Source: Naegleria gruberi (taxonomy: Eukaryota). From it: a DNA stretch of 64,000 nucleotides. Below the pieces are notes generated by a model. It was given only the letters and a program-made list of their open reading frames with translations. It ran no database searches and had not been told where the DNA came from. How positions within the stretch are numbered: position 1 is the first letter of the stretch; each line of letters begins with the position of its first letter. The stretch lies in assembly GCA_000004985.1 (NCBI GenBank), contig GG738909.1. The stretch is one strand, 5' to 3'. A program made the translations under genes and the position numbers. This document shows positions 1-64,000 of this stretch, in pieces.

Positions 1-435
1 TTATTATTATTAACATTACCAACATTATTAATTGTTAAATTATTAGCACTATTAGCTCTTGAAATATTATAAGGACCACTCGTGCTTGATGTTGTTACAT
101 ATTGTTGAAGTTGTGGTGATGATATTGGGTTGTTTTTGTTGTAATTTTGATTGGCGGGAAAAGTTGTCGAAGAAACAAGAGAAAAATTGTGATGATGATT
201 AACACCGACTCGCATGAAGGTTTCTTCCGTTGTGGTTGCCGTGTTGTTGTTATTAGTATTATTATTTGATGCAACAACAGAGGTGTTACTTGATGATGAC
301 GTCGGATATTGGTGATGGTAATTGGGAGGCTGGTAATTATAATGATGATGATTATTGTGATGGTGATGATTATCTAGAGTTGTTGATTGTTGTTGCTCTA
401 ACAACAGGTTGCCTTTATTGTTGGTTGTCGTCATT
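1..435 (-). CDS. Partial CDS, the N-terminal part of a low-complexity protein rich in Asn/His/Thr/Ser. The gene continues beyond the window start.
   Basis: The minus-strand frame is open from an ATG (reverse complement at about 433-435) to position 1 with no stop. Composition is poly-N/H/T. It is absent from the ORF track because no stop lies within the window. (TTA)n microsatellite at 1-30. Confidence 0.3.
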
Positions 436-748
436 GGACAAAAACCACAGGCGAGTAGAGGTTTGTTGGTGAGTTGATCTGGTAATGGTGATGGAAACAA
501 GATTAAAGGAGTTTTTTTCTTGAATGTCAAATGTCCTCAGGTCAATTTGGTGATGGTTGAGCAATGACCAACCACACTTAATTGCAAACAGAAAGATAAT
601 AATCCACTCTTTGTCTTTTAAAATATGGCTCCTTATTTCTTCTTTTTATTTCAAGTTTACAATTCACAAGCTATTCCAATAATTAGAAACCCCAAACACA
701 ACAATCACAGAGTGTCACTGAAATTTTAAATTTTTAAATTTAAAAAAA

Positions 749-1402
749 ATGCAAAACTTGTCTTTGGATGATATCTTTTGTGTGATGGAATTTTTGCCCA
801 GTCATGATTTGGCGAATGCTCTGATGACTTGCAAGGAGTGGTATTCCTTGGATCAATTTGAACCATTCTGGAAGACAATTCTACAACACTATCTTACTTC
901 AAATATTATTTTACTATACGGAAAGATTGTCGGAGTTCATAAAGTCTCCATGACGATCAAAAATTATTGGGATCTGCCAAAGGTGAAGAAAACACTTAAA
1001 ACAGGTAATACAAAGGAAAAGAAGGCATTAATTTCATCTTTGAGATCTCTCAAGACGAAAAAAAACTCTAAACTCTTTACTATAGATAGATCAATATTGA
1101 ATATGTTTCTTACCTCATATGATATTCACATATTGCAGGATAAGACAGCTTCTAGAGAGTCTTTGAAAAAATTTATTATTCATGATGAAGAAGTTGGACC
1201 AACAGATGAAGAAATGGATGAATTTGATAATGGAGAAACGTCATCAGAGAGCAAGAGACCAGCAGTGATTGGCAAAAGATTCAAATACTTGATGGAAAAG
1301 CAATTATACTCTAAGAGAACTGTTATTATTTCTACATTCTTAATATCAACAAGAGTAATTATTATCATCGTGCAGATGAGGCTTTCATACTTTCATTATT
1401 AA
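749..1402 (+). CDS. F-box domain protein (first coding segment). It is probably the same gene as 1543-2619, joined by an unresolved intron or frame change.
   Basis: The N-terminus LSLDDIFCVMEFLPSHDLANALMTCKEWYSL matches the F-box consensus. The frame-2 ORF ends at 1402 and a frame-1 open frame begins at 1357. A candidate intron at 1355-1449 (GTAATT...AG, 95 nt) has compatible phase but is unverified. Confidence 0.5.
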   Translation: MQNLSLDDIFCVMEFLPSHDLANALMTCKEWYSLDQFEPFWKTILQHYLTSNIILLYGKIVGVHKVSMTIKNYWDLPKVKKTLKTGNTKEKKALISSLRSLKTKKNSKLFTIDRSILNMFLTSYDIHILQDKTASRESLKKFIIHDEEVGPTDEEMDEFDNGETSSESKRPAVIGKRFKYLMEKQLYSKRTVIISTFLISTRVIIIIVQMRLSYFHY

Positions 1403-1542
1403 GTACATGTTTAGGAAAGGAATATAGAAGTGAGACGTGTTCCGTAGAGGATTACCAACTTGGAAAGGAAGCCTTTTCATTATTTTTCAAATTTCATGAA
1501 CAGTTAGATTATGCTGACAAATGTTGGGCCTCAATATTAGAT

Positions 1543-2619
1543 TTGTGCGTTATGAGCTTGAACGAGTTTGTAAAAGTAGAGGATTATGAGGAGGTTTTGA
1601 AAAAGATTTTGGAGGTCAAATATACTTTCAGTATTGATCTCTCATTGGTTGAATATATATTTTTCCAAACTGATTGCTGTACGAACGGTCTTCTGCCATT
1701 AATAACACAAATACTTGAAAAAAATAGAATGGAGGGCTCCTTTACAAATTACATGATGTATCAGAGTATATATGATATGACTGATGAGCTGAAACTTGCT
1801 AAACAAGTTGCTGACTATTTTACATATTTGGAAAAGTTCAGAACTCGTGAACAAATAATGCAAAGTCACCTTAATGATTTTATTATTTCATCAATGGGAA
1901 GATTGCCAGATACTTATATTGATGAGCTCTTGAAGCTATATCCTATTGATCTTAATTCAGTTTCATTCTCCGATTGTGCACGATTTCAAGTTACTGAAAA
2001 GATCCTAGAGATTGCCAATAGAAGAGGAATTTATTATCCTCTAGAGACTGTAGAGAAAGCCATTGTCGACATATATTACACTCGCTCTTCCTATAATACC
2101 ATCAAATACATTATGGAGCACTATAATTTGGATATTTACGAGATTGAGAAAAGAACCAAATTTTTCTCTAGATTTTTAGGATCGCTCTTAAGATATGATA
2201 TCAATACTGAACAATTGAAATCAAATATTGAAACAATATTCCCAAACTCACCAATAGAATGGAAAAAATTGGCAAGCATACATGATGGAATTAATGAAAT
2301 TACTGAAAGAATCATTAGTCTTGTTCAAACTTGTTGTGAGAGACCGTCAGGTGAAGAGTTACTTTATTTAAGGGAGTGTTTTACACCAAATATTTTTGAT
2401 CTGAATGTCATGGTACGATCACTGTCCAATGCAACACCTGCATGTTCCCTCACTCTCTATAATCTTACCATGTATTCTGAAGATGAGAAACTCTCTGACC
2501 ATATGGATAGAATGCTTAATGAGCAAGATTTTTCACATTTTACAGGTATTGATTTTGCAAATTACGGTCCATCAGATCCTAGATATTTAGTAGCAGTTTA
2601 TCGATTTGTCCACCAATAA
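1543..2619 (+). CDS. Hypothetical protein, about 358 aa, probably the C-terminal part of the F-box gene upstream.
   Basis: Long ORF on the same strand immediately downstream of the F-box segment. The track's start is a TTG. No motif recognised. Confidence 0.4.
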   Translation: MCVMSLNEFVKVEDYEEVLKKILEVKYTFSIDLSLVEYIFFQTDCCTNGLLPLITQILEKNRMEGSFTNYMMYQSIYDMTDELKLAKQVADYFTYLEKFRTREQIMQSHLNDFIISSMGRLPDTYIDELLKLYPIDLNSVSFSDCARFQVTEKILEIANRRGIYYPLETVEKAIVDIYYTRSSYNTIKYIMEHYNLDIYEIEKRTKFFSRFLGSLLRYDINTEQLKSNIETIFPNSPIEWKKLASIHDGINEITERIISLVQTCCERPSGEELLYLRECFTPNIFDLNVMVRSLSNATPACSLTLYNLTMYSEDEKLSDHMDRMLNEQDFSHFTGIDFANYGPSDPRYLVAVYRFVHQ

Positions 2620-3266
2620 ATCATATTTAATAACAATAGATTCAATCAGGAACATTATGTCTAAAGATTAAATGCAAGAGAATTGTCAATATTGACAAAT
2701 TCTATCGGACTGATTTCAAATGAGGGAATGAGCCTATATCTATTACAACTCGTACGAATGGAATCTTTGGAATTAATAATAATTGGCATCCGAGTTTTTC
2801 CGAAAGGGCTCACTTTCTCTCAATTTCTTCCTCCCGCAATCGCAAGTTTAATCCGGTTGTAAAATAGTGGGATAACAATAAGGAAGAGAGTCGTTATCTT
2901 TGTGAGGTATTGGCACATGCCAATAATCCTTTTCTCCTTCTCACTACAGACCAATTCAAAGAAGTATCAATTCCATGATGATGTTGCTCCATTGGAGGAT
3001 CATCAAAATTTCAATCAATTTCCCATTAACATTTGAACTCTCTCTTGAAAATACGTGTTTTCTTCTCTTTCTCTTTACAACATTAAGATATTTTCTTCAA
3101 CTTTCAATATTTCCCGAATCGACCTATTTAAAGAGTAACAAACTTCGCTCAAGTGTTGGATAAATCAAACTTAAAAAAAACTCCTCATCTCTTTTCCGCG
3201 TTTTTTCAGAGCCTTGTTGAAAAGAGAAGTTTTAAATAGATTCAAAAAGAGAGATTTATATAAAGA

Positions 3267-4952
3267 ATGACTGAGACAAGTGGTAGGGTTGTTGCTTCTG
3301 CTGATTTGAAAGAGGTGGTTGATGATCAAGTACAACAACATGCTGATGTTGTCGATAATCATCATCAACAACAATATCAGGCTAGTGCCGAGAAGGCTAT
3401 TGCTAATGGTCAATCGGATGTTGTAGTTAATGATGCTCAAGTTTTGGACAAGATGGGAGAAATTACAAAGAATGAAATGAATCAAACAGAGAGGTTTTAT
3501 TTGAGGAAGATTGTTGCCAAGACATGTAGTGATCCACCTAATTTGATAATTTATTCATTGATTATTTTATTTGGGCTATCTTCGTGGATTGCAGTGAATG
3601 GCATCTATTCAGAGATACCTCTATTGGGTTATGTCATGCCAGAAGGGTATGCTATTGCTGTGGATATGAATTTGAGTTTACAATTGGCTAATATTGTCCC
3701 CTTCATGTATTTTGTGTTTATGATTTTCAAAAAGATGATTCAAAGAAAGCTCAAACCAACTACGACAAGGAAGTCAACATTTGACATTGTGGATACAGTA
3801 TCTATTTTGAGCTTATTTGTGATTGGTATTGGAGCATTGATTGGCATGTCGTTTTTGTGGAATATTCCAATTAATGGAAGGTCATGGCCATTTTTAATAA
3901 TGATGTTCTTGGTTGGAGTTAGTGATTGTACCTCAACATTGTTGTTTTATCCATTTGTATTACATTTCAAACATGCTTATTCAAGTGCTCTATTAATTGG
4001 AGAATCCTTAACTGGTTTGATAGCTTCCATTATTTCCATTATTCAAAATTCAACTCCAACACCATTGTTCCCATTTTGGGTATTTTGCATCATTATTGCA
4101 GGTATCACTGCCATTAGTTTGGTTTCTTATTGTTTATTAAGATTTTTACCATACTCTAAAAAGGAATTGAGAAGAGATGTTGATGCTTTGGATGAGGAAA
4201 CAAGAGAATTAATAGTGAAAAAACGACCACTCATGACATGGTCTACCGTAAGGTTGATTTTTTTCCAATTCTTGATAAGCTGTTCTGAAAACGGAGTTGT
4301 TGTTTCAATCATGCCATATGTCTTTGCTCACTACAAACATCATGCCACATTGTTGCAGTATGCTATCACCATAGGTATGATTATCAGCCCAATAGCTAGT
4401 GGCGTTGCTTACCTCGTTCCATTTTACAACTTTTTCATTGCCATGTTCTGCCACTTGATTTGGATTGTTGGTGCTTGCTTTTTAACAGTTATTGCATTCA
4501 ATAATCCAAATCCTCCATTGAAATACTCGACAGCTTTCGGAGGATTCCTAGTGGTCGTGGCCATTCTCACAAAGGGATTCATGTCATTCTGTAAAACAAA
4601 AGAATTTTTACACAGCCATCAAGTCATTGAAAAGCAGGACGAAATGATTTATAAGAAATTATTATTGGAATCTAGAAAAAAGACTGAACAAACTCAACAT
4701 GTGGAAGAAAAACTCGAGCAAATTGAACCAATTAGTACTGAACAACAAGAAGCAACAATCGTTCCTAATGGAGAGGAAATTATTGACCTACCAATCAATC
4801 AAAAGAAATTAACCTTTGGAGAACGTTTAAGAGATGCTCTAACTCAAATGGATTTGAATCCTTTCCGATGTGCTGGTTTTGGAATTCAAATTGGAGCTCT
4901 TGTAGCTACAGTTACAGTGAAATTATTCTCAGACGCTCATTATTTTTCATAA
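3267..4952 (+). CDS. Riboflavin transporter-like (SLC52/RFVT family) multi-pass membrane protein.
   Basis: 561-aa ORF with about 10-11 hydrophobic helices. The segment SSWIAVNGIYSEIPLL...PEGY resembles the conserved SLC52 N-terminus (SW.AVNG.W.ELP...PEGW). Single exon. Confidence 0.55.
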   Translation: MTETSGRVVASADLKEVVDDQVQQHADVVDNHHQQQYQASAEKAIANGQSDVVVNDAQVLDKMGEITKNEMNQTERFYLRKIVAKTCSDPPNLIIYSLIILFGLSSWIAVNGIYSEIPLLGYVMPEGYAIAVDMNLSLQLANIVPFMYFVFMIFKKMIQRKLKPTTTRKSTFDIVDTVSILSLFVIGIGALIGMSFLWNIPINGRSWPFLIMMFLVGVSDCTSTLLFYPFVLHFKHAYSSALLIGESLTGLIASIISIIQNSTPTPLFPFWVFCIIIAGITAISLVSYCLLRFLPYSKKELRRDVDALDEETRELIVKKRPLMTWSTVRLIFFQFLISCSENGVVVSIMPYVFAHYKHHATLLQYAITIGMIISPIASGVAYLVPFYNFFIAMFCHLIWIVGACFLTVIAFNNPNPPLKYSTAFGGFLVVVAILTKGFMSFCKTKEFLHSHQVIEKQDEMIYKKLLLESRKKTEQTQHVEEKLEQIEPISTEQQEATIVPNGEEIIDLPINQKKLTFGERLRDALTQMDLNPFRCAGFGIQIGALVATVTVKLFSDAHYFS

Positions 4953-5089
4953 TCAGATATAAAGTAAAATATCTGATTAATTTTCAAAATTTCCAAAAAT
5001 AGCAAAACGTGACCATCACGTTTATGCTACAGACTTATTATCATTCAAGCATTGCGAGCACGTTTTGTTTTCAATAATTAAAAAATAAG

Positions 5090-7816
5090 ATGCAAATGCT
5101 TCACATTTTGATAATAAGCGTTTTCCTCACGTTGTTGACACCAGCCATATGTCAATTTATTCCACCTGATATTGAAGTCAAACCTATTATTACTGGCCTA
5201 AAGGGACCCTCTTCACTCTTTTACCAACACGACAGTCTCTTCATCCTAGCAACTAATCAACAAATTCTACTCAAGACAGACTTTCAATCAAAGCCAAACA
5301 TTATTCTTGGCATTAACAACACTTTTGGATACAATGGAGATGGAAAACTTGCAAAGGACACCACTTTAAGTAATCCTCACGGTTTACATGTGAATGGCTC
5401 GTTCATTTATATTCCAGATAAATGGAGTCAGCGCTTGAGAATGGTCAACAAGGAAACAATGATTGTTCAAACAATTGCTGGAAATGGAATCTGTGGTTTC
5501 AGTGGTGATGGACAAAAAGTTGGAGTGCCAAATACACAATTGTGTAATCCACAAGGAGTTTTTGTGGAGAAAAATGAGATTTATATTGCAGATACTTTCA
5601 ACAATAGAATTAGAAAGATAGATTCGAATAATTTTCTTTCGACTGTTGTAGGGTCTAGCTCAATTGGTGGGTTTTCAGGGGATGGAGGTCTAGCAACAAA
5701 CGCCAAACTCTTTAGACCTGAATCTGTATTTGTGTATATGAATCAAGGCCAAACTGATATATTGATTGCCGACACTTTTAATAATAGAATCAGATTAGTC
5801 AAGAATGGTATAACCTCAACAATAGCAGGCGGAAATACCCAAGGATACAATGGAGATGGTATTCTTGCTAAAGATGCGTATCTATGTCAACCTAGCTCTG
5901 TATTTGTTACAACAGTTGGTGAAAGTCTTATTGCTGATTATTGTAATCACAAAATTAGAAGAATTTTCACAAATGGAACGATAACTAGTTTACCAATACA
6001 GGTCAGATATCCAAAATCCATTTTTCTTGATCAAACAAATGGCAATCTTTACATCTCTGAATTGGTTGATGGGACAGTTCAACAAGTGACATTTTACTGT
6101 AAAGAAGGATACAAATTGAATGATTTTCTTGTATGTGAACCTGTTTGCCAACAATCATGCAATACGAAAGGTAAATGTTTGGCTCCTGATGTTTGTGAAT
6201 GTCAGGACAGATACTATGGTGAGTTCTGTGAGGAGTTTACATGTTTTGGAATCTCAAAGGATCATCCAATGGTTTGTTCTGGACATGGATCTTGTATTTC
6301 TCCTGATTCATGTGAATGTGAAGTTAATTACTTTAACAGTAACTGCTCAGCAACTTCTTGCTTTGGAAAGAACTCAACCGAGCCATCTGTTTGCAATTCA
6401 CATGGTAAATGCACTTTATTCAACACATGTAAATGTGAATTCAACAAATATGGTGGCAATGAGTGTGAAATTCCTCTATGCAATGGAAAAAACTCTTCAG
6501 ATCCCAATGCATGCTCTGGTAATGGATTCTGTAGCACTGTCGTTTCTCCCGCTTCATGCATTTGCACTCGAGATATGAGTGGAGCATATGTAGGATCTGA
6601 TTGTCAATACCCAACCTGTATTTCAATCCCCTCTTACGAACCGAGAGTTTGCAGTGGAAATGGTCGTTGCTATGGATTTAATTTGTGTGAATGCAAAGAA
6701 GGATACGAAGGACTGTTTTGTGAATCAGTTACATGTGGAACTGGTTGCAAGATAGCTGCTTCAATTCCTGCGAGCGTTGTAGTCGGAGTTTGTGGTGTTA
6801 TTAGTTTGGTTTTGTTTCTGACGAGAACGAAACTGAAAGAATTTGCTAAAAAGCTCACATATACTGAACTTAAAGATATAGAGATAGTACCTTATCAACA
6901 TTTCTACATTGCTACAGAAGATGAAAAATACGAATACAAACTCAAAAGAATATTAGGAAAGGGAGGATTTGGTAAAATTTATGTTTTTGATGAGATTAGT
7001 GATGGGCAAACCATTGAAGTTGCAGTGAAAATCGTTGAGTCAGTTGATATGTCTGTTCTTAATGAGCCTACAACTATGAGTAGGTTACAACATACCCATA
7101 TTGTACCTATTCGTCGTTTTACAATTGTTGGTGATGGAAAGTATACTTGTTTAATTATGCCACTGTATCTCTGTGATTTGAGAAAGTGGTCTCAAAGCTC
7201 ATTGATGACCATTGAACTGATTATTGAAATTGTTAAGCAAACTGCCTTCAATATCTGCACAATATGAATATGGTCCATAGAGATCTGAAACCAGAAAACA
7301 TACTAGTTGAATCTCCAAATCCTTCACAGGATACGATCATTGATATATCCTCATTCCACTTGCGTGTTGGCGATTGGGGATCAGCCAGATTCGAATCTGT
7401 TGAGACAAGCAATGGTTTCACAGCACAGTACTGCTCACCAGAACATTTTCAAGAAGGAATAACTTCCTGCAACAAGAGTGATATTTGGAGTCTTGGATGT
7501 ATTCTCTATCAATTACTCTCATCAGATTACGAATCGAAACTAAATGTAGTGAAACAAAAAACTCAAAGTGATGAAGACGATAAGGAAATTAGGGAAACAG
7601 TAAGGGGAATGACCAAACTGGATGATTCATTCAAGCTTAATTCCATGTGTGATTTAATGCTAAATATGATCAAGTTCAACCCAGAGGAAAGGTAAGTTTG
7701 CTTTGAATCTAATAATCTTAATCATAATGGATAGAATATCTGCTGATGAAATATTGCACAGATTGAGTACCATTAATAATCAGTCAATGGATATAGCTCA
7801 GAATTCTGGCAATTAA
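5090..7816 (+). CDS. Receptor-type Ser/Thr protein kinase with a signal peptide, NHL-like repeats, Cys-rich EGF-like repeats, a TM helix and a kinase domain. Contains a 1-nt frameshift at about 7237-7245 and an intron at 7692-7734.
   Basis: - Repeated xADTFNNRIRxI units (NHL-like), then multiple CxCxxxxxGxxC EGF-like modules.
- TM segment VVGVCGVISLVLFL.
- Kinase motifs GKGGFGKIY, VAVK, HRDLKPENILV, DWG and SPE.
- The frame switches from 2 to 1 at a run of three A at 7239-7241. Restoring one A gives ...EIVKQNCLQYLHNMNMVHRDLKPEN.
- Donor GTAAGT at 7692, acceptor AG at 7733-7734, last exon 7735-7816 (...FNPEERISADEILHRL*). Confidence 0.7.
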
Positions 7817-7939
7817 GTATTCACTCTTTTAACACAATACAATATGAATTATTCAGAGGCATTTTCCATACATTTTTGTTAGTATCCTGTCAACCTTAAA
7901 ATTCCAATTTCGAATAATCATTTTAAAAAAATTCTCATC

Positions 7940-9161
7940 ATGTCCTTCGATCTTCTTCCATACGACGTTCAAGGTCACATCCTAAGTTTTCTTTCCTTCC
8001 GAAATGGAGTCAAATGGATGTTCATCTCCAAAGTTTGGTACCAATTATTGAGAGAACATTTATTTTCTCAATATTATTATTGTATTACACTTTATGGAGA
8101 TAACTATTTGCAAAGGCAGGGTCATGCTGCTGTTCCGTATGGTGAGGATAAGTTGATTTTGTTTGCAGGATATGATGGTCATGTAACTGATGAACAGGTA
8201 AGTTGATTGTAAAGTTTTTAATAATATTAAAATGTTTATTGTATATTTTTTCATTACATAGACCAACGAATTGATGGTTTATGATTTGAAAAAAGATTAT
8301 CTTAAACACTTACAAAGATTATCAAAAAACTCCAAAAAAGTTCCAATAGGAAGATCTTTCTTTCCAATGTGTTCTATTGGAAACAATGAATTTGTTTTGA
8401 ATGGAGGATATTGTGACTTCATAACTGATAAGCAGTTGAACGATACTTGGACAATCTCCATTCAAAATAACAATCAACTCGAATGGAAACAAGTCAATCA
8501 AAGTGGTGAAATTCCACCCATTATGGACACCCATTCACTGGTTCACTACAATGGATATTTAGTTTTATTTGGAGGAAGTCAATCAGTTTCTGATGAATTT
8601 CAAAGTGTTTATCATGATATCTATGTTATGAAATTAGAAACTGGAGTTTGGTATAAATTGATATTGGATAGAAATAGTATTTCACCTGGGAATATCACTG
8701 GTCATACAGCACATTTAATTGAAGGAACAAATCAAATGATTTTATTTGGAGGACGAACAAATCAAGGAATTCAAAATCAAATTTGGATTCTTCACATTGT
8801 TTTACCAGATAATTCCAAATATTTCCAAGAATATTCAAAATGGGAATTAGTTAAACCAGTTTCCAAATTAATTCCACAACCAACACTTTATCATGCCTCT
8901 GTTTTGGTTGGTGATGAATTATTTATTTTCGGTGGATGGTCCACCTATAGCTCAACTAATCAATTTCTTGCATTCAATTACAAAACAAGAAACTGGAGAG
9001 ACCTTTCAAAATTAGTAATTGGTCGGACAATCAAAGAAGAATTGCCTTATTCATATGGACATACTTTGACTCTGGTGGGAAATAAGATTGTTTTGATTGG
9101 AGGATGTGGAATTAATGGTTATCAAAAGAATGTTTTAGTTTTTCTTTCATTGAAAAACTAA
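7940..9161 (+). CDS. F-box / kelch-repeat protein; join(7940..8197, 8262..9161).
   Basis: - N-terminal F-box-like LLPYDVQGHILSFLSFRNGVKWMFISKVW.
- Intron: GTAAGT donor at 8198, acceptor AG at 8260-8261 (64 nt), phase 0.
- Downstream kelch / galactose-oxidase-type repeats (LVLFGG, ILFGG, LFIFGGW, VLIGG). Confidence 0.7.
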
Positions 9162-9193
9162 ATAATCTAGAAGAAAGTTCCTAAGGATGAAAT

Positions 9194-10176
9194 TTAATGT
9201 TTATGATCCAATTCGAATATGTAAAAGTCATAAACTGGTTTGAAACCAAACTTTTCATAAATTCCAATTCCCATTTCAGTTGCTTCTAAAACCATTTTCG
9301 TGTAACCTAATTGTTTGGCCATGTCTATCATTGAAACCATGAGAATGGTTGCAAATCCTTGGTTTCTGTGTCCATCACGAGTTGCCAAATGATTAATAGA
9401 AGCAACATGTTTTCCCATCACTAATTTTCCACAAGCAACTATTTCCACTTGTCCATTCGAAAGTTTTTGCTTAATTCCAACAGTGAAACTTTTCACAGAC
9501 GAATCTGGAGCAACTGTCGAAGTATCATTTCTAATAATTTCCTTCAAATTATCAGAAATTTGTGGAACACCACTAAATGCATCGGATTGACAAGTCCAAA
9601 ACTGAACCATTTCCTCTGGACTTTTCATTTCTACCAATTCGAATGATTTCTTCTCATTTTCACAAATCTTTCGTCCAGAAAATATTGGAATTGACGAGTA
9701 TTCCATATTTTCCACCATCCATCTTCTCTTTTCCTGATAATATTCAGTCAAATCTTGAATTTGTAAAAGCATGACAGTTTGCATTGTCAAGCTAGAAAAG
9801 CATTCTTTCAAATTCATCTTTTCAAGCTAGAAAAGCATTCTTTCAAATTCATCTTTTTGTAAATGTAAGTGGAGCCAAATTTCAATCGTTCTTGAACTTT
9901 TTCACTCCACAGCAATTGGTATTCTTGTAAGAGAGTCAAATTTTCACTTGTGGCCATATTAATCTTGCAATAATAAAACTGTGGAGTGCCATTGAGTCCT
10001 AAATTTGAAATCCTCGTGGCTGTGTCCATCACATCCTTGGTGTATCCACCAAAAACCTCCAGATACTCCAATCCTACCAATTCAAAGTGACTCATCGTGG
10101 CGTGAGAAGTCGTAAACTCTGCAAAACTATCCTGCACCATACTCATGAGTGCATTCTCTCCTTCCAAACTTGCCAT
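9194..10176 (-). pseudogene. GNAT-family N-acetyltransferase whose reading frame is interrupted by a perfect 35-bp tandem duplication. Either a pseudogene or an assembly artefact.
   Basis: Two adjacent minus-strand ORFs both contain MNLKECFSSL. Removing one 35-bp unit at 9788-9857 fuses them into a single frame of about 315 aa. The C-terminus has the GNAT fold motif RNQGFATILM...LEATEMGIGIYEKFGFK. Confidence 0.5.
9788..9857. repeat. Perfect 2 x 35-bp tandem duplication (caagctagaaaagcattctttcaaattcatctttt) inside the GNAT coding sequence.
   Basis: Read directly: 9788-9822 is identical to 9823-9857. The unit length is not a multiple of 3, so it introduces a premature stop. Confidence 0.9.
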
Positions 10177-10465
10177 TTTCGTGTTTTAAATTTTCAAACT
10201 ATTGTGAGCGGTATTATTAATATTTGTTACATAAAAAAACAATATTTTGCAAATCTTATATGTTGTGGGCTATGAAGCAGTTTCTAGCACAGTGCAAGTT
10301 ACTCGTTTTTTTTGAATCAAAAAAAGAATGCACTAGACGGAGTATTTAATGTACAAATAAGGATGTGATATGAGAAAGAGGAATGGACTAATAAGGACGT
10401 CAGGCAAAGAGAGGTTTTGGTTCAAGATTGGTTGAGGCACTGACAATATAAATTGAAATTTGGTT

Positions 10466-10500
10466 ATTAATGTCTCTTGCATCGTAAAGACCTGAGAGAC
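10466..10500. other. Conserved hairpin-forming motif of about 35 bp (attaatgtctcttg.atc...gacctgagagac). A second copy lies at 53546-53581.
   Basis: 17/18 and 12/12 identical blocks flank a variable loop. The GTCTCT / AGAGAC arms can pair. Both copies are intergenic. Confidence 0.4.
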
Positions 10501-11436
10501 GATGTCAGTCTACAACCATTAAGTTTAGGGTGGATGTTAAGTGGTTGGTTGGACTGAGTCTGTCTGTGGTATTTCCTGGTTAACAGTGAAGCTTGTAACA
10601 AATTGAGTTCCACTACAAATTAACAGCAAGCTTGTGACTTGGCTTGAAATTGAAATTCCCAAGTTGAGAGGAATCTTAGTTATCAAAACATGGAAACGAA
10701 TCTTGTTAAGGTTAAATTAACTGTCGCATGCGGCATACATTTCATCCCTACACTTGCACTGAAAAGATTTTTTTGTCAATACCTTAAGTTGACCAATTTT
10801 GTTTTTTTCAACATCTTTGTAAAAGACCTTTCGTCTACAGTTTAGGTGAACCTTGGACTACGGTTCCTACTACTGTTTTTTGACCATATTGGCAGAACTA
10901 ACACCATACTTGTTAAGCCACAAGATATAGTTGTGCGGTGCCAAATATTGAAATTTGTCAAAAGTCACAAAATTCTTCTTATTGAAATAGTGCTGAACAC
11001 CACAAATATTTTGGAAAACACCATTTCCACGTAAATATTAATTACCTTTTCAATTTTTATGTATCCATATTTCTTTCCATGTCAACATCCCTATTTATAA
11101 AATATTAAAATATTGAAGAGTGACAGTTCACATAGCCATGTAAATTGTAAATTGAAACTATTTTAAATTCTGTAGTTGTACTGTAGAAATACTGTAGTGT
11201 TAGTAGTTGGCTTACAATTAACTACATTATTACTATGCTTATTAATATTTTTTTCAAGTTGACCAAATTTTGACAAGTATTATATTAGTTTCTCAACACT
11301 ATTACAAGATAAACAAATAGTTTACTAATAGTTTCTTATAAAACTATTCTAAACATTTCATTCCATAAAATTGCAAGTCAACCAAGTGTTAAAAATTTCA
11401 ATTTAACAATTTTATTGTACAAGTTTTTTGTTGAAT

Positions 11437-12189
11437 TTAATTCAACCAAGATTGACAGGTAGTTACATCACCTCTCTTTGCAGTTCCAACAGGTGGGAAT
11501 CTCAACCATTCTCTCATTGACACTTGACTTTTACCTAATGTGGAATCATGCATTGGCATGGTGACAACACCTTGAGAAGCACCAACTCCCCATTCAGGGG
11601 AATACAAATCAAAGATAATATTACGTGAGTGATCGAGATTTTGTTGAGCATCTCTCCAACCTTCTTGGAAAGTTTGACTGGTGACTTTGATTGGTTCAGT
11701 AAACTTGGTATTGTTAGCTCTGTAATAGAATGAATAGTAACCAAATTGTGCAATGGCATCCTTTGGAATTGGATATTGAGTCAATGGATCAACGTTAGTG
11801 GAATTCAAACTGACAACTGTCAACATGTCAGCATAAACTCTAATCAATGGACTGCCAAAGAATCTAGATTTGTTAGTAACAGCACCAACTACTGAATATC
11901 CCTCAAAACTTCCCTTTTCCAATCTGAAATATTTTGGTTGACTGTTGGCATTTGTAAAATCAATTCCAAATCTGGTTTTAAAAAATTGCAAACCTTCATT
12001 CAACTTGGCATTTGTAAAACGTTGAGTATTCAATGGATATTCCATTCTCTTTGGAATCAAATCGAATGGTAAAGCATCATCAAATAATAAACTCAATTCT
12101 GCATCTAAAAGTTTACTTGGATCGCAAGCTGCTGATGTGAAATTTACAATACAGCTTAGCAATAATAATGTTACAAGGAGTTTGTACAT
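11437..12189 (-). CDS. Secreted protein (signal peptide) homologous to the N-terminal domain of the adjacent PAP2/haloperoxidase-like gene.
   Basis: 250-aa ORF with a hydrophobic N-terminus (MYKLLVTLLLLSCIVNFTSA). The block LQFFKTRFGIDFT...GYSVVGA..RFFGSPLIRVYADMLTVVSL aligns with FYRNQYGLDIS...GYPTLAG...VYDDAFAIMLTQ of the 12687 gene. Confidence 0.5.
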   Translation of the reverse strand: MYKLLVTLLLLSCIVNFTSAACDPSKLLDAELSLLFDDALPFDLIPKRMEYPLNTQRFTNAKLNEGLQFFKTRFGIDFTNANSQPKYFRLEKGSFEGYSVVGAVTNKSRFFGSPLIRVYADMLTVVSLNSTNVDPLTQYPIPKDAIAQFGYYSFYYRANNTKFTEPIKVTSQTFQEGWRDAQQNLDHSRNIIFDLYSPEWGVGASQGVVTMPMHDSTLGKSQVSMREWLRFPPVGTAKRGDVTTCQSWLN

Positions 12190-12686
12190 GATGTGGAGTG
12201 TGTGTTTGGTTGTTTTTTTTTGGATTTTGTTTATTGAAATGAAGATTGATTGGCGTTTTGTTGAAATTGAGTGACTTGTGGCAGGCTGAATTGATTGAGG
12301 ATCTAATTATACGACAGGAAGGCGCTGTTCTCTGTTACATTATGAAATCGCCCACTATTTATTATTGAACATGTTTGTAAATCTAAGAGTTTTGCTTCCT
12401 TTTTAAAAAACATGTCACTTGCCAATAAAATATAAAAAGTAATGTTTTAATAAACAAAGAAGGAAACAGCCATGTAAGTAAACTAAATAACCTGCTCCTA
12501 TTTAAAATACCGACCTGAAATGTTGATGTGTTCAAGAACGCCAGCTGTCACTTCAACTCATTTCACACACAACCTGCCTCAATAACCAGAGAACTCGATT
12601 CTTTAAATACCTACACCAAACAACTCCAAATACCTTTCACAACACAAAAAAACAAAACAACTTGTATAATAATTAAACTGTATAAT

Positions 12687-14624
12687 ATGTCAGCAAAACA
12701 ACTGACACGATTCCTCGTGTTTACAATGCTGCTGATGATTTCAACACTCATCATGATGGTAAGCTCCTACTCACCTACCACAGAAACTGATCCACAAGAA
12801 TTCGATGCTCAATTCCACTTGTCATACTTGGCAGATGGCATCCAAGCAGGTGACATTGCTCCAATCACTCGTTATCCAGATGCCTATGAAAAAGCCACTT
12901 CTTTCTATAGAAATCAATATGGTTTAGATATCTCTGATAATGGTTCTCGTCTCCCACCTGGCACTCAATTTTTCACATCAGTCGGTGATAAATATGTCGT
13001 TGAATATGCAAAGGTTCGTGGTTATCCAACTTTGGCTGGTTCTCAAGATTTGGGAGTGTATGATGATGCCTTTGCTATCATGCTCACTCAACCACTTGTT
13101 GTTCATGGTGCTTATGGAGGTAAGAATGGTACTTGGGTTGATAGTGGCTCAGTATTGCCATTTGGGTTTTATACCTATTTTTGGAAGGTTAATGGAACGA
13201 CTGCCTTTCCAAGAATTACTTGGTCTAGTCCAATGCCAATGAGAATTTCAGCTGATGGTTCATTGGTTGTCGATTGTGAATTGACTTCAAATATTTGGGG
13301 TAAAGGAATGGCTAGAGGTTTGAATTTGATTAGAATTAATCCTGCCACTGGTCAATATTATGTCTCTGTTGTCAGTTCTCATACTTTCCCAGTTAGTCAA
13401 ACTGATATTAGTCCAAAATGTGCTGCCATTACCACTGAAAAGGATATTTTCAATGAAGATTTCATTATCAAGTGGAATAATGTCTTGTTGGCAACTGTCA
13501 GAGATTTCAAAGTTGCTCCACCTGTTGCTTCCAGAGCTATGGCTATTGTTCACTCTGCTGTTGATGATGCTTTGGGTTTCTGTAGAAGATTGAGATATAC
13601 TGGTAGACCATGTGATTATGCCACCATTGCTACAACTGTTTCCTATGCTGCTCATAGAGTTCTTGGTCAATTGTTCCCAAATAATATTGATTGTTATACT
13701 GCTGCTTTAAAGAGCGCTTTGAAATGTAATGGTTGTCAAGAATATGAAAGCTCAGAATTAACTAGAATTGGTAAGGTTGCAATCTTGGCTGCCGATAGAG
13801 TTTTGAGATCGAGAGATAATGATGGTAGTTCTGATTTTGTTGATTATCAATTCAGAGATGGTCCAATGGATTATCAAAGTCATGCTCCAAACTATGTCAG
13901 AATTCCATTGTTGCCTCAATGGTCAGCTGTTGAACCATTTGGAATTCAAGATGTTGAAAGTTTCAGACAAGGTCCTCCACCACAAATTGGAACTCCTGCA
14001 TTCGAAACTGCCTATGATGAAGTTTTCTTGTACGGTAGAAATGATTCGAGCGTTAGAACCTTCGATCAAAGAAGAATTTCTTGGTTCTGGGATGATGGTG
14101 CAGGTACTGCCACTCCACCAGGTCACTGGAATGTCATCCTTCAATCAATTATTAGAAGTCAAGGAATTACTGACACTTTCAAGATTTCAGCCATGTTCAA
14201 ACTCTTGGGTTGTTCAGTTGCTGATGCTGGTATCGTCTCTTGGGATCACAAATATTTCTATAATGCCCTTCGTCCAGTAACTGCTGTCAATAACAGAAAT
14301 AGAAATCTCAATTGGTTCCCTCTCTTGGCCACTCCACCATTCCCAGAATATACAAGTGGACACTCAACATTCTCTGGAGCTGCTGCCAGAATTTTGAGTT
14401 TATTGTTGGGTAGTGATGATATAACCTTTGATGTGACAAGTGATGGTTACAAGTATCACACCAGAACTTTTAACAGATTGTCAGATGCTGCTAAGGAAGC
14501 TGGTAAATCAAGAATTTATGGTGGTATTCATTTTGAATATGCCAATCAAGCTGGTTGGAATTCTGGTGTTGCTGTTGCCAATGCTGTTTACAATCAATTG
14601 TGTAGAAATGGAAATTGTCTTTAA
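12687..14624 (+). CDS. Secreted PAP2-superfamily (acid phosphatase / vanadium-dependent haloperoxidase-like) protein with an extra N-terminal domain.
   Basis: - The ATG at 12687 is followed by a signal/anchor sequence (FLVFTMLLMISTLIMMVSS).
- The C-terminal region carries the PAP2/haloperoxidase signature: KYFYNALRP, PEYTSGHSTFSGAAARIL, SRIYGGIHFEYAN.
- The track's 12528 start is a GTG. Confidence 0.6.
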   Translation: MSAKQLTRFLVFTMLLMISTLIMMVSSYSPTTETDPQEFDAQFHLSYLADGIQAGDIAPITRYPDAYEKATSFYRNQYGLDISDNGSRLPPGTQFFTSVGDKYVVEYAKVRGYPTLAGSQDLGVYDDAFAIMLTQPLVVHGAYGGKNGTWVDSGSVLPFGFYTYFWKVNGTTAFPRITWSSPMPMRISADGSLVVDCELTSNIWGKGMARGLNLIRINPATGQYYVSVVSSHTFPVSQTDISPKCAAITTEKDIFNEDFIIKWNNVLLATVRDFKVAPPVASRAMAIVHSAVDDALGFCRRLRYTGRPCDYATIATTVSYAAHRVLGQLFPNNIDCYTAALKSALKCNGCQEYESSELTRIGKVAILAADRVLRSRDNDGSSDFVDYQFRDGPMDYQSHAPNYVRIPLLPQWSAVEPFGIQDVESFRQGPPPQIGTPAFETAYDEVFLYGRNDSSVRTFDQRRISWFWDDGAGTATPPGHWNVILQSIIRSQGITDTFKISAMFKLLGCSVADAGIVSWDHKYFYNALRPVTAVNNRNRNLNWFPLLATPPFPEYTSGHSTFSGAAARILSLLLGSDDITFDVTSDGYKYHTRTFNRLSDAAKEAGKSRIYGGIHFEYANQAGWNSGVAVANAVYNQLCRNGNCL

Positions 14625-15019
14625 ATAAAATGTAAAATTTCCAAAACAAGGACTTGCTTTTATTGAAATTATTCTCGATTATATTATCATTAATGATATC
14701 TTGTTGCAACATGTTGATGATTATTTAAGTGTGTGCCAAATGTTAATCAAATGTTCTTGTTGAAAGGTGTGAGGAAAATTGTAAAGTGAAATGCAAAAAC
14801 AATTAAAATAATTTATTGTGTTGATGAGATTCATTAAATAAATAATATTTGAGGGGTTTCTATACAAAAGGAAAAGGCACTCGAGTTATAAATTACAGTT
14901 AGTTCTTATTCTTCACAATCATTCTCATGTTTGCGAAAGAATGTTTTGAAAAAGATCAAAAATCTTCAAAGAGTTTTCGACCCTTGATCAAAGATTAGCG
15001 CACATTAAAGATAATCTGA

Positions 15020-15196
15020 TTAACAATTCTTGTGACTTCTTTCTTCCTTGGTAGCCTTTTCTTCTCTTTGGAAATGATCTTCACCATAGGCCATCTTGTA
15101 TGCATCAGAGATGGTTTTAACTTGTCCTCTCATCTTATCGTAGACTTGTTCAATGCTTTCTTGATTCTTGTTGGTTTGAGCAGCTGAGGAGTTCAT
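15020..15196 (-). CDS. Small hydrophilic protein of 58 aa (MNSSAAQTNKNQESIEQVYDKMRGQVKTISDAYKMAYGEDHFQREEKATKEERSHKNC). Below the ORF-track size cutoff.
   Basis: Clean ATG-to-TAA ORF on the minus strand in an otherwise ORF-free interval. Composition is charged and hydrophilic. Function unknown. Confidence 0.25.
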   Translation of the reverse strand: MNSSAAQTNKNQESIEQVYDKMRGQVKTISDAYKMAYGEDHFQREEKATKEERSHKNC

Positions 15197-15952
15197 TCTT
15201 AATGTTGTAGTTTGTTGTTGTAGTTTTTTTTTGTGTTTTGTAGTGGCTTGTATTCGTGCATTTCTCGCTTTTATACCATCTCGGTAATTTTCCTAACGCG
15301 AATTAGGATTTTCGCGTTTTTTAATTATTTGCTGCGGCCACAAGGATCATAAGGTCCCTCCTTTCATAATGTATAGAGAGTTTACAATGTTTCGTACAGT
15401 TTGTGAAGTATATTGAATAGATAGATGCAGTTGTTATATTAATAGTAAGGAGAATGAAGGAAAATTTTGAGGTATTTTTAATGATAATGTGGTGATGAGA
15501 GTAATGTCATTGCAATCAATAAGAAGAAACAAAAATCTTATTTAATCAAAATTTGTTTCTTCCAGCTCAAATAATATTCGAATATTTCACGTGAACCAAC
15601 CCCGTACAATAATTCATCAGCACCCCATGACCTCAGAAGTATTGGCGCCAAAAAAGCTACAACTTTTAGAATGTTTATCGCGCAGCTTGTAAAGTTAATC
15701 TCATTCAATTCTATAAGGCTCGATCAAGCACAAGCCCTTAAAAAGAACTGTTTCTTGTTGAAAAACATCCCGCGCTCATTTTCTACAGTCATCATTAAAT
15801 TAAATTAAAAAAATAATATCATGATGAAGCTCATCAGATAAAAAAGTACTCACGCGTAGCATTGGACGTCCTGAAAAAAGGTATTCTTAATGAGTTTGCT
15901 CAATAACTAATATTAAACAACATATGAACCTTTATTAACAATAATAAACAAA

Positions 15953-17066
15953 ATGCGCACGCAATATCTCATCTTGTTTTCAATCCTCTCACTTTTCCTT
16001 GCCTTGTTCTTCTATCAACAAGTACAAGAATCAAAAAAAACAACATCATCACTCGATTTTAAACAAGGAATGTCTTCAGCAACAACTTCTGGAAGAGGAT
16101 TAAAAGCCATTGTAGTAGGATCAACAGGTTTGGTCGGAAAGAACGTTGTCAGAGTCTTGTCTCAACAAAATCCTCAAGAATATGCCAAGATTGTGGCCAT
16201 TTCGAGAAGAAAGGACAATCCATTCAATTATGAAACAAGTGTTCCTATTGAACATATTACATTGGATAGTTTGGATAATTTGGATCAAATTTCTGATGTT
16301 TTTAATGAAGTAGAGTAAGTTTTTAGACGAATCATCATGAAATTAATATTTAAATAATCAATTTATTATAATTAATCAATTGATTGCTATTATCATGTAA
16401 TATTCGGAAATTATATTTATTTGGAATATAAACAGTGAAGCATATTGTTGCTTGGGAACAACTATCAAAAGAGTTGGAAATGATAAGCAAAAGTTTAGAC
16501 ACGTTGATTTTGATTATCCAGATTCATTTGCTAATTTGGTTTACAAATCATTCACCAATGCTGCTCAGAACACTTCCGAGAATTTGAAACAATTCTTCCT
16601 TGTCACTTCTACAGGAGCTGATAGCAGTTCAATGTTTTTCTACAATCAAGTGAAGGGAGATATTGAAAAGTCGGTTGCTCAAAAGCAATTGGATTATCAA
16701 CAATTTACTCAAGGAAAATCACTCAATCAATCTTCTTACTGTCACATTATCAAACCAGGTTTATTAATTGGAGAACGTGAAAATGATGAAAGATTTGGAG
16801 AAAAGGTTGCTCAAAATTTGAATAATTTATTATCGTGGGCACTTCCAAGAAGTGTGAGTGGAATTAAGGGAGAGGAAGTTGCCAAAGCAATGCTTCAAAT
16901 TGCTGCCACAACAAGACAACAAAAATTGGATCTTTTGAAGGAAAGAGATTCTCATTCATCTGTTGGAGGAGTGGATCAAGCAACTCGTTTCACAAATCGA
17001 ATCTTTGCTCATGGAAATGCAAATCTCAAAGATTATTCAGATGAGTATGATCTTACTCGTAAATAA
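15953..17066 (+). CDS. HTATIP2/TIP30-like NAD(P)-binding oxidoreductase; join(15953..16314, 16436..17066).
   Basis: - N-terminal TM anchor, then the Rossmann motif VVGSTGLVGKNVV.
- Intron: GTAAGT at 16315, acceptor AG at 16434-16435 (121 nt), phase 2.
- The junction gives ...FNEVDEAYCCLGTTIKRVG.
- Exon 2 resembles TIP30: CCLGTT..., LVTSTGADSSSMFFYNQVKGDIE, IIKPGLLIGERE. Confidence 0.65.
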
Positions 17067-17173
17067 TTGATCTATATATTTCTATATATATTTATTTTCA
17101 AAATATCAAGTTGTTATTATGTACATTAAAGTTTGTGTGTAAATATTACAAGTAGAGAGAGTTTTCAAAAATT

Positions 17174-18301
17174 CTACTTTTTCTTTTCTTTTTGGGATTC
17201 AAAGAACTTTTGAGCATGTGAAGCGACTTGAGTTCTTGTTCTATATCAAGTAGTAGTATTGGAAATTATTATAGAAATTAGAATAAAACATTCGAATTAA
17301 ACTTACCTGGTTTTGACATACTTTTCAGCAATTTCTCTCCATCTCCCTTTTCCACATTCGTTCAATCCTCTGACGAAATCTTCATGTTCCTGATCTGTCC
17401 AAGATCCATCATTGATTCCAATTTGTTGATGTTCAGAATTTACAAATTTGATTTTCGAACTGTCAGACGAAATTGAAAAATTCATAAATTGGAATGAAGA
17501 TGCAGAACTAGAAGTGGAATTTGGTGATTTCCTTGAAGTGCCACTATTTCTTTTCACCAATTTTGGACTATTCGTTATTGGTGAGCTAGATTCTGAACTT
17601 TCGTCATGTTTCCTCTTTTTCTTTCCATTATTTTCAGATGCATTTGAAGAATTTGAAGCTGTCGTTGCCACACTTGGAGTGAAACTCAATGGCGATGTTC
17701 TATTTGGACTAATTATTGGTTTAAAAGTTGCTGGTGATGTTGCAGAAAGATTACTTGTCGTAGTTGACCATTTGTTTTGAAATATTGGAATAGGTTGAGT
17801 AATTGTATTTGGACTATTAGGTTGGATTTTCAAATTAGATTCGTCCCATTTCCTTGTATTGGAATAATTATCAGAGGCAATGTCAGTTGACTTCCACATC
17901 CCATTTATGTATGCATGTTGCTGTTGTAAGAAAGTGGACGAATGATTAAATCGCTGCTCCTCTATGAGAGGACTTGTTGAAATGTTATGGTTGTTGTTAC
18001 TGGAAGGTAATGTTGTAGAAGAAGTGCATGTGTATGAAGTAACTTGTTGGTTATTCGAATGTTGTTGACTATTCGAAAGTAGATGGTGATGAGTATTATT
18101 ATTGAGAGAAGTATTATTGTTGTTATTGTATGATTTGAACCCTACAACAGTAGAATTTTGAACAGTATTTTGATTATTAGAAACATCAGTATTGACTTTT
18201 AACTGTTCCAATTCCTTGACAGATGGCAGAATCACTTTCTCTGGACTATCATTTAAAAGCGAGGCTATCGAAGGTAATTGCATTCTTTGAATTGAGATCA
18301 T
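17174..18301 (-). CDS. SHAQKYF-class Myb/SANT DNA-binding protein with long Asn/Ser/Thr-rich low-complexity regions; complement(join(17174..17240, 17307..18301)).
   Basis: - C-terminus WTDQEHEDFVRGLNECGKGRWREIAEKYVKTR, then across the intron TRTQVASHAQKFFESQKEKKK*.
- Intron: GTAAGT on the minus strand at 17306-17301, acceptor at 17242-17241 (66 nt), phase 2. Confidence 0.6.
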
Positions 18302-19415
18302 GAATTATCTTTTCAATGTCAAAAGTCAACAGGCAAAATGTTGTTTGTTATTAATTGTGTAATTCAAGATTATCCACTTACATTGAGAATGATATTATGT
18401 TTCTTTTTTTTGAGTTTTTAATCCTATTATTCACCTTTTCACTCCCTTCAATTTAGTCGCATGGTATTGCGACAGGTGGCAGTTGTGGAAAACAAACCCA
18501 AAAAGTTGAAGAGAAATATCCTCTGCCTCATGTGTTGGTGATAAGGAAATTTGGAAATTTAAAAATGTTTGACCACAAATGATGCAAAAACACAACACAA
18601 AAAATGAAGAATCCAAACGAAACTGGAGGAAACCAAATGAAACAGATGGACAATTTATCTTGATGTGTTTATGGAACATGTGTCCAAATAAATCTGAGGA
18701 TTATACACCTATTATCATTGTAAACATTCGTAACCCTCAAATTTGCGCTATGACGCAACGATTGATATTGAACGAATTCTTGCGACTCTTCCATGAATGT
18801 AAAAGGATAGGTAAATTGAGCAGTGATTAACAGATTGAATTAACACTGTGCTGGAATCCTGTAAAATACTTATTAGATTTGTAATTAGGATAACAATTAT
18901 TCGAAAGGTGTTGACCTTCATAAATAGGCATTGACTGCGAGAAGGATAGTGTTGAATCTCTGCAGTAACACAGCTAATTACAGATCTACTGTGTTTCTTA
19001 TGCGTTTGTTGATGGTTTTATTCGAAAGTAAACTAAACAACATTTATTTCGAATAGATAATAACCAATTAATTGTAATAAATGCAATTTTCATGCAAGAG
19101 ATTCTAATCGCCTAATTGTCTCTTTGAATTCCAAATGTTTCTAATACCCTCTTTAAAATCTCAAATTAGTAATCCAACGTTCATCCATAAAAGTGCTCAT
19201 CCACCAATATAGTAACTGTATCTAATAAAAATGGCCTGAAAATGAGAATCGTACATTAAATGCACAATATTTGATATTATTCAATGTAAAATCTTCCTAC
19301 ATTTTGAATGTGCATGATTTTAACGTATTAACTCTTTCAGATTTTTTAGTTTCTTCCAGTAATCCGAATCTTTGTAATACAGATGTGAGTAATTCAATCA
19401 TTCCCATCATACTGA

Positions 19416-19814
19416 TACAGCACGTTTACTTCAAGTTTGACAAGATTTGGGGGAAATGAAATTTTTTTTTTTAAAATTTAAAGTATTTCATCTTTCAATT
19501 TTGATTTGGCAAGTAAACTCAACTCCATTTGAAAAGAATCTGTAACGATAATATTTTATTCAACAAAATGCTAATTTCTCGATGGAATTAAGGTAGTTTT
19601 GAAATCTGACTTCAAATTATGAATCCTCGCATTGACATACCCCTTGGGGTGGCAGCATTCTCAAAAATATGTAGAAATGAGTAAGAACGAGTGGTTAGGT
19701 GTTGTTCTATTGAAATGCTTATTTTGGATTTGACAGCAGAAGAACAACAAAATTTTTTCTAAATAATTTATTTTCTTTCAAAAAACGCGTCAAATTTGAA
19801 GTAAACGTGCTGTA
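19416..19814. mobile_element. MITE-like / foldback element of 399 bp bounded by 26-27-bp terminal inverted repeats.
   Basis: The left terminal repeat TACAGCACGTTTACTTCAAGTTTGAC (19416-19441) is the reverse complement, at 25/26, of the right repeat GTCAAATTTGAAGTAAACGTGCTGTA (19789-19814). The interior is AT-rich and non-coding. It lies in a 2.8-kb ORF-poor interval. No clear target-site duplication. Confidence 0.35.
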
Positions 19815-21104
19815 CTGTTTATTAATTTATACCGAGTGTATTGTTATCACATCATTTAAATATTCGAAAGGTTTACAGTTTTTTGAGTATGAGGTTGTAC
19901 CAGGACGAAAGCGCACCTTCTAATACCTCATTTGAAATAAGCTTGTGAGGATTTCTGAGATTAGTAACCAAGATGGAAAGAGCAAGCATCAGGGGAAACT
20001 AATTATCAGAAAGGTTTCACATTACATTCTTGATTAACGTGAACTTCTTACACACAAAAAGGATAAAACTTTCATTTGGAAAGTGTTTATCTTCCTTTAA
20101 GACATGGGTAATTTCCATATTATTTTAAAGTTTACAGTTAATTGAATTTGAGATTTTCATCAATATGCATCGACATGCCAAAGTTAAACAAACAACATTG
20201 GTAAATGTTCTTAATGAAATTGAGTTTTGTCAATTCAACACATTGTTGATGGTTCTAATGATTGTAAAATAACAAAATTAAATAGCAGTAGCACCTTGAT
20301 ACCAATATTTTAATTCTAAATGTTGTGTATGTCAAGTTAACGCTGTTTGGAGCTTGGTATTTGACAGGAGTCAATTTACCATCATGAAAATCTAGGTGGA
20401 TTGGAACAGATTGCTGACAGAAGTTACTGAGCCATATTCGAAAGAAAGGGATTTGATGTTTATTACTGCAGAGGCTACAAATAATGTTGATTCTTACTTT
20501 CCAACATTTAACTTTCAAGAGGGATATATTAGATGATAAAAGTCAATAGAACAGTATCCAAATTATGATGAGACTTTCCATCTGGTGGGAGTAATCCATG
20601 AAATTGGAGAACTTTGCAAGACTTTAGAAGATTGTACTTCAAGCCAATCTTTAAGACCAAAATGTGGATAAATACGATTCTTGCTTGGCTGTCTGGTTAT
20701 TGTTGGTTGTTCATTCAACAACTAGCCTTTAAAGATTGAAAATTTCCCACTGGAAAACTATTAAAATAAAATTAAATTCAAACAATTAATTCACCATCCC
20801 GAAAATTTGATGACCCTTGACGTCTCATTTTTTTGATAATGTAATTTGCCTTACTCTATTAAACTTTGATGAAATCACATCCAAGAAAAACCGTTAGCTT
20901 AGCTCTTAGTTTCAGACTCGTAACATGAGCGAGCCAAATAAGTACCACCTACCAAGAAAAAAAATTTTGTAAATTTTTTTTTAAATTTCTTCAACGCTAA
21001 AAAATACATCAAAACTCTACGCGGCTCGTTGTATTGCTGTTTTGTGGTAAAAGAAAGATCATCTCTGTGTTGTTACACTCTTTACATATAAAATACACAC
21101 GAAA

Positions 21105-24100
21105 ATGGATATGCGTGGATTGTCAGTGTTCATTTCCGACATTAGAAAATGTTAGTATATTGTTTTTTTGTTGGTTTTTTAACTGGCTTTTGGATATGAT
21201 GTTTTTGTTGTTGTTGTTTAAATATTCTTGTCATTATTAATTATAATCGATCCTGATCGTATTGTTGTATTATAATTACTTCCTTTTCAACAATACCAAT
21301 ACGATATTTAACAATGATTTAACTTGTGGATTATACACTCAACAATAATAATACAATAACAAAATAATAACAACAACAAATACTTGCGCGATGATACAAT
21401 AATTGCTCGCTGCTCTATCCAACACCTCTATTGTTGGTCGTCATCGATAATAACAACAACAAAATTTTTATTAATATTACACAATAATTAACAGCAACTA
21501 CAAAGGAAGAAGAACAATCTAAAGTAGAAAAAGAATTAGCCAAGATCAGAGGTAAATTCAAGAATGGTGGAGCTCTTAAAGGATATGATCGTAAGAAGTA
21601 TATCTGTAAATTGCTCTATATTTACATGCTTGGTTATGAAATTGAATTTGGTCACATTGAAGCCGTCAATTTGTTGGCTTCACCAAATTACTCTGAAAAA
21701 CATATGGGTTATCTTGCTTGTTCATTGTTGTTGAACGAAAATCACGAAATGGTTACACTTATTACCCAATGTATGAAGAATGATTTGAATAGCAAAAATC
21801 CAAATGATCAATGTTTGGCACTTACAGCTATTGCCAACATTGGTGGTAAGGAACAAGCTGAAGCTCTTGCTCACGACGTACAAAAATTGCTCATCTCCAA
21901 CGAAACCAAATTGACTGTCAGAAAAAAGGCTGCTCTTACTCTCTTGAATTTGCATAGAAAATACCCAGAAAGTTTGCCTCCAGATTCTTGGTCCGAAAAG
22001 GTTATTGCTCTTATCAATGGTAGAGATCTTGGTGTTATTACCAGTGTTATGAGTTTAATTTTGGGACTTGCCGAAAAGAATCCAGAAGCTTATCAAGATG
22101 CAGTTTCAAAGACTGCTCGTTTATTGATGAAGTTGGTTTTGAACAGAGAATATTCTACATCATATTTGTACTACAAGATTGCTGCCCCATGGTTGCAAGT
22201 TAAAGCTTTCCAATTACTCCAATACTACCCAGTTCCAGAAGATAAGGCCATCTATGACTCTATCATCCAAGCTATTGAAAAAGTTATTCAAATTGCTAAG
22301 AAATCAAAGGAAACTACATCAAAGAGTGTGAGTCAAATTAATGCTGCTCACAGTGTTCTCTTCGAAGCAATGAATCTTGCTATTCACTACGATTCATCAA
22401 AGACAATCTTGGTGACAGCTTGTTCCATGTTAACTAAATATTTGAAGGATAGAGAAACTAACTTGCGTTATCTTGCTCTTGATACTCTCTCACGTATGGC
22501 TTACTCTCAATTCGATGAAGTTTTGGCTACTATCAGAAAGGAACAAGATACCATTTTACTTGCTTTGAAGGATCCTGATATCAGTATTAGAAGAAGAGCT
22601 CTCGATTTGTTGTACAGTATGTGTAACAGAGATAATGCTGGTGAAATTGTTGGTGAATTGCTCAACTATTTGCCACTTTCCGACTATGCTATCAGAGAAG
22701 AATTGGTTTTGAAGATTGCCATTCTTGCTGAAAAGTTCTCTGTTGATCTCACTTGGTATGTCGATGTTGTTCTCAATTTGATTTCCCAAGCTGGTGACTT
22801 TGTTGCTGATGATATTTGGCACAGAGTTATCCAAATCGTCACAAACAAGGGTGAAGAATTACAAAAGTACACTGCTCAAACTGTTTTCAGTGCTGTTTCT
22901 TCTCCAGCTGCTCATGAAACTTGTGTCAAGATTTCTGGTTACATTTTCGGTGAATTTGGTGACTTGATTGCTGATAATCCTCAAACTGATGCTTTTTCTC
23001 AATATGAATTGATCTTGTCCAAGTTCAACTTGTGTTCAACCACTACTAAGTGTCATTTGTTCAACTCTTTGATGAAGTTGTACAATTTGTATCCTGATAA
23101 CCAAGGACTCCGTGATAATATTAAGGATGTTTTCGAAAAGCACACCAATTCTTTCGATGCTGAATTGCAACAAAGATCTGCTGAATATTTGGCTCTCATC
23201 AATACTGGTGATGAAGATCTTATTCAAGCTGTCATGGATAACATGCCAATGTATCCAGAACGTGACTCTCAAGTCATTAAGAGATTGATGGAAAAAGAAG
23301 CTGCCAAGAAGCGTGGTGCTACTGGTACAGGAAGAGAAAACAACGAAGACGAAGAAGAAGAAAATCCAGATTTGGATGTTCAAGTACCTGAAACCAAACA
23401 AGGTGGAAATGATTTGTTGGATATGCTCGATATGGGTGGTTCTTCAAATAACAATAATGCTGGAGGATATAGTATGGATGACATTTTGGGAGGATTTGGT
23501 GGACCAGTTTCTCAACCACAACCAACTAATAATGGAGGAGGTTTGAGCATGGACGATATTTTGGGAGGATTTGGTGGACCAGTTACTCAACCACCTGTTC
23601 AACAACCACCACAAAACAATGTTGGTGATTTCTTTGGAGGAGGTGTTAACATTGCTGCTCAAGCTGCCAACATGGGTAAGCAAAAGAAGGAACAAAGAGA
23701 TACTACCGGATTCAACTTTGATGATGTTGTAGTTGCTAACAGAGATAATGCTCTTGAACAAAACGAACAAGTCCATCAAGACGCTGCTGTTAAGCATCAA
23801 GTTTTGCTCAAGTCTAACGAAGGTGTTGCCATTGAAGACGAACATTTGCAAGTCAAGATTAAGACTGAATATCACGGATGTAAGGGTAGACTTATTCTCC
23901 TCTATGGTAACAAGACTACTAATCCATTGACTCAATTCAAGGTTCACATTCTCGTTCCAAAGGAATTGGAAGCTCAAATTTCCAAGGTTCCACCAATGAT
24001 TTCACCAAAGACTCAAGTCCAACAATACGTTGACTTGGTTGCTAAGGGCCCATTCAGCCAATTGACTGATTTGGATTTGTACTTTGAAGCTAATCGTAGA

Positions 24101-24502
24101 TATTACAGATTCAACATCAAGTTGCCAATCGTTCCACACAAGTTTGTTGAACCATTGGTCATCCAAGGTGCTGAAAACTTCTTTAAACAATGGCACGCAA
24201 TTGGAAAGGAACAAGAAGTCCAAAAGATTTTCCCATGCACTCCTGTATATTCTGATGTAAATGCCTGTGCTAAGGTTTTGTCTGAAGGTTTCCGTTTGGC
24301 CATTTTGACTGGTATTGACAATCCAAGTAATATTGTTGCTGCTGGTTCTTTCTTCTATGATCCTGTTGGTAAGGTTAACGTTTTATTACGTCTTGAATAC
24401 AATGCTCCAAAGCAAGCTTACAGATTAACTGTCAAGGCTCAAGATGCCACTATTGCTCAACAAGTTTTCAATTACATCTTACAAGAACTCACCTCCCAAT
24501 AA
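21105..24502 (+). CDS. AP2A: AP-2 complex alpha-adaptin; join(21105..21150, 21495..24502).
   Basis: - Exon 1 encodes MDMRGLSVFISDIRK, the conserved alpha-adaptin N-terminus.
- Intron: GTTAGT donor at 21151, acceptor AG at 21493-21494 (about 344 nt), phase 1.
- Exon 2 continues STTKEEEQSKVEKELAKIRGKFK...YICKLLYIYMLGYEIEFGHIEAVNLL.
- HEAT/ARM trunk, Gly/Pro/Gln-rich hinge with an internal repeat (MDDILGGFGGPVxQP twice) and a C-terminal appendage. Confidence 0.8.
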
Positions 24503-24622
24503 TTTAAATAAACCTAATTTATTTACTTCGTGTAAAAATGATTAATCTATTATTTGAGCTAGCTCCAATTAGACATTTGCAGCCTATTTATTGGAGAGAT
24601 TCTCAACTTTGTTCATAACATT

Positions 24623-24714
24623 TACTCCAAAGTATTATTTGGAGATAGGTAGGCTTCATAACAGAGCTCAAAATAAATTACTCCAAAGTATTATTTGGAG
24701 ATAGGTAGGCTTCT
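24623..24714. repeat. 36-bp direct repeat (ttactccaaagtattatttggagataggtaggcttc) present twice, 20 bp apart. It spans the stop codon and 3' UTR of cyclase copy 1 and is absent from copy 2.
   Basis: Read directly: 24623-24658 is identical to 24679-24714. The homologous 3' end of the paralog at 53225-53290 carries a single copy. Confidence 0.7.
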
Positions 24715-27700
24715 TGATTGATTGTCAAGGTAATATTATCATTGTTTCTTGTTGGTGTTTTGGGTTCATTCAATGTTTCAAGATTTGCAGAATTTTTCTT
24801 TTGTAAAATGTTTAAACTTGTTCTCAACATGTCAGTGAAGGATGGAACAAGAGCTGGAGTGTGATGTTTCTCATGCAACATGTAAGCAATACATTCACCT
24901 TTTCCTTTCACATTTAAATGTCTTTCTTCAAAAGTGAAACCCAAATCATAAACTCTTTCGTAGGTTGATCTGGAAATTTGAATTCTTCCTGGAATTGAAT
25001 TAGATTCCATTCTTGAAGCTGTATTAATTGTATCTCCCCATAAATCCTATTTAATTAAATATTAAGATGAAGTATTGAAAATGTACATGTTAAAATGTTA
25101 AAATGTTGAAATTAAAAACATACATATGCAAATTTCTTCCTCCCAATAACACCTGCAATAACACTTCCAGTATTAATACCAACACGAATATTAATTTGTT
25201 CAGATGGATGTTTTCCTGATTTTGAATTAAATCTTTGTAAAACATCAAATGTATCAATGGAAAATCTCAAAATTCTTTCAGGATGATCTGATTGTGCATT
25301 CAATCCATGTAATCCACCCACACAAAAATATGAATCTCCAATCGTTTTAATCTTTTCCAAATTATACTTGTCTGTCAAATCATCAAATCCAATTACAATT
25401 TCATTCAACATTTGAACCAATTCAGATGCTTGAATTCCAGTACTCAATTTTGTAAATCCCACCATGTCACTAAAAAAACATGAAACATCATTGAATTTCT
25501 CTGCAATATAAGTTTCTCCTGATTTCAATTTACTTGCTACTGCACTTGGTAAAATATTCAATAATAATTCTTCAGAATGTTTCTTTTCTTCTGTCAATAA
25601 TGAATTATGTTTCTTCTCTGTTGTAATATCCTTAATGAAACAAGTTACAACACTTTGAGAATTGTGAAGAGTGGCAAAAATATTGACACGTGATGGGAAG
25701 CTTGTTTGATTCTTTCTGATACATTCCAATTCAATAGAATCTCCTTTCGAATCACCTCTTGCTGCATTCACCAACATTTCATCAATGAGGTTTTTAATTT
25801 TCGATTGCTCATTCTTTTCAAATAATTGATACAATGATCTTCCAATCGTTTCTGTTTGATTGTATCCAAATATCTTTTGAGCTGCTGGATTGAATATTTC
25901 AATATCAACCTTCTCTCCACTGCACATCACTGCTCCATCTACAGATGCATTCAAAATGCTTCGAACTTTTGAGTCACCTTCCCCTAAATTTGACTTCTTT
26001 TTGAGGAGGGAAGACAATGTATTTGGAATATGGTGATGTACAATGTAATTCTTGATATTTTCATTAGAATCCATTAACTCAATTGATAAATAGTTAAAAA
26101 GAAGACGAAGTTGTTGGACAGAGTTGGCATGTTGATGTAAGGACCAACGAATGGCAAGTGAAATGGAGATAATTGCAATAAATCCAACGAAACTGAATGC
26201 GTAGACAAGTTCTTCATCAGTTATGGCAGCATCTTTTGAAAAAACAGTAGAAAAATCAATCAATTGATCTGAAATGGCTCTGGAAAGATGGAAATGTTTA
26301 ACAAACGTTTCGAACAGCTTCAAGTTATTAATTTTTCCGTTTTCATCCATTAGCTCCATTATTTCATTGGAAATTGTGACGAAATTTGTAATCATATCAT
26401 CAATTCCCATAACGCACGAATGATTACCATCTTCTTTAAACATGTCAGTCAATGTACAATTTTCCTGACCTGCCACGAGTAAATTTACATCATCAAATTT
26501 TCCAAGTATGGTATTTTCTGGATTCTCTCCAATGGATGTTCCATAAATACATAAATTCCAATGGTTTTTCAAGTCACTTGATTTTTCAGTAACATAATGC
26601 TTTGGATTGGATGTAAAATTGTATAAATTAGAAACTCTGAAGAAAGCATCATTGTTGGAGCGAAATCCAGATATAATATACTTCTCAGTGATAAAATTAC
26701 TCAAATATTGAATATCTTCAAAAGTTTGGAATGATTCTTTCATAATAACATAGGATCCGTAACATTGATTCACATTTTGTAAAGTTTCCAATAAGAATAG
26801 CCCACAACAAACTGAAACAATTAGAGAGAGAATAAGAGCCAATACAACTACAACACTCCTTGGATATTTCCAAACACTCTTGACTGGATGAGTTGATGTA
26901 TCATCATTGACTACCTTACTCAATTCATGGAATAATCTTCCTGCATCATTTTTTGAAACATTCTTCTCAATGAGAAGAACTATCTTTGTTATAACAGATA
27001 GATCTAACTTAGAGTAGAATACATAAAGAGATGTATAGAGGAAGTAGACTGTCACAATGATGGAAAAGTAAATGATAAAAGTATTAGTAATTAGTTGAGT
27101 TTCATCCTTTGAACTGGAAACAAAATTCACACAAAAATCAGAATAGGCAGTAACCATTCTCTCGGAATTAAAGTACTGCACATGATTAGAATAAAACTCT
27201 AGAACAACTAACTTACCAATAACATAAAGGGATAACTTGACAGAAAACTCTCTAGGTCTGCTAGTCCAAATTTAGAAATAGTTTCAGAGTGTGTATAGAA
27301 TAAATTTGTAATATCTGCAATAGTGGTATTAGTAGTGGTCGAAATGTTATAAACCTTATCGATTTCTGTTGCTGGCCATGAAGTTGGTAAATTGAAAGTG
27401 TAATAAATTTCATGATATTCAGAGTACATTTCCTGTGTGAATTTTCCGTCATGAACCAATTCTCGCACTGATTTCAAAATGTCCCTGTAAGTATTAATGT
27501 GTTCTAACATTTCTTCATGATAATGTTCCAAAGAAGTATATCCATACTTGGACATGACATTCATCCATTCAACCATTGAGTGATTGTACAAATATGTGAT
27601 TGGTTGAAAAGCTCTCATACTAGACATGATCTGAACAGAGGCGCCAACTGGAGCACAAGCTGTTTCCACTATTTTAACAGTGCCTGAAATATAGGATGAG

Positions 27701-30087
27701 AATGAAACACTCAAAGCCAAACTAACACTCAAAAACAAGATGGAAAATAAGACAAATAGAGAGAAGAGGAAAACTTGGAGAGTGTGTCTGTGTGGAAGGC
27801 TCAGTGAAGTTCTGAATACGTTTTCCTTTCTAAATTCTGGATTATTCTCAATTCCATTGAATTCTGGATTGGTTTCTGCCTCTTTCTGATCGCCATAGAA
27901 TGAACTGCTCTCACTTCTAATGTCGTGTTCCTGGAGATGGATACCAATATTTGGGCCTTCTTGTGTTGGAACTATTCTGTTTTTAAACTTGGACTTTTGA
28001 TTCCTCTTCTTTCTTAATTGAGCATTTCTTTTGGTTTCTTCCTCTTCCAAACTTGATGCTTCAGCATACAGCTCTTGAGCAGCATCCTTATTAAACTTGA
28101 ATTCTTCAATGTATTTGGCAAAATTTCGTAATAAATTCTTGTCATTCTTATAAATTGCCAACATGTTCAAAAACTTGGTTTCACATTCATTGGAAATAAT
28201 TCCCATTCTTACAATGATTGATTCAATCTTATCCCTCAAGACACATTCCTGGAGCATTTCCTTCCAGAACATTCTGTGAAGGGCTTTCAATTCATTTTGT
28301 CTCCTTTCGAGAATGAACATTACTTCACTCATTTCTTCAGTATTTTTGGCATTTGGATTAATTTGATGAACTATAATGTCAACTTCCTTCTGTTTCAAAT
28401 AGATGAGGAATCTATACCATGTATTTGGTCTCTTTTTTATGGCTCTCCTTAAAATTCCTTTGGAAAATGTTGTGGCATTGACATCATTTACGAGACAATT
28501 TGATGCTATAGAACTTGATAAGAGAAGAATATCATTATCGAGTTGTGAGTTGAGTGATGATATACCTCTAACAAGAGAAAGAGACATTTTCAGATTGCTC
28601 AACATATTTGGATTGCTGGAAAGAGTTGGATCTTCTTCATCTGTTGGAATCTTTTCCTTAATGGAGAATTTCAAAAAAAGTTTCAGATAATTCAACTTTT
28701 TGGATTCTAGAAAGTATTGGTAAATATTAATGGAATCCTTCTCGATTGCCTTTTCCAGTAAATCAGGGAAACCATTATTAGATTCATTTCTAATACCTTC
28801 AATTACAATAAATCGAACACTTCTAATCAAAATTCTTGTAATCGCCTCCATTACCATCATTCCAACAAAAAAAGAGATGATAATCATTGCCAAAGTCATT
28901 CCAGCTAGACCAATTCCCAGCACATTATCAACTGACTTGTAAATTGCCGAAAGATTTGGATTATTTACAACGCCACTAATTAGAGAACCAAAACTTGAGA
29001 AGATCCTTGCAGATAACACTCCAACCATAATGGAATTCTCAAATCTCTTAAAATATGGAACGTTTTTCGAAAAACCAATCATTAAACCAATCGAAACTAT
29101 CAAATGCACAATCGATCTGATAAATGCATACTGAGGAGGAATCACATAATGTGAAAGAATTTGGAATTGAGTACAAATCATTGTTCCAATAAGGAAAATT
29201 GGATGATCAGAAGTGAATGGAGAAAAGTGTTGGGGATGACAATTCGTCACAATTAATAGAGAAAAACATGATAATATCATTTGAATGATTATTCCAATAA
29301 TCATGATGGCCATGAAGGCAATATTAATAGTTGAATAACATTCAATGTTCTGGTTTGAATATTGTAAAAAACGGTTGAGAACTGAGACAGAACCAAGATT
29401 ACAATCAAGTGGTGTTGTCAATAGGTAAACAGCTGGAAGAGAAACGAGTAGAAAAAGTTTCGAACCAAGGGCCAAACCTTTCTTTGTCCATTTCAAATAT
29501 TGAGAAGTTGTTTTGTAAGCATACACACTCCAAACCAAGTAAACAATAAATAACAGCTCTACAGCTATAACCACAAACGCTAGAGCCAACGAACCTATAT
29601 AAGGTAACCTTTCGAATGATAAAGTCAAAGGATAGTTCAATACAGAAAAAACCCATGTTCCCCACTCTCCGTATTTCATTTCCATTCCAAGATTTGGCAA
29701 GAATATACCAATCCAAAATACATAAGTATGAAATAGTAAACTAATCAAATAGGAATATAGACCTTCTCTTAATTGTGCCTCTTGCATGAAGAATATAAAA
29801 TCCATAAGTTGATTTCTGAGCTTGATTCCAATCGAAATCTCAGAGCCAGTAATATCTGTTGTTGAATATTTGGAATGTTGGGACGAGAAGGATACATTTG
29901 ATGAGCTAGAGGTATGTTGTCCATGAACTGAGGGAATATTCAGATAACTTGTTGGAGTCGTCTGGTTTCTAGCAACGGTTGACCCACGACGTGAAGTACT
30001 AGCAATAGAGATTGAATCCTCTTCTATGGCAATATTGTTGTTGTTAGTATTATTCAATTGATTTATACTAGCATTGGGATGCAACAT
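24678..30087 (-). CDS. Multi-TM, PAS-domain, class III adenylyl/guanylyl cyclase, copy 1; complement(join(24678..25046, 25124..27175, 27217..30087)), about 1763 aa.
   Basis: - Two clusters of TM helices, a PAS-like segment (ILNASVDGAVMCSGEKVDIEIFNPAAQKIFGYNQTETIGRSLYQLF), then the cyclase domain (FSDMVGFTKL, KIKTIGDSYFCVGGL, DLWGDTINTASRMES).
- Intron 27176-27216 (41 nt, GTAAGT..CAG, phase 0).
- Intron 25047-25123 (77 nt, GTATGT..AG, phase 0) splits FAY|DLWGDT.
- Paralogous to 47986-53257. Confidence 0.8.
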
Positions 30088-30563
30088 GTTTTTTTGTAGT
30101 TGTTTTGTTGTAGACTTTCGTTTGGAATGAATCTAAGAATTATTTTCTAATCCATTGTTTGAAACTTTCTGATTTAAACTTGATAGAGAATTTGGATATA
30201 AATAGAAATATTAAGCAGTGTACCGTTAGAATTTAAAATACAATAATGAGCTAGATGTGTTTTCAGGTAATGCACATATACAGATTATGTAATTCTTGAA
30301 GAAGTATTAAATAACTTCATTTAACTTCATTTAGCTAGAATGCTAGCACCATACAATTATACATCAGATTGATTCATTATGAAAACATGTCTGTGTCCAT
30401 TTAAATACAGTTCCCTGTTTGCATTCCGTGCTTGTAATATAATAATAATTACTATCATCATTAGTGATAATTATCACTACATATTCGAAAAATCAGCTGC
30501 CAAGTATCATCTGTAGTTTTTTTTACGTTATTTTTGGTGGGAAATTTTTAGGGAAAGTTTTCT

Positions 30564-32405
30564 GTGGAGGAGTGTGATAAAATTTTCAAAGCAATAGATA
30601 AACCAAATTTATATCTTCTAACAACGTTTCTTAAAAAACCAATAGATATGCAAAGGAAAAGGGACTTGTGGAAGCAATTTGATAACATGATTCAGAAAAT
30701 GTCAATTCAACAAAAGAAAAAAACATCAATTCATATTTGTGGAATTTCATCATTAGGGAAATGTGCCAATACAATTTCCAATCGGCAATGGATTATTTCT
30801 ACTTGGTGAAGAGAAAATCTAGCTTTATTGGAGAAGTACACTTTGAATAATTTATTAAATTCGTGCAGTACTTTTGGAACGTGGGAGGCTGAGTTTATAT
30901 TTCGAAACATTGAGGCACGTGACAAGTTTCATTATTCCTGCTACATCAAAGCTGGATGCACCACAAAAGAATCTGCTTTAAAGCTGGAAGAATTAATTAT
31001 TAATAGTGGATTTTTCAATGATATAATTGTCCAAACAAGCCTCATTTCTATGTTCTCCAAGTGTGGGTTATTAGAAAGGTCTATTGAACTGTTCAACAGC
31101 ATGGAGAAGAAACCAACAGCAAGATGGAATGCAATGCTTTCCGCATACGCACATCACTCTCTTTACAATGAAGTACTACTGTTATTCAGCGAGATGGAGG
31201 AATCTTCAATTGAGACGGACAAGCAAACTTTTAGCTATGCTATTCTAGCCCTATCGAGTCTTGGAAAATCTCACTATCATGCACTAATCAAGGGATGTAT
31301 TAACAGTTCGAATTTCTCAAGCTTTGAATGTTTTAGAGCTGATGAAAAGAAAGCGAATTCCACTAAGCTCTCGAATATTTATATCACTCATGAATGAATG
31401 CATCAAAAGTGGTATTTTGTATGATGCAAAAGTTTTACATCAAGAAATTGTTGAAAATCTACCTTCTTTTTTGTCTGATCCCTTTCTGGTAGTGTCATTA
31501 ATTAATATGCTTGGTTGTTTCAATCAGTCCCAGGCAGTATTGGATGTTTTTGGTGGGTACAATGGACAAGATGTGGCCGTGTTAAATGTTACATTGTCAG
31601 CTCTTTACAAGGATGGTTTAATTCATAATGCTCTCAATCTATTCTATGAAAATACGAAAAATTACAAGTTTGATGAAAAAACATTTACAATTATTTTAAC
31701 AATGTGCAAAGACATGCAAAACGACGATAGTGTAAAGGGTCAACAATATTTTGAAATGATGAAACAATATGAAGTTGAACCAAATATCTTCCATTATACA
31801 TGTCTTATCAAGTGTTTTCTCTCAGAAAAGCAATTTGAAAGGGCTCTGGATATTCTCTTTGATATTCATTTGAAAGGAATTCTAATTGATGATGCTTGCT
31901 TTAACTCTTCCGGGGGGTCTCTTTAAATCATGATCATTATGAAAATTACAATGGAATTGCATCAAATAATCATCACGATGAAGGAAACTTTTCATTCTTC
32001 TTTTATTGATTTCTGTGCCCAGTACAGTATGAGAGAATTGGCTGGTAGAGTTCACATATAATGAAAGATTTTGGACATAAACCAAATATACAACTCTTCA
32101 ATATGCTAAATATGTACTTGAATGTTGGAAATTTTGAAAAAGCTCTAGAACTGTATAAAGAATTAAGAAATCAAGCCAATATTATCACTTGCAACATTCT
32201 CATATCTGGATTAACTTTGAATGGGCAGGGTAAAGAAGCTATTAGGATATTCAAAGAAATGAATATAGCCCCTAATGGCACCACATTTGCTGCAGTGTTG
32301 AATGCATGTAGTCATTGTGGATTAATTAAGGAAGGATTTCAAATCTATGAAAGTATGCAAACAAATCATGGTATTGAACCAGATGGTCGGACTTTTAATG
32401 TTTGA
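30564..32405 (+). pseudogene. Plant-type PLS-class pentatricopeptide repeat (PPR) gene, degraded: in-frame TGA, at least two frameshifts and a C-terminal truncation.
   Basis: - PLS-style repeats: LISMFSKCGLLERSIELFNSMEKKPTARWNAMLSAYAHHSLYNEVLLLFSEMEESSIETDKQTFSYAILAL and ITCNILISGLTLNGQGKEAIRIFKEMNIAPNGTTFAAVLNACSHCGLIKEGFQIYESMQTNHGIEPDGRTFN.
- In-frame TGA at 30807-30809.
- Frame-3 to frame-1 shift at about 31311-31320, and a further shift between 31926 and 32061.
- The ORF ends at 32405, where the duplicated coiled-coil segment begins, with no E/DYW extension. Confidence 0.6.
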
Positions 32406-32430
32406 CAACCAACCTACATTAAAAGTTATT

Positions 32431-33898
32431 GTAACCTTACAAAAAAACTATTATTGGAGAGATGGTGAACTTTGCTATTGTGGTAATTTCCCGCACTTTC
32501 TATTTTCATTTTTCAACAACAAAAAAAACAAATCAAACAATTATTTAAATAATAATCTAAAACAATTGATAAGAAAGAAAATGTGTACTAATAATAATAA
32601 TAATAATACTCTCACTGGTAAATTAATCATGAGAAAGAACAAGGAAGAAAGTATTGAAAAGGTTTTCCAATTAATTAATTTCGGAGGCTTGAATGAATCT
32701 GTTAGAGAATTTGTTCAAGATTTGTCATCTGCTACTTCTTCTGATGAAGTGTTATTATCCACTTTCAAGATCAAGGCTATTGTTCCATCTTCTGAGAAGA
32801 GAAAAACAATTTATATAATTAATAATGAAAATGATTTTTCTGAAATGATGAAATTAATTCAAGAAATTCCACAAGATAAACCAATTCTTTTCAGAGTAAT
32901 GAAGAAGAAATTGAATCATGAAAAGAAGGAAAGAAAGGAAAAGAAAGAAAGAAAGGTCAAACTTCAATTGACTGAAGAACAATCTCAAAGTCTTTCCGAA
33001 AAGAAGCAACAAGTTGAATTATTGAAAGATGAAATTAAGATGAAGAAGGAACAAATCAAGACTATCAAATTTGAAATGAAATCTTTGAGAAAGTCATTCC
33101 ATCATGTCAATGTTAGCATTGACTCAAATGTTCCATCTACTATTAAGTCATCTCCAAACAAGGAAGAAAGACTTAAACTCAAACTTGAAAAGAAGGAAGA
33201 AAAGAAAGCTTTCAAATTGGAAAAGAAGTTACTCAAAGCTCAATACAAGCTTGAAAAGATTGCATTGAAGAAGCAAAGAAAGCAACAAGGAAATACTTCT
33301 ACTCAACCAGAAACTGTTTCAACTACCACAACTTCTAGTGAACCAACTGTTCCAATTAACGTACCTATTGTTGAACCAGTAATTGTTACTGTACCACCAG
33401 TTCAACAAGTAACAACTGAACCAGTTTCCAACAATGATGAGATTGTCACTCCAACTGTTGATGCAAGGCTCTTGTTGAAACTCCAAAAAAAGGAACAAAA
33501 GCATGCTTTGAAAATGGAAAAGAAACTTGAAAAACAAATAATCAAAGCTCAAAGAAAATTGGAGAAACAAGGTCAAAAGCAAGAGAGAAAGGAAAGAAAA
33601 TTGTTAGAAAAGCAACAAGTTACCACTCCTTCTCAAAATTAATATTAGTTTAGAATAATTTTAACAACTATCATCAGAGAACTATTCATCAATCGTAATT
33701 TCTCCCTCCACATTTGTTGTGTCTGAGAGAATGAATTGTGAAATAGATTTTACTGAGATAGTTTAATTGCACCAGTCAATCATGATATAGCTGGATTTAA
33801 GGATCATGAAACAAATCTAAACAATATCTTGTAAATAACAAAATAAATCAATGTTACACAATTGTATGGCAAGTTTTCTATTTATTGTGGGACTATTG
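32431..33898. repeat. Segmental duplicate B, left arm. The inverted partner is 62227-63690, at about 95-97% nucleotide identity.
   Basis: Partial aligned comparison of the 5' flank, coding sequence and 3' flank. The coiled-coil proteins differ at about 16 of 355 residues, plus a poly-Asn length difference (N6 vs N8). Confidence 0.8.
32581..33642 (+). CDS. Lys/Glu-rich coiled-coil protein, copy 1 (353 aa).
   Basis: ATG at 32581. Poly-Asn tract, a globular N-terminal region and long K/E-rich heptad-like repeats (KLEKKEEKKAFKLEKKLLKAQYKLEK...). A nearly identical inverted copy lies at 62488-63555. Confidence 0.6.
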   Translation: MCTNNNNNNTLTGKLIMRKNKEESIEKVFQLINFGGLNESVREFVQDLSSATSSDEVLLSTFKIKAIVPSSEKRKTIYIINNENDFSEMMKLIQEIPQDKPILFRVMKKKLNHEKKERKEKKERKVKLQLTEEQSQSLSEKKQQVELLKDEIKMKKEQIKTIKFEMKSLRKSFHHVNVSIDSNVPSTIKSSPNKEERLKLKLEKKEEKKAFKLEKKLLKAQYKLEKIALKKQRKQQGNTSTQPETVSTTTTSSEPTVPINVPIVEPVIVTVPPVQQVTTEPVSNNDEIVTPTVDARLLLKLQKKEQKHALKMEKKLEKQIIKAQRKLEKQGQKQERKERKLLEKQQVTTPSQN

Positions 33899-33998
33899 TA
33901 AATATGACAATGTACCAAAGGTTAGTTTAAAAAAAAGAAAACAAAGGTAAAGAAAAAGGAGTGAATACATTTATATTTCACACTTTAAGAAATTGAAT

Positions 33999-34119
33999 GG
34001 CTACGGCCATATCACGATGAATGCACCTCATCCCGTCCGATTTGAGAAGTTAAGCATCGTCGAGCCACATCAGTACTGAGGTTGGAGACAACTTGGGAAC
34101 CTGTGGTGCTGTAGTCTTT
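33999..34119 (+). rRNA. 5S: 5S ribosomal RNA gene (solitary).
   Basis: GGCTACGGCCATATCACGATGAATGCACCTCATCCCGTCCGATTTGAGAAGTTAAGCATCGTCGAGCC...GGGAACCTGTGGTGCTGTAGTC matches the universal eukaryotic 5S pattern (GCCTACGGCCATACC...CCCGTCCGATCTG..GAAGTTAAGC...GGGAA...GGTGCTGTAGGC). About 120 nt. Confidence 0.85.
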
Positions 34120-34122
34120 TTT
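34117..34122 (+). terminator. Pol III T-run terminator (TTTTTT) at the 3' end of the 5S gene.
   Basis: T6 immediately after ...GCTGTAGTC. Confidence 0.5.
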
Positions 34123-34377
34123 CTTAAGAACAGAACTAAATGTAAGTTATCATATTCCTTCCGTTAAGTCTTGTCTTTTCACTCCTTAATTGCATATTTA
34201 TTTTGTAATGCGATCACACCGGCCAGAAATTTCATCATGAAAATTTTTTAGCCTTCAGAAAAAATTACTTGTCACCAAAACAAAAGAAAAATCAAGCAAA
34301 CTTGTTCACTCCAAGAAGAAGATCAAAGGTTAGCGATTTTGCAAGTGTAAATAAAGAGAACCAATAATAACAATAAC

Positions 34378-36228
34378 ATGAGAAAAAGAGAAGCATTGAT
34401 GGACGAGTTTTCCGATCCATCACCAAAGAAATTATTGGATGATGATGACGAGGAAACTTCTGATTTTATTGAACATAAGAAATCGACCAAGAAGAAGAGT
34501 AGTAGCAAGACAAAGAATCAACATAATAGAACATTCTCATCATCGAGTACGGGGAGTACAGGGAGTGGTGGTGGGGAAATGTAACTTTTGGATATGGAAA
34601 AAAGCAACAACACACAAGAACACAATCATCAACATCGAGTACAGGTTCTCCTGTTGGAGGAGGTTATCAATCATCGGGTATATATGATGGTGATTCCTCT
34701 CCTGTTGTTACATCAGATAATTATGATAATAATCGATTGAATTACTCTGCATCGAATAGTAATATTGATAAATACAAGGGAATAAGTTCAAGAGATATGG
34801 GAAAGGTTAATAGTATGCCATCAATTTCGGAATCATATGAAAATTCATCATCATCATCATACTCTAATGATCCACGTATTGGTACCATGAAGAATAATTA
34901 TTATGAACAGGCAAGAAAGAGACAAAACGAAGAGAGTGGTCCATACATTTTGCAAGTTATTGCCGATATGTTAAAGTATATTTATTCATCAATTACAGAA
35001 ACTGCCAATATTGGAGGATCTAGATTGACAAGTGCTGTCTCGGGAATGAATTTCAGACAGAATCAATCCAATGCAAACCCAAGAGCAGGAGGTGATTTCC
35101 CATCTCCAGAGATTTATTTAGAACCTGAAAAGAAGCAAATTTTGGAACAATTCAAAAAGTATTGCTCTAAAAAGTTCGATATTGAGAATGACAAGCATCA
35201 AAAACTGTTATTCTCACTCTACAAGTGTTGTACTCAGAAGAAGACTATTTTAACTGAGGGAGAACATTGGAAATTCTTGGGATTCCAAAACACAAAACCA
35301 GAAACTGGTAAGTAATCACTATTGTTCTTGTGTCATATTAATAATTATCTATTCAATCATGTTTCATAACTTTGCTTGTTCAATTTCATCAATAATTGGA
35401 TCGGAATAATTATTAATAACAGACTTTAGAGGAGCAGGTATTCTTGGGTTGAGAAATTTACTCTACTTCTCCAAACATTACAAGAAGAGATTCAAGAATT
35501 ACTTTGGAAAATGTACAAATGAGATTTCTGTCACTGATGATGGTACTTTCACAAGTTATCCATTTGTTATTGCTGGGTTGAATGTGACAATGTTGCTCTT
35601 GTCCTTCCTAGGTATTGGATTCCAAGCATCTAAGGTACATAATGTGACGGCCAAGAAGAATTTCATTGAACTTTTAACATCCGGAAGAGGAAAACCAGTT
35701 CTTGAAGAGGATGAAGACGAAGAGGAGGATGAAGATTCTACACCTGTAGTTACGGAAGGAACACTGCTTTCCTTTGATGACATTCCAGAACAAAAACCTA
35801 AAAAGAAGGGAATTAATATTTTGGATGATGAAATTTCACCTGTTGTGTGGGATAATAATTCTCTGTCGTGGGATGAACCAAATTCTGCCACTTCCTCGAA
35901 AAATGTTGCTGCTGGTAGTAATACTAAAAAGTCAACAGCTGGCACCAAGCTTGTTCCAGCTTCACCTGTAAAGATATCCCAAAAGACTGAAAAGAAGAAA
36001 AAGCCAAAGGCCAAGACTGAAACTCACCAATTTAATCTCGATCTTTTCAATGAAATGTATGTGGTCGGATTTACTTGCCTTCACAGAGAATGGCACAGAA
36101 CTAAGGCAACCTATTTTGATTTTGGACGTGTTCTTGATAATGCTCGTAAACATTTGGAAGATTTATTAGAATTGAGATTTAACAGTTTTGGAGATGTTAA
36201 GGAATTCAATCAATCATTGAAAAACTAA
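34378..36228 (+). CDS. ELMO-domain protein (ELMOD-like); join(34378..34580, 34619..35307, 35423..36228).
   Basis: - Exon 3 begins DFRGAGILGLRNLLYFSKHY after ...EGEHWKFLGFQNTKPET, the ELMO domain signature.
- Intron 35308-35422 (GTAAGT..AG, 115 nt, phase 1).
- Candidate 38-nt intron 34581-34618 (GTAACT..AG) restores frame between two diverged tandem Ser/Gly-rich coding repeats. Confidence 0.6.
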
Positions 36229-36341
36229 ACATTATTTTATTCTCTTCGTGATTTAACTCTTAACCACAAGCATGGACATGATTACTGACATGCTTTACAG
36301 CCTCATCATTTTGAAAGGAAATACGTTATTCGAACAAAACT

Positions 36342-36824
36342 TTATACACTCCTATTTACAGAATTTTCCAACCAATTCGAATTGGTGGAATCACAAATAC
36401 TCAACACCAAATATTCAAACTTGCTGAGCCATTTCATATTCAGGTGTTGTTTCCTTATTTTCTGAACAACATTTCGGTAGTGCAATGAACGAGCATTCTG
36501 TTTCTGTTCTTCCCTATCAACGTGCGTGTGTGAAGAATTCCTTCTCGTTGTCGTTTTTGTGGCCTTTCCTTTCGTCCAGTGCATGGCCAATAATCGTTTG
36601 ATGAGGATTTGTTCGAGTCTTGATGAGTGCTGTTGCTGTTTGATTGGCAAGTATGTTGCATCTGTTGATAATCTCCTTTCCAACTCTAAATCTTCGTCTG
36701 GATGTGATGAAAAGTTTTGTTGATGAGGACCTAGTTGAGTTGTGTGAATACTAATAGGAATTTCCATTACACTACTATCTTCCTCTTGTTGTTTAACAAT
36801 GGGACTAGTTGTTTCTATGGCCAT
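36342..36824 (-). CDS. Hypothetical protein (160 aa).
   Basis: ORF only. No motif recognised. Confidence 0.2.
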   Translation of the reverse strand: MAIETTSPIVKQQEEDSSVMEIPISIHTTQLGPHQQNFSSHPDEDLELERRLSTDATYLPIKQQQHSSRLEQILIKRLLAMHWTKGKATKTTTRRNSSHTHVDREEQKQNARSLHYRNVVQKIRKQHLNMKWLSKFEYLVLSICDSTNSNWLENSVNRSV

Positions 36825-37132
36825 AAATTCGAGATTTTCTTTTTAGTAATTTAATTTTGCAAGTCTCAGCTTGTTGAGGTATTTAAGGGAATTTCCAAAT
36901 ATGAACATCCCACTTGATGCCTCAATAATTAACAAGCAATGAAATGGCCATTATCAAGGATGCCCTGATGGACCATCTACTCCCTAATGGATCCGTTGCA
37001 AAACATGATGGCATTTTAGTTATCCGTTGAACATCAGATGCATTCAATGATTGGCATTTGATTTCATTCTCTCAATTGACTAGAAAATTGATAGAATTAG
37101 ATAATTGAAAACATTAAGTAATCTGATATGCA

Positions 37133-37615
37133 TCAAAGTTTGTGTTTTTGTTTTATTGAATGAGCATGTGATGGAAATGTCGAATCAAAGAAATCTTCAA
37201 TAAAAGTGACATGTAAGGCGTCATTCTTTTCTTCATGGTTTGGATGGTTAGGAAAATGATATTTGGATAATCTATGTTGGAGAAGAGCTGTCTTGAATTC
37301 TCTCTCTATTTCTTTGAGGGTTGATTTTGACATTTGATTGAGGAAAGTGTCAAGTGATGATGTGTTGGCATCAAATCTAGTTTTGATGTAATATTGTACA
37401 GTGTAGTGTCGCCACAGGGTTGGGTTACTTCTTTCAATTTCGTCTATTAGTAAAGAGTGATGTTTCACGATGAGATTCGAACTGATTTCGTCGGCACTAT
37501 TCGAATCTGAAATGCCACCATTCTGTTCTATCGAATAGTGTCCATAATGTTTCATCAGATTGGAAATCTGTTCATTCGATTCCTCATGATGGCAGTTAAC
37601 ATGCTTATTTCCCAT
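37133..37615 (-). CDS. Hypothetical protein (160 aa) with an MGNK N-terminus.
   Basis: ORF only. No motif recognised. Confidence 0.25.
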   Translation of the reverse strand: MGNKHVNCHHEESNEQISNLMKHYGHYSIEQNGGISDSNSADEISSNLIVKHHSLLIDEIERSNPTLWRHYTVQYYIKTRFDANTSSLDTFLNQMSKSTLKEIEREFKTALLQHRLSKYHFPNHPNHEEKNDALHVTFIEDFFDSTFPSHAHSIKQKHKL

Positions 37616-39481
37616 TGTTGTTTAGTTTTTTTCTATTGGGAATTTAAAAATTTTAAACATTCAACATCTAACAAAGGAGAACGAAAGTTGATTCATTGTT
37701 AGAAATGGATTCAAACAGTATTGCTTTGGTGTATCTGGATTGAAAGAGCTACATCTCTTTGATGACTATTTTTGGAAAGAATCAATAAAAGGCAATTTTT
37801 GATAGTAGGCGAAACTTTTAAACCCTATTCGAAATGAAGTGTCACATTGAAATTCATGACAACCCCCATCTCTGCTCCAAAAACATTTTGAAATATGTTG
37901 AGAATAATAAAATTGGAAGAAAATCGACAAAAATTTCAAATAGAAATTCGAAATTGATTTCTTTTCATTCTCTAAATGGTGTGTAAAAGATTTCAAAATG
38001 CTGATGAGATTGATTGAAATGGTTGTTGAGCATTAAAAATGCTATTCATTGTTCATGAATTTGCAATCTTGTTCAATTGGCAAGTTTACAATAATTTTGA
38101 TAAGAATTTAAATAGAATTTACATACACAGAAATATTATTTATTGAATGATTCTAATCTAGTACGAGAATTGAAACTTTCCCTTACGAGTTTGCTAATTT
38201 TCTGCTCCAAATCCAAATATTGAAATTTTCACATGCACTACTGTATGAAAATCCAAAAAAATTTACAACACATGCACGCATGTGAATGATCCTATCACTG
38301 CTTTCCAATCCCTTGAAAGGTTTTACATCCACACGTCTACACTTTTCCTATCAAATTTCATCAATTCTACTCATTTTCATCATTTTCAATAAAATTCCTC
38401 TCTTGTTTGCGCATGTAAAATTCAAAAAATTCAAAAAATTGGAAAACAGCAAAAGAAAACAAAAGAAAATTAAACATTATCAACTTGGAAGGAAATTTTT
38501 ACATTGTTCGGATCGTAACGTAATTGTCCTTGCATGGTTCTCTTCTCTCTTCGATGGAGAATATAGAAAACCAAAGCACATGGACAACAAAAGATGAAGA
38601 GCAATACCCAGACCCAAAATGGAAACTTTTCAATGTGTCCAAGGAATTTTCCCCTCTGTGCATTGGTGGTGGATGAAGCCATGATGATGATGTGATTCGG
38701 TCTAGCAATTGAGTGGAAAGTGGTTTGATTTTTTTTTTACTGAATTTTTGTTATGATTGACGAGTGAAGTGATGTGAAATGTCATTATAGGCATAATGAA
38801 TGATTCGGATAACCGAACTGTTTATTGGATGACACAATGTTAGATTGTTACCATGTTTGATTCATTAAATATATAATTGCAAAGAAGAAAGTACTATATT
38901 CGTCAACTCTTTTTTGTCCATAGCAAAGATGCATCGATATTAAGCCAAATGCAGAATGAAGAAAGTTTATTCAATGGAATATCACAGCAAGGCAAACAAC
39001 AAGAAAGTGAGTTACGCAGTCGAGACTCTAAGGTTTTGTTTCATTGACATTCCAAGACTTCCTCAACTTGGCGGAGACATGCTGGTGAATCCAACAAGAA
39101 ATGCCAAACTTGGAATATTCCGCGTATTGGTGAACTTATTCTCCTTAATAACTCGACTAGTATCATTTAAGGATGTGCATATATCCAATTTTATCCATCC
39201 TTAGCCCGCCTTTTTTTGCCGCCATTTAGCATTACCAAATCAAAAAAAAACTAAGGGATTCATCCTCCGTAGAGAACAATTTGCTGAATCAAAGGACCAA
39301 ACAAACAATTAAACTTTCTCAATAAAGTATACTTTAAAAAACAAACAAAAGTTATTAAGAGCATTAATATATTAGCTTCATCACACTAATATATTACTAC
39401 GCCTCTCATTATATATATATTAATTGTAATAAGCATCATTATCAAGAAAATTAAATAATATCTTTCTATTAAGGAATAATT

Positions 39482-41043
39482 ATGAAGGTATTGAAAAGAT
39501 GGATCAAGATGATACCCTCCGAGTCTTCCAATCAATGTGAATGTTGTTGTACGTTTGATAGTAGCAAGGGAAATAGTAAGAGTGTTCTTCCGGTGATGGA
39601 AAGCACTTCCAGTGCATCTTGTTATCGAGTCTCCTTTGATGATATGTTGTGTGAAGATGTCATTGTTATAATTTGTTCCTTCTTGGGAGCAGAGGAGTTG
39701 TGGAATAATACTAGAAGGGTGAATACGAGTTTTAGAAATCAAACAATGAAGGATAGATTGTGGAAGGAACTGTATCATTTGAGGTGGGGCAATTTGAATG
39801 AATCTCTTGTTGTCAATTCATGTGTCTATCATCAGCAGATTGAGGCATCAATTCCTTGGTGGCAGATATACATGCAAAGGTTTGTACTGTTTTTCACTAT
39901 CTTGTTAACAAATTATCTTTTGATTTTTCACATAGACACAAATGGTTATCGTTCGAGTTTAATACATTGGAAAGAAAGTGTCCAACACTGAATGTGATGG
40001 AGGAACTGTTCTGCTCTGTGAATTGTCTGGAAAGTGGGATGGCATTCTATGAGAGATTACACTCACTTGGCAAAATCGCAAGCGAATGTGGTCTCCACTT
40101 GATTTCACAGCAACAAACAAAGAATACCAAGTCACAAGCTTCCACCAATCCACTGTATACAGTCCCTAAATCCAATGTTGAAGAATGCGTCATGTTTTGT
40201 AAACTATTCCTCAAGGCCTATTATGGAAAAGCAACAAGTTATGTTCAAGGTCCCAGCAGACTTTTCTCTGCCTTACTAAATTTGCAAGTGATCTTTTTAC
40301 TAGTCCAATCGTATTCTATAAGTGGAGAATACGACAAGACAATTGCCTACTCGACAGAGTGTTTGGATGGCATCCACACTATTAAGCAACAATACTCATC
40401 AGAATCGACAAGCTCTGATGAGCTTATGATGAGTAAGATTGAGGAAAAGTGCATCTTCTACAGAGGTTACTCATCCCACAAGTTGGGACTCTTCACTCAA
40501 GCAGAGAGGGATCTTGAGGTGGCAGAATCCGTGTACTCCGTTTCATCATGTGCACAAGAAGAGTACTGCTCCCCAATAAGAGAAGGTACCATTAACAATT
40601 CGAGAAAGTACTACCACCTCATGAATATTCAATTCACACTCATTAATAACCATATCAAACTGAAACAATTCCAACAATCTTTAGAGTATTTCATCAAATT
40701 GATTTCACTCATGAGAAGTGCCACAGATAGCCAGCAAATCATTGGAAAGTCTTCCATAACCATTGAATCAATGGATGAGAAATCATGGAACCTACTCAAT
40801 TTGTGGTTTCCTGGATTGCCATACTTTTTCCTTGCTGAATTTCTTTACAAACAACAGGACTACTTGTCCTCCAACATTCTCTTTGAGAAATATAGCAACT
40901 ATGAGCAAGGAAGAAAGCTTTCCGTGCATAAGCATCAAAAACAAACACCACCATCCAATCCTTCCAAAGATAAGCAATTGGTTCATGCCATGAGCAGAAT
41001 TAATCAAATAAATTCTGTCATCCAAAGTGATCAAGAATATTGA
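39482..41043 (+). CDS. F-box-like N-terminus plus a helical-repeat hypothetical protein; join(39482..39879, 39936..41043).
   Basis: F-box-like segment LCEDVIVIICSFLGAEELWNNTRRVNTSFRN. Intron GTTTGT at 39880, acceptor AG at 39934-39935 (56 nt), phase 2, joining ...WWQIYMQ|RHKWLSFEFNTLERK. Confidence 0.5.
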
Positions 41044-41078
41044 TCCACAGAAGTATTTATTCCAATATATAATATTAA

Positions 41079-41743
41079 TTAATGTTTTTCAGAGAGACGA
41101 CGAATAGGTTGATGCTTGGCATGTTGAGCTTGAGCAATTGATTCAATAGTTTTGGTCAAATAGTCCAAACTTGTTGTGATATTTTGTTTTTCATCATCAC
41201 TACTAGATCCATAATTATTCAATTGTGTTACATAGAAATTCAAATGATCTTGAGGTGACTTGACAAGTAAATCAACCAATTTACTTTCATCATTCTCAGT
41301 CAACCACTTTTTATAAGCATCATTTGTTTGTTTTTCTCTTTCCAAATAGGAAAGAATTTTAGGAACTGAACTATAATATTGTTTATAAGGAGCCAACAAT
41401 TGTGATGAAACAGTTGAAAATAACGATCCAAATCCTGCATAATTATTCTTATTGGAAAAATCTTCCAATCTTGTCAAGGTGAAATGATGTAATTTTGTAA
41501 TAATATTTAAACTACTAGAAATATTATGAAGATAATTTTCTTCTTGATGATGTTCTTCGGATTGATGACAAACGGAATGAACAAGAGGTGAAGATTCCTC
41601 ATCAGCGAGTGGTAATAAATATTTCTAATAATATTTAGGATAAATCTTGGTCAATTAATATTGAAACTAACCTGTATCAAAGTATTGAGTTGATCAATGT
41701 AGGACTTTTCGGCTTGAATCAAAGTTTGGACAATTTCTGACAT
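41079..41743 (-). CDS. Hypothetical protein of about 205 aa (possible DH/RhoGEF-like first helix, weak); complement(join(41079..41624, 41672..41743)).
   Basis: Exon 1 encodes MSEIVQTLIQAEKSYIDQLNTLIQ. Intron GTTAGT..TATTAG, 47 nt, phase 0. Exon 2 begins KYLLPLADEE... The xxERxYVxxLxxLxxxYxxPL pattern is DH-like. Domain assignment is tentative. Confidence 0.45.
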
Positions 41744-41972
41744 TTTTTATTGGTTTTACTTTGTCATAAATCAATGTCAAATTTACAGAGCACCATTTTA
41801 GTGTTTTGGAGATAAAAATAATGCCAATAGATGTAATATCAAATTATTATTATTTTGTAATTCGTTCAACAAAAAACGTTAAATGATGAATTATTAGTTT
41901 TTTGTAACAATGCTAAAGCACAGTTGTTATGTAGACTGTATAAGTAGAGCATAGATTCAATCAACATGTATA

Positions 41973-42044
41973 TCCCGTGTAGTCCAATGGCTAGGATACC
42001 TGGCTTTCACCCAGGAGGTCCGGGTTCAATTCCCGGCATGGGAG
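41973..42044 (+). tRNA. tRNA-Glu (anticodon TTC).
   Basis: TCCCGTGTAGTCCAATGGCTAGGATACCTGGCTTTCACCCAGGAGGTCCGGGTTCAATTCCCGGCATGGGA folds as a cloverleaf. The 7-bp acceptor stem has one G-U pair and the anticodon loop is CTTTCAC. No encoded CCA. T-runs follow at 42051-42060. Confidence 0.85.
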
Positions 42045-42754
42045 GATAATTTTAGGTTTTGCCTTATTAATTTAAAGTGGGTTTGTCCAAACTACAGTTG
42101 TGTGTTTAAATTTTATTCAAATGAACAGAAATCCCCAGAACCTCAGAGTTCAGATATCGCAAACATGGATGATAGATAGCAAGACCAAATCTTGCCAAAA
42201 ACATTTTCACCTTAATAGGGATGTGCTCGGCAGGTCCTTATATACAAAATCCCCCTTTAGTCCATTAAATTGTCCAAACTGATTCAGTTTCTGAATAACA
42301 AAAACAAAATGAGAGCATTTGTGATTGTAGACGAAACCTCTAAAACCAAAGATCGATGCAGCAACCCACTCCCAAAGACAAAAGCACCCAACAAACGAAA
42401 AGCCACCCAACAACCAGATTATTGTCACAACATCTTTCAGTGGCATTCGGCACCCTCTAACTCGATGGTAAATAATTTCAACAACAGCAGAGAATCTACC
42501 ATGATGCATTCCAAATATCTTCCCAACAATGATGATACCTATTTTGATGACTTGTGGGAAGCATTCATGAATGATTAATTATATTGCTTCATTCTCAATA
42601 ATAAACTTTCCAAAGTAAGCAAAGCAGTTGTTGAAATTACCCAATCTTCAAGATTCTCCGGATTACTAAACTCAATAAAAGACAACAACTCTCTTCTCCA
42701 ATTTCACAAAGTTGCGCTTTTACGAAACGAAAAAAAGTAAGAACGGAGCAAATA

Positions 42755-44988
42755 ATGAAACGAGTCTCTCGAATTGGGATTGAAGGAGAGCAGCAACAAG
42801 AACCTCAGCAACGTCGACAACAACAACCACAAACATCAACAACAGAATTAGCATCATCATGTCCGAACCTACATGTATTAGTACAGCACCAACACCAGCA
42901 CCATAATCCAGAGAAGTATCTTGCTGTTACTACATGTACTAATCTTCATACTAAAAGTCCTTCTTCTTCATCGTCATCAACATATGAACATGAGCATCAC
43001 ACACCAGTAACAAACATTGTCATGCAACAAGCAACAATATCGTTACCTTCTTCACCAGTTGTGAATAACGAATCATCTTTACCATCAACATGTTCAGCAA
43101 GGATAACATTACATCCCATCTCATGTAAACGTTGCAAAAGTAGACATACTAGATGTGATAGAGTCTTACCAGCATGTAGTTATTGTTTAAAGAACAATTT
43201 CGAATGCATGTATGAGACTCCAAAAAAGTTAAGGAAGAATTTCAATGCAGAGTTTGTCGATCTGAATGAGAAGACATCAAGTAGCATGCATGCATCAATC
43301 ACACATCCACAACAACCCAAGTCCAAGTATAAGGTCTATAAGTTCAAGTTGAATACCAAAACTAAAGCTGAAGATGAGGAACCAATGGAAGAATGTGAAA
43401 AATATTGTGTAATTGATGATAAACCAATGTCAGCAAGGAAATTAGTGGAAGAACATTCTCATGTGATGGTGATGGTGATGGTGATGGTGATTCCCATAGA
43501 GAAAATGCTACTTTTGAGTTTAGAAATGAAATCAGACTCTTTGCAAAGAACTTTCTTGAATCATCATTGGATTATTATTCGAAACATATTTCGTAAGTTG
43601 AAGTATTTGATTGGAAGAAGTAGTTACCAAGTTGTATATATGGAAGGTTTGGGAATGACATTATGACAAGGGCAGATGTGTTGACTTTGTTGGACTTGAC
43701 AAACTCGGAAAGTTTACAATTATTCCCAGATGATTTGTTAGCACTAATGTATGCCTCACAAGCATTGATTCTGTATTTTAAGGAAGAATGGCGAGAGGCA
43801 GAGGAATACTACAACAAGTGCATTCAAATATTGGAAGATGAAACCGAATCAAATAGGCTTCTTTGTCTTTCTACCACTTTTGAGAATAGGACAATGTTTT
43901 TCACATCGAATAGAATGGATTCTCAGTCTCTGTTCTTGATAGGAACTAGGTTAATATTGTGTCAGTACAAATTGTCGATGGGAGATTTGAAAGAAGCTGT
44001 AAAATTTGTTAGATTGGCAGATGTCATGCTGGATGAAAGGTTTCCTGTATTTAAGGAACAAAGTTTTTTACCAATCAATGCTAATGAAATACCTCAAAAT
44101 CTATTTGATGGAATATCAAAGGAGGAAATTCTAATTATCAAAAAGAGGATTCATTGTGGAATGCTTTTGGATGAATTGAAATTCACACTGGAAAACCTAA
44201 AAGAATACATACAACCTGAATCAATGGTTTCCTCTCCACTTTTCAATAATCAATCATTCATACTGAAAGAAAGTAGTACTTTCCAATTTTCTTCATTTGT
44301 GAATAGATTTGTCTTTGGAAATTCAATAGATATCAGAGGTAGATGTAAATATGAACTGCTGTGTTTGTTGCAGTCCCCTAATGTGATTTTTAGGAATCAG
44401 ACTAATGTACCCTTCTTAATAATAGGAATAGCTGAGAATAATGTGAAACATTTGGAAGAAGAAGCTTTGGAACAATTTGGAATTGGAAAAGTACAAGCTA
44501 TTTCACTGAATGAATCATCAAGTCTAGATTTAAACGAGTTTAATCAAGTAGTATTCGTGTTACAGAAAATATACTTGACTAGTTGCAGTCTGCTTGTTCT
44601 CCACGAAATAATAATCAACAGCTCCCAACAATTTACACAACAATGTGATAGTGAAATTGTTGAAAAGTGTAAAATATGGAGGAGTGCCTTTGCAGACGAG
44701 CTTAGTGATTATTATGCACTACTACCAACAGAAACAGTAAATATTTGCTTATTGGTTGTGGCTGTGTTCGTGGTGGCAAACATTCATGCTGACCTGATTC
44801 GAAGAGAGCTGCTCAACAAAACTCCTCCGCCCGCGTTACTTGTGCGTAGAATGAGGAATGATTTTAGATTGCTCTCACTTTTAAAGAGAAAGTTTTCCAA
44901 CTGGTTTGGAAGTTATCATAATAAGTTGTGCGAGAATATAGAAAACTTATTGAACGAAATTGCAATACTTAATAAAGAAAATTTATAA
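42755..44988 (+). CDS. Zn(II)2Cys6 (GAL4-type, fungal-type) binuclear-cluster transcription factor, with an apparent 1-nt frameshift at about 43651.
   Basis: - CKRCKSRHTRCDRVLPACSYCLKNNFEC has C-x2-C-x6-C-x6-C-x2-C-x6-C spacing.
- The frame switches from 2 to 1 within a run of three G at 43651-43653. Four G would give ...YMEGLGNDIMTRADVL.
- (GTGATG)n hexanucleotide microsatellite at 43458-43490 encodes (VM)n. Confidence 0.6.
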
Positions 44989-45043
44989 GTATTTCAGAAT
45001 GATAAGATTTCCAACATGGTGTCATACAATGTGACACACGGAT

Positions 45044-46729
45044 TTAGTATCTATGATGATCTGAATCTCTTCCTGGAGTGTTATGCTCTTGAATTGAGGC
45101 AACATTGAAAAAATCTTCATTTTTGTTTCCTTCCTGTTGACTGGTTGTCTTCAGGTAAATCTTTTTCAGTAATCTTTTGAATACACCACCAATTAAGGCA
45201 AGTAAAATACCCAACAGACCTATTCCACAAATAATAAAGAATATCAAAAAGAATTTAGAACCTGAATTTTTCAGTTTAAGATCGCCATATCCAATAGTTG
45301 TTAGTGTAATAAATACAAAGTAGAGACTATCACCAAACACCCAATCTTCAAATGCCATAAAGATGAGAGCTCCAACAATGGAATACGTTGCCACTAGGAA
45401 GAAGAAATATACAATTTGACTAAGAGGATGTTTCACAATTACAGAAACAACTCGTTCTATCCTACTAGTCTTTCTTTGAGTGGAATTGAAACTGCATGAC
45501 ATGCAGAGTTTGATGAAGAATACTATAATATTGGAAATTAAGGTGAGGAAGGATTTGGTGTTTTGCATTAACTTTTTAAATAATACTCCTGTCATGGCTC
45601 CCATCGTTGCCAATCCCAAAATACCAAATAAAACTACAAATAGTTTTCCTGCAACTGTTTGAGGAACAACATCTCCATATCCTACAGTAGTAACTATTTA
45701 GACGAAAGTTAAAAGAATTGTATGATTTGAAATTAACTTACACGTCACAGTACTAAAATACAAGCAATTAGTATAATACCAATGGTCAATATTGAATAAA
45801 TCATAGGTAATGTCTGTCTCATTAGAGGAAGTGGTAACGTTATTAATGGTAAAGTTACTGGTCATTTGATTCAGGGTTTGAGCTTCATAGGTTCCCTCAA
45901 TTAACCAAATTGGAACACTAGCAACAAGGAGGAAGATGAAAATTGATACTATCAACAATAAGGCATAGCAACAATTCTTGGAGAATTGCTTACAGGTAAT
46001 ATCTTCCACTTGGAAATATTCATCAGCTGTGTTATGTCGAGTTCTTTCACTACGTTTGTGATATCTGGATTGGTAATATTCATGATCTACTTTCTTTTCC
46101 TTCCTAAAGCTTTGATTGGACAAAGCCATATACTCATACCTAGCATTTAGACTTTCAAATAAAAAGTCTGAAACATGACACATTGCCATGCAGGTTTCTC
46201 TTTCATCCAATTCATTGTACTGTCCTGTTGTCTTTTTCCACATTAATGATTCAATATCTGAAACATCTGCCAACACTGTTTGAAAAACATCAAAATTCGA
46301 TATCGTTACTTGATAGTCCTTTTTGAAATAATCTTTAGACAGGTATTGTCTCGCCACTACACAATATCTTCCATCAGGGTATTTAGCTCTAGCCACTAAA
46401 AAGTCATCCTGTTCGTCCACATAATTTATTTTCATCCTCCTTGGTGAAATTAGCCTCCTATTGTTACTACTAGTTCCATCTGTATTATCGGTATACAATG
46501 AATTCTTATCAATTTTGACACTAGACAATTCATAATTTCCTGTCATCATTGATGGGTCTTCCGACAATCGTATAGGCACAGAAAGTTCTGGTAACTCTCT
46601 TCTCGATGATGATATTGATGGTGGTAAAAGTCCATCTTCACTATAACTTGAATTCATCACCTGAATATCTGGCACTTCATACGAATCTTTATCTAACAAA
46701 CTTTCCGTTAATTCTTTTCTTGATGACAT
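45044..46729 (-). CDS. Two-pore-domain K+ channel (K2P-like) with a long cytoplasmic N-terminus; complement(join(45044..45693, 45742..46729)).
   Basis: Intron GTAAGT..AATAG of 48 nt, phase 1. Across it: ...YFSTVT|FTTVGYGDVVPQTVAGK (pore 1). The second selectivity filter is TLTTIGYGD. There are four or more TM helices. Confidence 0.75.
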
Positions 46730-47985
46730 GATGTTTTTCTAGAACTATTACCCATGATGTGTCAAAAACAATGACTATTTGGTGTTGAAATAATGACACA
46801 GAGGGTGTGTTTCTAATTTTTTGTTTGGTGTGCTGATGGATAATCTAGAACGAATCATGAGGTGGCAAAAGTGAATGAACCCATTTTGGAGGAATAAAGG
46901 TCCGCAAAATATCTTCTTTACATGGAAGAATCCTTTGATTACCAAGCCATGATAATTTGCTTATAATCTTGCTAGCCTACTACAACAATTTTTTAATTCC
47001 GAACAATAATAAGGCTGTGATTCAAATATTGAGGAAGCCACTCTGGAAGTGACCGTTAAGAAGTTTTCTATTTGGCGCTATTTTTTTAAAAAATATTTAA
47101 AATAAAAAAGTGATACAATGTTTCACCATCACAACAACAGAACAAGGTTGACTCTTCGTATCCTTGTTTTGACCAACGTTTAAAAATGTCTACACAACAG
47201 GGTCAGTTTGTCTATGCGTGTGTCTATCGTAAATTGATCAAACACAAAGGAACAGCAGCAAATATTAGTAATGTTAATCATCACGAGGAAGAAATAATAA
47301 TTTTGGAAGATGAACAGAACAAACCAGAGTATTCCATTGAACCGTAATGCCAGTGCTAATGCTCAGTCAGAATTCAAATCAATTTCTAATGAACCAATAC
47401 TAGAAGAAGAGAGAGTGAAGAATAATGGAATAGTAAGCAAAATCTTGACGTATTTTAATACAGAATATGTTGATCCACTAATCAAGCTTCAACAAGAGAT
47501 AGAAAGGGCAAGAGCTAACTGTCCAGATCGTGTGCTTATGTACAACCGTATAATTGGTACCGATAACAGATATGGTGACTGATTATTGTCCATATTCAGT
47601 TTCATACAAAACATCAGAGGACATTTCAGTGACAGAACAATTGACAAATGTGGATGATTAGTTGTTAATTGAGTATTTTATTGGCCTATAATGACATCAC
47701 CATAATAAGAGTAAGACCGCATGCAAGAATATTCTTCCTACAAAATACCACTATTTAATTAGAAAAACTACGAATAAGGTTGTGATGCTCCATAACGTTT
47801 TCCATAAGTTCATAAGTATTTTGTACCTGACTTCCTGAAAAGAAATATAATTTCATTTTACTACATCCTTATTAGTTTTATATGATTCCCGCCATACAAA
47901 TCTCATTGGTTATGATTTTGTTATTGAGCAAGGTATTTGATTATTTCATCAACTCAGCCAGTTCAATTTTAAAAAAACCAGAATA

Positions 47986-50900
47986 ATGACATCTCTCAAT
48001 GTTAATGTGTTTGACGATAGAGGTTCAAACAGTTCTCAAAGTAATTCGAGGGTGCTGCTCTCTCCACCTCAGGGAGCCAACAATTACTTACTAATTCCAA
48101 CCAGTAACTATGCAGGATCATCAGTATGTTCCTCTGACAGACATTCCAAAACTGACATTTCAGGTTCTGAAGTTAATGCGGTAACAAAACTGAAGAACTC
48201 GACTTTGGAGTTTGTACTCTTCATACAAGACAACCAAGTGAAGGAGGGAATCTATGGTTATGTGATAACCTTGTTGATTCACTTGTACATGTTTTGGATT
48301 GGAATTTTTCTACCAAATCTTGGACCAGAAATGATGTACGGAGATTGGGGAACATGGATTTTCTCAGTACTCAACTATGCTATTACTCTCTCATTTGAAA
48401 GGATCCCTTATAAGGGAGGTATTGTATTGGCTTTTATTGGAGTAGGTATTGTATTGGTATTTGTAATTCTATTGATCTGGACAATCTTTGCCTACAAGAC
48501 AACCTCCCAACATTTAAAGAACTCGAGAAGAGCTATTGCCATCTTTTCCAAAGTATTTCCATTCATATCAGTACCTCTCTTGTACTTGATGACATTCTCT
48601 CTTGATTGTAATTATACAGTAAGCTCATCAAATCTGAATAGATTTGAATTCTATTCCCATGAGGTGATCCAATGCCACGATACTAGCAATATTATATTTG
48701 TGGTGGTAATGATCTTGGCCATCCTGTTATTGATTATACTCAATGTATTCTCCATGCTCATTGTACCAAACTGCCATCCTCAAAATATAGCTCCATTTGT
48801 GACCGATAATCCAGTTTTCATGAGCTTGTTAGTTGCCTTCAATCTGTGGCAACTCTTTTTACACTTTATCATTCCAACACAATACTCTTTTATGAGAGCT
48901 ATTGTTCATAGTGTTGGATCTATTATTTTAATTATAATTTTTGCCAAGCTGATTCCATTCATTAGAAGAATTGAGAATAGTATTGTATTTGGTTGCCTGT
49001 TGGCTAGATTAGCTTCGAGTATTGGAGCTATTGTAACTTCTATTGTAAATAACCCATCCCTATCAAAGATACTGCCATCGGTGGATAATACACTTGGTGT
49101 TGGACTTGCAGGTCTAACTATTGGTTTGATTATTATTGGTTTTGTGCTTGGTTTCTCCCTTATGGAATTGTATACGAGATTTATTGTGAGATCTATTAGA
49201 AACTTTGTTCTGGAATGTATTCAATCAGATAATGATGAAACAAATCTAGATTCCAAAGAAACTGAAAAATACATTGAGAAAGAAGCACAAATTATTTATC
49301 AACAGTTGGTTGAGTCAAGAAAATTAAGGCACCTTAGAATATTCTTTAAATTTTCTATGAAATTCAAAGAAAAATATCCAACGGAAAAATCAGAAACGCC
49401 CACACAGCACAATCTACTCGATATTTATATTTGTATTGCTCTGATTAAGGGGTTCTCTTCCAATAACCAATTAGATAATGAGATTATCCTTCTCTCTAGT
49501 ATGATTATTGCAAATTATTTGCCAAACGAGGTCAATTCTACAACATTTGCTCAAGGACTTTTGAAGAAAGCTTTTAAAAGAAGACCATCCACTTACTATA
49601 ATTTATTAATTAGTCTAGCTCAAAAACAAGTAGAAGCAACGGTCTATCAAACCAATCCAGAGAGCAGAAACAATGTTGAAATGGCCAAGCTTATTGGTCA
49701 CTTAGAAAGAAGACAGGATGAATTACGAGCACTTCACAGAGCTTTCTGGAAGGAAATCATGCAAGAAAATATCAATCATGAAAAATGTGAATCTATTATT
49801 GTAAGGATTGGGATATTGTCTCATGAATGTGAAACTAAATTCAAGAATTTAATGCACATTTACAAAAACGACAAGACAGTTCTTCGATGTGTTGCTAAAT
49901 ATGTAGAATCTTTTAAATTCAATAAGGAAGCTGCTCAGGAATTATATTCTGAAGCAACAACAATTGAAGAAGAGGATTCCAAACGAATGAATGCCTCCTC
50001 TAAAAGAAGAATTAAAAAGAACCAAAAGAACAGAGTGCATCCTCAACAAATCAGTCACGCTTTTGAGACGTTATCTTATGGTGATGCTAATCATCATGAG
50101 GTAGAGTCCACTGTTGTAGGAGATTTGAATAACGATTTTGGTGGTGTTGAGAATAATCCAGAATTGAAGAAGGAGCTTCTGTTCAGGAATGCATTGGCCA
50201 TCTCACATAAGAATCATTCACATCTCACAATGTTTTTCATTTTCATTGTGCTATCCTTGCTAATTTTGGTTTCAACATTAGTAATGAGCTTGATGTTTTC
50301 GAATTATGTTACTGAGAGCGTACTTGTTGTGGATACTGCCTGTACACCGATTGCATCTGCTATTCGAATTGTTAGTGGAACAAGAAGTTATCAGAGCTCT
50401 CTATTGTTGTACAGTTCCAATTCATCAGCTTGGCCTTCATTATTGGCAGAATATGGCTACTCGAGCCTTTCTGAATTCAAGAAAGCTCACAAGAAAGAGC
50501 TAAGGGATAATATTGATTACTTAATTCTATTGAAAGAGCTAGCACAAACAGCCAAGTTTACCACTGATATGTACTCTGAATTTCATGAATACTACTATAG
50601 CTTTAATCAACCAAAGGCAAATACTAATGGTTTGGAAAAGATTTACAACTCTACCACAGCTATCAATATTACCATTGCAGATATTACTAATTTGGCTATA
50701 ACCTATTCAGAGCAGATTTACAAATTTGAAGATGAGGATTATCTACATACTTTCAGCAGTTATCCTTTCATGATACTATTCAACAATAGGAATATTATGA
50801 CAGCAGCTTATTCTTCATTCTGTTACAAATTTGTTGAGGAATCCAAGAGCTATACCAAGACGATTTCCAATACTTTTATTATTTACTACTCTTGCTCAAT

Positions 50901-53257
50901 TGTTGTTTATTTTACTTACACTGCTATTTATTTGTGCTTTGCAAGATTGGATTTGTCTTTTTTGAAAAAGCTTATTGTTTTATTGGAAAAGAATGTGTCA
51001 AAGCATGAAGCAGGAAAAATGTATCACAATTTGGGCAAGCTAGTCCAAGATGACAGCTCTGTAAGACCGGCCAAGAACTCTGCTTTATACCCTAGGAATG
51101 TTGTGGTAGGATTGGGAATTGTGACAGCAATCTGTGTTGCACTCTGTGCTGGTTTGTTCCTAGCTCAAACTCTCAGCAATTCTCAATACAGCTTTGAGTC
51201 CTATGTCACCATGAGGGATGCTTTCAATGCATTAGAAAACTCCCAATATATTGCAGAAGCGATAACTGAGGAATTCATTAATTTAAAAATTGCTGACAAA
51301 ACATTTATTAATGGATTGGTTTCATCTAATACTGAGCGTTCTGAATCTATTCAAGCATCAATTAAGAAATTAAGATTCTATTGGAATATGTGCATGTATG
51401 GGTCTAATTATTACCCAGATGAGACTCTTGTGATTGGTCTTTTCGAAAAGACTGATTTGATGATAAAGGGAGAAGCTAATTGTACATTTGAAAAGATGAT
51501 TTCACATAATTGCAGCATTGGTGTTGATAAATTGATCACAACTTACACGACTAAAGCCACACAACTCACAGAAGATATTGATCTCAAATCAACAACATTT
51601 GAATCATTATTTGATGACTATTTGGTAGTTAGTTTTTTCTCTACCTATGTAAGCAATTCATTACTGTCATTTTCAGATGTATTTGCTATGGCTGCCTCTG
51701 TTCCATCAGACAAGTTGGTGATTCCATTTGCCATTCTTGGATTTTTGACTTTGTTTATATTCTCGATTGGTATTTACATGTCAATGGGAAAGTATTTCAA
51801 TTCAGTCCAACAACTGCGTCTTCTTTTCAATTATCTACCTCTAGACTTGATGGACTCAAACGAAAATATTAAGAATTATATTGTACATCATCATCTTCCT
51901 GACTCATTCTCAAACATTTTTAGAAGAAAGAAAGGTTCTTCATCAGAGGGCGACTCAAAAGTTCGAAGCATTTTGAACGCATCTGTAGATGGAGCAGTGA
52001 TGTGCAGTGGAGAGAAGGTTGATATTGAAATATTCAATCCAGCAGCTCAAAAGATATTTGGATATAATCAAACAGAAACGATTGGCAGATCATTGTATCA
52101 ATTATTTGAAAAGAATGAGCAATCGAAAATTAAAAACCTCATTGATGAAATGTTAGTGAATGCAGCAAGAGGTGATTCGAAAGGAGATTCTATTGAATTG
52201 GAATGTATCAGAAAGAATCAAACAAGCTTCCCATCACGTGTCAATATTTTTGCCACTCTTCACAATTCTCAAAGTGTTGTCACTTGTTTCATTAAGGATA
52301 TTACAACAGAGAAGAAGCATAATTCATTATTGACAGAAGAAAAGAAACATTCTGAAGAATTATTATTGAATATTTTACCAAGTGCAGTGGCAAGTAAATT
52401 GAAATCAGGAGAAACTTATATTGCAGAGAAATTCAATGATGTTTCATGTTTTTTTAGTGACATGGTTGGATTTACAAAATTAAGTACTGGAATTCAAGCA
52501 TCTGAATTGGTTCAAATGTTGAATGAAATTGTAATTGGATTTGATGATTTGACAGACAAATATAATTTGGAAAAGATTAAAACGATTGGAGATTCATATT
52601 TTTGTGTGGGTGGATTACATGGATTAAATGCACAATCAGATCATCCTGAAAGAATTTTGAGATTTTCCATTGATACATTTGATGTTTTACAAAGATTTAA
52701 TTCAAAATCAGGAAAACAACCATCTGAACAAATTAATATTCGTGTTGGTATTAATACTGGAAGTGTTATTGCAGGTGTTATTGGGAGGAAGAAATTTGCC
52801 TATGTATGTTTTTAATTTCAACATTTTAACATTTTATTGTGTAAATTGTACATTTTCAATATTTCATATTAATATATTAATTAAATAGGATTTATGGGGA
52901 GATACAATTAATACAGCTTCAAGAATGGAATCTAATTCAATTCCAGGAAGAATTCAAATTTCCAGATCAACCTATGAAAGAGTTTATGATTTGGGTTTCA
53001 CTTTTGAAGAAAGACATTTAAATGTGAAAGGAAAGGGTGAATGTATTGCTTACATGTTGCATGAGAAACATCACACTCCAGCTCTTGTTCCATCCTTCAC
53101 TGACATGTTGAGAACAAGTTTAAACATTTTACAAAAGAAAAATTCTGCAAATCTTGAAACATTGAATGAACCCAAAACACCAACAAGAAACAATGATAAT
53201 ATTACCTTGACAATCAATCAAGAAGCCTACCTATCTCCAAATAATACTTTGGAGTAA
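47986..53257 (+). CDS. Multi-TM, PAS-domain, class III adenylyl/guanylyl cyclase, copy 2; join(47986..52803, 52889..53257), about 1728 aa.
   Basis: Same architecture as copy 1. Intron GTATGT at 52804, acceptor AG at 52887-52888 (85 nt), splitting FAY|DLWGDTINTASRMES. There is no intron at the position of the copy-1 41-nt intron. Confidence 0.8.
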
Positions 53258-53840
53258 TTTATTTTGAGCTCTGTTATGAACAAAGATGAGTTCTAAATGA
53301 AAGACCTCCAGTGAATAGGCTTGCCAAACGAGGTGCAAGATTAAGCAACAAATCCCAAAATGAGAATTGATTGTGTTTACACTCCGTAATTCACATCAGC
53401 GGTGTTGCTCAGTTTGGAAGAAATTCAAATGGTTCATATTGAGATATTTCACTTTGATAGTTTGATAGGGATGAGTATATTCTGTATTGACTTAATAAAT
53501 TGTAGTTAACCATCAGTTTACTTCACAATAAAGATGTGTAAGTGTATTAATGTCTCTTGTATCAAAAACGACCTGAGAGACCACACTTTTCGGCATTTAA
53601 GGACTCTGTGCAACATTTGAATGATTTGGGTTAAGATTGAGTGCCTAAAGTAGGCAGTTTACTTCACATAATACGCACTTCTAGTTGCTTTCATGTGTTT
53701 CAGAGTAATAAGACGGTGCCATTTTCTGTTGTTCCAACTAAAGAATTTTTCACCACTGTCACATGCAAACCGCCCTCTATGAGAAAACTAATCTTATCAT
53801 ACGTAATTAGTCAACCAATTACTTTCCATCTCATAAAAAA

Positions 53841-54570
53841 ATGGTTAAAGGTTTACTTTTGACTCTTTTAGCAGTCCTTGTTGTCATTGTTGCTGTTGTA
53901 CATGCACAACAATCAACATGTGGTTCCTTGTCAAACAATTCTCGTTACATTAACCTTGTCGGTTCTTGGAGAGAAACTTCGAGTGGTAAGATTTGGACCA
54001 GTGTTCAACAGGGAAATCATTTCACTTGGACACAACAAGGTACCAATAGAAAGGCAACTGGTTTTGTTGGTAAGTAAACTATAGTTTCGAATGAACATGT
54101 CATTTGTGTTTGTGAAAATAGTTGCTCCATGTCAAATTTCTACTGCAGTTGCATATATTACATTTGATGGAAGTACTCATTGGAAAGTTAGTATTTCCTC
54201 CGATGGAGAAATTATTCGTGGACCTTCAGAAACTTTTACTAGAGTGAATGCTACTCAACCAGTTGCTCAACCAAGAGGTCAATATAAGGAAAAGTCAGGA
54301 AAGATTTGGACTGTCACTGGCTCTACTTGTCATGCTTTTACTTTGCGTAATCAAGGTAAGTTTCGAATAGTTTCAGATAATTAAAAATTCTTAATTGAAA
54401 CAGATGGAAGAACTGCTGAAGGTTTCTACTCAAATGATGAATCTACTGGATTGACTACTATCTATATTACATTCCATGATCCTACTGGAGATACTATTTT
54501 GAGATCAACTACTCCTAATATGGATATTTGGCAATTATCGAATGGTGATGTTTTCAGAAGAGTTGTTTAA
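53841..54570 (+). CDS. Small secreted protein with an internal duplication; join(53841..54069, 54122..54355, 54404..54570).
   Basis: - Signal peptide MVKGLLLTLLAVLVVIVAVVHAQQ.
- Two GTAAGT..AG introns (52 and 48 nt), both phase 1.
- Repeated ..SGKIWT..Q.. modules.
- Function unknown. Confidence 0.5.
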
Positions 54571-54579
54571 GGAAATAAA

Positions 54580-56351
54580 TTAATTTCCCACCAAAGAATA
54601 GTTCAATATTTTCAATTTTTTAGAAATATTAGAATTGACTATTTGGGAAATATCCAAATTAGAATGAATCACATTCAATTCAGTTAAAGTATTTCCAAGA
54701 TTGTCCACCAATTTGGATAGATCAGAAATATTCAAGTTTTTAACTCCATTCAGTGAAAGGCTTTGCAATTTTGGAGGAAATTTACAATCAGAAATCGCTG
54801 AAAGATTGCTGAAATTACAAAAATCCATTTTGAGAATTTTCAAATTTCTAAATTGTTGATTCTCAAAGAAATATTCAAAGTCCTCTTCTTTGAGAAGGTA
54901 ATTATTGCTCAAATCTAAATATTCCAAACTTTTAAATCTGTCATCCTTAACTAGATGTTGAAAAATATCGCTTGTCAAGAAACATGATTGTAAATCAATA
55001 AATTTCACATATTTGAAGGGAGTTTTCATAAACAGTTCAAGATTGGGTTTCTTGACCCTAATTCCGCCTTCATTCATAATTCCATTAAATTCACGGCAAA
55101 CTAATCTCATGTTCAGAATGTCATCCAAATCAAAGAATTCTGAAACAGAAAGAATTTCGTCTCGTTTCAAAGGTCTTGCTGTCCAGATAATTTCAATTTC
55201 TGGTTTGGAAAGAATTGCATCCATTAAATTGGTGAATCGAGTGGTTGGAATATTGACTTTCCAATTTGGATCAACTTTATCCAACCATTTGTCCACTTCT
55301 GAAGGTGTTGGAATGAAATTCAGATCGATCATATCAAATGCTGGTCTTCCAACAACTTCATTAAACATTCCAACTAGAGATTCTCTATGGAAACAACAAT
55401 CAACAACAAAGTGCTTGGCAATTTTAGATTCTCGATCCAAATTAAGAAACTTTTCAATGATAAAGTCTTTCACCTCATTTGGATCTGAATCATTTCCCTT
55501 AAAATCCTTAAAGAATGATGAAAGCTTGTATCCTCTCCTAATCTTTTCTCTCAACACTTCAAATTTTGTGAAAATTACATAAAGTCTCTTGATTTCCTTT
55601 CTTTCCAAAACACTCTGAAAAAGTCTATACGAATCGTCAAATCTATTCAAATCCGAAAGTTCATAACACAATTCATTGCACTGAGATAGAGAAATTACAA
55701 AGCAATGTTTACATTCTGAGCTCGTAATTAAATCTTCCCATCTACTTCTCTCACATCTCTGTCCGCCAGTATCGAAACATGTAACTCCACAAACAGTTCT
55801 TTCAACTATTCCAACAGTTTTCATATAGATTCTAGCATAATCCTTTGGTATTAATCTCTGTTTCATATACCTTTCTAATACATTTCTTTGATTGAAATAC
55901 GAAACTGTTTCACTAATTTCTGAAATACAATTTCCTTCAATTTCCTTTTCATGAATACATTTCTGAAATCCAGAATCGTGATACATTAAATAGAAATATT
56001 CATGTATTTCATCATCCAATTTCTTATTAGGTATTCTATTCTTTACCAGTGCAGAATCTTGAACTTTATCAAATGCTTGTCCAAATTTAGTAAAATCATT
56101 CCTGGATGGATTTATATCGGATAGGAATAGTTTAAAACACCAGGGAAGATGATTATATTTTGTGGTGTTGCAACGGGAAATTGTAGGGTTGTTCAATCCA
56201 AGCAAGGTATTAAACAATGTTGCTAAAATATAGAATATTCGAATCCTTTAGAATATTGTAATTTAATTTCTTACTTTTTCCTGATCCACCACTTCCCAAG
56301 AAAACCTTTGCAAAATAACTATGATTGTTAAATTGTGATTTTACTTACCAT
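54580..56351 (-). CDS. G-alpha-like GTPase domain fused to an F-box-like motif and leucine-rich repeats; complement(join(54580..56222, 56275..56305, 56349..56351)).
   Basis: - P-loop VFLGSGGSGKTT.
- About 120-aa helical insertion.
- Switch I RIYMKTVGIVER; switch II DTGGQRCERSRW.
- CFVISLSQ matches the G-alpha IIFCVALS block.
- NKxD is replaced by TKFE, and the TCAT region by VVDCCF.
- F-box-like LSVSEFFDLDDILNMRLVCREFNGIM, then LRRs to the C-terminus.
- The first two small exons are inferred from splice motifs (introns 43 and 52 nt); the ATG-only first coding exon is tentative. Confidence 0.55.
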
Positions 56352-56550
56352 CTTGTCGTGTGATGCAAAATCTTCTCCCTCATTATGTGTTCATTTTTTT
56401 TGTGAAGTTTCGTCCAAGTTCTTAGAATGTTCCAAACTGACCAGTGGTGGCTACCGTCAATTATTAACAATAGTTCCATTGTTGACCTGATGTTTACTTT
56501 ACAAAAATTTCACAATAAATTGACTTGAGAAATTCAACAAATATTTATCC

Positions 56551-58877
56551 TTATTCAATTGTAGTCTTCATGGTGCTTTCCATAAATTTCAAGTAGATTT
56601 GAGTTGTAATCTCAGTCAATTCATCAAATATATCTTCAAAAGTTGGTCTCTCTTTTGGATCAATGTGTGTACATTTCATTCCCAATAAATGAATCTTTTG
56701 AGCTTGTTCTTGAGTGAGGAAATTGAACCTCTCCACCAATTGAACTACTGAAATAAAACTTCCAAAAACATCTGCCATATTGGCAGGTCTATATCCAGAA
56801 ATGAGTGTGTGCATTGTGACTCCAAAACTGAAAATATCCAAAGCTCTAAACACAAACACTGTGTCTTGTTGCTTATTTCTCAATTCTGGTGCCATGTAAT
56901 ATAATGTGCCAGCAGTGGTGCAGGAATAGGTTTCAGGTTTGTCCACTGTGAGAGAAACATCAAAATCTGACAATTTGACATTATCAATAATCTCAACTCC
57001 ATCAATTCTCATCTTTTTCACCAAAATATTATTTGGTTTAATGTCATAATGAATCACATTCTTGGAATGTAAATATTTCATTGTATCTGAAACCTTGACA
57101 AGGGAGAATAATATTTGAACAAGTTCAATAATTGTTGGTTCAGTTATTGAAAATGAAGATAATGAATCATCCATCTTTTCCATGAATAAATGTTCGATTC
57201 CATCTTGATTATAGTGATGTAACAATTTTACAACACCATCATGTTCACAAATTCCATTCATAATTTCAATCTCACTCGTTCCAATATTATTAGAAATTTT
57301 CTCTGCAACAGGAACATTATTCATCAACACTGAATATACAGCTCCATTTGCCCCATTTCCAAGATATGTTCTATTGGCTCTGTTAATGACAGCCCCTTCA
57401 ATGACTGTGGCTCTATTTAAAGTGATAGTTGAAAGAGTTTCTCTTTTCTTCAATCTGCAAGATAAAATATATGACATATTATATGAAAAATATTCTCCAA
57501 GAGACTTGAACTCATCCAATTTCCTATTCAGCATTAAATCAGCTTGTGGAGCCAACATATATTTGAGAATGCTATTATTTGTGATGATTTCTGATTGATT
57601 GTCCACAAGTTTTGGCAAAGTGTAAATGTTAATGAAATATCTGAATGGCTCAATCTCCCCTTCTGACAATAATTCAACCAATGATTCTGCTTCAACACCT
57701 GAACTGAGTAATATTCTGACATCATGGTGATTTCTCTAATTGTAGATGCGAGTTTTTATAAGTATTGGAAATTTTTACAAATAACAAACCTTAATTAGGT
57801 GATGAGCAATTAATAATCTCATAATTTTTGTAAAATTATTAGTTTTGGCAATTTCAAATGGTGTTTCTCCCTTTCTTGGTGTGAATATTGATTTTTTAGC
57901 AAACAAACTTACACACTAATAACCATAAATGGTATTCCAAATAATTTACACTCAAAAACTTACTGACTATTCAAAAAGTTAGTTGGTTATCTTTAATAAA
58001 TACATACACACTGTGAAATGGTTGAGAAATGATCGATTACGAAATCAACTTACATTCTTTTAATTGTTAATGCTTCATTGTGGAAATGAAATTAAACTTA
58101 CATGCTTTAAAATAATTAATTTGAAAAGTAATTGAAATACTTACACACTATAAAAACGTCAGTAAACTCCAATAGATCACTATCAACTTACACACTAATC
58201 AAATTATTCCTCTGCAAAACAACTAATAAGCATACTTACTCCCTAAAATCTCTTATTCGAAACTGTATATGCTAAACTTTACTTACTCCCTAAAACCATT
58301 CAAAATCTCAAATCTACAAATCTACTTACTCCATTCTTATAATCAACCAATGGCATACTCTTCAGTAAATATTTCACAACTTTAACTTGTCCATATTTGC
58401 AAGCAATGTACAACAAAGTTCTCGCTGGAGGATAGTTCTTATTCTTCTCTGGAATTAAAACATCAAGAAGTGATGGTAAATCTTTCATTCGACTCAATTC
58501 TTTCACATTTCCTTGTTTCACCCAATAGGCAGCCAATAATGCATTGTACATTTGTGGAAACAATCGAATAGTTGTTAGTGCTGGACTCCATTGGGATGGC
58601 TGCACCAATAGTTGGAAAATAGGATGAGATGGTTGTCGGAAAGGATAATTGGAAGGAAAAGAAAAAGTGAAAACAAATGGCTCCTCCTTTCAAATTCCAA
58701 TAATTCATTCATCATTGATCAATAAATTGATAAATCTATTCGAAATAAACTCACATCAACAATTTTAAAAGTTACTGTCCATTCCGAAAGTTCATTGTCA
58801 TTCTTAGGTTCGACAGTAAAGCCAGGATGTGTCAGTTGTTTAATATCTCGCAATTCTCTCTGTACTCTCTTCAACAT
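56551..58877 (-). CDS. UEV (catalytically inactive E2-like) - ankyrin repeat - protein kinase gene. Exons: 58755..58877, 58330..58686, 57790..57870, 56551..57735. Between the second and third exon lies a 459-nt tract of ten mini-introns.
   Basis: - Exon A: MLKRVQRELRDIKQLTHPGFTVEPKNDNELSEWTVTFKIVD (E2 N-terminus).
- 68-nt intron (GTGAGT..AAAG).
- Exon B: EEPFVFTFSFPSNYPFRQPSHP...SQWSPALTTIRLF. It has the E2 core, including the invariant SQWSPALT, but lacks the HPN...Cys segment. ANK repeats follow.
- ANK exon: GETPFEIAKTNNFTKIMRLLIAHHLIK.
- 54-nt intron.
- Kinase exon: LGNGANGAVYSV, HYDIKPNNILV, DFD, APE. Confidence 0.55.
57871..58329 (-). other. Tandem array of 10 canonical mini-introns (GTAAGT...AG, 40-48 nt) separated by exactly 3 nt, lying in an intron position of the UEV-ANK-kinase gene.
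   Basis: - On the plus strand, ACTTAC (or ACATAC) occurs at 57907, 57958, 58002, 58048, 58096, 58139, 58186, 58234, 58281 and 58324.
- Each is followed by three nucleotides and then CT. Read on the minus strand this is AG-NNN-GTAAGT.
- Donor-to-donor spacing is 43-51 nt. Confidence 0.6.
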
Positions 58878-59786
58878 TCTCACAAATTTTTTTTGATTTA
58901 TTTTGTTTGATTGGTGAATATTAATAGAAAGGAAAGAAACTGTATCAATTTTGATCTACCAATTGAACTAGCGAAACACATCTATTTAAACGAAGAGAAT
59001 TGTTAACTTTTCAGCAGCAACAACTTTATATTCAATCAAAAAGCAATAAAAAAAATAAAGAAACACTCGAGCAAAACCAACACGTGAAAGATGTCATTCA
59101 TTCTTTGTGATTAATCTTGTTGGTGGTACAAAACTTTTTGATGAGTTTCTTAATCAAGTTGACAAAGAGAAACATTCTCCAACAGATTTAGTTTCTCTAT
59201 TTGCATTGACTATTAATATTAATGTCAGTACTTTGGTTGATAAGATTCCCTCCATTACTCCAATTGACTTTCAACAGTAACATCACCACTTAATTCAAAC
59301 CTTACCAAATCAAAACAGATTTGTTAGGAATAATGGAGATTTATTGCTAACAGAAATTTTCCTGAAACTAGTGGACCATTACAACGAGAATGATTGGAAT
59401 TGTAGATTGGACCGAATGAATGATTTTTTCGACCAGAAATTGAAAGATCAACATGTCAAGATAGGGTTTTCTTTCGATGAAGCTCACCTATTATTCAAAC
59501 ATGCCCAACAAAAGGTGTAAGTCAATGGCCAACTAAAGGGGGGTCTCTTCCATGCTGTTTATGAACAAAATCGACAATTTAACAATCCTGTTTTTCTTGG
59601 CTCAACATTTAACATATCAGATGCCAATCTTGATGTCAGTCGAGAAGGAAGACAATTGGTTAGACGTGTTATTGGAACTCTTCAACCATGGCTGTTGCCA
59701 GGAGTTAACACAGCATTGACTCACTTGTTTCTGGTTCACCTCAAAACGTAACCATTTTACATAGAGAATTATTACAAAAATCATAT

Positions 59787-60700
59787 GTGAATTCAAATGA
59801 CAAATTTTCCATTATTAGAGATGCTCTAGATGTTGTTATTCAATACAAGAGAATGAAAAGTTTATCCAGACTGACATCCTTCCTTAATGAAACTAAATTG
59901 ATTGATATAAAAACACACCTATTACGATTATTATTCAACAAGAATCGCGTGTTTGATTTTCGAGAAATAGACTCTGAGTTGGAAAGCACCAATCATTCCT
60001 ATACTTATTCACAAGCATTCATTGAACACTCAATTGCCCATGTTTCGAAATTATGGTTGATGATATGTGGCAATTCATGTCATATGAGTTTAAAGGAACT
60101 GGTGAGGAATTTGAATTGTTCATGGGTATGCTTCTCCTACACGAAAGTACATCATTGAAAGGACAATCCTTTACAAAAAGTCCACTATTTAAAAGTATAA
60201 CAAACTCAACGTTGAACCTAGAATTGGAAGAATGGTCAATCAACATAAAAAGCTTGCTACATGATAGAAATCTCTCAAAGATAACACTTCAAATCACAGT
60301 TGGTAATAGGTTCACTCAATTGGCAAACAATTATTTTAGAAATTCTTTTATAAAACCATATGATGAAGCATGTCCAGATGGAATGTTTTATTTAAAACAT
60401 CATCAAGAAGAAAAGTATCAATTGGTAATATGTGCCATGACCTTAATTGCTGATCCTGTTACTGACAGGCTACAACCAGATAAGGCTCTCAATTTGCTCA
60501 AAACATTAGTTCTCTACTCTGGAAAAGATGAATCAGAAATTCACACAGAAAACTCTGCTATTGGATGGATTATTGCTCCAAATATGGATGCAAATACGAT
60601 CAGTCTAACAAATTTGCGAAATTTAAAGCAAACACCAACATCTCAAGCTCTATCTTCACTTGAAAATGGTTCTTTGAAATTAATGGTTACAGAGCTCTAG
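59787..60700 (+). CDS. Hypothetical protein in two overlapping frames (apparent frameshift near 60026-60052).
   Basis: Two same-strand ORFs overlap in different frames. No motif is recognised and no intron candidate was identified. Probably one gene with an indel, or two small genes. Confidence 0.3.
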
Positions 60701-60743
60701 TAACAATACAATTACCTTGTATTATGTTTCGAATAATCAAATT

Positions 60744-62048
60744 TTATTTAGTTTTTAAAGATTGTGAAAATGATTTGGTGTCTTCGGTTGAAATAACAGT
60801 CAATCTTCTATCAGTAGCAAACACTTGTGTTCCAGCATTAATAGGAATCTTGAATTCAACTCTAGGACTTACTGAACTATCGCCTGTTTTGAAGATGACC
60901 ATCCCAGTATCACACACCACAGCAAACTTTTCATCATCTACCAAACTAATGTGATTCGAACAATTTTTTGCATTATTTCCAGTAACATAGCTCAAATTAA
61001 TTTCATAAGATTTTGAAATATGAATTCCCTTAATAGAATAACTATATACGAATGGTGGTGAGTTTCTTGCTTTACACATAAAACTAAACGTCTGCGGGGT
61101 AGAAACAATGTTGGAACAATCATTCAAATCAATTGGAACTCCAAATTGATCTATTAAGGCAATAGATGAAGACTTGCCACCTGTATCCATAACACGACGT
61201 GCACTATAATTGACAATCATGTAAGATTTTGGTCCTTTTTGAATAGTAGCAACCAGAGTATTGTCGTAATAAGTTAAGGCAAAGTATTCTTGTCTTCCCT
61301 CAACATGGAACGTATCATTAACCGAATACCACAGGGATCCAGTTGCAGCACTAAATTGATAACCAAAAGCTTTACAAAATACGTGAATGTAATCCTCAAA
61401 AAGGAAGAGTTTAACATGTCCATTAAAATCTCTGTAATGTTCCCAAAGTTGTACACCTGTATCAGAGTTGTAACATATGAGAAGATTATTATTTACGACA
61501 GCAATTCCATTTCTTCCAGATTTAACAAGAATCATTCCATAGATAGTGGAATAACTTCTAGAGGTTGTGAAACTAAAGTGAGTACCATTCAATACGGAAG
61601 TTCTCAAAATAAAGTCCATATTTGTCTTGGGATTTCTTCTCACTGTGAAATAGTAATTGCCCTCTTGTTGATACAGTGGTGAGATCTCCTTAACTAATTC
61701 TCCTTCCTCTGAAGATGGAAATTGAACGATTGGTAACAAGGTTCCATTTACAAGATCAATAGCAATCAAGAAATCCATTCCAGTGGCAATATTATTGGCC
61801 ATTCCATATAGTTGCTTGCTTAATGGATCCATCACGACAGAACGTGGGAGAATTCTCCAACCGAGATGAGCAGTTTGATAGACAGTAGATGTTGCATCAT
61901 CTCTAACATATCGACTTCTCCACATGTTTCCATCAGGCATGGCCCAACTATCATCTAAACTAGCACCATAATCAAGGCACCAAATTCCCTCAATCAAGAC
62001 GAAAAAGCTAAGCAAACAAATAGTGAATGAAAACGGTGAGTTTTTCAT
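60744..62048 (-). CDS. Secreted hypothetical protein (434 aa) with an N-terminal signal peptide.
   Basis: MKNSPFSFTICLLSFFVLIEGIWC is signal-like. The long single-exon ORF is rich in beta-type residues. Function unknown. Confidence 0.45.
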   Translation of the reverse strand: MKNSPFSFTICLLSFFVLIEGIWCLDYGASLDDSWAMPDGNMWRSRYVRDDATSTVYQTAHLGWRILPRSVVMDPLSKQLYGMANNIATGMDFLIAIDLVNGTLLPIVQFPSSEEGELVKEISPLYQQEGNYYFTVRRNPKTNMDFILRTSVLNGTHFSFTTSRSYSTIYGMILVKSGRNGIAVVNNNLLICYNSDTGVQLWEHYRDFNGHVKLFLFEDYIHVFCKAFGYQFSAATGSLWYSVNDTFHVEGRQEYFALTYYDNTLVATIQKGPKSYMIVNYSARRVMDTGGKSSSIALIDQFGVPIDLNDCSNIVSTPQTFSFMCKARNSPPFVYSYSIKGIHISKSYEINLSYVTGNNAKNCSNHISLVDDEKFAVVCDTGMVIFKTGDSSVSPRVEFKIPINAGTQVFATDRRLTVISTEDTKSFSQSLKTK

Positions 62049-62226
62049 CGTCGATACACTTTGAAATATTTGTTTTTGTGTTTTGATGGTGCCCCTGTTT
62101 ATATTAACTGCGAGATGATTGTTTGTACGATGCTACAAGCTTACTAATATCTCATAAATCTGCTACCGTATTGAACGTTTACGGTTGTGATACAGTATTT
62201 GAATACAAAATACAATCTAACATGTG

Positions 62227-63690
62227 CAATAGTCTCACAATAAATAGAAAACTTGCCATACAATTGTGTAACATTGATTTATTTTGTTATTTACAAGATA
62301 TTGTTTAGATTTGTTTCATGATCCTTAAATCCAGCTATATCATGATTGACTGGTGCAATTAAAATATCTCAGTAAAATCTATTTCACAATTCATTCTCTC
62401 AGACACTACACAACAAATGTGGAGGGAGAAATTATGATTGATGAATACTTCTCTGATGATAGTTGTTAAAATTATTCTAAACTAATATTAATTTTGAGAA
62501 GGAGTGGCAACTTGTTGCTTTTCCAACAATTTTCTTTCCTTTCTCTCTTGCTTTTGAGCTTGTTTTTCCAATTTTCTTTGAGCTTTGATTATTTGCTTTT
62601 CAAGTTTCTTTTCCATTTTCCAAGCATGCTTTTGTTCCTTCTTTTGGAGTTTCAACAAGAGCTTTTCATCAACAGTTGGTGTGACAATATCAGCATTGTT
62701 GGAAACTGGTTCAGTTGATACTTGTTGAACTGGTGGTACAGTAACAATTACTGGTTCAACAATAGGTACGTTAATTGGAACAGTTGGTTCACTATAAGTT
62801 GTGGTAGTTGAAACAGTTTCTGGTTGAGTAGAAGTATTTCCTTGTTGCTTTCTTTGCTTCTTCAATGCAATCTTTTCAAGCTTGTATTGAGCTTTGATCA
62901 ACTTCTTTTCCAATTTAAATGCTTTCTTTTCTTCCTTCTTTTCAAGTTTGAGTTTAAGTCTTTCTTCCTTGTTTGGAGATGACTTAATAGTAGATGGAAC
63001 ATTTGAGTCAATGCTAACATTGACAGGATGGAATGACTTTCTCAAAGATTTCATTTCAAATTTTAGAGTCATGATTTGTTCCTTCTTCATCTTAATTTCA
63101 TCTTTCAATAATTCAATTTGTTGCTTCTTTTCGGAAAGACTTTGAGATTGTTCTTCAGTCAATTGAAGTTTGACCTTTCTTTCTTTCTTTTCCTTTCTTT
63201 CCTTCTTTTCATGATTCAATTTCTTCTTCATTACTCTGAAAAGAATTGGTTTATCTTGTGGAATTTCTTGAATTAATTTCATCATTTCAGAAAAATCATT
63301 TTCATTATTAATTATATAAATTGTTTTTCTCTTCTCAGAAGATGGAACAATAGCCTTGATCTTGAAAGTGGATAATAACACTTCATCAGAAGAAGTAGCA
63401 GATGGTAAATCTTGAACAAATTCTCTAACAGATTCATTCAAGCCTCCGAAATTAATTAATTGGAAAACCTTTTCAATACTTTCTTCCTTGTTCTTTCTCA
63501 TGATTAATTTACCAGTGAGAGTATTATTATTATTATTATTATTATTAGTACACATTTTCTTATCAATTGTTTTAGATTATTTAAATAATTGTTTGATTTG
63601 TTTTTTTTGTTGGTTGAAAAATGAAAATAGAAAGGGTGGGAAATTTTATTTCATTCCACAACAGCAAAGTTCACCATCTCTCCAAAAATA
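62227..63690. repeat. Segmental duplicate B, right arm (inverted partner of 32431-33898).
   Basis: See the left arm. The (ATT)n microsatellite at 63517-63548 is longer than in the left copy. Confidence 0.8.
62488..63555 (-). CDS. Lys/Glu-rich coiled-coil protein, copy 2 (355 aa).
   Basis: Intact ORF, about 95% amino-acid identity to copy 1, poly-N of 8 residues. Confidence 0.6.
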   Translation of the reverse strand: MCTNNNNNNNNTLTGKLIMRKNKEESIEKVFQLINFGGLNESVREFVQDLPSATSSDEVLLSTFKIKAIVPSSEKRKTIYIINNENDFSEMMKLIQEIPQDKPILFRVMKKKLNHEKKERKEKKERKVKLQLTEEQSQSLSEKKQQIELLKDEIKMKKEQIMTLKFEMKSLRKSFHPVNVSIDSNVPSTIKSSPNKEERLKLKLEKKEEKKAFKLEKKLIKAQYKLEKIALKKQRKQQGNTSTQPETVSTTTTYSEPTVPINVPIVEPVIVTVPPVQQVSTEPVSNNADIVTPTVDEKLLLKLQKKEQKHAWKMEKKLEKQIIKAQRKLEKQAQKQERKERKLLEKQQVATPSQN

Positions 63691-63786
63691 GTTTTTTTGT
63701 AAGGTTACAACAACTTAATTAACGCCAATCTTGCTTCACCTTTAATAAAAACAAGAACAAATTTCCAATACTCAACTCTTTCAACT

Positions 63787-64000
63787 TTACAATGAATATT
63801 TACAAGGAACAGATTTGCAAATTTGTGCTAATTTAGAAAGTATGGTTGAGCAAAAAATTGGCTCTTCATAATAATCTTCCAATTGTTCTGCCCATTTACT
63901 TGCTTCCTCCTCATTTGTAAATTCAACTTTTTCAGTGCAATATTCAATCAAATCATTTAGTCCATGTTCGTGAGCTTTCTTCATGACGTTTAAGAGATTT
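63787..64000 (-). CDS. Partial hypothetical CDS running to the window end.
   Basis: The 63787-63984 ORF is acidic and helical (…EEEASKWAEQLEDYYEE…). The gene may extend beyond the window. Confidence 0.25.
   Translation of the reverse strand, partial: NLLNVMKKAHEHGLNDLIEYCTEKVEFTNEEEASKWAEQLEDYYEEPIFCSTILSKLAQICKSVPCKYSL

What the first reader, a model, noticed from the sequence alone, without database searches (positions are those of the whole stretch)
47986..53257. Unusual cyclase architecture: about 12 or more TM helices in two clusters, a PAS domain and a single class III catalytic domain with Lys in KIKTIGD
Animal guanylyl cyclases are single-TM receptor types or soluble haem types, and 12-TM adenylyl cyclases carry two catalytic domains. 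Here each gene has two hydrophobic clusters, a PAS-like sensor and one catalytic domain. A single catalytic domain implies a homodimer.

The substrate-specifying position in KIKTIGDSYFCVGG is Lys, as in adenylyl cyclases, not Glu as in guanylyl cyclases. This suggests cAMP synthesis. Two diverged copies in the window indicate a retained paralog pair.
Basis: partly seen in the sequence, partly recalled or inferred. Interest (0 to 1): 0.5.

Follow-up and report, generated by a model that had tools for sequence, protein, structure and literature searches.

The report
Naegleria 12-helix receptor-type adenylyl cyclase
This is a real, intact gene of the amoeba Naegleria gruberi for a large membrane protein that most likely senses something outside the cell and makes cAMP; its catalytic part is ordinary, its sensor part is uncharacterised, and a neighbouring paralog has recently copied its output end.

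Summary
Window 47986..53257 (+) is one gene of Naegleria gruberi, a heterolobosean amoeba and not an animal. It has two exons split by an 85-nt intron (52804..52888) and encodes 1728 aa.

Domain order:
- an 8-helix membrane bundle
- a cytosolic TmcB-type TPR region
- four more TM helices bracketing two about 180-aa helical-bundle loops, probably extracellular
- PAS
- a helical cyclase-transducer segment
- one class III cyclase domain

All seven catalytic residues sit in one chain: D1492, D1536 (metal), K1532 and D1607 (adenine), N1614, R1618, K1655. This predicts a dimeric adenylyl cyclase, not a guanylyl or pseudo-cyclase. D1607, N1614 and R1618 lie in exon 2. The public 1609-aa model reads into the intron and lacks them.

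The architecture is not a one-off. It recurs in dozens of genes in Naegleria, Willaertia, Acrasis and Pharyngomonas. The 8-TM bundle has no solved structural relative.

The second copy (24678..30087, -) is only 44% identical in the membrane module but 99.6-100% identical from PAS to the stop codon. This indicates gene conversion followed by purifying selection.

Verdict: an uncharacterised variant of receptor-type class III adenylyl cyclase, of moderate interest.

The parts
47986..53257 (+). Copy B, whole CDS: exon 1 47986..52803, intron 52804..52888, exon 2 52889..53257 (stop included); 1728 aa
   Evidence: ORF list and sequence; splice reconstruction; 100% match over exon 1 to N. gruberi 'predicted protein' P0001
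47986..48249 (+). N-terminal Ser/Asn-rich region, aa 1-88, no signal peptide-like segment; inferred cytosolic
   Evidence: Sequence; topology reasoning from helix count
48250..49230 (+). 8-helix membrane bundle, aa 89-415 (plus one short helix 119-134). A conserved Cys pair (C208/C230) and an NYT sequon lie in the loop 206-232. A conserved PF-RR-ENS motif follows helix 7.
   Evidence: Hydropathy; AF2 model m7329483f204a pLDDT 86.3, pTM 0.85; family alignment A2; no solved structural relative
49231..50211 (+). Cytosolic helical region aa 416-742, containing Pfam TPR_TmcB (aa 564-666 = 49675..49983) and a charged linker
   Evidence: Pfam PF25474, E 6.6e-15, 55.6 bits against cutoff 27; family alignment A3
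50212..51789 (+). Second membrane module aa 743-1268: TM9 (743-776), loop domain 1 (777-960), TM10 (961-985), conserved cytosolic loop (986-1032, motif K-L-IPKD-GKIYH-L), TM11 (1033-1064), loop domain 2 (1065-1239), TM12 (1240-1268)
51790..51960 (+). Juxtamembrane linker aa 1269-1325 with the family-conserved motif LR-(M/L)LNY-P...NE-LKN
   Evidence: Alignment A1 near-invariant R544/N548/Y549; intermediate A/B identity of 68%
51961..52305 (+). PAS domain aa 1326-1440
   Evidence: Pfam PAS_9 E 9.6e-15, PAS E 4.4e-8; closest solved structures are FixL haem-PAS domains (E 3.5e-7), but the proximal-His position is Ile
52306..52422 (+). Helical linker / cyclase-transducer-element-like segment aa 1441-1479 (EELLLNILPSAVASKLK)
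   Evidence: Aligns to the helix preceding C2 of AC8/AC9 (…MLRNILPSHVA…)
52423..53062 (+). Class III cyclase catalytic domain aa 1480-1664, interrupted by the intron. D1492 (52459-61), K1532 (52579-81), D1536 (52591-93), D1607 (52889-91, first codon of exon 2), N1614 (52910-12), R1618 (52922-24), K1655 (53033-35)
   Evidence: Pfam PF00211 E 7.8e-54; residue-by-residue alignment to mammalian AC8/AC9 C1 and C2; coordinates; family conservation
52804..52888 (+). 85-nt GT..AG intron inside the cyclase domain. It is read through in the public gene model, which therefore ends ...FAYVCF* and lacks D1607/N1614/R1618.
   Evidence: Sequence; P0001 is 1609 aa; homologous 77-nt intron in copy A; several family members in databases are truncated at the same point
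53063..53257 (+). Non-conserved C-terminal tail aa 1665-1728 plus the stop codon
   Evidence: 22% identity to the N. fowleri relative but 100% to copy A
51972..53280 (+). Gene-conversion tract shared with copy A (A: about 24655..25960). About 98.5% identical in exons. It starts at the first residues of PAS and ends about 23 nt after the stop.
   Evidence: Self-BLAST; 60-nt sliding identity; 14 synonymous against 1 non-synonymous codon differences; domain-wise identities against N. fowleri
24678..30087 (-). Copy A, paralog: exons 30087..27217, 27175..25124, 25046..24678; introns of 41 and 77 nt; 1763 aa; same domain order
   Evidence: ORFs; splice reconstruction; Pfam

Best explanation
The gene encodes a functional receptor-type class IIIa adenylyl cyclase of Naegleria gruberi.

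Shown:
- The gene is intact and spliced, and encodes one catalytic domain.
- That domain carries in one chain the two metal-binding Asp residues, the Lys/Asp adenine-selecting pair, the Asn/Arg transition-state pair and the phosphate-binding Lys.
- A PAS domain and a transducer-like helix precede the catalytic domain.
- There are 12 TM helices, arranged as 8 plus 4.
- The same architecture and catalytic signature are conserved across Heterolobosea.
- Selection since the conversion event has been purifying.

Inferred:
- Two chains dimerise head-to-tail through the catalytic domains. The PAS domains and linker helices probably contribute. This would form two symmetric active sites that convert ATP to cAMP.
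- The two helical-bundle loop domains face outward and act as ligand-binding sensors, in the manner of bacterial chemoreceptor and histidine-kinase four-helix-bundle domains. A conformational change would pass down TM12 through the conserved juxtamembrane motif, the PAS domain and the transducer helix, and set the register of the catalytic dimer.
- The N-terminal 8-TM bundle with its TmcB-type TPR region is a second regulatory or scaffolding input of unknown ligand.
- Because copies A and B share an identical PAS-cyclase module but have different membrane modules, they can probably also heterodimerise.
For: - Gene model and intron.
- Pfam domains.
- Alignment of D1492/D1536 to the C1 metal Asp residues, and of K1532, D1607, N1614, R1618 and K1655 to the C2 residues of AC8/AC9. 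The best PDB relatives are class IIIa enzymes, including the homodimeric mycobacterial Cya/Rv1625c.
- The signature D-K-D-D-N-R-K is kept in about 25 of 27 complete family members.
- Selection: 14 synonymous against 1 non-synonymous change in the last 401 codons between copies.
- TM count and continuous TM-to-ectodomain helices.
- Conserved Cys and NxS/T sites in the loops fit an extracellular location.
- Family distribution: 129 representatives, and essentially all full-length ones carry PAS plus cyclase. Sources are Naegleria spp., Willaertia, Acrasis and Pharyngomonas.
Against: - No activity, substrate, ligand, localisation or expression data exist here.
- Four-helix-bundle matches are generic. 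De novo designed bundles and talin score equally, so sensor homology is not established.
- Pfam finds no 4HB_MCP, Cache or CHASE domain.
- The PAS domain lacks the FixL haem-ligating His and a LOV Cys, so its cofactor, if any, is unknown.
- The topology (loops facing out) is inferred only from the requirement that TPR, PAS and cyclase be cytosolic.
- The 8-TM bundle resembles nothing solved, so its role is a guess.
- Dimerisation was not modelled.
Confidence: 0.72

Rival explanations
1. It is a guanylyl cyclase, or a dual-specificity cyclase, rather than an adenylyl cyclase.
For: Pfam PF00211 covers both activities. Receptor guanylyl cyclases (ANP receptor, GC-C) are also significant PDB hits. 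Databases name relatives 'Guanylate cyclase domain-containing protein'.
Against: The two specificity positions are Lys1532 and Asp1607, as in AC C2 domains and Rv1625c. They are not the Glu/Cys (or Glu/Ser/Thr) pair of guanylyl cyclases. The best hits are adenylyl cyclases by 20 orders of magnitude in E-value. The Lys/Asp pair is conserved in the family.
Confidence: 0.06
2. It is a pseudo-cyclase or decaying pseudogene. The public 1609-aa model stops inside the catalytic domain.
For: The database model P0001 ends at ...FAYVCF* and lacks Asp1607, Asn1614 and Arg1618. Several relatives in databases stop at the same place.
Against: A canonical GT..AG intron restores a perfect DLWGDTINTASRMES motif in frame. 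The same intron is present in copy A. Full-length relatives run through this motif without interruption. Since the conversion event the two copies differ by 14 synonymous and 1 non-synonymous codon change, which indicates constraint on the protein, exon 2 included.
Confidence: 0.04
3. The membrane part is a transporter or channel, and the protein is a 'transceptor'. The 8-TM bundle would move or bind a solute or lipid and report this to the cyclase, as proposed for K+-channel- or P-type-ATPase-fused protist cyclases. The loop domains would be structural only.
For: Fusions of cyclases to transporter-like modules exist in protists. Hits P0003 and P0004 are P4-ATPase-cyclase fusions. The 8-TM bundle is well conserved, with invariant polar motifs. 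Mammalian AC membrane domains have been reported to act as lipid receptors (PMC11606603, abstract).
Confidence: 0.15
4. The near-identity of the two 3' ends is an assembly artefact or a very recent duplication, not gene conversion.
For: Collapsed or mis-joined repeats can create chimeric copies in draft assemblies. A second inverted duplicate pair with similar identity (95.4%) lies in the same window.
Against: The two tracts are not identical. There are 15 codon differences plus intron indels (85 against 77 nt), so they are separate sequences. An independent ENA assembly carries the copy A exon 1 (P0002). The membrane modules are as far from each other (44%) as each is from the N. fowleri relative (40-47%). 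In contrast, the unconstrained tail is 100% identical between A and B and 22% identical to N. fowleri. This pattern requires a late sequence transfer onto an old duplicate.
Confidence: 0.05

Closest known systems
Mycobacterial Rv1625c / Cya (class IIIa, 6TM plus one catalytic domain, homodimer)
   Same: There is a single catalytic domain carrying all catalytic residues, so the enzyme must homodimerise. A membrane anchor precedes a helical transducer segment. These are among the best solved relatives: 4p2f, 1yk9, 7yz9, E 1e-38 to 1e-46. The Lys/Asp pair is that of an adenylyl cyclase.
   Different: This protein has 12 TM helices per chain (8+4) rather than 6. It also has a TPR region, two large loop domains and a PAS domain. 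It is eukaryotic and about four times longer.
Mammalian membrane adenylyl cyclases AC1-9 (2x6TM, C1+C2 pseudoheterodimer)
   Same: These show the highest sequence similarity to the catalytic domain and the preceding helix: AC8, AC9 and AC5, E 1e-57 to 1e-66. They have about 12 TM helices in total.
   Different: The mammalian enzymes have two complementary, degenerate catalytic domains in one chain and a 6+6 TM arrangement. This gene has one complete domain and an 8+4 arrangement with ectodomains. G-protein regulation cannot be inferred.
Bacterial four-helix-bundle transmembrane sensors (Tar/Tsr, PcaY, NarQ, TorS; NIT domain of NasR) and their natural or engineered cyclase fusions
   Different: There are two such units in tandem in one chain. 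No sequence-level match exists in Pfam. PAS replaces HAMP as the first cytosolic module. The similarity is no greater than to designed bundles, so this is an analogy, not demonstrated homology.
Dictyostelium TmcB ('tiny macrocysts') family
   Same: The Pfam TPR_TmcB domain scores above threshold in both copies. UniProt names a split N. fowleri relative 'TmcB/TmcC TPR repeats domain-containing protein'. TmcB is reported to regulate the cAMP pathway in sexual development (PMC12750705; PMC8516963).
   Different: Dictyostelium TmcB is not known to contain a cyclase domain. Dictyostelium has only 5 cyclases (PMC4758236). Homology of the TM parts to TmcB could not be tested here.
PAS-cyclase tandems such as cyanobacterial CyaB1 (GAF-GAF-PAS-cyclase; from my own knowledge)
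   Same: A PAS domain lies directly N-terminal to a class III adenylyl cyclase domain.
   Different: Those are soluble bacterial enzymes with GAF sensors, whereas this protein has a membrane-embedded sensor.

Membership tests
Class III nucleotidyl cyclase (Pfam PF00211) | Profile match above the curated threshold over the full domain | tested here: met
   182.5 bits against 21.9, profile positions 3-182 of 183 on the spliced protein
Class III nucleotidyl cyclase (Pfam PF00211) | Two metal-binding Asp residues | tested here: met
   D1492 (FSDMVGFT) and D1536 (KTIGDSY) align to the FADVKGFT and KILGDCY Asp residues of AC8/AC9 C1
Class III nucleotidyl cyclase (Pfam PF00211) | Transition-state Asn and Arg, and the phosphate-binding Lys | tested here: met
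   N1614 and R1618 in DTINTASRMES, and K1655 in KGKG, align to C2 of AC8/AC9. All are encoded in exon 2.
Class III nucleotidyl cyclase (Pfam PF00211) | Catalytically active dimer | not testable with these tools
   No multimer modelling or assay was available. The dimer is inferred because all residues of both half-sites are in one chain.
Adenylyl (versus guanylyl) cyclase | Lys and Asp at the two base-specifying positions (Glu and Cys/Ser in guanylyl cyclases) | tested here: met
   K1532 aligns to the Lys of EKIKTIG, and D1607 to the Asp of YDIWG, in AC8/AC9 C2. Both are conserved in the family.
Class IIIa with cyclase transducer element | Conserved helical segment (..LL.NILP..VA..L..) immediately before the catalytic domain | tested here: met
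   EELLLNILPSAVASKLK aligns to ENMLRNILPSHVARHFL of AC8 and LLRNIIPYHVAEQLK of AC9. No formal CTE profile was run.
Mammalian-type 12-TM adenylyl cyclase | Two catalytic domains (C1, C2) and two 6-TM blocks in one chain | tested here: not met
   One PF00211 match only. TM helices are arranged 8+4, with 327 aa of cytosolic TPR region between them.
PAS domain | Profile match above threshold | tested here: met
   PAS_9 55.2 bits against 27; PAS 33.6 bits against 22.6
FixL-type haem PAS / LOV PAS | Proximal His on the F-alpha helix (haem), or the conserved Cys of NCRFLQ (flavin adduct) | tested here: not met
   In the FixL alignment the His of SRHDSY faces Ile of SKIKNL. No Cys is present at the LOV position (GRSLYQLF).
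TmcB family (Dictyostelium tiny-macrocyst proteins) | TPR_TmcB domain (PF25474) above threshold | tested here: met
   55.6 and 47.5 bits against cutoff 27 in copies B and A
TmcB family (Dictyostelium tiny-macrocyst proteins) | Homology of the multi-pass membrane part to Dictyostelium TmcB | not tested
   No Dictyostelium TmcB sequence could be retrieved. Profile searches with A2 and A3 returned nothing useful, and the AlphaFold database library was unavailable.
Four-helix-bundle (4HB_MCP / NIT-like) extracellular sensor | Fold: antiparallel four-helix bundle continuous with two flanking TM helices | tested here: inconclusive

The most novel reading that the evidence does not exclude
The TmcB-family membrane module (8-TM bundle plus TPR, and possibly the double-ectodomain unit) may be a previously unrecognised receptor that directly gates a class III adenylyl cyclase. 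The heterolobosean fusion would then be a 'Rosetta stone'. It would explain why cyclase-less Dictyostelium TmcB regulates cAMP signalling: by partnering physically with a cyclase. In Naegleria, concerted evolution of the PAS-cyclase module between paralogs would keep their dimer interfaces identical. Chains with different sensor modules could then form heterodimers that integrate two signals.
Probability: 0.15. Interest if true: 0.65.

Novelty: new variant of a known kind. Interest (0 to 1): 0.4.

Why it matters
Naegleria species carry about 80-100 cyclase genes whose inputs are unknown (PMC9283941, PMC9928731). This work defines one large, conserved sub-family by its full architecture and shows that it should be catalytically competent for cAMP synthesis. 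It also shows that public gene models hide this in two ways. Some are truncated at a conserved intron. Others are split into a 'TmcB-like' protein plus a 'PAS-cyclase' protein.

The family offers natural examples of a membrane sensor module wired to a class IIIa catalytic dimer. That bears on the open question of whether adenylyl cyclase membrane domains act as receptors.

It also links the poorly understood TmcB family to cAMP synthesis by domain fusion. The mosaic paralog pair, with old sensor modules and a freshly homogenised output module, is a clear case of module-wise concerted evolution in a signalling protein.

N. fowleri, the brain-eating amoeba, has at least eleven members of this family.

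Tried and rejected
- Internal duplication. BLASTP of the two TM-loop-TM units against each other gave no significant similarity (E = 1). A tandem-repeat origin cannot be shown by sequence.
- Word-indexed profile searches. Searches with the 8-TM alignment (A2) and the TPR alignment (A3), meant to reach Dictyostelium TmcB or other phyla, returned one known N. fowleri protein and nothing, respectively.
- AlphaFold-database fold search. The library was not available.
- 'Stand-alone TmcB-like' proteins in Naegleria. The example I checked (N. fowleri FDP41_006570, 817 aa) is followed 66 nt downstream, on the same strand, by an 839-aa PAS-cyclase gene. It is therefore a split model.
- Haem or flavin sensing by the PAS domain. 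Rejected on the key residues.
- Literature searches for TmcB. Most hits were unrelated. Only two papers mention the family. The N. gruberi genome paper itself is not in the searchable library.
- A single inverted segmental duplication covering both duplicated pairs in the window. The two pairs are not collinear, so I rejected this.


Full report
WHAT IS THERE

The window is AT-rich (about 33% GC) and contains long ORFs interrupted by short GT..AG introns. The finding's coordinates coincide with a gene. An ORF runs 47986..52815 (1609 codons) and a second ORF, in another frame, runs 52925..53257. The sequence between them reads ...AAATTTGCCTAT|GTATGT...AAATAG|GATTTATGGGGAGATACA.... Removing 52804..52888 (85 nt) joins ...GRKKFAY to DLWGDTINTASRMESNSIPGRIQIS.... 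The product is 1728 aa and ends at 53257. Exon 1 is 100% identical to a 1609-aa 'predicted protein' of Naegleria gruberi. The organism is therefore a heterolobosean amoeba, not an animal. The public model simply reads into the intron.

DOMAINS

Pfam finds TPR_TmcB (aa 564-666, E 6.6e-15), PAS_9/PAS (1326-1440, E 9.6e-15) and a single Guanylate_cyc domain (1480-1664, E 7.8e-54).

Kyte-Doolittle hydropathy gives a dense hydrophobic block at aa 89-401. It also gives isolated helices at 743-776, 1033-1064 and 1240-1268, with one more at about 961-985 that is clearer in the paralog.

I built alignments from relatives found by an exhaustive HMMER scan and folded two segments.
- aa 75-480 (A2): pLDDT 86.3, pTM 0.85. 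The model shows eight long helices plus one short helix.
- aa 735-1330 (A1): pLDDT 82.8, pTM 0.77. The model shows four TM helices, each continuing into long helices of two helical-bundle domains. The first domain has an inserted beta-hairpin.

TPR, PAS and cyclase must be cytosolic, so the two loops of about 180 aa (777-960 and 1065-1239) should face outward. They carry conserved Cys residues and an NCT sequon. The N-terminal bundle is best read as 8 TM helices with both ends in the cytosol. The total is 12 TM helices, arranged as 8 plus 4.

CATALYTIC COMPETENCE AND SPECIFICITY

A phmmer search of the PDB puts mammalian AC8, AC9 and AC5 first, with both C1 and C2 matching (E 1e-57 to 1e-66). 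Next come the homodimeric mycobacterial Cya/Rv1625c domains (E about 1e-46 to 1e-38). Receptor and soluble guanylyl cyclases follow.

In the printed alignments:
- D1492 (FSDMVGFT) and D1536 (KTIGDSY) match the two metal-binding Asp residues of C1.
- K1532 (EKIKTIGD) and D1607 (YDLWG) match the adenine-specifying Lys and Asp of C2.
- N1614 and R1618 (TINTASRMES) match the transition-state pair.
- K1655 (KGKG) matches the phosphate-binding Lys.

Mammalian enzymes split these residues between C1 and C2. Here all seven are in one chain. That is the hallmark of homodimeric class III cyclases with two symmetric active sites (established knowledge for Rv1625c-type enzymes). Lys/Asp, rather than Glu/Cys, predicts ATP as substrate.

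The helix before the domain (EELLLNILPSAVASKLK) aligns with the pre-C2 helix of AC8/AC9. This is the cyclase-transducer-element region.

D1607 is the first codon of exon 2. The public 1609-aa model therefore lacks D1607, N1614, R1618 and K1655 and would wrongly look like a dead enzyme.

PAS DOMAIN

The closest solved PAS domains are FixL haem sensors (E 3.5e-7). However, the proximal His aligns with Ile, and there is no LOV-type Cys. No cofactor can be proposed. The domain may serve mainly as a dimerising transducer.

MEMBRANE AND SENSOR PARTS

- PcaY 13.5, Adeh_2942 13.4, PilJ 12.6, LytS 12.3
- Tsr 11.5, TorS 10.3, NarQ 9.9, Tar 9.5

De novo designed bundles and talin rods are interleaved at similar scores. 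I therefore claim the fold and the TM-bundle-TM wiring, not homology. The two units show no sequence similarity to each other.

The most conserved stretches of the membrane module are:
- a cytosolic loop between TM10 and TM11 (K-L-IPKD-GKIYH-L, with an invariant Gly)
- the juxtamembrane motif after TM12 (LR-(M/L)LNY-P...NE-LKN)

Both are candidates for the signal relay to PAS.

A FAMILY, NOT A ONE-OFF

An exhaustive phmmer scan of 1.84 billion representatives with aa 75-1274 found 129 proteins (63 with E <= 1e-30). Many are 1400-1800 aa long and align end to end. Of these, 37 carry the cyclase domain and 41 the PAS domain, which is essentially every sequence long enough to reach them.

Named members come from N. 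gruberi (at least five genes), N. fowleri (at least eleven), N. lovaniensis, Willaertia magna, Acrasis kona (annotated 'adenylate cyclase') and Pharyngomonas kirbyi. The architecture is therefore old within Heterolobosea.

The catalytic signature D-K-D-D-N-R-K is kept in about 25 of 27 complete members. Several database entries stop at the same intron position as P0001.

An apparently cyclase-less 817-aa N. fowleri 'TmcB/TmcC TPR repeats' protein is followed 66 nt downstream by an 839-aa PAS-cyclase gene on the same strand. It is a split model of the same family.

[quoted passage not shown] I found no description of this architecture.

The TmcB name comes from Dictyostelium. [quoted passage not shown] Homologues are noted in Carpediemonas (PMC8516963). 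A fusion of a TmcB-type module to an adenylyl cyclase is thus a suggestive functional link. I could not test whether the TM parts are homologous to Dictyostelium TmcB.

THE PARALOG PAIR

Copy A lies at 24678..30087 on the minus strand. It has three exons, with an extra 41-nt intron at 27216..27176 and the homologous 77-nt intron in the cyclase domain. It encodes 1763 aa with the same Pfam domains.

Self-BLAST shows only weak DNA similarity over the 5' 4 kb. Over the 3' end, 24655..26126 matches 53280..51798 at 95%. In 60-nt windows, identity jumps from about 47% to about 72% at 51792, and to 97-100% from 51972 onward. It falls again about 23 nt after the stop. The intron carries indels. The high-identity tract starts at the first residues of the PAS domain.

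In the last 401 codons there are 14 synonymous differences and 1 non-synonymous difference (Q1578H).

Domain-wise identities:

| Region | A vs B | A or B vs N. fowleri FDP41_007387 |
|---|---|---|
| Membrane module | 44% | 40% (A), 47% (B) |
| PAS | 100% | 70% |
| Transducer + catalytic domain | 99.6% | 80% |
| C-terminal tail | 100% | 22% |

The tail is otherwise unconstrained. An old duplication followed by a late transfer of about 1.3 kb (gene conversion) explains this pattern. The excess of synonymous changes since then shows that both copies are under purifying selection. A functional corollary, which is an inference, is that A and B have identical dimerisation and catalytic surfaces but different sensor modules, so mixed dimers are plausible.

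MECHANISM (best estimate)

Shown by sequence and models:
- a 12-TM chain with cytosolic TPR, PAS, transducer helix and a complete class IIIa adenylyl cyclase domain
- conservation and selection consistent with function

Inferred:
- dimerisation of the catalytic domains (homo- or A/B hetero-)
- outward-facing four-helix-bundle loop domains acting as ligand sensors
- a conformational signal running TM12 -> juxtamembrane motif -> PAS -> transducer helix -> catalytic dimer, by analogy with chemoreceptor- or quorum-sensor-cyclase chimeras (PMC4821796)
- the 8-TM/TPR module as a second regulatory input

Ligands, localisation and physiological role are unknown.

ASSESSMENT

Its frame of reference (animal cyclases) is wrong. 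'Unusual' has to be qualified. Single-domain membrane cyclases are common outside animals. What is distinctive is the particular sensor assembly, and that assembly is shared by a whole heterolobosean gene family already present, uncharacterised and often mis-modelled, in public databases.

I rate this a new variant of a known kind, of moderate interest (0.4).

Noticed in passing
window 52804..52888; database protein P0001: The public N. gruberi model of this gene (1609 aa) reads through the intron and ends ...FAYVCF*. It loses Asp1607, Asn1614, Arg1618 and Lys1655. Several family members in databases (P0014, P0017, P0020, P0025, P0084, P0099) stop at the same position, so the intron and the annotation error appear to be conserved.
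   Followed up: yes
L001 6001..11094 (N. fowleri VFQX01000052.1): FDP41_006570 (817 aa, 'TmcB/TmcC TPR repeats domain-containing protein') and the next gene (839 aa, PAS + Guanylate_cyc) are 66 nt apart on the same strand. Together they reproduce the architecture studied here, so this looks like a split gene model. Its upstream neighbour is a TEN_NHL/EGF receptor-like gene, a family also present in this window at 5090..7267.
   Followed up: partly
window 32423..33914 (+) and 62211..63716 (-): A second inverted duplicate pair, 95.4% identical over 1.5 kb. It encodes a Lys/Glu-rich, poly-Asn-containing protein (ORFs 32347..33642 and 62488..63555) with no Pfam match. Its identity is similar to the overall 95% of the cyclase 3' tract, but it is not collinear with that tract, so it is a separate event or a rearrangement.
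   Followed up: partly
window 45044..45619 (-), possibly with 45698..46729 (-): A potassium-channel pore domain (Pfam Ion_trans_2, E 4e-16; TIGYGD selectivity-filter motif) lies 2.4 kb upstream of the cyclase gene on the opposite strand. The adjacent upstream ORF may be a further exon.
   Followed up: no
window 54580..56217 (-): The ORF has a G-protein alpha domain (Pfam G-alpha, E 1e-34, aa 51-288) followed by about 250 aa with leucine-rich-repeat-like sequence (LDLSNNYL...). This is an unusual G-alpha fusion, 1.3 kb downstream of the cyclase gene. The N-terminal part of the G-alpha profile is missing, so an upstream exon is likely.
   Followed up: no
window 50941..51081 (aa 986-1032) and 51790..51900: The most conserved stretches of the whole membrane module are two cytosolic motifs. 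One is K-L-IPKD-GKIYH-L between TM10 and TM11 (invariant Gly, near-invariant Lys and His). The other is LR-(M/L)LNY-P..NE-LKN just after TM12. Their role is unexplained; they are candidates for contacts with PAS or TPR.
   Followed up: partly
window 23453..23594: A tandem 75-nt repeat (87% identical) lies inside the alpha-adaptin (AP-2 alpha) gene at 21611..24502. It encodes the duplicated GGLSMDDILGGFGGPV motif of the hinge region.
   Followed up: no
protein P0005 (Logan assembly, 1550 aa): A distant relative of unknown organism has the same overall layout (TM bundle, TPR_TmcB, TM-loop units, cyclase domain). Its catalytic signature is degenerate (D-R-E-D-N-L-D), so it may be a pseudo-cyclase branch of the family outside Naegleria.
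   Followed up: no

What the first reader, a model, noticed from the sequence alone, without database searches (positions are those of the whole stretch)
51948..53295. Sharp switch from diverged to near-identical sequence between the two cyclase paralogs (gene conversion tract or chimeric assembly)
The two inverted cyclase genes (24678-30087 minus; 47986-53257 plus) are only about 60% identical in protein over the N-terminal TM region. They diverge right up to ...VHHHIPNTLSSLLKKKSNLGE versus ...VHHHLPDSFSNIFRRKKGSSSE.

From GDSKVRSIL to the stop they are identical except for one residue (H to Q). Nucleotide identity is about 97-98% over roughly 1.35 kb (left 24640-25982; right 51948-53295), including the last intron and the 3' UTR.

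This is the signature of a recent gene-conversion or ectopic-recombination tract between old paralogs, or of a collapsed or chimeric assembly of two copies.
Basis: seen in the sequence. Interest (0 to 1): 0.7.

Follow-up and report, generated by a model that had tools for sequence, protein, structure and literature searches.

The report
Gene-conversion tract between two Naegleria cyclase genes
Two anciently diverged, oppositely oriented membrane adenylyl-cyclase genes of the amoeba Naegleria gruberi share a 1.33-kb, 98% identical 3' end covering the PAS sensor and catalytic domain, which is a real example of gene conversion between paralogs and not an assembly error.

Summary
The window is Naegleria gruberi. 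cycL (NAEGRDRAFT_73946, minus strand, 30087-24678) and cycR (NAEGRDRAFT_81665, plus strand, 47986-53257) are 45% identical in protein, with saturated synonymous sites, over about 1,300 N-terminal codons.

Within about 6 bp (51946-51952 on the right, 25981-25975 on the left) identity jumps to 98.5%. This holds for 1,329 bp, to 53280 / 24655. The tract covers the whole PAS plus class III cyclase module, its intron, the stop codon and 23 nt of 3' UTR.

Neutral divergence inside the tract is about 0.06 (dS 0.058; intron 6.5%). Coding differences are 14 synonymous to 1 non-synonymous, so the two copies are distinct, selected sequences and not a collapsed consensus.

An independent Illumina metagenome contig from another N. 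gruberi strain (L001) crosses the left junction at the same breakpoint. No independent sequence covers the right junction.

The best explanation is DNA-level interlocus gene conversion between old inverted paralogs, at least as old as the common ancestor of the two strains' haplotypes.

New context: a third near-identical module exists on a 14-kb scaffold (NAEGRDRAFT_54669), and a second, unrelated 1.5-kb inverted repeat pair of similar age lies in the same window.

This is a known kind of event and of modest interest.

The parts
51952..53280 (+). High-identity tract, right copy. It covers the PAS domain, the class III cyclase domain, an 85-nt intron, the stop codon and 23 nt of 3' UTR of cycR.
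   Evidence: 1301 of 1329 columns are identical to the left copy. dS 0.058, dN 0.001. Pfam places PAS at residues 1326-1440 and Guanylate_cyc at 1480-1664.
24655..25975 (-). High-identity tract, left copy (3' end of cycL).
   Evidence: Alignments. The same tract and the same 5' breakpoint are present in the independent contig L001.
47986..53257 (+). cycR gene (NAEGRDRAFT_81665). Exons 47986-52803 and 52889-53257, 1728 aa. Architecture: TmcB-like multi-pass membrane region, TPR_TmcB, PAS, cyclase.
   Evidence: Gene model. Pfam. Identified as P0001 / EFC38254. The deposited 1609-aa model reads into the intron and lacks the last exon.
24678..30087 (-). cycL gene (NAEGRDRAFT_73946). Exons 30087-27217, 27175-25124 and 25046-24678, 1763 aa.
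   Evidence: Gene model. It has the same length as P0126 / EFC38290.
52804..52888 (+). Intron inside the tract, right copy, 85 nt, GT..AG. It splits KFAY|DLWGD.
   Evidence: Against the left intron it shows 5 mismatches and 2 indels totalling 8 nt (6.5% substitutions), matching dS.
25047..25123 (-). Intron inside the tract, left copy, 77 nt.
   Evidence: The retained intron excludes an mRNA-mediated copy.
51896..51951 (+). Divergent linker immediately 5' of the tract. The breakpoint lies at its 3' edge, at 51946-51952.
   Evidence: 50% identity. The shared Glu-Gly codons differ at both third positions (GAG GGC versus GAA GGT).
51798..51895 (+). Conserved juxtamembrane block (SVQQLRLLFNYL...NYIVHHH), 81% nucleotide identity. 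It is not part of the tract.
   Evidence: dS is saturated (15 synonymous differences over 19.7 sites) and dN is 0.05, so this is amino-acid-level conservation only.
24615..24657 (-). Left-copy-only 43-bp insertion at the 3' edge of the tract. It is a second copy of the last 36 nt of the CDS including the stop, followed by ATGTTAT. It may be a repair scar.
   Evidence: The 36-nt unit is found at 24678-24713 and 24622-24657, and only once in the right copy (53222).

Best explanation
cycL and cycR are old paralogs of a Naegleria gruberi family of receptor-type adenylyl cyclases. Each has a TmcB-like membrane/TPR N-terminus, a PAS domain and a class III catalytic domain. The two genes lie in inverted orientation, and their tract copies are about 26 kb apart.

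**Shown.**
- A DNA-level, non-reciprocal homologous-repair event (interlocus gene conversion) overwrote the 3' 1.33 kb of one gene with the sequence of the other, or of a third copy.
- The replaced segment is the whole PAS plus cyclase output module, its intron, the stop codon and the first 23 nt of 3' UTR.
- The N-terminal sensor/membrane part was left untouched.
- The copies have since accumulated about 6% neutral divergence under strong purifying selection (dN/dS about 0.02), so both are functional genes.

**Inferred.**
- The event is at least as old as the common ancestor of the two sampled strains' haplotypes at this locus, because the other strain's cycL carries the tract with the same breakpoint.
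- cycL may have been the recipient, because it alone carries a 43-bp duplication scar at the 3' edge of the tract. I put this at about 40%.
- The last 245 bp, which are perfectly identical, may be a younger second patch.
For: - **Abrupt switch.** Identity goes from 50% to 98.5% within about 6 bp and falls back to about 40% after 53280.
- **Silent sites.** dS is saturated upstream and 0.058 in the tract. The intron is homogenised too, at 6.5%.
- **Expected identity without conversion.** Module identity to the next full-length paralog, NAEGRDRAFT_74138, is 62.6%, while N-termini are 33-45% identical. Unconverted L and R modules should therefore be far from 99.8%.
- **Real substitutions.** 14 synonymous to 1 non-synonymous, P = 3e-9.
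- **Intact genes.** Both reading frames and splice sites are intact.
- **Independent contig.** MEGAHIT contig L001 (ENA ERZ929261) is 98.8% identical to the left locus and runs from unique upstream sequence 1.1 kb into the tract. It has 9 private differences in the tract, so it comes from a different strain.
- **Catalytic residues.** The residues aligned to the mammalian AC C2 domain (EKIKTIGD, YDLWGD, NTASRME) are present.
- **Repair machinery.** Homologous-recombination and mismatch-repair genes are reported for Naegleria (PMC9928731).
Against: - No independent sequence covers the right junction. No ortholog of cycR was found in any database source.
- Homology just upstream of the 5' breakpoint is poor. 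The longest exact match in 430 bp is 11 bp. The 3' breakpoint lies in the UTR. Classical homology-guided resolution at these ends is therefore not obvious, and a microhomology or template-switch mechanism is possible.
- The direction of transfer and the number of events are unresolved, because no outgroup was found.
- A third copy (P0006) could be the true donor, and its DNA could not be retrieved.
- In the tract, L, R and the other strain's L are equidistant (dS 0.068 each). The simple tree ((L,M),R) is therefore not recovered.
Confidence: 0.8

Rival explanations
1. Assembly artefact. A single real module, or two, was collapsed or wrongly joined to the upstream halves of two different genes.
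For: - The tract (1.33 kb) is longer than a Sanger read.
- At least three near-identical copies exist in the assembly, one on a small 14-kb scaffold. This is the situation in which flanks can be mis-paired.
- The right junction lacks independent support.
Against: - The copies are not identical. They differ at 20 substitutions, 2 intron indels and a left-only 43-bp duplication.
- The differences are 14:1 synonymous, which is incompatible with sequencing error.
- Both frames run through the junctions.
- The left junction was reassembled independently from another sample and strain.
- Inference: a junction between unique and repeated sequence must exist within individual reads and cannot be created by mis-joining repeats.
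Confidence: 0.03
2. Non-homologous copy-and-paste, that is partial duplication or domain shuffling. A roughly 1.3-kb DNA segment carrying the module was duplicated and inserted by microhomology or template switching. It replaced or created the 3' end of one gene, without homology-guided conversion between the two paralogs.
For: - Both breakpoints lie in sequence with little homology (linker 50% identical; 3' UTR).
- There is a left-only duplication scar with TGTTATGAA microhomology at the 3' edge.
- A third copy is annotated as a stand-alone 390-aa gene.
- An unrelated 1.49-kb whole-gene segment (32423-33898 / 63716-62227) was copied to a non-homologous site, in inverted orientation, at a similar age (dS 0.050).
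Against: - The replacement is exactly in frame and at the homologous position where other family members also begin their PAS-cyclase module (P0129, P0007). This requires precise removal of the old module.
- Weak residual similarity continues about 50-100 nt beyond the 3' edge (z = 5.6). That fits pre-existing homology there.
Confidence: 0.12
3. Ongoing concerted evolution. The module is kept similar in three or more loci by repeated short conversion patches, not by one old event.
For: - There is a third copy differing by 1-2 residues.
- L, R and the other strain's L form a star tree.
- The terminal 245 bp are perfectly identical (P about 0.011).
- There is residual similarity in the 3' flank.
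Against: - The 20 differences are spread evenly over the first 1.08 kb, with no long identical blocks. The longest identical run is 126 bp.
- The star tree and the higher L-M divergence in the tract fall within the large locus-to-locus variation in strain divergence (dS 0.018-0.147).
Confidence: 0.2
4. Extreme purifying selection or codon constraint on the PAS-cyclase module, with no recombination.
For: The module is the most conserved part of the family (62.6% versus 33-36% to NAEGRDRAFT_74138).
Against: - Synonymous sites and the intron are homogenised too (dS 0.058 against saturation upstream; intron 93.5% identical).
- The strongly conserved juxtamembrane block shows what selection alone produces: 78% amino-acid identity with saturated dS.
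Confidence: 0.005

Closest known systems
Classical interlocus (non-allelic) gene conversion between duplicated genes, for example the human fetal gamma-globin pair, RHD/RHCE and CYP21A2/CYP21A1P (from general knowledge, not tested here)
   Same: - Sharp identity boundary inside paralogous genes.
- Introns and silent sites are homogenised.
- Flanks stay diverged.
- The tract is on the kilobase scale.
   Different: - The partners here are inverted and about 26 kb apart.
- Outside the tract they are very old (dS saturated, 45% amino-acid identity).
- The tract coincides with a complete functional module and runs past the stop codon.
Arm-to-arm conversion between intrachromosomal inverted repeats, for example the palindromes of the human Y chromosome (from general knowledge)
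   Same: - Inverted orientation on one chromosome.
- Conversion without loss of the intervening DNA.
- Crossover would invert the spacer and not delete it.
   Different: - Only 1.3 kb is homogenised.
- It lies inside otherwise diverged genes and is not part of a long palindrome.
- No evidence of continuing homogenisation was obtained.
Naegleria gruberi alpha-tubulin gene family
   Same: Same organism. [quoted passage not shown] That is multi-copy genes kept similar at separate loci.
   Different: There, whole genes are similar. Here, only the 3' module of two otherwise diverged genes is. No mechanism was shown in either case.
Receptor-type class III adenylyl cyclases with variable sensor domains and a conserved catalytic domain, for example trypanosome ESAG4/GRESAG4 (from general knowledge) and mammalian AC C2 domains
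   Same: - Membrane or sensor N-terminus plus a class III catalytic domain.
- The aligned residues EKIKTIGD, YDLWGD and NTASRME match AC8 C2.
- Pfam Guanylate_cyc E = 8e-54.
   Different: - The N-terminus is TmcB-like (PF25474), with a PAS domain before the cyclase.
- There is a single catalytic domain, so a homodimer is expected.
- Enzyme activity has not been tested.

Membership tests
Interlocus gene-conversion tract | Abrupt, not gradual, change of paralog identity inside a homologous gene | tested here: met
   Identity goes from 50% to 98.5% within about 6 bp at 51946-51952, and from 100% to about 40% at 53280.
Interlocus gene-conversion tract | Silent sites and introns are homogenised, so the identity is not due to selection | tested here: met
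   dS is 0.058 in the tract and saturated upstream. The intron has 6.5% substitutions.
Interlocus gene-conversion tract | Flanks on both sides remain anciently diverged, so this is not a segmental duplication | tested here: met
   Upstream dN is 0.49 with dS saturated. The downstream flank is about 40% identical, with only weak residual similarity.
Interlocus gene-conversion tract | Both junctions exist on single DNA molecules | tested here: inconclusive
   The left junction is spanned by independent contig L001. The right junction is seen only in this assembly, and no other source holds cycR.
Interlocus gene-conversion tract | Non-reciprocal transfer with an identifiable donor and recipient | not testable with these tools
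   No outgroup was found. N. lovaniensis and another Naegleria species lack a cyclase at the syntenic site. The only hint is the left-copy scar.
Interlocus gene-conversion tract | The tract genealogy conflicts with the flank genealogy | tested here: inconclusive
   The flank groups L with the other strain's L (dS 0.018). In the tract, L, R and M are equidistant (dS 0.068 each). Strain divergence is itself very uneven (0.018-0.147).
Assembly collapse or chimera | Copies are identical, or differ only by error-like, randomly placed changes | tested here: not met
   20 substitutions, of which 15 are in coding sequence, split 14 synonymous to 1 non-synonymous (P = 3e-9), plus structured indels.
Retroposed (mRNA-derived) partial copy | Loss of introns in the copied segment | tested here: not met
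   Both copies keep the intron at KFAY|DLWGD.
Class III adenylyl cyclase (protein family of the tract) | Guanylate_cyc domain with metal-binding Asp residues, substrate Lys/Asp and transition-state Asn/Arg motifs | tested here: met
   Pfam PF00211, E = 7.8e-54. The alignment to AC8 C2 shows FSDMVGFT, EKIKTIGD, YDLWGD and NTASRME. Activity and substrate were not tested.

The most novel reading that the evidence does not exclude
The PAS-cyclase module is a shared 'output cassette'. It is kept near-identical at three or more loci by recurrent exchange because receptors with different sensor N-termini must dimerise through identical catalytic and PAS domains.

In addition, the 1.3-kb inverted copies may mediate a reversible inversion of the roughly 26-kb segment between the tract copies. 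That inversion would swap which N-terminal half sits next to which 3' flank.
Probability: 0.1. Interest if true: 0.55.

Novelty: new member of a known kind. Interest (0 to 1): 0.3.

Why it matters
- **Family evolution.** In the large Naegleria cyclase family, sensor and output parts of a receptor can have separate histories. Domain-level trees of these genes will mislead unless tracts like this one are masked.
- **Annotation.** It flags two errors or ambiguities in the reference genome: the cycR model lacks its last exon, and there is a third module copy on a small scaffold.
- **Possible inversion.** The inverted 1.3-kb repeats are a plausible substrate for a 26-kb inversion polymorphism.
- **Scope.** None of this changes a general principle. 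Interlocus conversion is well known.

Tried and rejected
1. **Older conversion in the 81% block.** I asked whether 51798-51895 is an older conversion tract. Rejected: its dS is saturated.
2. **Excess strain divergence in the tract.** L versus the other strain has dS 0.068 in the tract and 0.018 upstream (Fisher P = 5e-4). I first read this as later exchanges. Withdrawn after a control: neighbouring genes in the same two strains range from dS 0.033 to 0.147.
3. **Shared V-to-I change.** I briefly read the V-to-I change in the other strain and in the third copy as the same site, which would have been a four-gamete signal. They are adjacent codons, SQSVI versus SQSIV, so this is no evidence of recombination.
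4. **One large inverted duplication.** Rejected. The order of the two repeat pairs is A, B, A', B' and not mirrored, and the spacers are unrelated.
5. **Third copy as a haplotig.** I asked whether the 14-kb scaffold is a haplotig of either 3' flank. No second N. gruberi copy was found of the genes at 60053-62048 or of alpha-adaptin.
6. **Retrieving N. gruberi DNA for the third copy or for other assemblies.** Exact look-ups failed. JGI metagenome scans found only bacterial relatives at 48% identity or less.
7. **Outgroup by synteny.** There is no cyclase next to adaptin in N. lovaniensis or in another Naegleria contig.
8. **Literature.** A search for the metagenome project PRJEB11402 found nothing.

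Full report
**Source and genes**

The window is Naegleria gruberi. The ORF at 47986-52815 is identical to 'predicted protein [Naegleria gruberi]' EFC38254 / NAEGRDRAFT_81665, on a 250,472-bp scaffold. The left gene is EFC38290 / NAEGRDRAFT_73946.

My gene models are as follows:

| Gene | Strand | Exons | Introns | Length |
|---|---|---|---|---|
| cycR | plus | 47986-52803, 52889-53257 | one | 1728 aa |
| cycL | minus | 30087-27217, 27175-25124, 25046-24678 | 41 nt and 77 nt | 1763 aa |

The cycL model has the same length as the deposited protein. The deposited cycR model (1609 aa) reads into the intron and lacks the last exon.

Pfam gives TPR_TmcB (residues 564-666), PAS (1326-1440) and Guanylate_cyc (1480-1664, E = 8e-54). 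The catalytic domain aligns to mammalian adenylyl cyclase C2 domains. The motifs FSDMVGFT, EKIKTIGD, YDLWGD and NTASRME are present. From these motifs I infer a homodimeric class III adenylyl cyclase.

**Checking the observation**

Self-BLAST gives the inverted match 24655-26126 / 53280-51798. Windowed and base-by-base alignments show the following along the right copy:

| Right-copy segment | Nucleotide identity |
|---|---|
| 51500-51797 | 43-48% |
| 51798-51895 | 81% |
| 51896-51951 (linker) | 50% |
| 51952-53280 | 1301 of 1329 columns (20 mismatches, 8 gap columns) |
| beyond 53280 | about 40% |

- The Glu-Gly codons just before the tract differ at both third positions (GAG GGC versus GAA GGT). 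This places the 5' breakpoint within 51946-51952.
- The proteins differ by one residue (H/Q) across 405 codons.
Its 'about 60% protein identity' for the N-terminus is too high; the measured value is 45%.
- Only 23 nt of the 3' UTR are shared.

**Selection or recombination**

Nei-Gojobori estimates:

| Region | dS | dN |
|---|---|---|
| Tract | 0.058 (14 synonymous changes) | 0.001 (1 non-synonymous change) |
| Upstream of the tract | saturated | 0.49 |
| Conserved 81% block (51798-51895) | saturated | 0.05 |

- The conserved 81% block therefore shows what selection alone produces.
- The intron inside the tract has 6.5% substitutions plus two indels, which agrees with dS.
- The module of the next full-length paralog, NAEGRDRAFT_74138, is only 62.6% identical to the tract protein. 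N-termini in the family are 33-45% identical.
- The near-identity is therefore a DNA-level homogenisation of about 6% neutral age. The retained intron excludes an mRNA intermediate.

**Artefact or real**

- The 14:1 synonymous bias has P = 3e-9 under random placement. The differences are evolutionary substitutions in two separately evolving, selected copies.
- An independent contig, L001, is 98.8% identical to 24852-30400. It is 6,104 bp long and comes from ENA metagenome ERZ929261 (run ERR1078381, MEGAHIT, final k = 127).
- L001 runs from cycL-unique sequence across the breakpoint for 1.1 kb.
- It carries 9 private differences in the tract, so it derives from another strain.
- It ends inside the stretch where L and R become identical for 245 bp. 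Before that stretch, no L/R identical run exceeds 126 bp. This fits a cleanly resolved path that stops where the copies merge.
- The left junction and its breakpoint are therefore real and shared by two strains.
- No ortholog of cycR is present in any searched source, so the right junction rests on the reference assembly alone.
- By inference, a boundary between unique and repeated sequence must lie within real reads. What an assembler could get wrong is the pairing of distal flanks.

**Age and genealogy**

- Over the 348 codons covered by all three sequences, L-R, L-M and R-M each give dS 0.068. This is a star tree.
- Upstream, L-M dS is 0.018. I first took that contrast as evidence of later exchanges.
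- Two other contigs of the same metagenome give dS 0.147 and 0.033 for adjacent genes at 11.4-13.9 kb. Strain divergence is therefore very uneven, and the contrast is not informative.
- The safe statement is that the event is at least as old as the common ancestor of the two strains' haplotypes at this locus.
- The terminal 245 bp (53036-53280) have no difference at all (P about 0.011). This may be a younger patch.

**Breakpoint anatomy**

- Upstream of the 5' breakpoint, the longest exact L/R match in 430 bp is 11 bp.
- At the 3' edge, cycL alone carries a 43-bp insertion at 24657-24615. It repeats the last 36 nt of the CDS and a truncated UTR, and it is bounded by TGTTATGAA microhomology.
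- Beyond it, weak similarity persists for about 50-100 nt (z = 5.6 against shuffles).
- This suggests, but does not prove, that cycL was the repaired (recipient) copy and that some homology pre-existed in the 3' flank.

**Additional context**

- A third copy of the module exists: NAEGRDRAFT_54669, a 390-aa model on a 14,026-bp scaffold. It differs from cycR by one residue and from cycL by two.
- Genes flanking either tract have no second N. gruberi copy. The third copy is therefore probably a separate locus and not a haplotig. Its DNA could not be retrieved.
- The window also holds a second, unrelated inverted repeat pair, 32423-33898 / 63716-62227. It carries a whole gene for a Lys/Glu-rich protein of 353 aa (left copy) and 355 aa (right copy), with its flanks, at dS 0.050 and dN 0.018.
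- The junction of that pair at 62227 is also present in the other strain (L047).
- The order of the two pairs is A, B, A', B'. They are therefore not parts of one mirrored duplication.

**Comparison and verdict**

This is a textbook-type interlocus gene-conversion tract (confidence 0.8). Three features are notable:
- It coincides with a complete signalling-output module.
- The partner genes are otherwise saturated in divergence.
- The copies are inverted, so they could mediate inversion of the 26-kb spacer.

The rivals rank as follows: a non-homologous copy-and-paste origin (0.12), continuing multi-copy concerted evolution as a refinement of the main explanation (0.2), and an assembly artefact (0.03). 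Pure selection is excluded.

Naegleria is reported to have the recombination and mismatch-repair genes needed, and to be mainly a heterozygous diploid with about 81 cyclases (PMC9928731). Its alpha-tubulin genes are another dispersed, 'exceptionally similar' family (PMC2115128 abstract).

Novelty: a new member of a known kind. Interest: 0.3.

Noticed in passing
32423-33898 (+) and 63716-62227 (-): A second inverted repeat pair of 1.49 kb with sharp ends. It carries a whole gene for a Lys/Glu-rich protein of 353 aa (left copy) and 355 aa (right copy), plus about 160 bp upstream and 255 bp downstream. dS is 0.050 and dN 0.018, a similar age to the cyclase tract. The flanks are unrelated. Contig L047 from the other strain spans the 62227 boundary.
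   Followed up: partly
not in the window: NAEGRDRAFT_54669 (EFC35924), 14,026-bp scaffold: A third near-identical copy of the PAS-cyclase module, annotated as a stand-alone 390-aa protein that starts 17 codons into the tract. It differs from cycR by one residue. Its DNA was not retrievable.
   Followed up: partly
52804-53257: The deposited cycR protein model (EFC38254, 1609 aa) reads through the GT..AG intron to a stop. It omits the last exon (122 aa), which contains the DLWGD...NTASRME catalytic motifs.
   Followed up: yes
24615-24713 (-): Imperfect tandem duplication just after the cycL stop codon. The last 36 nt of the CDS are repeated, and it is absent from cycR. It may be a repair scar marking the 3' edge of the tract.
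   Followed up: partly
53036-53280 / 24899-24655: The last 245 bp of the tract have no L/R difference, although about 4.5 are expected (P about 0.011). This may be a younger nested conversion patch.
   Followed up: partly
33999-34117 (+); 41973-42044 (+): A 5S rRNA gene (Rfam 105 bits) lies 100 bp beyond the end of the left copy of the second repeat. A tRNA-Glu(TTC) lies further on.
   Followed up: yes
30552-31532; and beyond 11435: Structural differences between the reference and the metagenome strain. L001 lacks about 1 kb that in the window lies within a PPR-repeat gene region. L046 loses similarity to the window beyond 11435.
   Followed up: no
11437-13920 versus 25973-30087: Synonymous divergence between the reference and the metagenome strain varies about eight-fold between nearby genes (0.147, 0.033, 0.018). 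This suggests recombination among diverged haplotypes in the population.
   Followed up: partly
23450-23594 (+): A tandem repeat of about 71 bp (86% identical) inside the alpha-adaptin hinge region. It encodes the repeated GGLSMDDILGGFGGPV motif.
   Followed up: no

What the first reader, a model, noticed from the sequence alone, without database searches (positions are those of the whole stretch)
54580..56351. G-alpha-like GTPase with degenerate guanine-specificity motifs fused to F-box and LRR
The ORF contains the hallmark G-alpha elements: a P-loop GSGGSGKTT, the long helical-domain insertion, RxxTxGIxE in switch I and DxGGQRxERxxW in switch II.

NKxD is replaced by TKFE and the TCAT motif by VVDCCF. 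Both normally contact the guanine base. The C-terminus continues into an F-box-like motif and leucine-rich repeats, which is an SCF substrate-adaptor layout.

This could be a nucleotide-switch-regulated E3 adaptor, a G-alpha-derived pseudo-GTPase scaffold, or a G-alpha with altered nucleotide specificity.
Basis: partly seen in the sequence, partly recalled or inferred. Interest (0 to 1): 0.6.

Follow-up and report, generated by a model that had tools for sequence, protein, structure and literature searches.

The report
Naegleria G-alpha fused to F-box/LRR
This Naegleria gruberi gene joins a divergent G-protein alpha-like switch domain, which lacks its catalytic arginine, to an F-box plus leucine-rich-repeat module of the kind that feeds proteins to SCF ubiquitin ligases; the fusion is real, but GTPase/F-box fusions in Naegleria have already been published.

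Summary
The window is Naegleria gruberi DNA. The minus-strand gene at 54580-56351 is NAEGRDRAFT_73957 (XP_002671039.1).

- **G-alpha domain:** the N-terminal ~300 residues match Pfam G-alpha at E=3e-40, helical insert included.
- **One gene:** one uninterrupted ORF spans both halves. The same layout occurs in two N. gruberi paralogs and one environmental relative.

The switch-I catalytic arginine is absent (Tyr here, Met in both paralogs), and so is its P-loop Glu partner. G5 aligns as DCCF, so the Cys is kept.

Retained: P-loop Lys/Thr, the Mg-binding Thr, DxGGQ and the switch-II Trp. G4 is TKFE.

There is no evident N-terminal Gβγ/lipid segment and no free C-terminal tail, so it is unlikely to be a heterotrimeric subunit.

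My inference is an SCF substrate receptor carrying a slow-hydrolysing NTP switch.

Herman et al. [quoted passage not shown] It is therefore a new variant, not a new kind.

The parts
54580..56351 (-). It is NAEGRDRAFT_73957 / XP_002671039.1 / D2VY36. The public model (468 aa) starts at Met106 and lacks the P-loop.
56349..56383 (-). Alternative first exon (model A, MREKILHHTTR + 2 nt). The same frame stays open up to ATG 56479. In model B only ATG 56349-56351 is coding. In the model-B frame an in-frame TGA at 56391-56393 blocks the published 'MTHNEGEDFASHDK' extension.
56306..56348 (-). Intron 1 (43 nt in model B; 56319-56348, 30 nt, in model A). GTAAGT donor; AAG or TAG acceptor. The choice is unresolved.
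56275..56305 (-). Short exon encoding VFLGSGGSGK. The P-loop GSGGSGKTT spans 56275-56296 plus 56218-56222. The Glu of the canonical GAGESGKST is Gly here.
56223..56274 (-). Intron 2 (52 nt), phase 1, directly after the P-loop Lys. The same position and phase occur in paralog loci L001 and L003.
55354..56222 (-). Remainder of the G-alpha domain (residues 27-316, model A numbering): helical domain plus the Ras-like half.
   Evidence: PF00503 E=3.2e-40; best solved relative N. fowleri Gα7, 6ne6, E=5.8e-19
55801..55842 (-). Switch I, DYARIYMKTVGIVE (154-167). Tyr159 (55825-55827) sits where the catalytic Arg should be. Thr162, the Mg ligand, is kept.
55738..55773 (-). Switch II, DTGGQRCERSRW (177-188). 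Asp, Gly, the catalytic Gln and the reporter Trp are kept.
55558..55569 (-). G4 motif TKFE (245-248) in place of NKxD. Paralogs have TKYE, NKMD and SKHQ.
55390..55401 (-). G5 motif DCCF (301-304) opposite TCAT. Paralogs have NSAF, ISAN and ISAS.
55171..55350 (-). Linker (318-377). It has low-confidence structure and its length and sequence vary among paralogs. It ends in the conserved WTARP.
55069..55170 (-). F-box (378-411), LKRDEILSVSEFFDLDDILNMRLVCREFNGIMNE. The model shows three helices at 380-387, 392-401 and 403-409.
   Evidence: PF00646 22.9 bits vs cut-off 20.5 on the C-terminal fragment; 4 of 4 family members hit; 14.5 bits in the full-length context
54583..55068 (-). About 7 leucine-rich repeats of the FBXL / RNI-like type (412-573). 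Model strands are at 413-417, 431-436, 461-463, 489-491, 514-516, 541-543 and 564-566.

Best explanation
The gene encodes a chimeric protein. An N-terminal divergent G-alpha-like NTP-binding switch domain is joined by a flexible linker of about 60 residues to an FBXL-type module (F-box plus about 7 LRRs). It belongs to a small N. gruberi subfamily with at least three fused paralogs and one G-alpha-only relative.

Shown:
- The domain identities.
- The single ORF spanning both halves.
- The family, and that its G-alpha domains group together.
- The motif states.

Inferred:
1. The F-box docks the protein on Skp1-Cul1, so it acts as an SCF substrate receptor.
2. The G-alpha domain still binds Mg-NTP, because the P-loop Lys/Thr, the Mg-binding Thr, DxGGQ and the switch-II Trp are unchanged in the three family members that cover these motifs, although those members share only about 30% identity.
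3. It hydrolyses very slowly, and probably exchanges nucleotide quickly, because the arginine finger and its P-loop Glu partner are both gone.
4. Base recognition is loosened or changed (TKFE, DCCF).
5. It does not work as a heterotrimeric subunit. It has no myristoylation signal and, in the two shorter gene models, too few residues for an αN helix. Its α5 runs into the linker instead of ending in a free receptor-binding tail.
6. The nucleotide state of the switch regions either gates what the LRR module presents to the ligase, or itself recruits G-alpha-binding partners (RGS proteins, effectors) for ubiquitination.
For: - **G-alpha identity:** Pfam G-alpha E=3.2e-40, full length. Many solved G-alpha chains match, the best being N. 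fowleri Gα7.
- **Residue mapping:** mapped against Gαi1.
- **Family search:** an exhaustive phmmer of 1.84 billion representatives finds only four proteins below 1e-30. All carry G-alpha followed by the same C-terminal module.
- **Single ORF:** continuous ORFs span both halves in the window, L001, L003 and L005.
- **P-loop exon:** the intron after the P-loop Lys is at a conserved position.
- **F-box by sequence:** above the Pfam cut-off on the C-terminal fragment, and hit in all four members. A family profile hits the FBXL3 F-box and Skp2 in the PDB.
- **Single origin:** the G-alpha domains of the three full-length members group together in 161 of 200 NJ bootstraps.
[quoted passage not shown] YchF/Ola1 has NxxE in place of NKxD, which is thought to account for its altered nucleotide specificity (PMC8779481; adenine-nucleotide preference of E. 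coli YchF: abstract of PMC3583859). Herman et al. 2021 proposed GTPase-dependent ubiquitination for Naegleria GTPase/F-box fusions.
Against: - No transcript, protein, nucleotide-binding or Skp1-binding data exist for this gene.
- The F-box scores only 14.5 bits in the full-length context.
- hhalign against Skp2 gives 23.6% probability, and only over LRRs.
- The 'LP' proline of the F-box is absent in all four members. FBXL3, a Skp1 binder with a solved structure, also has LL there.
- This copy is the most degenerate of the family at G4/G5 and is rich in Cys substitutions. That could mean relaxed constraint.
- None of the three accessions appears among the N. gruberi counterparts listed for N. 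fowleri G-alpha genes. I infer there is no N. fowleri ortholog, so the family is young.
Confidence: 0.55

Rival explanations
1. Pseudo-GTPase scaffold. The G-alpha-like domain no longer binds nucleotide and serves only as a rigid protein-binding domain placed N-terminal to an FBXL module, much as KDM2A/B carry other domains N-terminal to their F-box/LRR.
For: The arginine finger and P-loop Glu are lost. G4 is TKFE and G5 is DCCF, so both base-contacting motifs are altered. The Pfam G-alpha score (138.7 bits) is well below the 220-530 bits of ordinary G-alpha proteins scanned.
Against: Every phosphate- and Mg-contacting residue that can be mapped is kept: the GxGGSGK[ST] P-loop, Thr162, Asp177, Gly180 and Gln181. 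These are unchanged across paralogs that are only about 30% identical overall. One paralog keeps a fully canonical NKMD plus SA. TK[FY]E is shared by two paralogs, which looks like selection rather than decay.
Confidence: 0.2
2. The C-terminal LRR module is not an SCF adaptor. The F-box-like helices are only an LRR cap, and the LRRs bind an effector or fold back on the G-alpha domain, as in LRR/GTPase pairs such as Roco proteins or RanGAP-Ran.
Against: The F-box hit is above the Pfam cut-off on the fragment and is found in all four members. A gap-free alignment to the Skp2 and FBXL3 F-boxes conserves the hydrophobic core and the VC(K/R)xW/F motif. The longest and best structural matches are F-box/LRR proteins.
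Confidence: 0.12
3. A decaying, functionless young paralog of a lineage-specific expansion. N. gruberi has about 60 G-alpha genes.
For: It is the most degenerate family member at G4/G5. I infer it has no N. fowleri ortholog. Herman et al. describe birth-and-death evolution in other Naegleria GTPase/F-box clades.
Against: An intact reading frame of about 545 codons in 33% GC DNA, where stop codons are frequent. Splice signals are intact and the intron position is conserved. Core residues of both domains are conserved.
Confidence: 0.08
4. Gene-model artefact: two adjacent genes, a G-alpha gene and an F-box/LRR gene, read as one.
For: The NCBI model of paralog XP_002678776.1 (P0005) ends soon after the G-alpha domain. 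It uses a predicted GTGAGT...TAG intron that shifts the frame.
Against: There is no stop codon and no Met-initiated restart between the halves in any of the four loci. The unspliced frame through the F-box/LRR is the one conserved between paralogs. Herman et al. manually corrected all three N. gruberi models to the long forms.
Confidence: 0.03

Closest known systems
Naegleria Gpa18 (N. gruberi XP_002678171.1 / N. fowleri V212_g10873), 'G alpha with F-box domain' (Herman et al. 2021, PMC8296547, Suppl. Material 4 and Table S8)
   Same: A G-alpha domain and an F-box in one Naegleria polypeptide. The authors suggested GTPase-dependent ubiquitination.
   Different: Gpa18 is an otherwise canonical G-alpha: an MGQ start, GTGGVGKST, KTTGIVE and NKKD. 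Its F-box is nested inside the GTPase domain, and it is paired between N. fowleri and N. gruberi in Table S8. Here the F-box follows the whole G-alpha domain and is followed by LRRs. The arginine finger is lost, and I infer there is no N. fowleri ortholog.
Naegleria Rab-like, Rho and Ran GTPases with F-box extensions (same paper)
   Same: A GTPase switch domain fused to an SCF-docking F-box. These are lineage-specific expansions with birth-and-death dynamics.
   Different: Those are small GTPases with the F-box described as a conserved N-terminal extension (stated for the Rab-like clades), and the quoted passages mention no LRR module for them. Here the switch is a G-alpha with a helical domain, and the F-box/LRR is C-terminal.
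FBXL family of SCF substrate receptors (FBXL17, Skp2, KDM2A/KDM2B, FBXL2, FBXL3, FBXL5)
   Same: A three-helix F-box directly followed by RNI-like LRRs. These are the best structural matches. KDM2A/B also carry other domains N-terminal to the F-box (my own knowledge).
   Different: As far as I know, no FBXL protein carries a GTPase domain. Sequence identity is only 11-18%. The F-box proline is missing, as in FBXL3. Skp1 binding is untested.
Heterotrimeric G-protein alpha subunits (Pfam PF00503); closest solved structure N. fowleri Gα7 (PDB 6ne6)
   Same: Ras-like domain plus helical insert, P-loop, Mg-binding Thr, DxGGQ and switch-II Trp.
   Different: No arginine finger and no P-loop Glu. G4 is TKFE and G5 is DCCF. 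No lipidation signal, no evident N-terminal helix in the shorter gene models, and no free C-terminal tail.
RhoBTB and Rab40 (GTPase domains fused to cullin-adaptor BTB or SOCS-box modules)
   Same: A GTPase fused to a cullin-RING substrate-receptor module. Herman et al. name RhoBTB among ancestral or widespread multidomain Ras-superfamily proteins. The link of these proteins to cullins is my own knowledge; the reviews found mention them but I did not read them.
   Different: Those use Cul3 or Cul5 adaptors and small GTPases, not a G-alpha with an SCF (Cul1) F-box.
YchF/Ola1 (G4 = NxxE)
   Same: Asp is replaced by Glu at the last position of G4. [quoted passage not shown]
   Different: It is an unrelated Obg-class GTPase. 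Here the Lys of G4 is kept. This is an analogy only.

Membership tests
G-alpha (Pfam PF00503) | Profile match above the curated cut-off, covering the Ras-like and helical domains | tested here: met
   138.7 bits against 48.8, E=3.2e-40, profile positions 25-329 of 333 in one stretch
G-alpha (Pfam PF00503) | P-loop GxGxSGK[ST]T | tested here: met
   GSGGSGKTT. The Glu of GAGESGKST is Gly in all three members with an N-terminus.
G-alpha (Pfam PF00503) | Switch-I catalytic arginine (Gαi1 R178) three residues before the Mg-binding Thr | tested here: not met
   Tyr159 here and Met in both paralogs. Thr162 is kept.
G-alpha (Pfam PF00503) | Switch II DxGGQ with the catalytic Gln | tested here: met
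   D177-T-G-G-Q181, and W188 is kept
G-alpha (Pfam PF00503) | Guanine-recognition motifs NKxD and TCAT | tested here: not met
   TKFE and DCCF. Paralog 3 keeps NKMD and ISAN.
Functional heterotrimeric G-alpha subunit | N-terminal helix with a lipid-modification signal for Gβγ and membrane binding | tested here: not met
   Only 4 to 19 residues precede the P-loop glycine in models B and A (up to 51 if ATG 56479 is used). No MG start. The upstream kinase gene ends at 56551.
Functional heterotrimeric G-alpha subunit | Free C-terminal α5 tail for receptor coupling | tested here: not met
   α5 (SLVGMFNEVVG) runs straight into the linker and the F-box/LRR.
Functional heterotrimeric G-alpha subunit | GTP binding and hydrolysis | not testable with these tools
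   Needs recombinant protein.
F-box proteins, FBXL class | F-box profile match | tested here: inconclusive
   PF00646 scores 22.9 bits (cut-off 20.5), E=7.6e-5, on the C-terminal fragment, and all four family members hit. In the full-length protein it scores 14.5 bits. The family profile hits the FBXL3 F-box at E=0.034.
F-box proteins, FBXL class | Three-helix F-box immediately followed by RNI-like LRRs | tested here: met
F-box proteins, FBXL class | Conserved Leu-Pro at the start of the F-box | tested here: not met
   L378-K379 here; LL, LI and LI in the relatives. FBXL3 also lacks the Pro: 'NLLQDIIL'.
F-box proteins, FBXL class | Binding to Skp1 and assembly into SCF | not testable with these tools
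   No complex prediction or experiment was available.
Naegleria GTPase/F-box fusion proteins (Herman et al. 2021) | A Ras-superfamily or G-alpha GTPase domain and an F-box in one Naegleria polypeptide | tested here: met
   See the rows above. The paper lists this gene as 'Gpa ... LRRs' with no F-box noted.

The most novel reading that the evidence does not exclude
The G-alpha-derived domain is a working switch with changed nucleotide preference: TKxE in G4, by analogy with the NxxE of the ATP-preferring YchF/Ola1. It stays NTP-bound because it has no arginine finger, and it directly gates an SCF ubiquitin ligase. That would be a receptor- and Gβγ-independent route from a G-alpha-type switch to protein degradation, possibly aimed at RGS proteins or cyclases of Naegleria's very large G-protein network.
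Probability: 0.15. Interest if true: 0.7.

Novelty: new variant of a known kind. Interest (0 to 1): 0.4.

Why it matters
G-alpha proteins are almost always stand-alone subunits controlled by receptors, Gβγ and RGS proteins. A G-alpha domain wired directly to an SCF substrate-receptor module would be a compact link between nucleotide switching and ubiquitination.

It is also a natural experiment on what a G-alpha fold does without its arginine finger and with a changed G4 motif.

It adds a distinct architecture (G-alpha, then F-box, then LRR) to the GTPase/F-box fusions already catalogued in Naegleria.

It also shows that the public RefSeq models of all three N. gruberi copies hide the full architecture: two lack the P-loop N-terminus, and one reads the F-box out of frame and ends early.

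The practical reach is modest. The family seems restricted to the N. gruberi lineage, and its function is untested.

Tried and rejected
- **Single-sequence AlphaFold** of the 546-aa exon-3 product was useless: mean pLDDT 36.
- **The search for homologous proteins**, tried three times (single sequence, C-terminal profile, full-length profile), returned almost only the query's own entry. It missed paralogs that are demonstrably in the collection (versus 24 and 26). I therefore did not use it to judge taxonomic distribution.
I used the exon-3 translation instead.
- **The metagenome scan** with the C-terminal profile found only a bacterial LRR protein, L004.
- **hhalign** of the family C-terminal profile against Skp2 was weak: 23.6% probability, LRR region only.
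- **tblastn** of the protein against the window found no second copy.
- **Anantharaman et al. 2011** (Gene 475:63), the comparative-genomics paper most likely to list G-alpha architectures, is not held. I could not check it.
- **The first NJ script** timed out. A second had invalid distances. The corrected run is.
- **A longer N-terminal helix:** only 167 nt (72 nt if ATG 56479 is the start) separate the gene from the upstream kinase gene's stop.
- **The published 'MTHNEGEDFASHDKM...' start:** rejected because the window has an in-frame TGA directly before THNEG.
Full report
**What is there**

The window is AT-rich eukaryotic DNA, 32-36% GC, with short GTAAGT...YAG introns. The long minus-strand ORF 54580-56217 (545 codons) is 100% identical to a 468-aa 'predicted protein' of Naegleria gruberi. 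That protein is NAEGRDRAFT_73957 / XP_002671039.1 / D2VY36. The public model starts at an internal Met (MYHDSGF) and so lacks the P-loop.

Upstream of the long exon, a 52-nt intron (56223-56274) splits the codon after the P-loop Lys. A short exon encodes ..VFLGSGGSGK. Two paralogous loci recovered from a metagenome carry an intron at exactly the same position and phase (GGSGK plus 1 nt, then GTA...). The P-loop exon is therefore genuine.

**The 5' end is not settled**

- **Model A:** ATG 56383 plus a 30-nt intron, giving 573 aa. The same frame stays open up to ATG 56479.
- All of these are in frame.
- Model B uses the splice junction chosen in a published manual curation. Its intron length falls within the roughly 40-70 nt range of the other introns I read in the window and in the paralog loci.
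- Model A gives a more complete β1 strand.
- The published extension 'MTHNEGEDFASHDK' is not possible in this sequence, because TGA immediately precedes THNEG in that frame.
- Residue numbers below follow model A. Subtract 15 for model B.

**The G-alpha half**

Pfam G-alpha matches residues 17-316 at E=3.2e-40, covering profile positions 25-329 of 333. No competing GTPase family appears. Many solved G-alpha chains match, the best being N. fowleri Gα7, 6ne6, at E=5.8e-19.

Mapping onto Gαi1 gives:

| Element | This protein | Gαi1 equivalent | State |
|---|---|---|---|
| P-loop | G20-SGGSGK26-T27-T28 | GAGESGKST | Lys and Ser/Thr kept; Glu43 is Gly |
| Switch I | R157-I-Y159-M-K-T162 | R176 ... 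R178 ... T181 | Mg-binding Thr kept; catalytic Arg178 is Tyr |
| Switch II | D177-TGG-Q181-RCERSR-W188 | DVGGQRSERKKW | intact |
| G4 | T245-K-F-E248 | NKKD | altered |
| G5 | D301-C-C-F304 | TCAT | Cys kept, Ala is Cys |

The arginine finger is missing. It is Met in both paralogs as well, and the P-loop Glu that pairs with it (PMC9283941) is Gly in all three.

From established knowledge of R178/R201 mutants, I expect very slow hydrolysis. Losing the Glu-Arg pair probably makes exchange easier.

The residues that touch phosphate and Mg are unchanged across paralogs sharing only about 30% identity. I read that as retained NTP binding.

For G4, Thr in place of Asn is common in other GTPase classes (my own knowledge). 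The Asp-to-Glu change recalls the NxxE of YchF/Ola1, which is thought to underlie its altered nucleotide specificity (PMC8779481; adenine-nucleotide preference of E. coli YchF: abstract of PMC3583859). TK[FY]E is shared by two paralogs, while a third keeps NKMD. The ancestor was therefore a normal guanine binder.

The protein has no MG lipidation start and, in models A and B, too few residues for an N-terminal helix. Its α5 helix runs on into a linker. Canonical coupling to Gβγ and receptors is thus unlikely; this is an inference.

**The C-terminal half**

- In the full-length protein the F-box and LRR hits are sub-threshold: F-box 14.5 bits, LRR_4 E=0.0027.
- On the C-terminal fragment alone, PF00646 scores 22.9 bits against a cut-off of 20.5. 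All four family members hit both F-box and LRR_4.
- A family profile picks out the FBXL3 F-box, Skp2, FBXL2 and KDM2B from the PDB, all weakly.
- The segment LKRDEILSVSEFFDLDDILNMRLVCREF aligns without gaps to the Skp2 F-box, with the hydrophobic core and the VC(K/R)xW/F motif conserved.
- The usual Pro is absent. It is also absent in FBXL3.
- An AlphaFold model built from the five-sequence family alignment is confident over residues 60-250 of the fragment: pLDDT 70-93, pTM 0.68. It shows three short helices followed by seven strand-helix repeats.
- Foldseek against the PDB ranks FBXL17, Skp2, KDM2A and FBXL17 again in the top four places.
- Generic LRR proteins such as RanGAP1 and NLRs score close behind. 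The LRR fold is certain. The F-box assignment is well supported but not proven.

**One gene or two**

There is no stop codon between the halves. An exhaustive phmmer search of 1.84 billion cluster representatives found 1151 G-alpha-like hits but only four below 1e-30:

- the gene itself;
- N. gruberi NAEGRDRAFT_49587 (P0002);
- a continuous-ORF version (P0003, metagenome contig L001) of N. gruberi NAEGRDRAFT_66027;
- a partial environmental relative (P0004, L005).

All four carry G-alpha followed by the same F-box/LRR module in one ORF. None of the other 146 listed G-alpha representatives matches the C-terminal profile.

The RefSeq model of NAEGRDRAFT_66027 removes a predicted intron that shifts the frame. 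It reads the F-box out of frame and stops. The unspliced frame is the one conserved between paralogs.

The G-alpha domains of the three full-length members group together in 161 of 200 NJ bootstraps against the 45 nearest G-alpha representatives. This suggests one fusion event followed by duplication.

**What was already known**

Herman et al. 2021 (BMC Biol 19:142, PMC8296547) re-annotated Naegleria GTPases. Supplementary Material 4 and Table S8 report the following:

- N. gruberi has 60 G-alpha genes and N. fowleri more than 30.
[quoted passage not shown] This is Gpa18, a different and otherwise canonical G-alpha.
- This points 'to GTPase-dependent ubiquitination'.

It also lists the two paralogs in long form.

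Each of the three accessions occurs only once in that file. None therefore appears among the N. gruberi counterparts listed for N. fowleri G-alpha genes, and I infer there is no N. fowleri ortholog.

A fourth N. gruberi protein in that table, XP_002671657.1*, has GSGGSGKSS, no switch-I Arg, and SKYE. It ends after α5. It is 36% identical to this protein over the Ras-like half. The degenerate catalytic features are thus shared with a relative that has no F-box/LRR tail in its listed model.

Bosch et al. 2022 (PMC9283941) describe 13 N. fowleri G-alpha proteins and mention no such fusion. Full-text searches found no paper describing a G-alpha/F-box/LRR protein.

**Mechanism and verdict**

The architecture is solid. 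The most likely function is an SCF substrate receptor whose N-terminal G-alpha-like domain is a slowly hydrolysing NTP switch. That switch would either regulate the receptor or supply a second binding surface. This is inferred, with confidence about 0.55.

The main rival is a nucleotide-free pseudo-GTPase scaffold (0.2). Smaller rivals are a non-SCF LRR module, a decaying paralog, and a gene-model artefact.

Relative to the literature this is a new variant of a known kind: Naegleria GTPase/F-box fusions. The points not previously recorded, as far as I could find, are:

- the F-box in this subfamily;
- the FBXL-type layout C-terminal to a complete G-alpha domain;
- the loss of the Arg finger and P-loop Glu in all members that can be checked.

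Interest is moderate (0.4).

Noticed in passing
window 47986-52815 (+): A 1609-codon ORF with TPR, PAS and adenylate/guanylate cyclase catalytic domains (Guanylate_cyc E=1.5e-32). The cyclase match stops at profile position 126 of 183 at the ORF end, so the gene probably continues past an intron. Cyclases are a classic G-alpha effector class, and this one lies about 1.8 kb from the G-alpha/F-box gene. N. fowleri has about 80 putative cyclases, and if N. gruberi is similarly rich the adjacency may be chance.
   Followed up: partly
window 56551-57681 (-): A protein kinase gene (Pkinase E=1.6e-32) lies directly upstream on the same strand. Only 72-200 nt separate it from the possible start codons of the G-alpha/F-box gene.
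   Followed up: partly
window 53841-54570 (+): A small predicted secreted protein: hydrophobic N-terminus, two introns of about 50 nt, and an internal repeat around 'SGKIWT'. It has no Pfam match. It converges on the G-alpha/F-box gene, and the two stop codons (54568-54570 and 54580-54582) are only 9 nt apart, so the 3' UTRs must overlap.
   Followed up: partly
window 42755-43666 (+): This ORF carries a fungal-type Zn(2)-Cys(6) binuclear cluster domain (PF00172, E=6.6e-10). I did not expect that domain in a heterolobosean.
   Followed up: no
L001 1589-1705 and NCBI XP_002678776.1 (P0005): The RefSeq model of the paralog removes a predicted GTGAGT...TAG intron. This shifts the frame, reads the F-box out of frame and terminates. 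It is either a wrong model or a G-alpha-only splice isoform.
   Followed up: partly
L001 2260-2718 (-): A 152-aa product with two ubiquitin domains is encoded immediately downstream of the paralogous G-alpha/F-box/LRR gene on the metagenome contig.
   Followed up: no
window 56391-56393 (-) and Herman et al. 2021 Table S8: The published manually corrected model of this gene begins 'MTHNEGEDFASHDKM'. In the window that frame has TGA directly before THNEG. The ATG at 56394 is one base out of frame.
   Followed up: yes
L005 1-150: In the environmental relative the residue before GGQR reads 'LLTGGQR', with no Asp. It follows a possible very short GTAACC...CAG intron. Either the gene structure is unresolved or the G3 Asp is lost.
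   Followed up: no
proteins P0024, P0060, P0043 (one search hits): Other unusual G-alpha architectures appear among the nearest representatives: ankyrin repeats then G-alpha, N-terminal LRRs then G-alpha, and G-alpha followed by C2H2 zinc fingers. Their source organisms were not checked.
   Followed up: no

What the first reader, a model, noticed from the sequence alone, without database searches (positions are those of the whole stretch)
57871..58329. Ten back-to-back canonical mini-introns separated by single codons inside a kinase gene
Between two ankyrin-coding exons of the minus-strand UEV-ANK-kinase gene, the sequence is a quasi-periodic array with a period of about 46 nt. Each unit begins with GTAAGT (GTATGT once) and ends in AG, and each AG is followed by exactly 3 nt before the next GTAAGT.

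The nine spacers are GGA, GGA, TGT, TGT, CAT, AAT, TGT, TCA and TGT. Every spacer is one codon, so any subset of these mini-introns could be removed without changing the downstream frame. The next exon (GETPFEIAKTNNF...) is in frame either way.

In a genome whose introns are otherwise 38-120 nt, this looks like one long intron built from, or processed as, a series of size-compliant mini-introns. That would be nested or recursive-style splicing, or tandem intron duplication. Alternatively it encodes a 9-residue Cys-rich linker (GGCCHNCSC) through 3-nt micro-exons. The units share little sequence beyond the splice signals, so conservation is on the signals and not on the repeat body.
Basis: seen in the sequence. 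Interest (0 to 1): 0.8.

Follow-up and report, generated by a model that had tools for sequence, protein, structure and literature searches.

The report
Ten tiny introns separated by single codons
Inside a Naegleria gruberi kinase gene, a 459-base gap between two ankyrin-repeat exons consists of ten complete minimal introns laid end to end with exactly one codon between neighbours; I found no report of such a layout, and existing RNA data could test it directly.

Summary
On the minus strand, 58329-57871 holds ten units of 40-48 nt. Each starts with GTAAGT (once GTATGT) and ends in AG, and nine 3-nt spacers separate them (GGA GGA TGT TGT CAT AAT TGT TCA TGT). Simulated sequence never gave a chain longer than 2.

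The window is Naegleria gruberi. The host gene (UBC-like/ANK/kinase, 581-590 aa) was not found among the N. gruberi proteins in the database searched. A 41-nt intron elsewhere in the window is confirmed by an intron-less paralogue, so each unit has a workable size.

The unit bodies are no more alike than shuffled sequence, yet all splice signals are intact and the spacers are non-random. This argues against a recent minisatellite and for ten separately usable introns with nine single-codon exons. They would add up to nine residues (GGCCHNCSC) to an ankyrin hairpin loop.

One metagenome contig (L009) shows the same layout at the same ankyrin position. There the four single-codon exons are needed to restore the 33-residue repeat.

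No RNA evidence was obtainable, so the actual splicing remains inferred.

The parts
58755..58877 (-). Exon 1 of the host gene (ATG at 58877; MLKRVQREL...KIVD), N-terminal part of a UBC/UEV-like fold
   Evidence: Gene model. Pfam UQ_con matches residues 4-61 at 26-27.8 bits, borderline against the cut-off of 27.
58687..58754 (-). Intron 1, 68 nt, GTGAGT...AAAG, phase 0
   Evidence: Joins two open frames in phase and continues the UBC-like motif ...FPSNYPF.QP.
58330..58686 (-). Exon 2 (EEPFVF...LLKSMPLVDYKNG): end of the UBC-like region plus the first ankyrin repeat
   Evidence: A HMMER search of 1.84 billion representatives matches only its ankyrin part, residues ~88-115.
57871..58329 (-). The array: ten intron-like units with nine 3-nt spacers, 459 nt in all
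58290..58329 (-). Unit 1, 40 nt, GTAAGT...TTTTAG; followed by spacer GGA (58287-58289)
   Evidence: Contains an internal 8-nt tandem repeat.
58243..58286 (-). Unit 2, 44 nt, GTAAGT...TTTTAG; followed by spacer GGA (58240-58242)
   Evidence: The junction string TTTTAGGGAGTAAGTA is identical to that of junction 1/2.
58195..58239 (-). Unit 3, 45 nt, GTAAGT...GATTAG; followed by spacer TGT (58192-58194)
58148..58191 (-). Unit 4, 44 nt, GTAAGT...TACTGAC...TATAG; followed by spacer TGT (58145-58147)
   Evidence: A CTGAC branch-like motif puts its A 11 nt from the 3' end.
58105..58144 (-). Unit 5, 40 nt, GTAAGT...TTAAAG; followed by spacer CAT (58102-58104)
   Evidence: TTAAT, 11 nt from the 3' end.
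58057..58101 (-). Unit 6, 45 nt, GTAAGT...TAAAAG; followed by spacer AAT (58054-58056)
   Evidence: TTAAC, 10 nt from the 3' end.
58011..58053 (-). Unit 7, 43 nt, GTAAGT...TCACAG; followed by spacer TGT (58008-58010)
   Evidence: Identical in the sister strain.
57967..58007 (-). Unit 8, 41 nt, GTATGT...AACTAAC...GAATAG; followed by spacer TCA (57964-57966)
   Evidence: ACTAAC reads ACTAAT in the sister strain.
57916..57963 (-). Unit 9, 48 nt, GTAAGT...TTATTAG; followed by spacer TGT (57913-57915)
   Evidence: The donor reads GTAGGT in the sister strain.
57871..57912 (-). Unit 10, 42 nt, GTAAGT...AAGAAAG; followed directly by exon 3
57790..57870 (-). Exon 3 (GETPFEIAKTNNFTKIMRLLIAHHLIK): start of the second ankyrin repeat
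   Evidence: Pfam Ank_2 spans the junction.
57736..57789 (-). Intron 3, 54 nt, GTTTGT...ATTAG, phase 0
56551..57735 (-). Exon 4 (RNHHDVRILL...TTIE, stop at 56551-56553): linker plus protein kinase domain
   Evidence: Pfam Pkinase 4.3e-32. 97% identical at the protein level to metagenome protein P0001. pN/pS 0.47 against the sister strain.

Best explanation
The 459 nt are a chain of ten separate minimal U2-type introns of 40-48 nt. Nine single-codon exons lie between them.

Inferred mechanism: N. gruberi recognises short introns across the intron. Each consensus donor should therefore pair with the nearest downstream acceptor, and the units should be removed one after another. Two full spliceosomes cannot occupy neighbouring 46-nt units at the same time. 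The default mRNA would then keep the nine codons and insert GGCCHNCSC into the hairpin loop between ankyrin repeats 1 and 2, giving a 590-aa protein. Any donor can also pair with a later acceptor without changing the frame, so shorter loop variants down to the 581-aa form are possible by-products or regulated isoforms.

Inferred origin: old, stepwise duplication of [one codon + intron], started by the GGA(G) direct repeat that flanks the intron. The unit bodies then diverged completely, while selection kept the splice signals and, apparently, the codons.

Shown here: the sequence anatomy, its non-randomness, the size-compliance of the units, the absence of similarity between unit bodies, and the existence of an analogue.

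Inferred: every statement about RNA processing, the protein product and the origin.
For: 1. All ten donors are GTAAGT or GTATGT, and all ten units end in AG at a fixed 3-nt offset from the next donor. A chain of 10 compares with at most 2 in 300 simulations.
2. Unit sizes of 40-48 nt match real introns of this genome. The 41-nt GTAAGT...CAG intron at 27216-27176 is confirmed by a gapless protein alignment to an intron-less paralogue. Other confident introns in the window are 48-121 nt.
3. Unit bodies are no more alike than shuffles, yet 59 of 60 donor bases match GTAAGT and 20 of 20 AG bases are intact. If the units share an origin, the signals have been kept by selection. If they do not, each is an intron in its own right.
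4. The spacers are non-random: TGT four times and GGA twice, with P about 0.0055 for four or more identical spacers among nine. Junction strings are identical over 12-16 nt. This suggests the 3-nt pieces are also constrained.
5. L009 is an independent analogue: five 35-44-nt GTAAGT...TAG units with spacers AAA TGG AAT AGT, between two ankyrin exons at the same position in the repeat. With the four codons the repeat has 33 residues and aligns without gaps to Ank_4 (50/50), and Ank_5 scores 92.4 bits against 74.5 without them.
6. Exons of 1-3 nt flanked by strongly conserved GTRAGT donors are experimentally validated in plants (PMC8831610). 3-nt exons are also documented in animals.
7. The gene looks functional. 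All exons are open in two strains, with pN/pS 0.47, and the kinase and ankyrin domains are intact.
8. The insertion point is the tip of the ankyrin hairpin loop. From general knowledge of the fold, this is its most length-tolerant site.
Against: - No RNA evidence of any kind could be obtained. No transcript-derived protein of this gene exists in the databases searched.
- The ankyrin profile does not need the nine residues. Canonical spacing is reached with 0-1 extra residue, and Pfam scores do not separate 0 from 9 micro-exons.
- The nearest N. gruberi paralogue (P0002) has no Cys-rich insert at this loop.
- Strict YTRAY branch motifs occur in only 4 of 10 units, no more than in shuffles.
- In the sister strain, the one donor that differs is weakened (GTAAGT to GTAGGT). 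Divergence across the array is 4/218, similar to the synonymous rate. There is therefore no direct sign of constraint at this short evolutionary distance.
- A 3-nt exon places the U1 site on top of the preceding acceptor, which is known to hinder splicing in exon-definition systems.
- L009 comes from an unknown organism and is a single case.
Confidence: 0.55

Rival explanations
1. The region is one ordinary 459-nt intron removed in a single step (donor 58329, acceptor 57871), giving the 581-aa protein. The internal GTAAGT/AG pairs are unused relics of an intron that once expanded by tandem duplication.
For: - The 581-aa form fits the ankyrin profile to within one residue.
- The paralogue P0002 has a short loop at this position.
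- The published annotation reports a mean intron length of 203 bp in N. gruberi, so long introns are not excluded.
- One internal donor is weakened in the sister strain.
Against: - Unit bodies have diverged to randomness while 59 of 60 donor bases and all AGs are intact. Unused sites should have decayed along with the bodies.
- A spliceosome working by intron definition would have to ignore nine consensus donors and nine acceptors at an ideal 40-48-nt spacing (one search shows that a 41-nt intron is used in this genome).
- The spacers are non-random.
Confidence: 0.15
2. The array is a regulated generator of loop-length variants. Different donor-acceptor pairings yield a family of in-frame isoforms with 0-9 extra residues in the ankyrin loop, comparable to the variable micro-exon genes of schistosomes.
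For: - Every donor i to acceptor j pairing stays in frame, because all spacers are 3 nt and both flanks are in phase 0.
- The insertion site is a loop that tolerates length change.
- Exon skipping has been detected in N. gruberi transcriptomes in general (PMC6142364).
Against: - There is no RNA evidence.
- No regulatory elements are evident.
- There is a single locus in the 64 kb.
- Nothing suggests that this intracellular kinase benefits from variation.
- This reading overlaps the best explanation and differs only in claiming that the variation has a function.
Confidence: 0.15
3. The array records repeated insertion of a mobile intron-like element (introner or MITE) into its own 3-bp target-site duplication.
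For: - A fixed 3-nt spacing and runs of identical spacers (GGA three times counting the flanking exon codon, TGT twice in a row) are what re-insertion into a duplicated target site would give.
Against: - The units share no sequence and are only 40-48 nt long.
- No related copies were noticed among the other GTAAGT-led sequences in the window (these were read by eye, with no similarity search, and terminal inverted repeats were not searched for).
- The spacers are not all the same.
Confidence: 0.04
4. The array is a chance AT-rich minisatellite, a pseudogene remnant, or a DNA-level element read on the plus strand (ACTTAC repeats), unrelated to splicing.
For: - The region is AT-rich, and TRF finds a small 8-nt repeat in unit 1.
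- The host gene was not found among the N. gruberi proteins in the database searched.
Against: - The chance expectation is far exceeded.
- There is no ~46-nt tandem-repeat signal.
- The flanking exons are open, in phase and conserved in two strains.
- There is no Rfam hit, no unusual RNA fold (z +1.15) and no remnant of ankyrin coding sequence.
Confidence: 0.03

Closest known systems
Ultra-short micro-exons (1-15 nt) in plants, e.g. the 1-nt exons of APC11 and VPS55, and adjacent micro-exon pairs (PMC8831610)
   Same: - Exons far below the size thought necessary are spliced in.
- Strongly conserved GTRAGT donors flank them.
- Genome annotation routinely misses them.
   Different: - The plant cases are single micro-exons or pairs, flanked by ordinary, longer introns.
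- Here nine 3-nt exons sit in a row between ten minimal introns.
- The plant cases have RNA proof. This one has none.
Zero-nucleotide recursive splice sites (ratchet points) in long Drosophila introns, and vertebrate RS-exons
   Same: - A long intervening sequence is removed in consecutive steps.
- Internal acceptor and donor sites lie next to each other, with GTAAGT-type donors (for the literature).
   Different: - Ratchet points are AG|GT with no exon left behind, and they lie in introns of many kilobases.
- Here 3 nt separate the acceptor from the donor, so each step leaves a codon.
- The whole region is only 459 nt.
Micro-exon genes (MEGs) of Schistosoma
   Same: - Runs of symmetric exons whose lengths are multiples of three.
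- Exon skipping never breaks the frame (abstracts: exons of 3-81 bp).
   Different: - MEG introns are long, up to 5 kb.
- Micro-exons make up most of the coding sequence of small secreted proteins.
- Here the run is a local insert in one loop of an intracellular kinase, and the introns are minimal.
Intron gain by internal tandem duplication of a segment containing AG|GT
   Same: - Duplicating a segment bounded by short direct repeats creates new donor-acceptor pairs.
- The GGA(G) repeat on both sides of the array, and the runs GGA-GGA-GGA and TGT-TGT, fit stepwise duplication of [codon + intron].
   Different: - That model duplicates exon sequence and leaves copies that are recognisably similar.
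- Here whole introns would have been duplicated, and the copies now share nothing but their signals.
Stwintrons (spliceosomal twin introns) of fungi
   Same: - A complex intervening sequence is removed by consecutive standard splicing reactions.
   Different: - In a stwintron the inner intron interrupts a splice signal of the outer one, and nothing is left behind.
- Here the units are side by side, not nested. None interrupts another's signal.

Membership tests
U2-type spliceosomal intron (each of the ten units) | GT at the 5' end and AG at the 3' end, with a donor matching the species' consensus | tested here: met
   Nine units have GTAAGT and one has GTATGT. All end in AG. GTAAGT is also the commonest donor among confident introns of the window.
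U2-type spliceosomal intron (each of the ten units) | Length within the range the organism's spliceosome handles | tested here: met
   Units are 40-48 nt. A 41-nt intron at 27216-27176 is confirmed by a gapless alignment to an intron-less paralogue.
U2-type spliceosomal intron (each of the ten units) | Branch-point motif upstream of the acceptor | tested here: inconclusive
   Strict YTRAY occurs in 4 of 10 units, each with the A 10-12 nt from the 3' end. This is not enriched over shuffles (mean 4.0). The branch consensus of N. gruberi is not known to me.
U2-type spliceosomal intron (each of the ten units) | Removal from the transcript | not testable with these tools
   No RNA reads or transcripts of this gene were reachable.
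Recursive splicing ratchet point (Drosophila type) | Acceptor AG immediately followed by donor GT (zero-nucleotide exon) | tested here: not met
   Three nucleotides lie between every AG and the next GT.
Recursive splicing ratchet point (Drosophila type) | Located in a very long intron | tested here: not met
   The whole region is 459 nt.
Micro-exon gene (Schistosoma MEG type) | Consecutive symmetric exons whose lengths are multiples of three | tested here: met
   Nine 3-nt spacers, all in phase 0-0.
Micro-exon gene (Schistosoma MEG type) | Most of the coding sequence is made of micro-exons separated by long introns, and the gene encodes a small secreted protein | tested here: not met
   Only 27 of about 1770 coding nt are micro-exonic. 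The introns are 40-48 nt. The product is a UBC-like/ANK/kinase protein.
Tandem repeat / minisatellite | Units recognisably similar in sequence | tested here: not met
   TRF finds no ~46-nt period. Pairwise local scores of unit bodies do not exceed shuffles. In the MAFFT alignment the conserved columns lie at the unit ends, and only T2, T6 and the terminal AG are strictly invariant because two units are misaligned at the 5' end.
Introner / mobile intron-like element | Multi-copy family with similar sequence, terminal repeats and target-site duplications | tested here: not met
   The units are not similar to each other. No related copies were noticed among the other GTAAGT-led sequences of the window, which were read by eye without a similarity search. 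Terminal inverted repeats were not searched for. Only 64 kb of the genome could be examined.
Stwintron | An internal intron interrupts the donor, branch or acceptor signal of an external intron | tested here: not met
   All ten donors and acceptors are intact and the units are not nested.
Ankyrin repeat (host protein context) | 33-residue repeats matching the Pfam Ank profiles across the junction | tested here: met
   Ank_2 spans the junction in both the 581-aa and 590-aa forms. With one extra residue Ank_4 aligns without gaps.

The most novel reading that the evidence does not exclude
Chains of minimal introns separated by single codons may be a recurrent gene architecture in protists rather than a one-off. 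They would arise when an intron copies itself next door together with one codon, by local duplication or by re-insertion beside the parent intron. They would be kept because the single-codon exons are translated.

If so, such arrays are visible footprints of intron gain in progress. They would also be the most extreme use of micro-exons so far (nine 3-nt exons in a row), with the built-in ability to vary the length of an ankyrin loop.

The N. gruberi array and the unrelated L009 array sit at the same position of the ankyrin repeat. They would be the first two members.
Probability: 0.25. Interest if true: 0.85.

Novelty: new variant of a known kind. Interest (0 to 1): 0.7.

Why it matters
If the units are spliced one by one, this locus holds nine consecutive 3-nt exons. 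No run of that kind turned up in the literature I could search, and it would stretch current ideas about how close an acceptor and the next donor can lie.

It would also give intron-gain research a rare object. Ten introns are clustered at one site, and their spacing and spacer codons still record how they multiplied.

In practice, such arrays defeat gene finders and read aligners. The host gene was not found among the N. gruberi proteins in the database searched, so similar cases may be systematically missed.

The question is cheap to settle, because N. gruberi is culturable and public RNA-seq already exists.

Tried and rejected
1. Transcript evidence. The spliced protein found only a metagenome genomic fragment (P0001) and a 41%-identical N. 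gruberi paralogue. Exact look-ups of N. gruberi proteins found nothing, and that genome is not in the contig index.
2. Orthologues. A HMMER search of exon 2 against 1.84 billion representatives returned only multi-ankyrin proteins matching residues ~88-115. The locus could not be compared with any other species.
3. Metagenome pattern scan. My pattern was badly chosen. After filtering, seven hits were near-identical minisatellites or coding repeats, and one (L009) was a true analogue.
4. A TAG-based pattern on viral and prokaryotic collections gave only near-identical tandem repeats or 3-unit chance matches. This serves only as a negative control.
5. Recent tandem duplication: rejected, because the unit bodies are not similar.
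6. Intronised former ankyrin repeats: rejected, because translations of the array match the ankyrin consensus no better than shuffles.
7. Small RNAs hosted in the units: no Rfam match, and the units are too short.
8. RNA structure bringing the ends together: z-score +1.15, slightly less stable than shuffled sequence.
9. Using ankyrin profile scores to decide how many micro-exons are included: inconclusive, 34-42 bits for all versions.
10. Branch-point enrichment: not significant.
11. Constraint from the sister strain: too little divergence, 4 differences in 218 nt.
12. Identity of the L009 organism: the best hit is only 51% identical.
13. Literature: searches for tandem introns, 3-nt exons, micro-exon clusters and intron duplication found no description of such an array.
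Full report
**What is in the sequence**

Read on the minus strand, 58329-57871 consists of ten units of 40, 44, 45, 44, 40, 45, 43, 41, 48 and 42 nt. Nine begin with GTAAGT and unit 8 begins with GTATGT. All end in AG. Exactly three nucleotides lie between each AG and the next donor: GGA, GGA, TGT, TGT, CAT, AAT, TGT, TCA, TGT. Donor spacing is 43-51 nt.

The motif AGNNNGTAAGT occurs nine times in the 64-kb window against 1.12 expected from shuffles, with none of 100 shuffles reaching nine. Eight of the nine lie in this array. In 300 first-order Markov simulations of the window, the longest chain of this kind was 1 or 2 units, against 10 observed.

**Organism and gene**

An AP-2 alpha ORF in the window is 100% identical to the Naegleria gruberi protein, and 87% identical to that of N. 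lovaniensis. The window's G+C content is 33.7%, which matches N. gruberi (PMC8296547).

The host gene has four exons on the minus strand: 58877-58755, 58686-58330, 57870-57790 and 57735-56551. The three intervening sequences are 68 nt, 459 nt (the array) and 54 nt, all in phase 0. Pfam finds a partial, borderline UBC fold, ankyrin repeats spanning the array junction, and a protein kinase domain.

The gene itself was not found among the N. gruberi proteins in the database. The best N. gruberi hit is a paralogue 41% identical over the kinase domain only. The gene is therefore probably unannotated.

Two metagenome assemblies from one sample carry the locus at 98% DNA identity, including units 6-10. 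This rules out an assembly artefact. Across exon 4 the two strains give pN/pS = 0.47, so the gene is under some constraint and is open in both.

**Are the units plausible introns?**

Yes for the end signals and for size. Elsewhere in the window a 41-nt GTAAGT...CAG intron (27216-27176) is confirmed, because removing it gives a gapless alignment to an intron-less paralogue at 47986-52815. Other confident introns are 48-121 nt, mostly with GTAAGT donors.

Branch-point evidence is inconclusive. A strict YTRAY motif with its A 10-12 nt from the 3' end occurs in four units, which is no more than in shuffled units.

**Is it a repeat?**

Not in any detectable sense:
- TRF finds no ~46-nt period.
- Pairwise local alignment scores between unit bodies do not exceed shuffles.
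- In a multiple alignment the conserved columns lie at the unit ends.

The junctions, in contrast, share longer identical strings. TTTTAGGGAGTAAGTA occurs twice and TAGTGTGTAAGT three times. Four identical spacers among nine has a probability of about 0.0055 under the local base composition. The codon before the array and the codon after it are both GGA, like the first two spacers.

**What this implies**

If the units descend from one intron, the bodies have diverged to saturation while 59 of 60 donor bases and all AG dinucleotides survived. That pattern requires selection on the internal sites. If the units do not share descent, each is an intron in its own right. On either reading the internal sites are, or recently were, used.

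A spliceosome that recognises short introns across the intron is expected to pair each donor with the nearest acceptor. The default product should therefore keep the nine codons and insert GGCCHNCSC at the tip of the hairpin loop between two ankyrin repeats. This step is inference.

Only four unit lengths are multiples of three, and eight units carry in-frame stops. What is frame-neutral is pairing any donor with any later acceptor.

**Protein-level test**

The 581-aa form is one residue short of canonical ankyrin spacing. Adding one residue gives a gapless Ank_4 alignment. Pfam scores for 0 to 9 added residues all fall between 34 and 42 bits for Ank_2. The paralogue P0002 has a short loop at this point. 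The protein evidence therefore neither requires nor excludes the insert.

**An independent analogue**

A metagenome pattern scan was largely wasted on (GTAA)n microsatellites because of my pattern choice. One hit, however, is of the same kind as the array.

Contig L009 comes from a very AT-rich eukaryote. It has an ankyrin exon ending ...ADVNAKN, then five units of 35-44 nt (all GTAAGT...TAG) separated by AAA, TGG, AAT and AGT, then an exon starting TPLHFASENGH.... The exon supplies 29 residues and the four spacers supply K-W-N-S, giving exactly 33.

With the four codons, Ank_4 aligns 50/50 without gaps and Ank_5 scores 92.4 bits. Without them there is a four-residue deletion and Ank_5 scores 74.5 bits. 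In that gene the single-codon exons are therefore very probably translated. They occupy the same structural position as the N. gruberi array. The source organism could not be identified.

**Other readings considered**
- Recursive splicing in the Drosophila sense does not fit, because the acceptor and donor are not juxtaposed and the region is short.
- The idea that a long intron must be cut into size-compliant pieces has no support here. The published N. gruberi annotation gives a mean intron length of 203 bp, although that annotation is imperfect; the AP-2 alpha model is an example.
- No Rfam family matches.
- The RNA is no more structured than shuffles.
- No remnant of ankyrin coding sequence is left in the array.
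- Prokaryotic and viral collections gave only near-identical tandem repeats or three-unit chance matches.

**Literature**

Searches for tandem introns, 3-nt exons, micro-exon clusters, stwintrons and intron duplication found validated exons of 1-3 nt with conserved GTRAGT donors (PMC8831610). They also found recursive splicing and schistosome micro-exon genes. None described back-to-back minimal introns separated by single codons.

**Verdict**

- Best reading, about 0.55: ten independently usable minimal introns with nine single-codon exons, probably built by old stepwise duplication of [codon + intron].
- Main rival, about 0.15: removal in one step, with the internal sites as relics.
- A further 0.15 goes to functionally regulated variable pairing.

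All statements about RNA processing remain untested. Public N. gruberi RNA-seq could settle them with a simple string search.

The array is a new variant built from known parts. Interest is high for splicing and intron-evolution specialists.

Noticed in passing
L009 (Ga0207864_1037532) 1111-1316, + strand: A second mini-intron chain in an unrelated, very AT-rich eukaryote: five GTAAGT...TAG units of 35-44 nt separated by AAA, TGG, AAT and AGT, between two near-identical ankyrin exons. The four codons restore the 33-residue repeat. The next repeat also ends in GTAAGT, at the contig end.
   Followed up: partly
window 56551-58877, minus strand: The UBC-like/ANK/kinase gene was not found among the N. 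gruberi proteins in the database. The best N. gruberi hit is only 41% identical, over the kinase domain. The gene is probably unannotated, possibly because the array defeats gene prediction.
   Followed up: partly
window 55414-55587 versus L001 ~2497-2501: The sister strain lacks 174 nt (58 codons, in frame) of the G-alpha-like gene. The missing stretch lies between two CAAG microhomologies and removes ...RLYVIFTKFEVLREK...SKIAK.
   Followed up: partly
window 54583-56350, minus strand: A G-alpha domain is fused to a leucine-rich-repeat-like tail. The start codon is followed directly by a short GTAAGT intron (AG ATG GTAAGT at 56343-56353). This is the only AGNNNGTAAGT match outside the array.
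   Followed up: no
window 25047-30087 (-) and 47986-52888 (+): Two paralogous TPR/PAS/adenylate-cyclase genes differ by one intron. A 41-nt intron at 27216-27176 is present in one and absent from the other. Both share a GTATGT...AAATAG intron before the last cyclase exon (25123-25047 and 52804-52888).
   Followed up: partly
window 21611-24502, + strand: The public N. gruberi AP-2 alpha protein (884 aa) matches this 963-codon ORF at 100% identity but over only 59% of it. The N. lovaniensis protein aligns over 100%. The public N. gruberi model probably has wrongly called introns.
   Followed up: no
window 58303-58325: Unit 1 contains a small 8-nt tandem repeat (three copies; minus-strand reading roughly GTAGATTT GTAGATTT GAGATTTT). 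It is the only TRF hit inside the array.
   Followed up: no
L001 start (= window 58088) and L002 start (= window 57909): Both metagenome assemblies of the sister strain break off inside the array, in unit 6 and at the start of unit 10. This could reflect low coverage or heterogeneity in the array.
   Followed up: no

What the first reader, a model, noticed from the sequence alone, without database searches (positions are those of the whole stretch)
56551..58877. UEV (E2-variant) - ankyrin - protein kinase domain architecture
A single same-strand gene model links three parts: an E2-fold domain, ankyrin repeats and a protein kinase domain.

- The E2-fold domain keeps the N-terminal helix, the FPxxYPFxxP block and the invariant SQWSPALT. 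It has lost the about 17-aa HPN...Cys active-site segment, so it is UEV-like and inactive.
- Ankyrin repeats follow.
- The kinase has atypical catalytic motifs: HYD for HRD and DFD for DFG.

The intron phases are consistent across all junctions. A ubiquitin-E2-variant fused to an ANK-kinase is not a standard metazoan architecture. It suggests a ubiquitin- or UBC-binding signalling kinase, possibly a pseudokinase.
Basis: partly seen in the sequence, partly recalled or inferred. Interest (0 to 1): 0.55.

Follow-up and report, generated by a model that had tools for sequence, protein, structure and literature searches.

The report
Dead E2 fused to ankyrin-kinase
In the amoeba Naegleria gruberi, one gene joins a shrunken, catalytically dead ubiquitin-conjugating (E2) domain to ankyrin repeats and an apparently active protein kinase; I found this combination nowhere else, the public gene model misses the E2 part, and the gene also holds a strange chain of ten tiny introns.

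Summary
On the minus strand, 58877-56551, a four-exon model in which every junction is phase 0 encodes about 581 aa. It has three parts: a UBC4/5-derived E2 relic (aa 1-99), 3-4 ankyrin repeats, and a protein kinase.

- **E2 relic.** Homology is solid: hhalign 98.5%, E 1.8e-15; Pfam UQ_con 29.7 bits against a cutoff of 27. The catalytic Cys, the HPN Asn, about 19 core residues and the C-terminal helices are gone.
- **Kinase.** It keeps GxGxxG, the VAxK Lys, the αC Glu, the HYD Asp, Asn, the DFD Asp and APE. It is therefore a non-RD kinase with a DFD motif like MNK, not a pseudokinase by the usual rule.
- **Source and public model.** The window is Naegleria gruberi NEG-M, not a metazoan. The gene is already public as NAEGRDRAFT_73958 (D2VY37, 474 aa). 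That model starts at Met87 and skips the second ankyrin exon, so it hides the E2 part.
- **Homologues.** No protein among 1.84 billion representatives shares this E2 variant. It looks like a lineage-specific chimera.
- **Limits.** I could reach no transcript data, and function is inferred only.
- **Unexpected.** The ANK1-ANK2 intron is a chain of ten 40-48-nt GTAAGT...AG units, each pair separated by exactly 3 nt.

The parts
58755..58877 (-). Exon 1 (aa 1-41). It encodes E2 helix α1 and strands β1-β2 (MLKRVQRELRDIKQ...WTVTFKIVD). The ATG is at 58877, the donor is GTGAGT at 58754, and an in-frame stop lies 7 codons upstream of the ATG.
   Evidence: codon-usage log-odds 0.215 per codon in frame 0 against -0.9 and -1.2 off frame
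58687..58754 (-). Intron 1: 68 nt, GTGAGT...AAAG, phase 0. A TGA one codon upstream of the acceptor prevents any longer exon 2.
   Evidence: read directly from the sequence
58330..58686 (-). Exon 2 (aa 42-160), a single 119-codon open stretch. It carries the rest of the E2 relic (FPSNYPFRQP, SHPIFQLLVQP, SQWSPALT, helix α2) and the first full ankyrin repeat (TLLYIACKYGQVKVVKYLLKSMPLVDYKNG). The public model starts inside it, at Met87 (58551).
   Evidence: chance of an open 119-codon stretch at this composition is 1e-4
58513..58877 (-). E2 (UBC4/5-class) relic, aa 1-99, with intron 1 inside it. It keeps α1, β1-β3, the YPF loop, HP, the WSPALT loop and α2. It lacks the catalytic Cys (Phe65 in that column), the HPN Asn, about 19 core residues in three gaps of 5, 8 and 6 aa (MAFFT instead places a single 14-aa block plus the 5-aa gap), and helices α3/α4.
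   Evidence: Pfam UQ_con 29.7 bits; PDB phmmer; hhalign 98.5%; alternative gap placement; AF2 with an E2 alignment, pLDDT 81-94 for aa 1-100 and 77 for aa 101-110; Foldseek top hits are UbcH5. The model is led by the alignment it was given.
57871..58329 (-). Chain of ten mini-introns of 40-48 nt. There are 9 GTAAGT donors and 1 GTATGT donor, at 58329, 58286, 58239, 58191, 58144, 58101, 58053, 58007, 57963 and 57912, and each unit ends in AG. Neighbouring units are separated by exactly 3 nt: GGA GGA TGT TGT CAT AAT TGT TCA TGT (G G C C H N C S C). Most ways of pairing these donors and acceptors keep the reading frame.
   Evidence: AGNNNGTAAGT: 9 hits in the window, 8 of them here, 1.1 expected; only AG and GTAAGT are conserved; no tandem repeat; the public protein reads G-C-H-N-S-C here
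57790..57870 (-). Exon 3 (aa 161-187), the second ankyrin repeat GETPFEIAKTNNFTKIMRLLIAHHLIK. Acceptor aaag|GGA, donor AAG|GTTTGT. The public model skips it. An in-frame alternative starts at 57915, because the tenth mini-intron is 42 nt and open.
   Evidence: Ank_2 scores 40.5 bits with this exon and 28.7 bits with the public path; codon log-odds 0.337
57736..57789 (-). Last intron: 54 nt, GTTTGT...TTAG, phase 0.
56551..57735 (-). Exon 4 (aa 188-581 plus TAA). It holds the ankyrin-like terminal helices, a linker of about 100 aa with no domain match, and the kinase domain.
   Evidence: The related-strain contig L001 is 98% identical. This exon is less diverged than the downstream spacer (17/1185 against 17/333 substitutions, p = 2.5e-4). 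dN/dS is about 0.47.
56623..57366 (-). Protein kinase domain (aa 311-558): GNGANG 57360-57343, VAEK 57309-57298, αC Glu in SEIEIM 57276-57259, HYDIKPNN 57051-57028, DFD 56967-56959, APE 56892-56884, DPKERP 56661-56644.
   Evidence: Pfam Pkinase 4e-32 and PK_Tyr_Ser-Thr 8e-26; PDB alignments to CDPK2, ASK1, RIPK1 and MNK2; the paralogue P0002 shares HYD and DFD; coordinates

Best explanation
This is one real Naegleria gruberi gene, a corrected and 5'-extended version of NAEGRDRAFT_73958. It encodes a lineage-specific chimeric signalling kinase.

**Shown by the sequence**
- The N-terminal 99 aa descend from a UBC4/5 (UBE2D)-type E2. They cannot conjugate ubiquitin: there is no catalytic Cys and no HPN Asn, either β4 or the active-site loop is deleted (depending on gap placement), and α3/α4 are missing.
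- This module is joined through 3-4 ankyrin repeats and a linker of about 100 aa to a eukaryotic protein kinase.
- The kinase has every catalytic residue. Its non-RD (HYD) catalytic loop and DFD magnesium-binding motif also occur in a paralogue.

**Inferred**
- The kinase is catalytically active as a Ser/Thr kinase.
- The dead E2 and the ankyrin repeats act as docking modules.
- The blocks the E2 relic has kept are helix α1 (K3, R4, R7), the Phe of the YPF loop (F57) and the W-S-P-A loop (aa 74-77). From my memory of the structural literature, these are the positions canonical UbcH5/UbcH7 use to dock on RING, U-box and HECT E3 ligases and on E1.
- The most likely role is therefore to bring the kinase to a ubiquitin ligase or E1, so that it phosphorylates that enzyme or its clients, or competes with real E2s.

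The gene probably arose in the N. gruberi lineage when an E2 copy was added to the 5' end of an ANK-kinase family member.
For: **Gene continuity**
- E2 relic plus ANK1 share one exon. ANK tail plus kinase share one exon. All junctions are phase 0 with GT-AG.
- ANK2 raises the Ank_2 score from 28.7 to 40.5 bits.

**E2 homology**
- Pfam 29.7 bits; 116 PDB E2 chains; hhalign 98.5%, E 1.8e-15.
- An AF2 model led by an E2 alignment has high pLDDT over aa 1-110 and resembles UbcH5.
- The Cys column holds Phe, and the Asn is deleted.

**Still coding**
- Codon log-odds for aa 1-86 is 0.172 per codon. True ORF windows give 0.272 ± 0.136. Only 0.03% of off-frame windows reach 0.172.
- In a neutral-drift simulation, only about 0.7-2% of sequences stay open at 35-52% amino-acid identity.
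- All deletions are in frame.

**Kinase competence**
- GNGANG, VAEK, Glu, HYD, Asn, DFD, APE and Arg are all present.
- HYD and DFD are shared with the paralogue P0002 at 41% identity.
- DFD is the native motif of active MNK1/2 (PMC3326643).

**Constraint**
- Exon 4 is less diverged than the flanking spacer in a 98%-identical strain (p = 2.5e-4).

**Uniqueness**
- No relative of the E2 variant exists among 1.84 billion representatives, apart from 4 ordinary E2s and 1 unrelated repeat protein, nor in the word-indexed search.
Against: - No transcript evidence could be reached.
- The public model starts at Met87 and omits the E2 part and ANK2.
- dN/dS of 0.47 from only 17 substitutions indicates weak constraint at best. 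The related-strain contig does not cover the E2 exons.
- For the 45 codons of exon 2 upstream of Met87, codon scoring does not separate frame 0 from frame 2 (0.133 against 0.170).
- The single-sequence AF2 model was poor (pLDDT 47). The good model inherits its fold from the E2 alignment it was given.
- UQ_con is just below the Pfam cutoff in the full-length context (26.0 against 27).
- With this much of the core deleted, the relic may not fold as a UBC domain at all.
- The docking mechanism is pure inference.
- No orthologue in any other species supports conservation of the fusion.
Confidence: 0.6

Rival explanations
1. The public model is essentially right. Transcription or translation begins at or near Met87 (58551). 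The E2-like sequence is then an untranslated 5' leader or a promoter-proximal relic of an old E2 duplicate, and the protein is a plain ANK-kinase.
For: - NAEGRDRAFT_73958 / D2VY37 starts at MYNALL....
- The paralogue P0002 is an ANK-kinase with no E2 part.
- No other species shows the fusion.
- The 45 codons just upstream of Met87 are ambiguous in frame scoring.
Against: - The public model looks ab initio. Its protein ids run consecutively along the scaffold (inference). It also omits an obvious ankyrin exon.
- The reading frame is open and coding-like for 86 codons upstream, across a clean phase-0 GT-AG intron, back to an ATG with an in-frame stop 7 codons further up.
- A relic this diverged from E2s would be expected to have acquired stops (about 1% stay open).
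- Any transcript that contains exon 1 would be translated as the fusion.
Confidence: 0.2
2. The locus is a young, drifting chimera or a pseudogene in the making. It may be transcribed but has no selected function. The odd intron chain and the mutilated E2 are signs of decay.
For: - dN/dS is 0.47 with 11 non-synonymous against 6 synonymous changes.
- It is an orphan: no orthologue was found.
- The E2 fold is badly truncated.
- Splicing of ten mini-introns may be inefficient.
Against: - All four exons are open, and the kinase motifs are complete. Its Gly-rich loop is better preserved than in paralogue P0002.
- Exon 4 is significantly more conserved than the neighbouring spacer, and it is intact in a second strain.
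- Codon usage is coding-like in every exon.
- The splice signals of the chain are conserved while the unit interiors are not.
Confidence: 0.12
3. One reading: the kinase domain is a pseudokinase scaffold, because of HYD for HRD and DFD for DFG. The protein would then be a purely non-catalytic adaptor in the ubiquitin system.
For: - Two canonical motifs deviate.
- Paralogue P0002 has lost the GxGxxG loop, so the family may tolerate loss of activity.
Against: - The three residues used to call pseudokinases are all present: VAIK Lys (K333), HRD Asp (D418) and DFG Asp (D444). So are the Gly-rich loop, the αC Glu, the catalytic-loop Asn and APE.
- Non-RD kinases are common (general knowledge).
- DFD is native to active MNK1/2.
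Confidence: 0.08

Closest known systems
UBE2D / UBC4-5 class ubiquitin-conjugating enzymes (Pfam UQ_con, PF00179)
   Same: This is the closest sequence relative of aa 1-84: 37% identity to an E2 profile, with α1, β1-β3, FPxxYPF, HP, WSPALT and α2 all aligned.
   Different: There is no catalytic Cys (Phe65) and no HPN Asn. About 19 core residues are deleted and α3/α4 are absent. The module is fused to other domains. It cannot be an E2 enzyme.
UEV proteins (Mms2/UEV1A, TSG101 UEV, AKTIP/FTS)
   Same: These are E2-fold modules that have lost the active-site Cys and work by binding partners rather than by catalysis (general knowledge). AKTIP even associates with a kinase in trans (from memory).
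   Different: No Pfam UEV (PF05743) match at E ≤ 1. The sequence is closer to UBE2D than to any UEV. It is more truncated than UEVs, which keep a four-stranded core. Here the module is covalently fused to the kinase.
GCN2/eIF2α kinase (RWD domain N-terminal to kinase domains)
   Same: It is the only widespread case I know of (general knowledge) in which a non-catalytic member of the UBC-like superfamily sits at the N-terminus of a protein kinase and serves as a docking module. In GCN2 it docks GCN1.
   Different: The RWD match here is below threshold (E 0.044, 14.4 bits against 22.8). There is no pseudokinase or HisRS-like domain. Ankyrin repeats replace them, and the kinase family is unrelated.
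ANK-repeat kinases: N. gruberi paralogue P0002 (631 aa 'serine/threonine kinase'); by general knowledge also ILK, TNNI3K and plant ANK-Raf-like kinases
   Same: N-terminal ankyrin repeats followed by a kinase domain. P0002 shares 41% identity in the kinase, including HYD and DFD. The best hits outside Naegleria, apart from one Tritrichomonas kinase, are plant STY46/HT1-type kinases.
   Different: None of them has an E2-derived module. P0002 has lost the Gly-rich loop, whereas this protein keeps it.
MNK1/MNK2
   Same: A DFD motif instead of DFG in an active kinase (PMC3326643). MNK2 is among the PDB hits.
   Different: A different kinase family. MNKs keep HRD. Only the motif resembles.
For the intron chain: recursive splice sites (Drosophila) and micro-exon genes (Schistosoma MEGs)
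   Same: In recursive splicing, juxtaposed 3' and 5' splice signals allow stepwise removal. In MEGs, tandem symmetric (3n) micro-exons keep the frame in any combination. Both from general knowledge.
   Different: Here the 'exons' are all exactly 3 nt and the introns are only 40-48 nt, ten in a row. I found no description of such an array. Its splicing is unverified.

Membership tests
Ubiquitin-conjugating enzyme (E2, UQ_con) | Significant profile similarity to the UBC core | tested here: met
   UQ_con 29.7 bits (cutoff 27) for the isolated N-terminus and 26.0 bits in the full protein. hhalign 98.5%, E 1.8e-15. 116 PDB E2 chains matched. Only about 60% of the core is covered.
Ubiquitin-conjugating enzyme (E2, UQ_con) | Catalytic cysteine in the ...G.ICLDIL... 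segment | tested here: not met
   There is no Cys anywhere in aa 1-135. The Cys column holds Phe65, or it falls in a 14-aa deletion.
Ubiquitin-conjugating enzyme (E2, UQ_con) | HPN motif (Asn for the oxyanion or loop structure) | tested here: not met
   SHPI: His-Pro is kept and the Asn is lost. In the MAFFT alignment the motif reads QPS.
Ubiquitin-conjugating enzyme (E2, UQ_con) | Complete α1-β1-4-α2-α3-α4 core | tested here: not met
   Gaps of 5, 8 and 6 aa. α3/α4 are replaced by ankyrin sequence.
UEV (E2 variant) | UBC-like module lacking the active-site Cys | tested here: met
   This holds in the generic sense only.
UEV (E2 variant) | Sequence membership in a UEV family (Pfam UEV PF05743, or the Mms2/Uev1 clade) | tested here: not met
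   No UEV family among Pfam hits at E ≤ 1. The nearest relatives are catalytic UBE2D-class E2s.
UEV (E2 variant) | Binds ubiquitin or a partner E2/E3 | not testable with these tools
   Needs binding assays.
RWD domain | Profile match above threshold | tested here: not met
   RWD E 0.044, 14.4 bits against a cutoff of 22.8.
Ankyrin repeat | At least two consecutive ANK profile matches | tested here: met
   Ank_2 40.5 bits (cutoff 27.3), Ank_3 34 bits and Ank 30.7 bits with exon 3 included.
Eukaryotic protein kinase (active) | Pkinase profile plus Gly-rich loop, β3 Lys, αC Glu, catalytic Asp and Asn, Mg-binding Asp, APE | tested here: met
   Pkinase 112 bits. GNGANG, VAEK, SEIEIM, HYDIKPNN, DFD and APE located. 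Enzymatic activity itself was not tested.
Pseudokinase | Loss of at least one of VAIK-Lys, HRD-Asp, DFG-Asp | tested here: not met
   K333, D418 and D444 are all present.
RD kinase | Arg preceding the catalytic Asp | tested here: not met
   HYD, so a non-RD kinase. The same motif occurs in paralogue P0002.
GCN2-type kinase | RWD + pseudokinase + kinase + HisRS-like architecture | tested here: not met
   Only UQ_con, ANK and one kinase domain were found.
Spliceosomal introns (the ten units of the chain) | GT...AG boundaries, consensus donor, length in the local intron range, frame kept | tested here: met
   9 GTAAGT plus 1 GTATGT donors. Unit lengths are 40-48 nt, against other introns in the window of 41, 46, about 52, 54 and 68 nt. 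All spacers are 3 nt.
Spliceosomal introns (the ten units of the chain) | Removal seen in transcripts | not testable with these tools
   No N. gruberi transcript contigs were retrievable. The public protein contains six of the 3-nt exons, but its evidence type is unknown.

The most novel reading that the evidence does not exclude
The 459-nt stretch between ANK1 and ANK2 (58329-57871) is not one intron. It is a working chain of ten normal-sized Naegleria introns separated by nine 3-nt exons, removed one after another in the manner of recursive splicing. Each unit adds or skips one codon (G, G, C, C, H, N, C, S, C). The gene could then produce a combinatorial series of in-frame linker variants in the hairpin between two ankyrin repeats of a dead-E2/kinase fusion protein. 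As far as I know, this would be the densest array of micro-exons described.
Probability: 0.35. Interest if true: 0.75.

Novelty: new variant of a known kind. Interest (0 to 1): 0.42.

Why it matters
- **A direct link between two signalling systems.** If the fusion is translated, it hard-wires an E2-shaped docking module to a protein kinase. That is a direct physical link between the ubiquitin machinery and phosphorylation, which in other organisms is made only in trans or through the distantly related RWD domain of GCN2.
- **A natural experiment.** It tests which E2 surfaces can be kept when catalysis is discarded.
- **An annotation fix.** The public Naegleria gruberi model (D2VY37) appears to be truncated at the 5' end and to lack an ankyrin exon.
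- **The mini-intron chain.** If it is spliced unit by unit, it would interest people who study splice-site recognition, recursive splicing and intron gain. It shows how far exon size can shrink under intron definition.

Tried and rejected
1. The word-indexed homologue search with the N-terminal 160 aa found no scorable candidate.
2. Two JGI metagenome scans gave nothing for the E2+ANK1 part and only remote kinases for exon 4.
3. The exhaustive HMMER search of 1.84 billion representatives with aa 1-126 gave five weak hits: four ordinary E2s and one unrelated repeat protein. None had the deletion or a kinase.
4. Single-sequence AF2 was uninformative (pLDDT 47). The second model used an E2 alignment, so it shows compatibility with the fold, not independent proof.
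5. The afdb50 fold library was not available, so the search for an architecture-level match (UBC followed by ANK) was not run.
6. Exact-protein look-ups of N. gruberi loci returned no genomic or transcript contigs. Neither full-length model, with or without the micro-exons, is in the protein collection.
7. My first exon-3 acceptor (57915) was replaced by 57870. That gives the canonical G-x-TP start of an ankyrin repeat. Both are in frame, and Pfam scores do not separate the variants (40.5, 37.5, 39.5 and 40.0 bits).
8. I considered that the chain might be a tandem DNA repeat. I rejected this: TRF finds none, the unit interiors are no more alike than shuffles (0.547 against 0.528), and only the splice signals are conserved.
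9. I first concluded that the gene was unannotated, because one search showed no identical N. gruberi protein. That was wrong: the public protein was hidden inside the 90% cluster of a metagenomic representative.
10. Literature searches found no description of an E2-kinase fusion or of Naegleria micro-exon chains. The key review of the E2 fold (Burroughs et al. 2008) is not held.
Full report
**Source and context**

Three window ORFs are identical to GenBank proteins of Naegleria gruberi NEG-M: NAEGRDRAFT_73938, 73941 and 73960, on a 250,472-bp scaffold. The window is therefore from a heterolobosean amoeboflagellate, not a metazoan. It is about 33% G+C and gene-dense, with short introns. Other introns I could recognise in the window are 41, 46, about 52, 54 and 68 nt long.

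**Gene model**

The gene lies on the minus strand.

| Feature | Coordinates | Content |
|---|---|---|
| Exon 1 | 58877-58755 | 41 codons; first ATG after an in-frame stop; donor GTGAGT |
| Intron 1 | 58754-58687 | 68 nt |
| Exon 2 | 58686-58330 | 119 codons |
| Intronic stretch | 58329-57871 | 459 nt |
| Exon 3 | 57870-57790 | 27 codons |
| Last intron | 57789-57736 | 54 nt |
| Exon 4 | 57735-56551 | 394 codons plus TAA |

The product is 581 aa if the 459-nt stretch is removed whole.

**The three parts**

Pfam on a first version of the model (596 aa, exon 3 starting at 57915) gives Pkinase 4e-32, PK_Tyr_Ser-Thr 8e-26, Ank_2 2.5e-7 and UQ_con 26.0 bits. UQ_con reaches 29.7 bits (E 5.4e-7, cutoff 27) when the N-terminus is scanned alone. 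Only profile positions 1-63 of 140 are matched.

phmmer against PDB sequences finds 116 distinct E2 chains. UBE2D-class chains dominate the list, and the best hit has E 9e-6.

A profile-profile comparison with 29 canonical E2s gives 98.5% probability and E 1.8e-15, with 83 aligned columns at 37% identity. The E2 ancestry is not in doubt.

**What is left of the E2**

- **Retained:** helix α1 (MLKRVQRELRDIKQ), β1-β3, FPSNYPFRQP, an HP dipeptide, SQWSPALT and helix α2.
- **Lost:** 5 aa of the β2-β3 loop, and a net 14 aa between YPF and SQW.
- **Gap placement:** HMMER and hhalign place the 14-aa loss as an 8-aa gap (strand β4) plus a 6-aa gap (NxxGxx), with Phe65 in the catalytic-Cys column. MAFFT places it as one 14-aa block that removes the whole active-site loop.
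- Under either placement there is no Cys and no HPN Asn. After α2 the sequence runs into ankyrin-like helices instead of E2 helices α3/α4.
- **Structure models:** a single-sequence AF2 model was poor (pLDDT 47) but showed the α-β-β-β order. A model built with an alignment of 106 E2s gave pLDDT 81-94 over aa 1-100 and 77 over aa 101-110. Its best PDB matches were UbcH5 structures. That model is led by the alignment, so it shows only that the sequence is compatible with the fold.

**Is the E2 part coding and part of this gene?**

1. The C-terminal half of the relic and the first full ankyrin repeat are in the same uninterrupted exon. A random 119-codon open stretch has probability about 1e-4 at this composition.
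2. Codon-usage log-odds, trained on 18 long ORFs of the window, give 0.172 per codon for aa 1-86 in frame. True ORF windows average 0.272 ± 0.136, and off-frame windows average -0.70, with 0.03% reaching 0.172. Exon 3 scores 0.337 and the intronic chain -0.46. The 45 codons just upstream of Met87 are ambiguous on their own.
3. In a simple neutral-drift simulation, only about 0.7-2% of sequences remain open once amino-acid identity has dropped to 35-52%. All three deletions are in frame.
4. ANK2 (exon 3) raises the Ank_2 score from 28.7 to 40.5 bits. The ankyrin stack therefore bridges exon 2 and exon 4.

**The public annotation**

The gene is already in GenBank and UniProt as NAEGRDRAFT_73958 / EFC38296.1 / D2VY37, a 474-aa 'predicted protein'. 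It did not show up in my first search because it sits in the 90% cluster of a metagenomic representative.

That model starts at Met87 (MYNALL..., 58551), so it contains none of the E2 relic. After ...VDYKNG it reads G-C-H-N-S-C and then jumps to exon 4, skipping ANK2.

The protein ids 73938, 73941, 73958, 73959 and 73960 run consecutively along the scaffold. That suggests an ab initio set (inference). I could reach no transcript evidence.

**Kinase**

All catalytic elements are present:
- GNGANG
- VAEK (K333)
- the αC Glu
- HYDIKPNN (D418, N423)
- DFD (D444)
- APE
- DPKERP

These were located and checked. HYD makes it a non-RD kinase. DFD is the native motif of the active kinases MNK1/2 (PMC3326643).

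The closest relative is an N. gruberi ANK-kinase of 631 aa (P0002). It is 41% identical over the kinase domain and has the same HYD and DFD, but it has no E2 part and a degenerate Gly-rich loop. By the usual Lys/Asp/Asp criterion this protein is not a pseudokinase.

**Constraint**

An environmental contig (ERR1078381; L001) is 98% identical over 58088-55282.
- Exon 4 has 17 substitutions in 1185 nt. The downstream spacer has 17 in 333 nt, plus indels (p = 2.5e-4).
- dN/dS is about 0.47, from 11 non-synonymous and 6 synonymous changes. This is weak evidence.
- The contig does not reach the E2 exons.

**Distribution**

- An exhaustive HMMER search of 1.84 billion representatives with aa 1-126 returned four ordinary E2s and one unrelated repeat protein. 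None had the deletion or a kinase.
- The word-indexed search and two metagenome scans found nothing closer.
- I found no description of an E2-kinase fusion in the literature.

Within what I could search, the fusion is unique to N. gruberi.

**Mechanism (inferred)**

The residues that survive in the relic are α1 K3/R4/R7, F57 of the YPF loop and W74-S75-P76-A77. In my recollection of the UbcH5/UbcH7 structural literature, these form the surface that docks RING, U-box and HECT ligases and E1. The catalytic centre has been excised.

The best reading is a docking module that takes an active ANK-kinase to a ubiquitin ligase or E1. The nearest analogy is the RWD domain of GCN2. This step has not been tested.

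**The intron chain**

The 459 nt between ANK1 and ANK2 contain ten donors: nine GTAAGT and one GTATGT, spaced 43-51 nt apart. Each unit ends in AG, and each gap between an AG and the next GT is exactly 3 nt. The nine spacers are GGA GGA TGT TGT CAT AAT TGT TCA TGT.

- AGNNNGTAAGT occurs 9 times in the window, 8 of them here, against 1.1 expected.
- Only the AG and the GTAAGT are conserved. Unit interiors are no more alike than shuffles, and TRF finds no repeat.
- The unit size equals that of ordinary introns in this window.
- The related strain keeps the four junctions it covers, with one GTAAGT changed to GTAGGT and no indels.
- Because each spacer is 3 nt, splicing that skips or includes whole units keeps the frame. 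The public model already uses six of the 3-nt exons.

Whether the units are spliced one by one is unknown. If they are, this would be an extreme micro-exon array.

**Verdict**

It is wrong on the pseudokinase suggestion and on taxonomy. The architecture is a new variant built from known parts, in a single species, and without expression or functional evidence.

Noticed in passing
window 58329-57871 (minus strand): A chain of ten 40-48-nt GTAAGT...AG mini-introns, each pair separated by exactly 3 nt (GGA GGA TGT TGT CAT AAT TGT TCA TGT). Only the splice signals are conserved. AGNNNGTAAGT is about 8-fold over chance, with 8 of 9 window hits here. The tenth unit (42 nt) is open in frame.
   Followed up: partly
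window 58551 and 57870-57790 (minus strand): The public model NAEGRDRAFT_73958 / D2VY37 (474 aa) starts at an internal Met. It contains six 3-nt exons and skips a well-scoring ankyrin exon, so it probably needs correcting at both places.
   Followed up: yes
window about 56479-54580 (minus strand): The neighbouring gene encodes a G-protein alpha subunit (Pfam 1.2e-34). It has two short introns near its 5' end and a C-terminal tail of about 250 aa with F-box-like and leucine-rich-repeat-like sequence. Only about 70 nt separate its ATG from the kinase gene's stop codon. The related-strain contig L001 lacks 174 nt (55591-55418) inside it.
   Followed up: partly
window 30087-25112 (minus) and 47986-52815 (plus): Two paralogous genes with TPR (TmcB-like), PAS and adenylate/guanylate cyclase domains. 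The minus-strand copy is split by a 41-nt GTAAGT...CAG intron at 27216-27176. The plus-strand copy is one 1609-aa ORF (D2VY33).
   Followed up: partly
window 5090-7521 (plus strand): A receptor-like ORF with teneurin-type NHL and EGF domains followed by the start of a kinase domain. The rest of the kinase domain appears at 7237-7521, overlapping the end of the ORF by 31 nt, which implies an intron or a frameshift.
   Followed up: no
window 58878-60052 (plus strand): There is no public gene between D2VY37 and D2VY38 (60053-60697). Several plus-strand ORF pieces lie there (59107-59280, 59344-59520, 59787-60158), one overlapping D2VY38. They may be unannotated 5' exons of that gene.
   Followed up: no
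L001 / L002 (ENA ERZ929261, run ERR1078381, project PRJEB11402): An environmental metagenome contains a Naegleria strain about 98% identical to this locus. It could be a source of comparative data if longer contigs can be assembled.
   Followed up: partly
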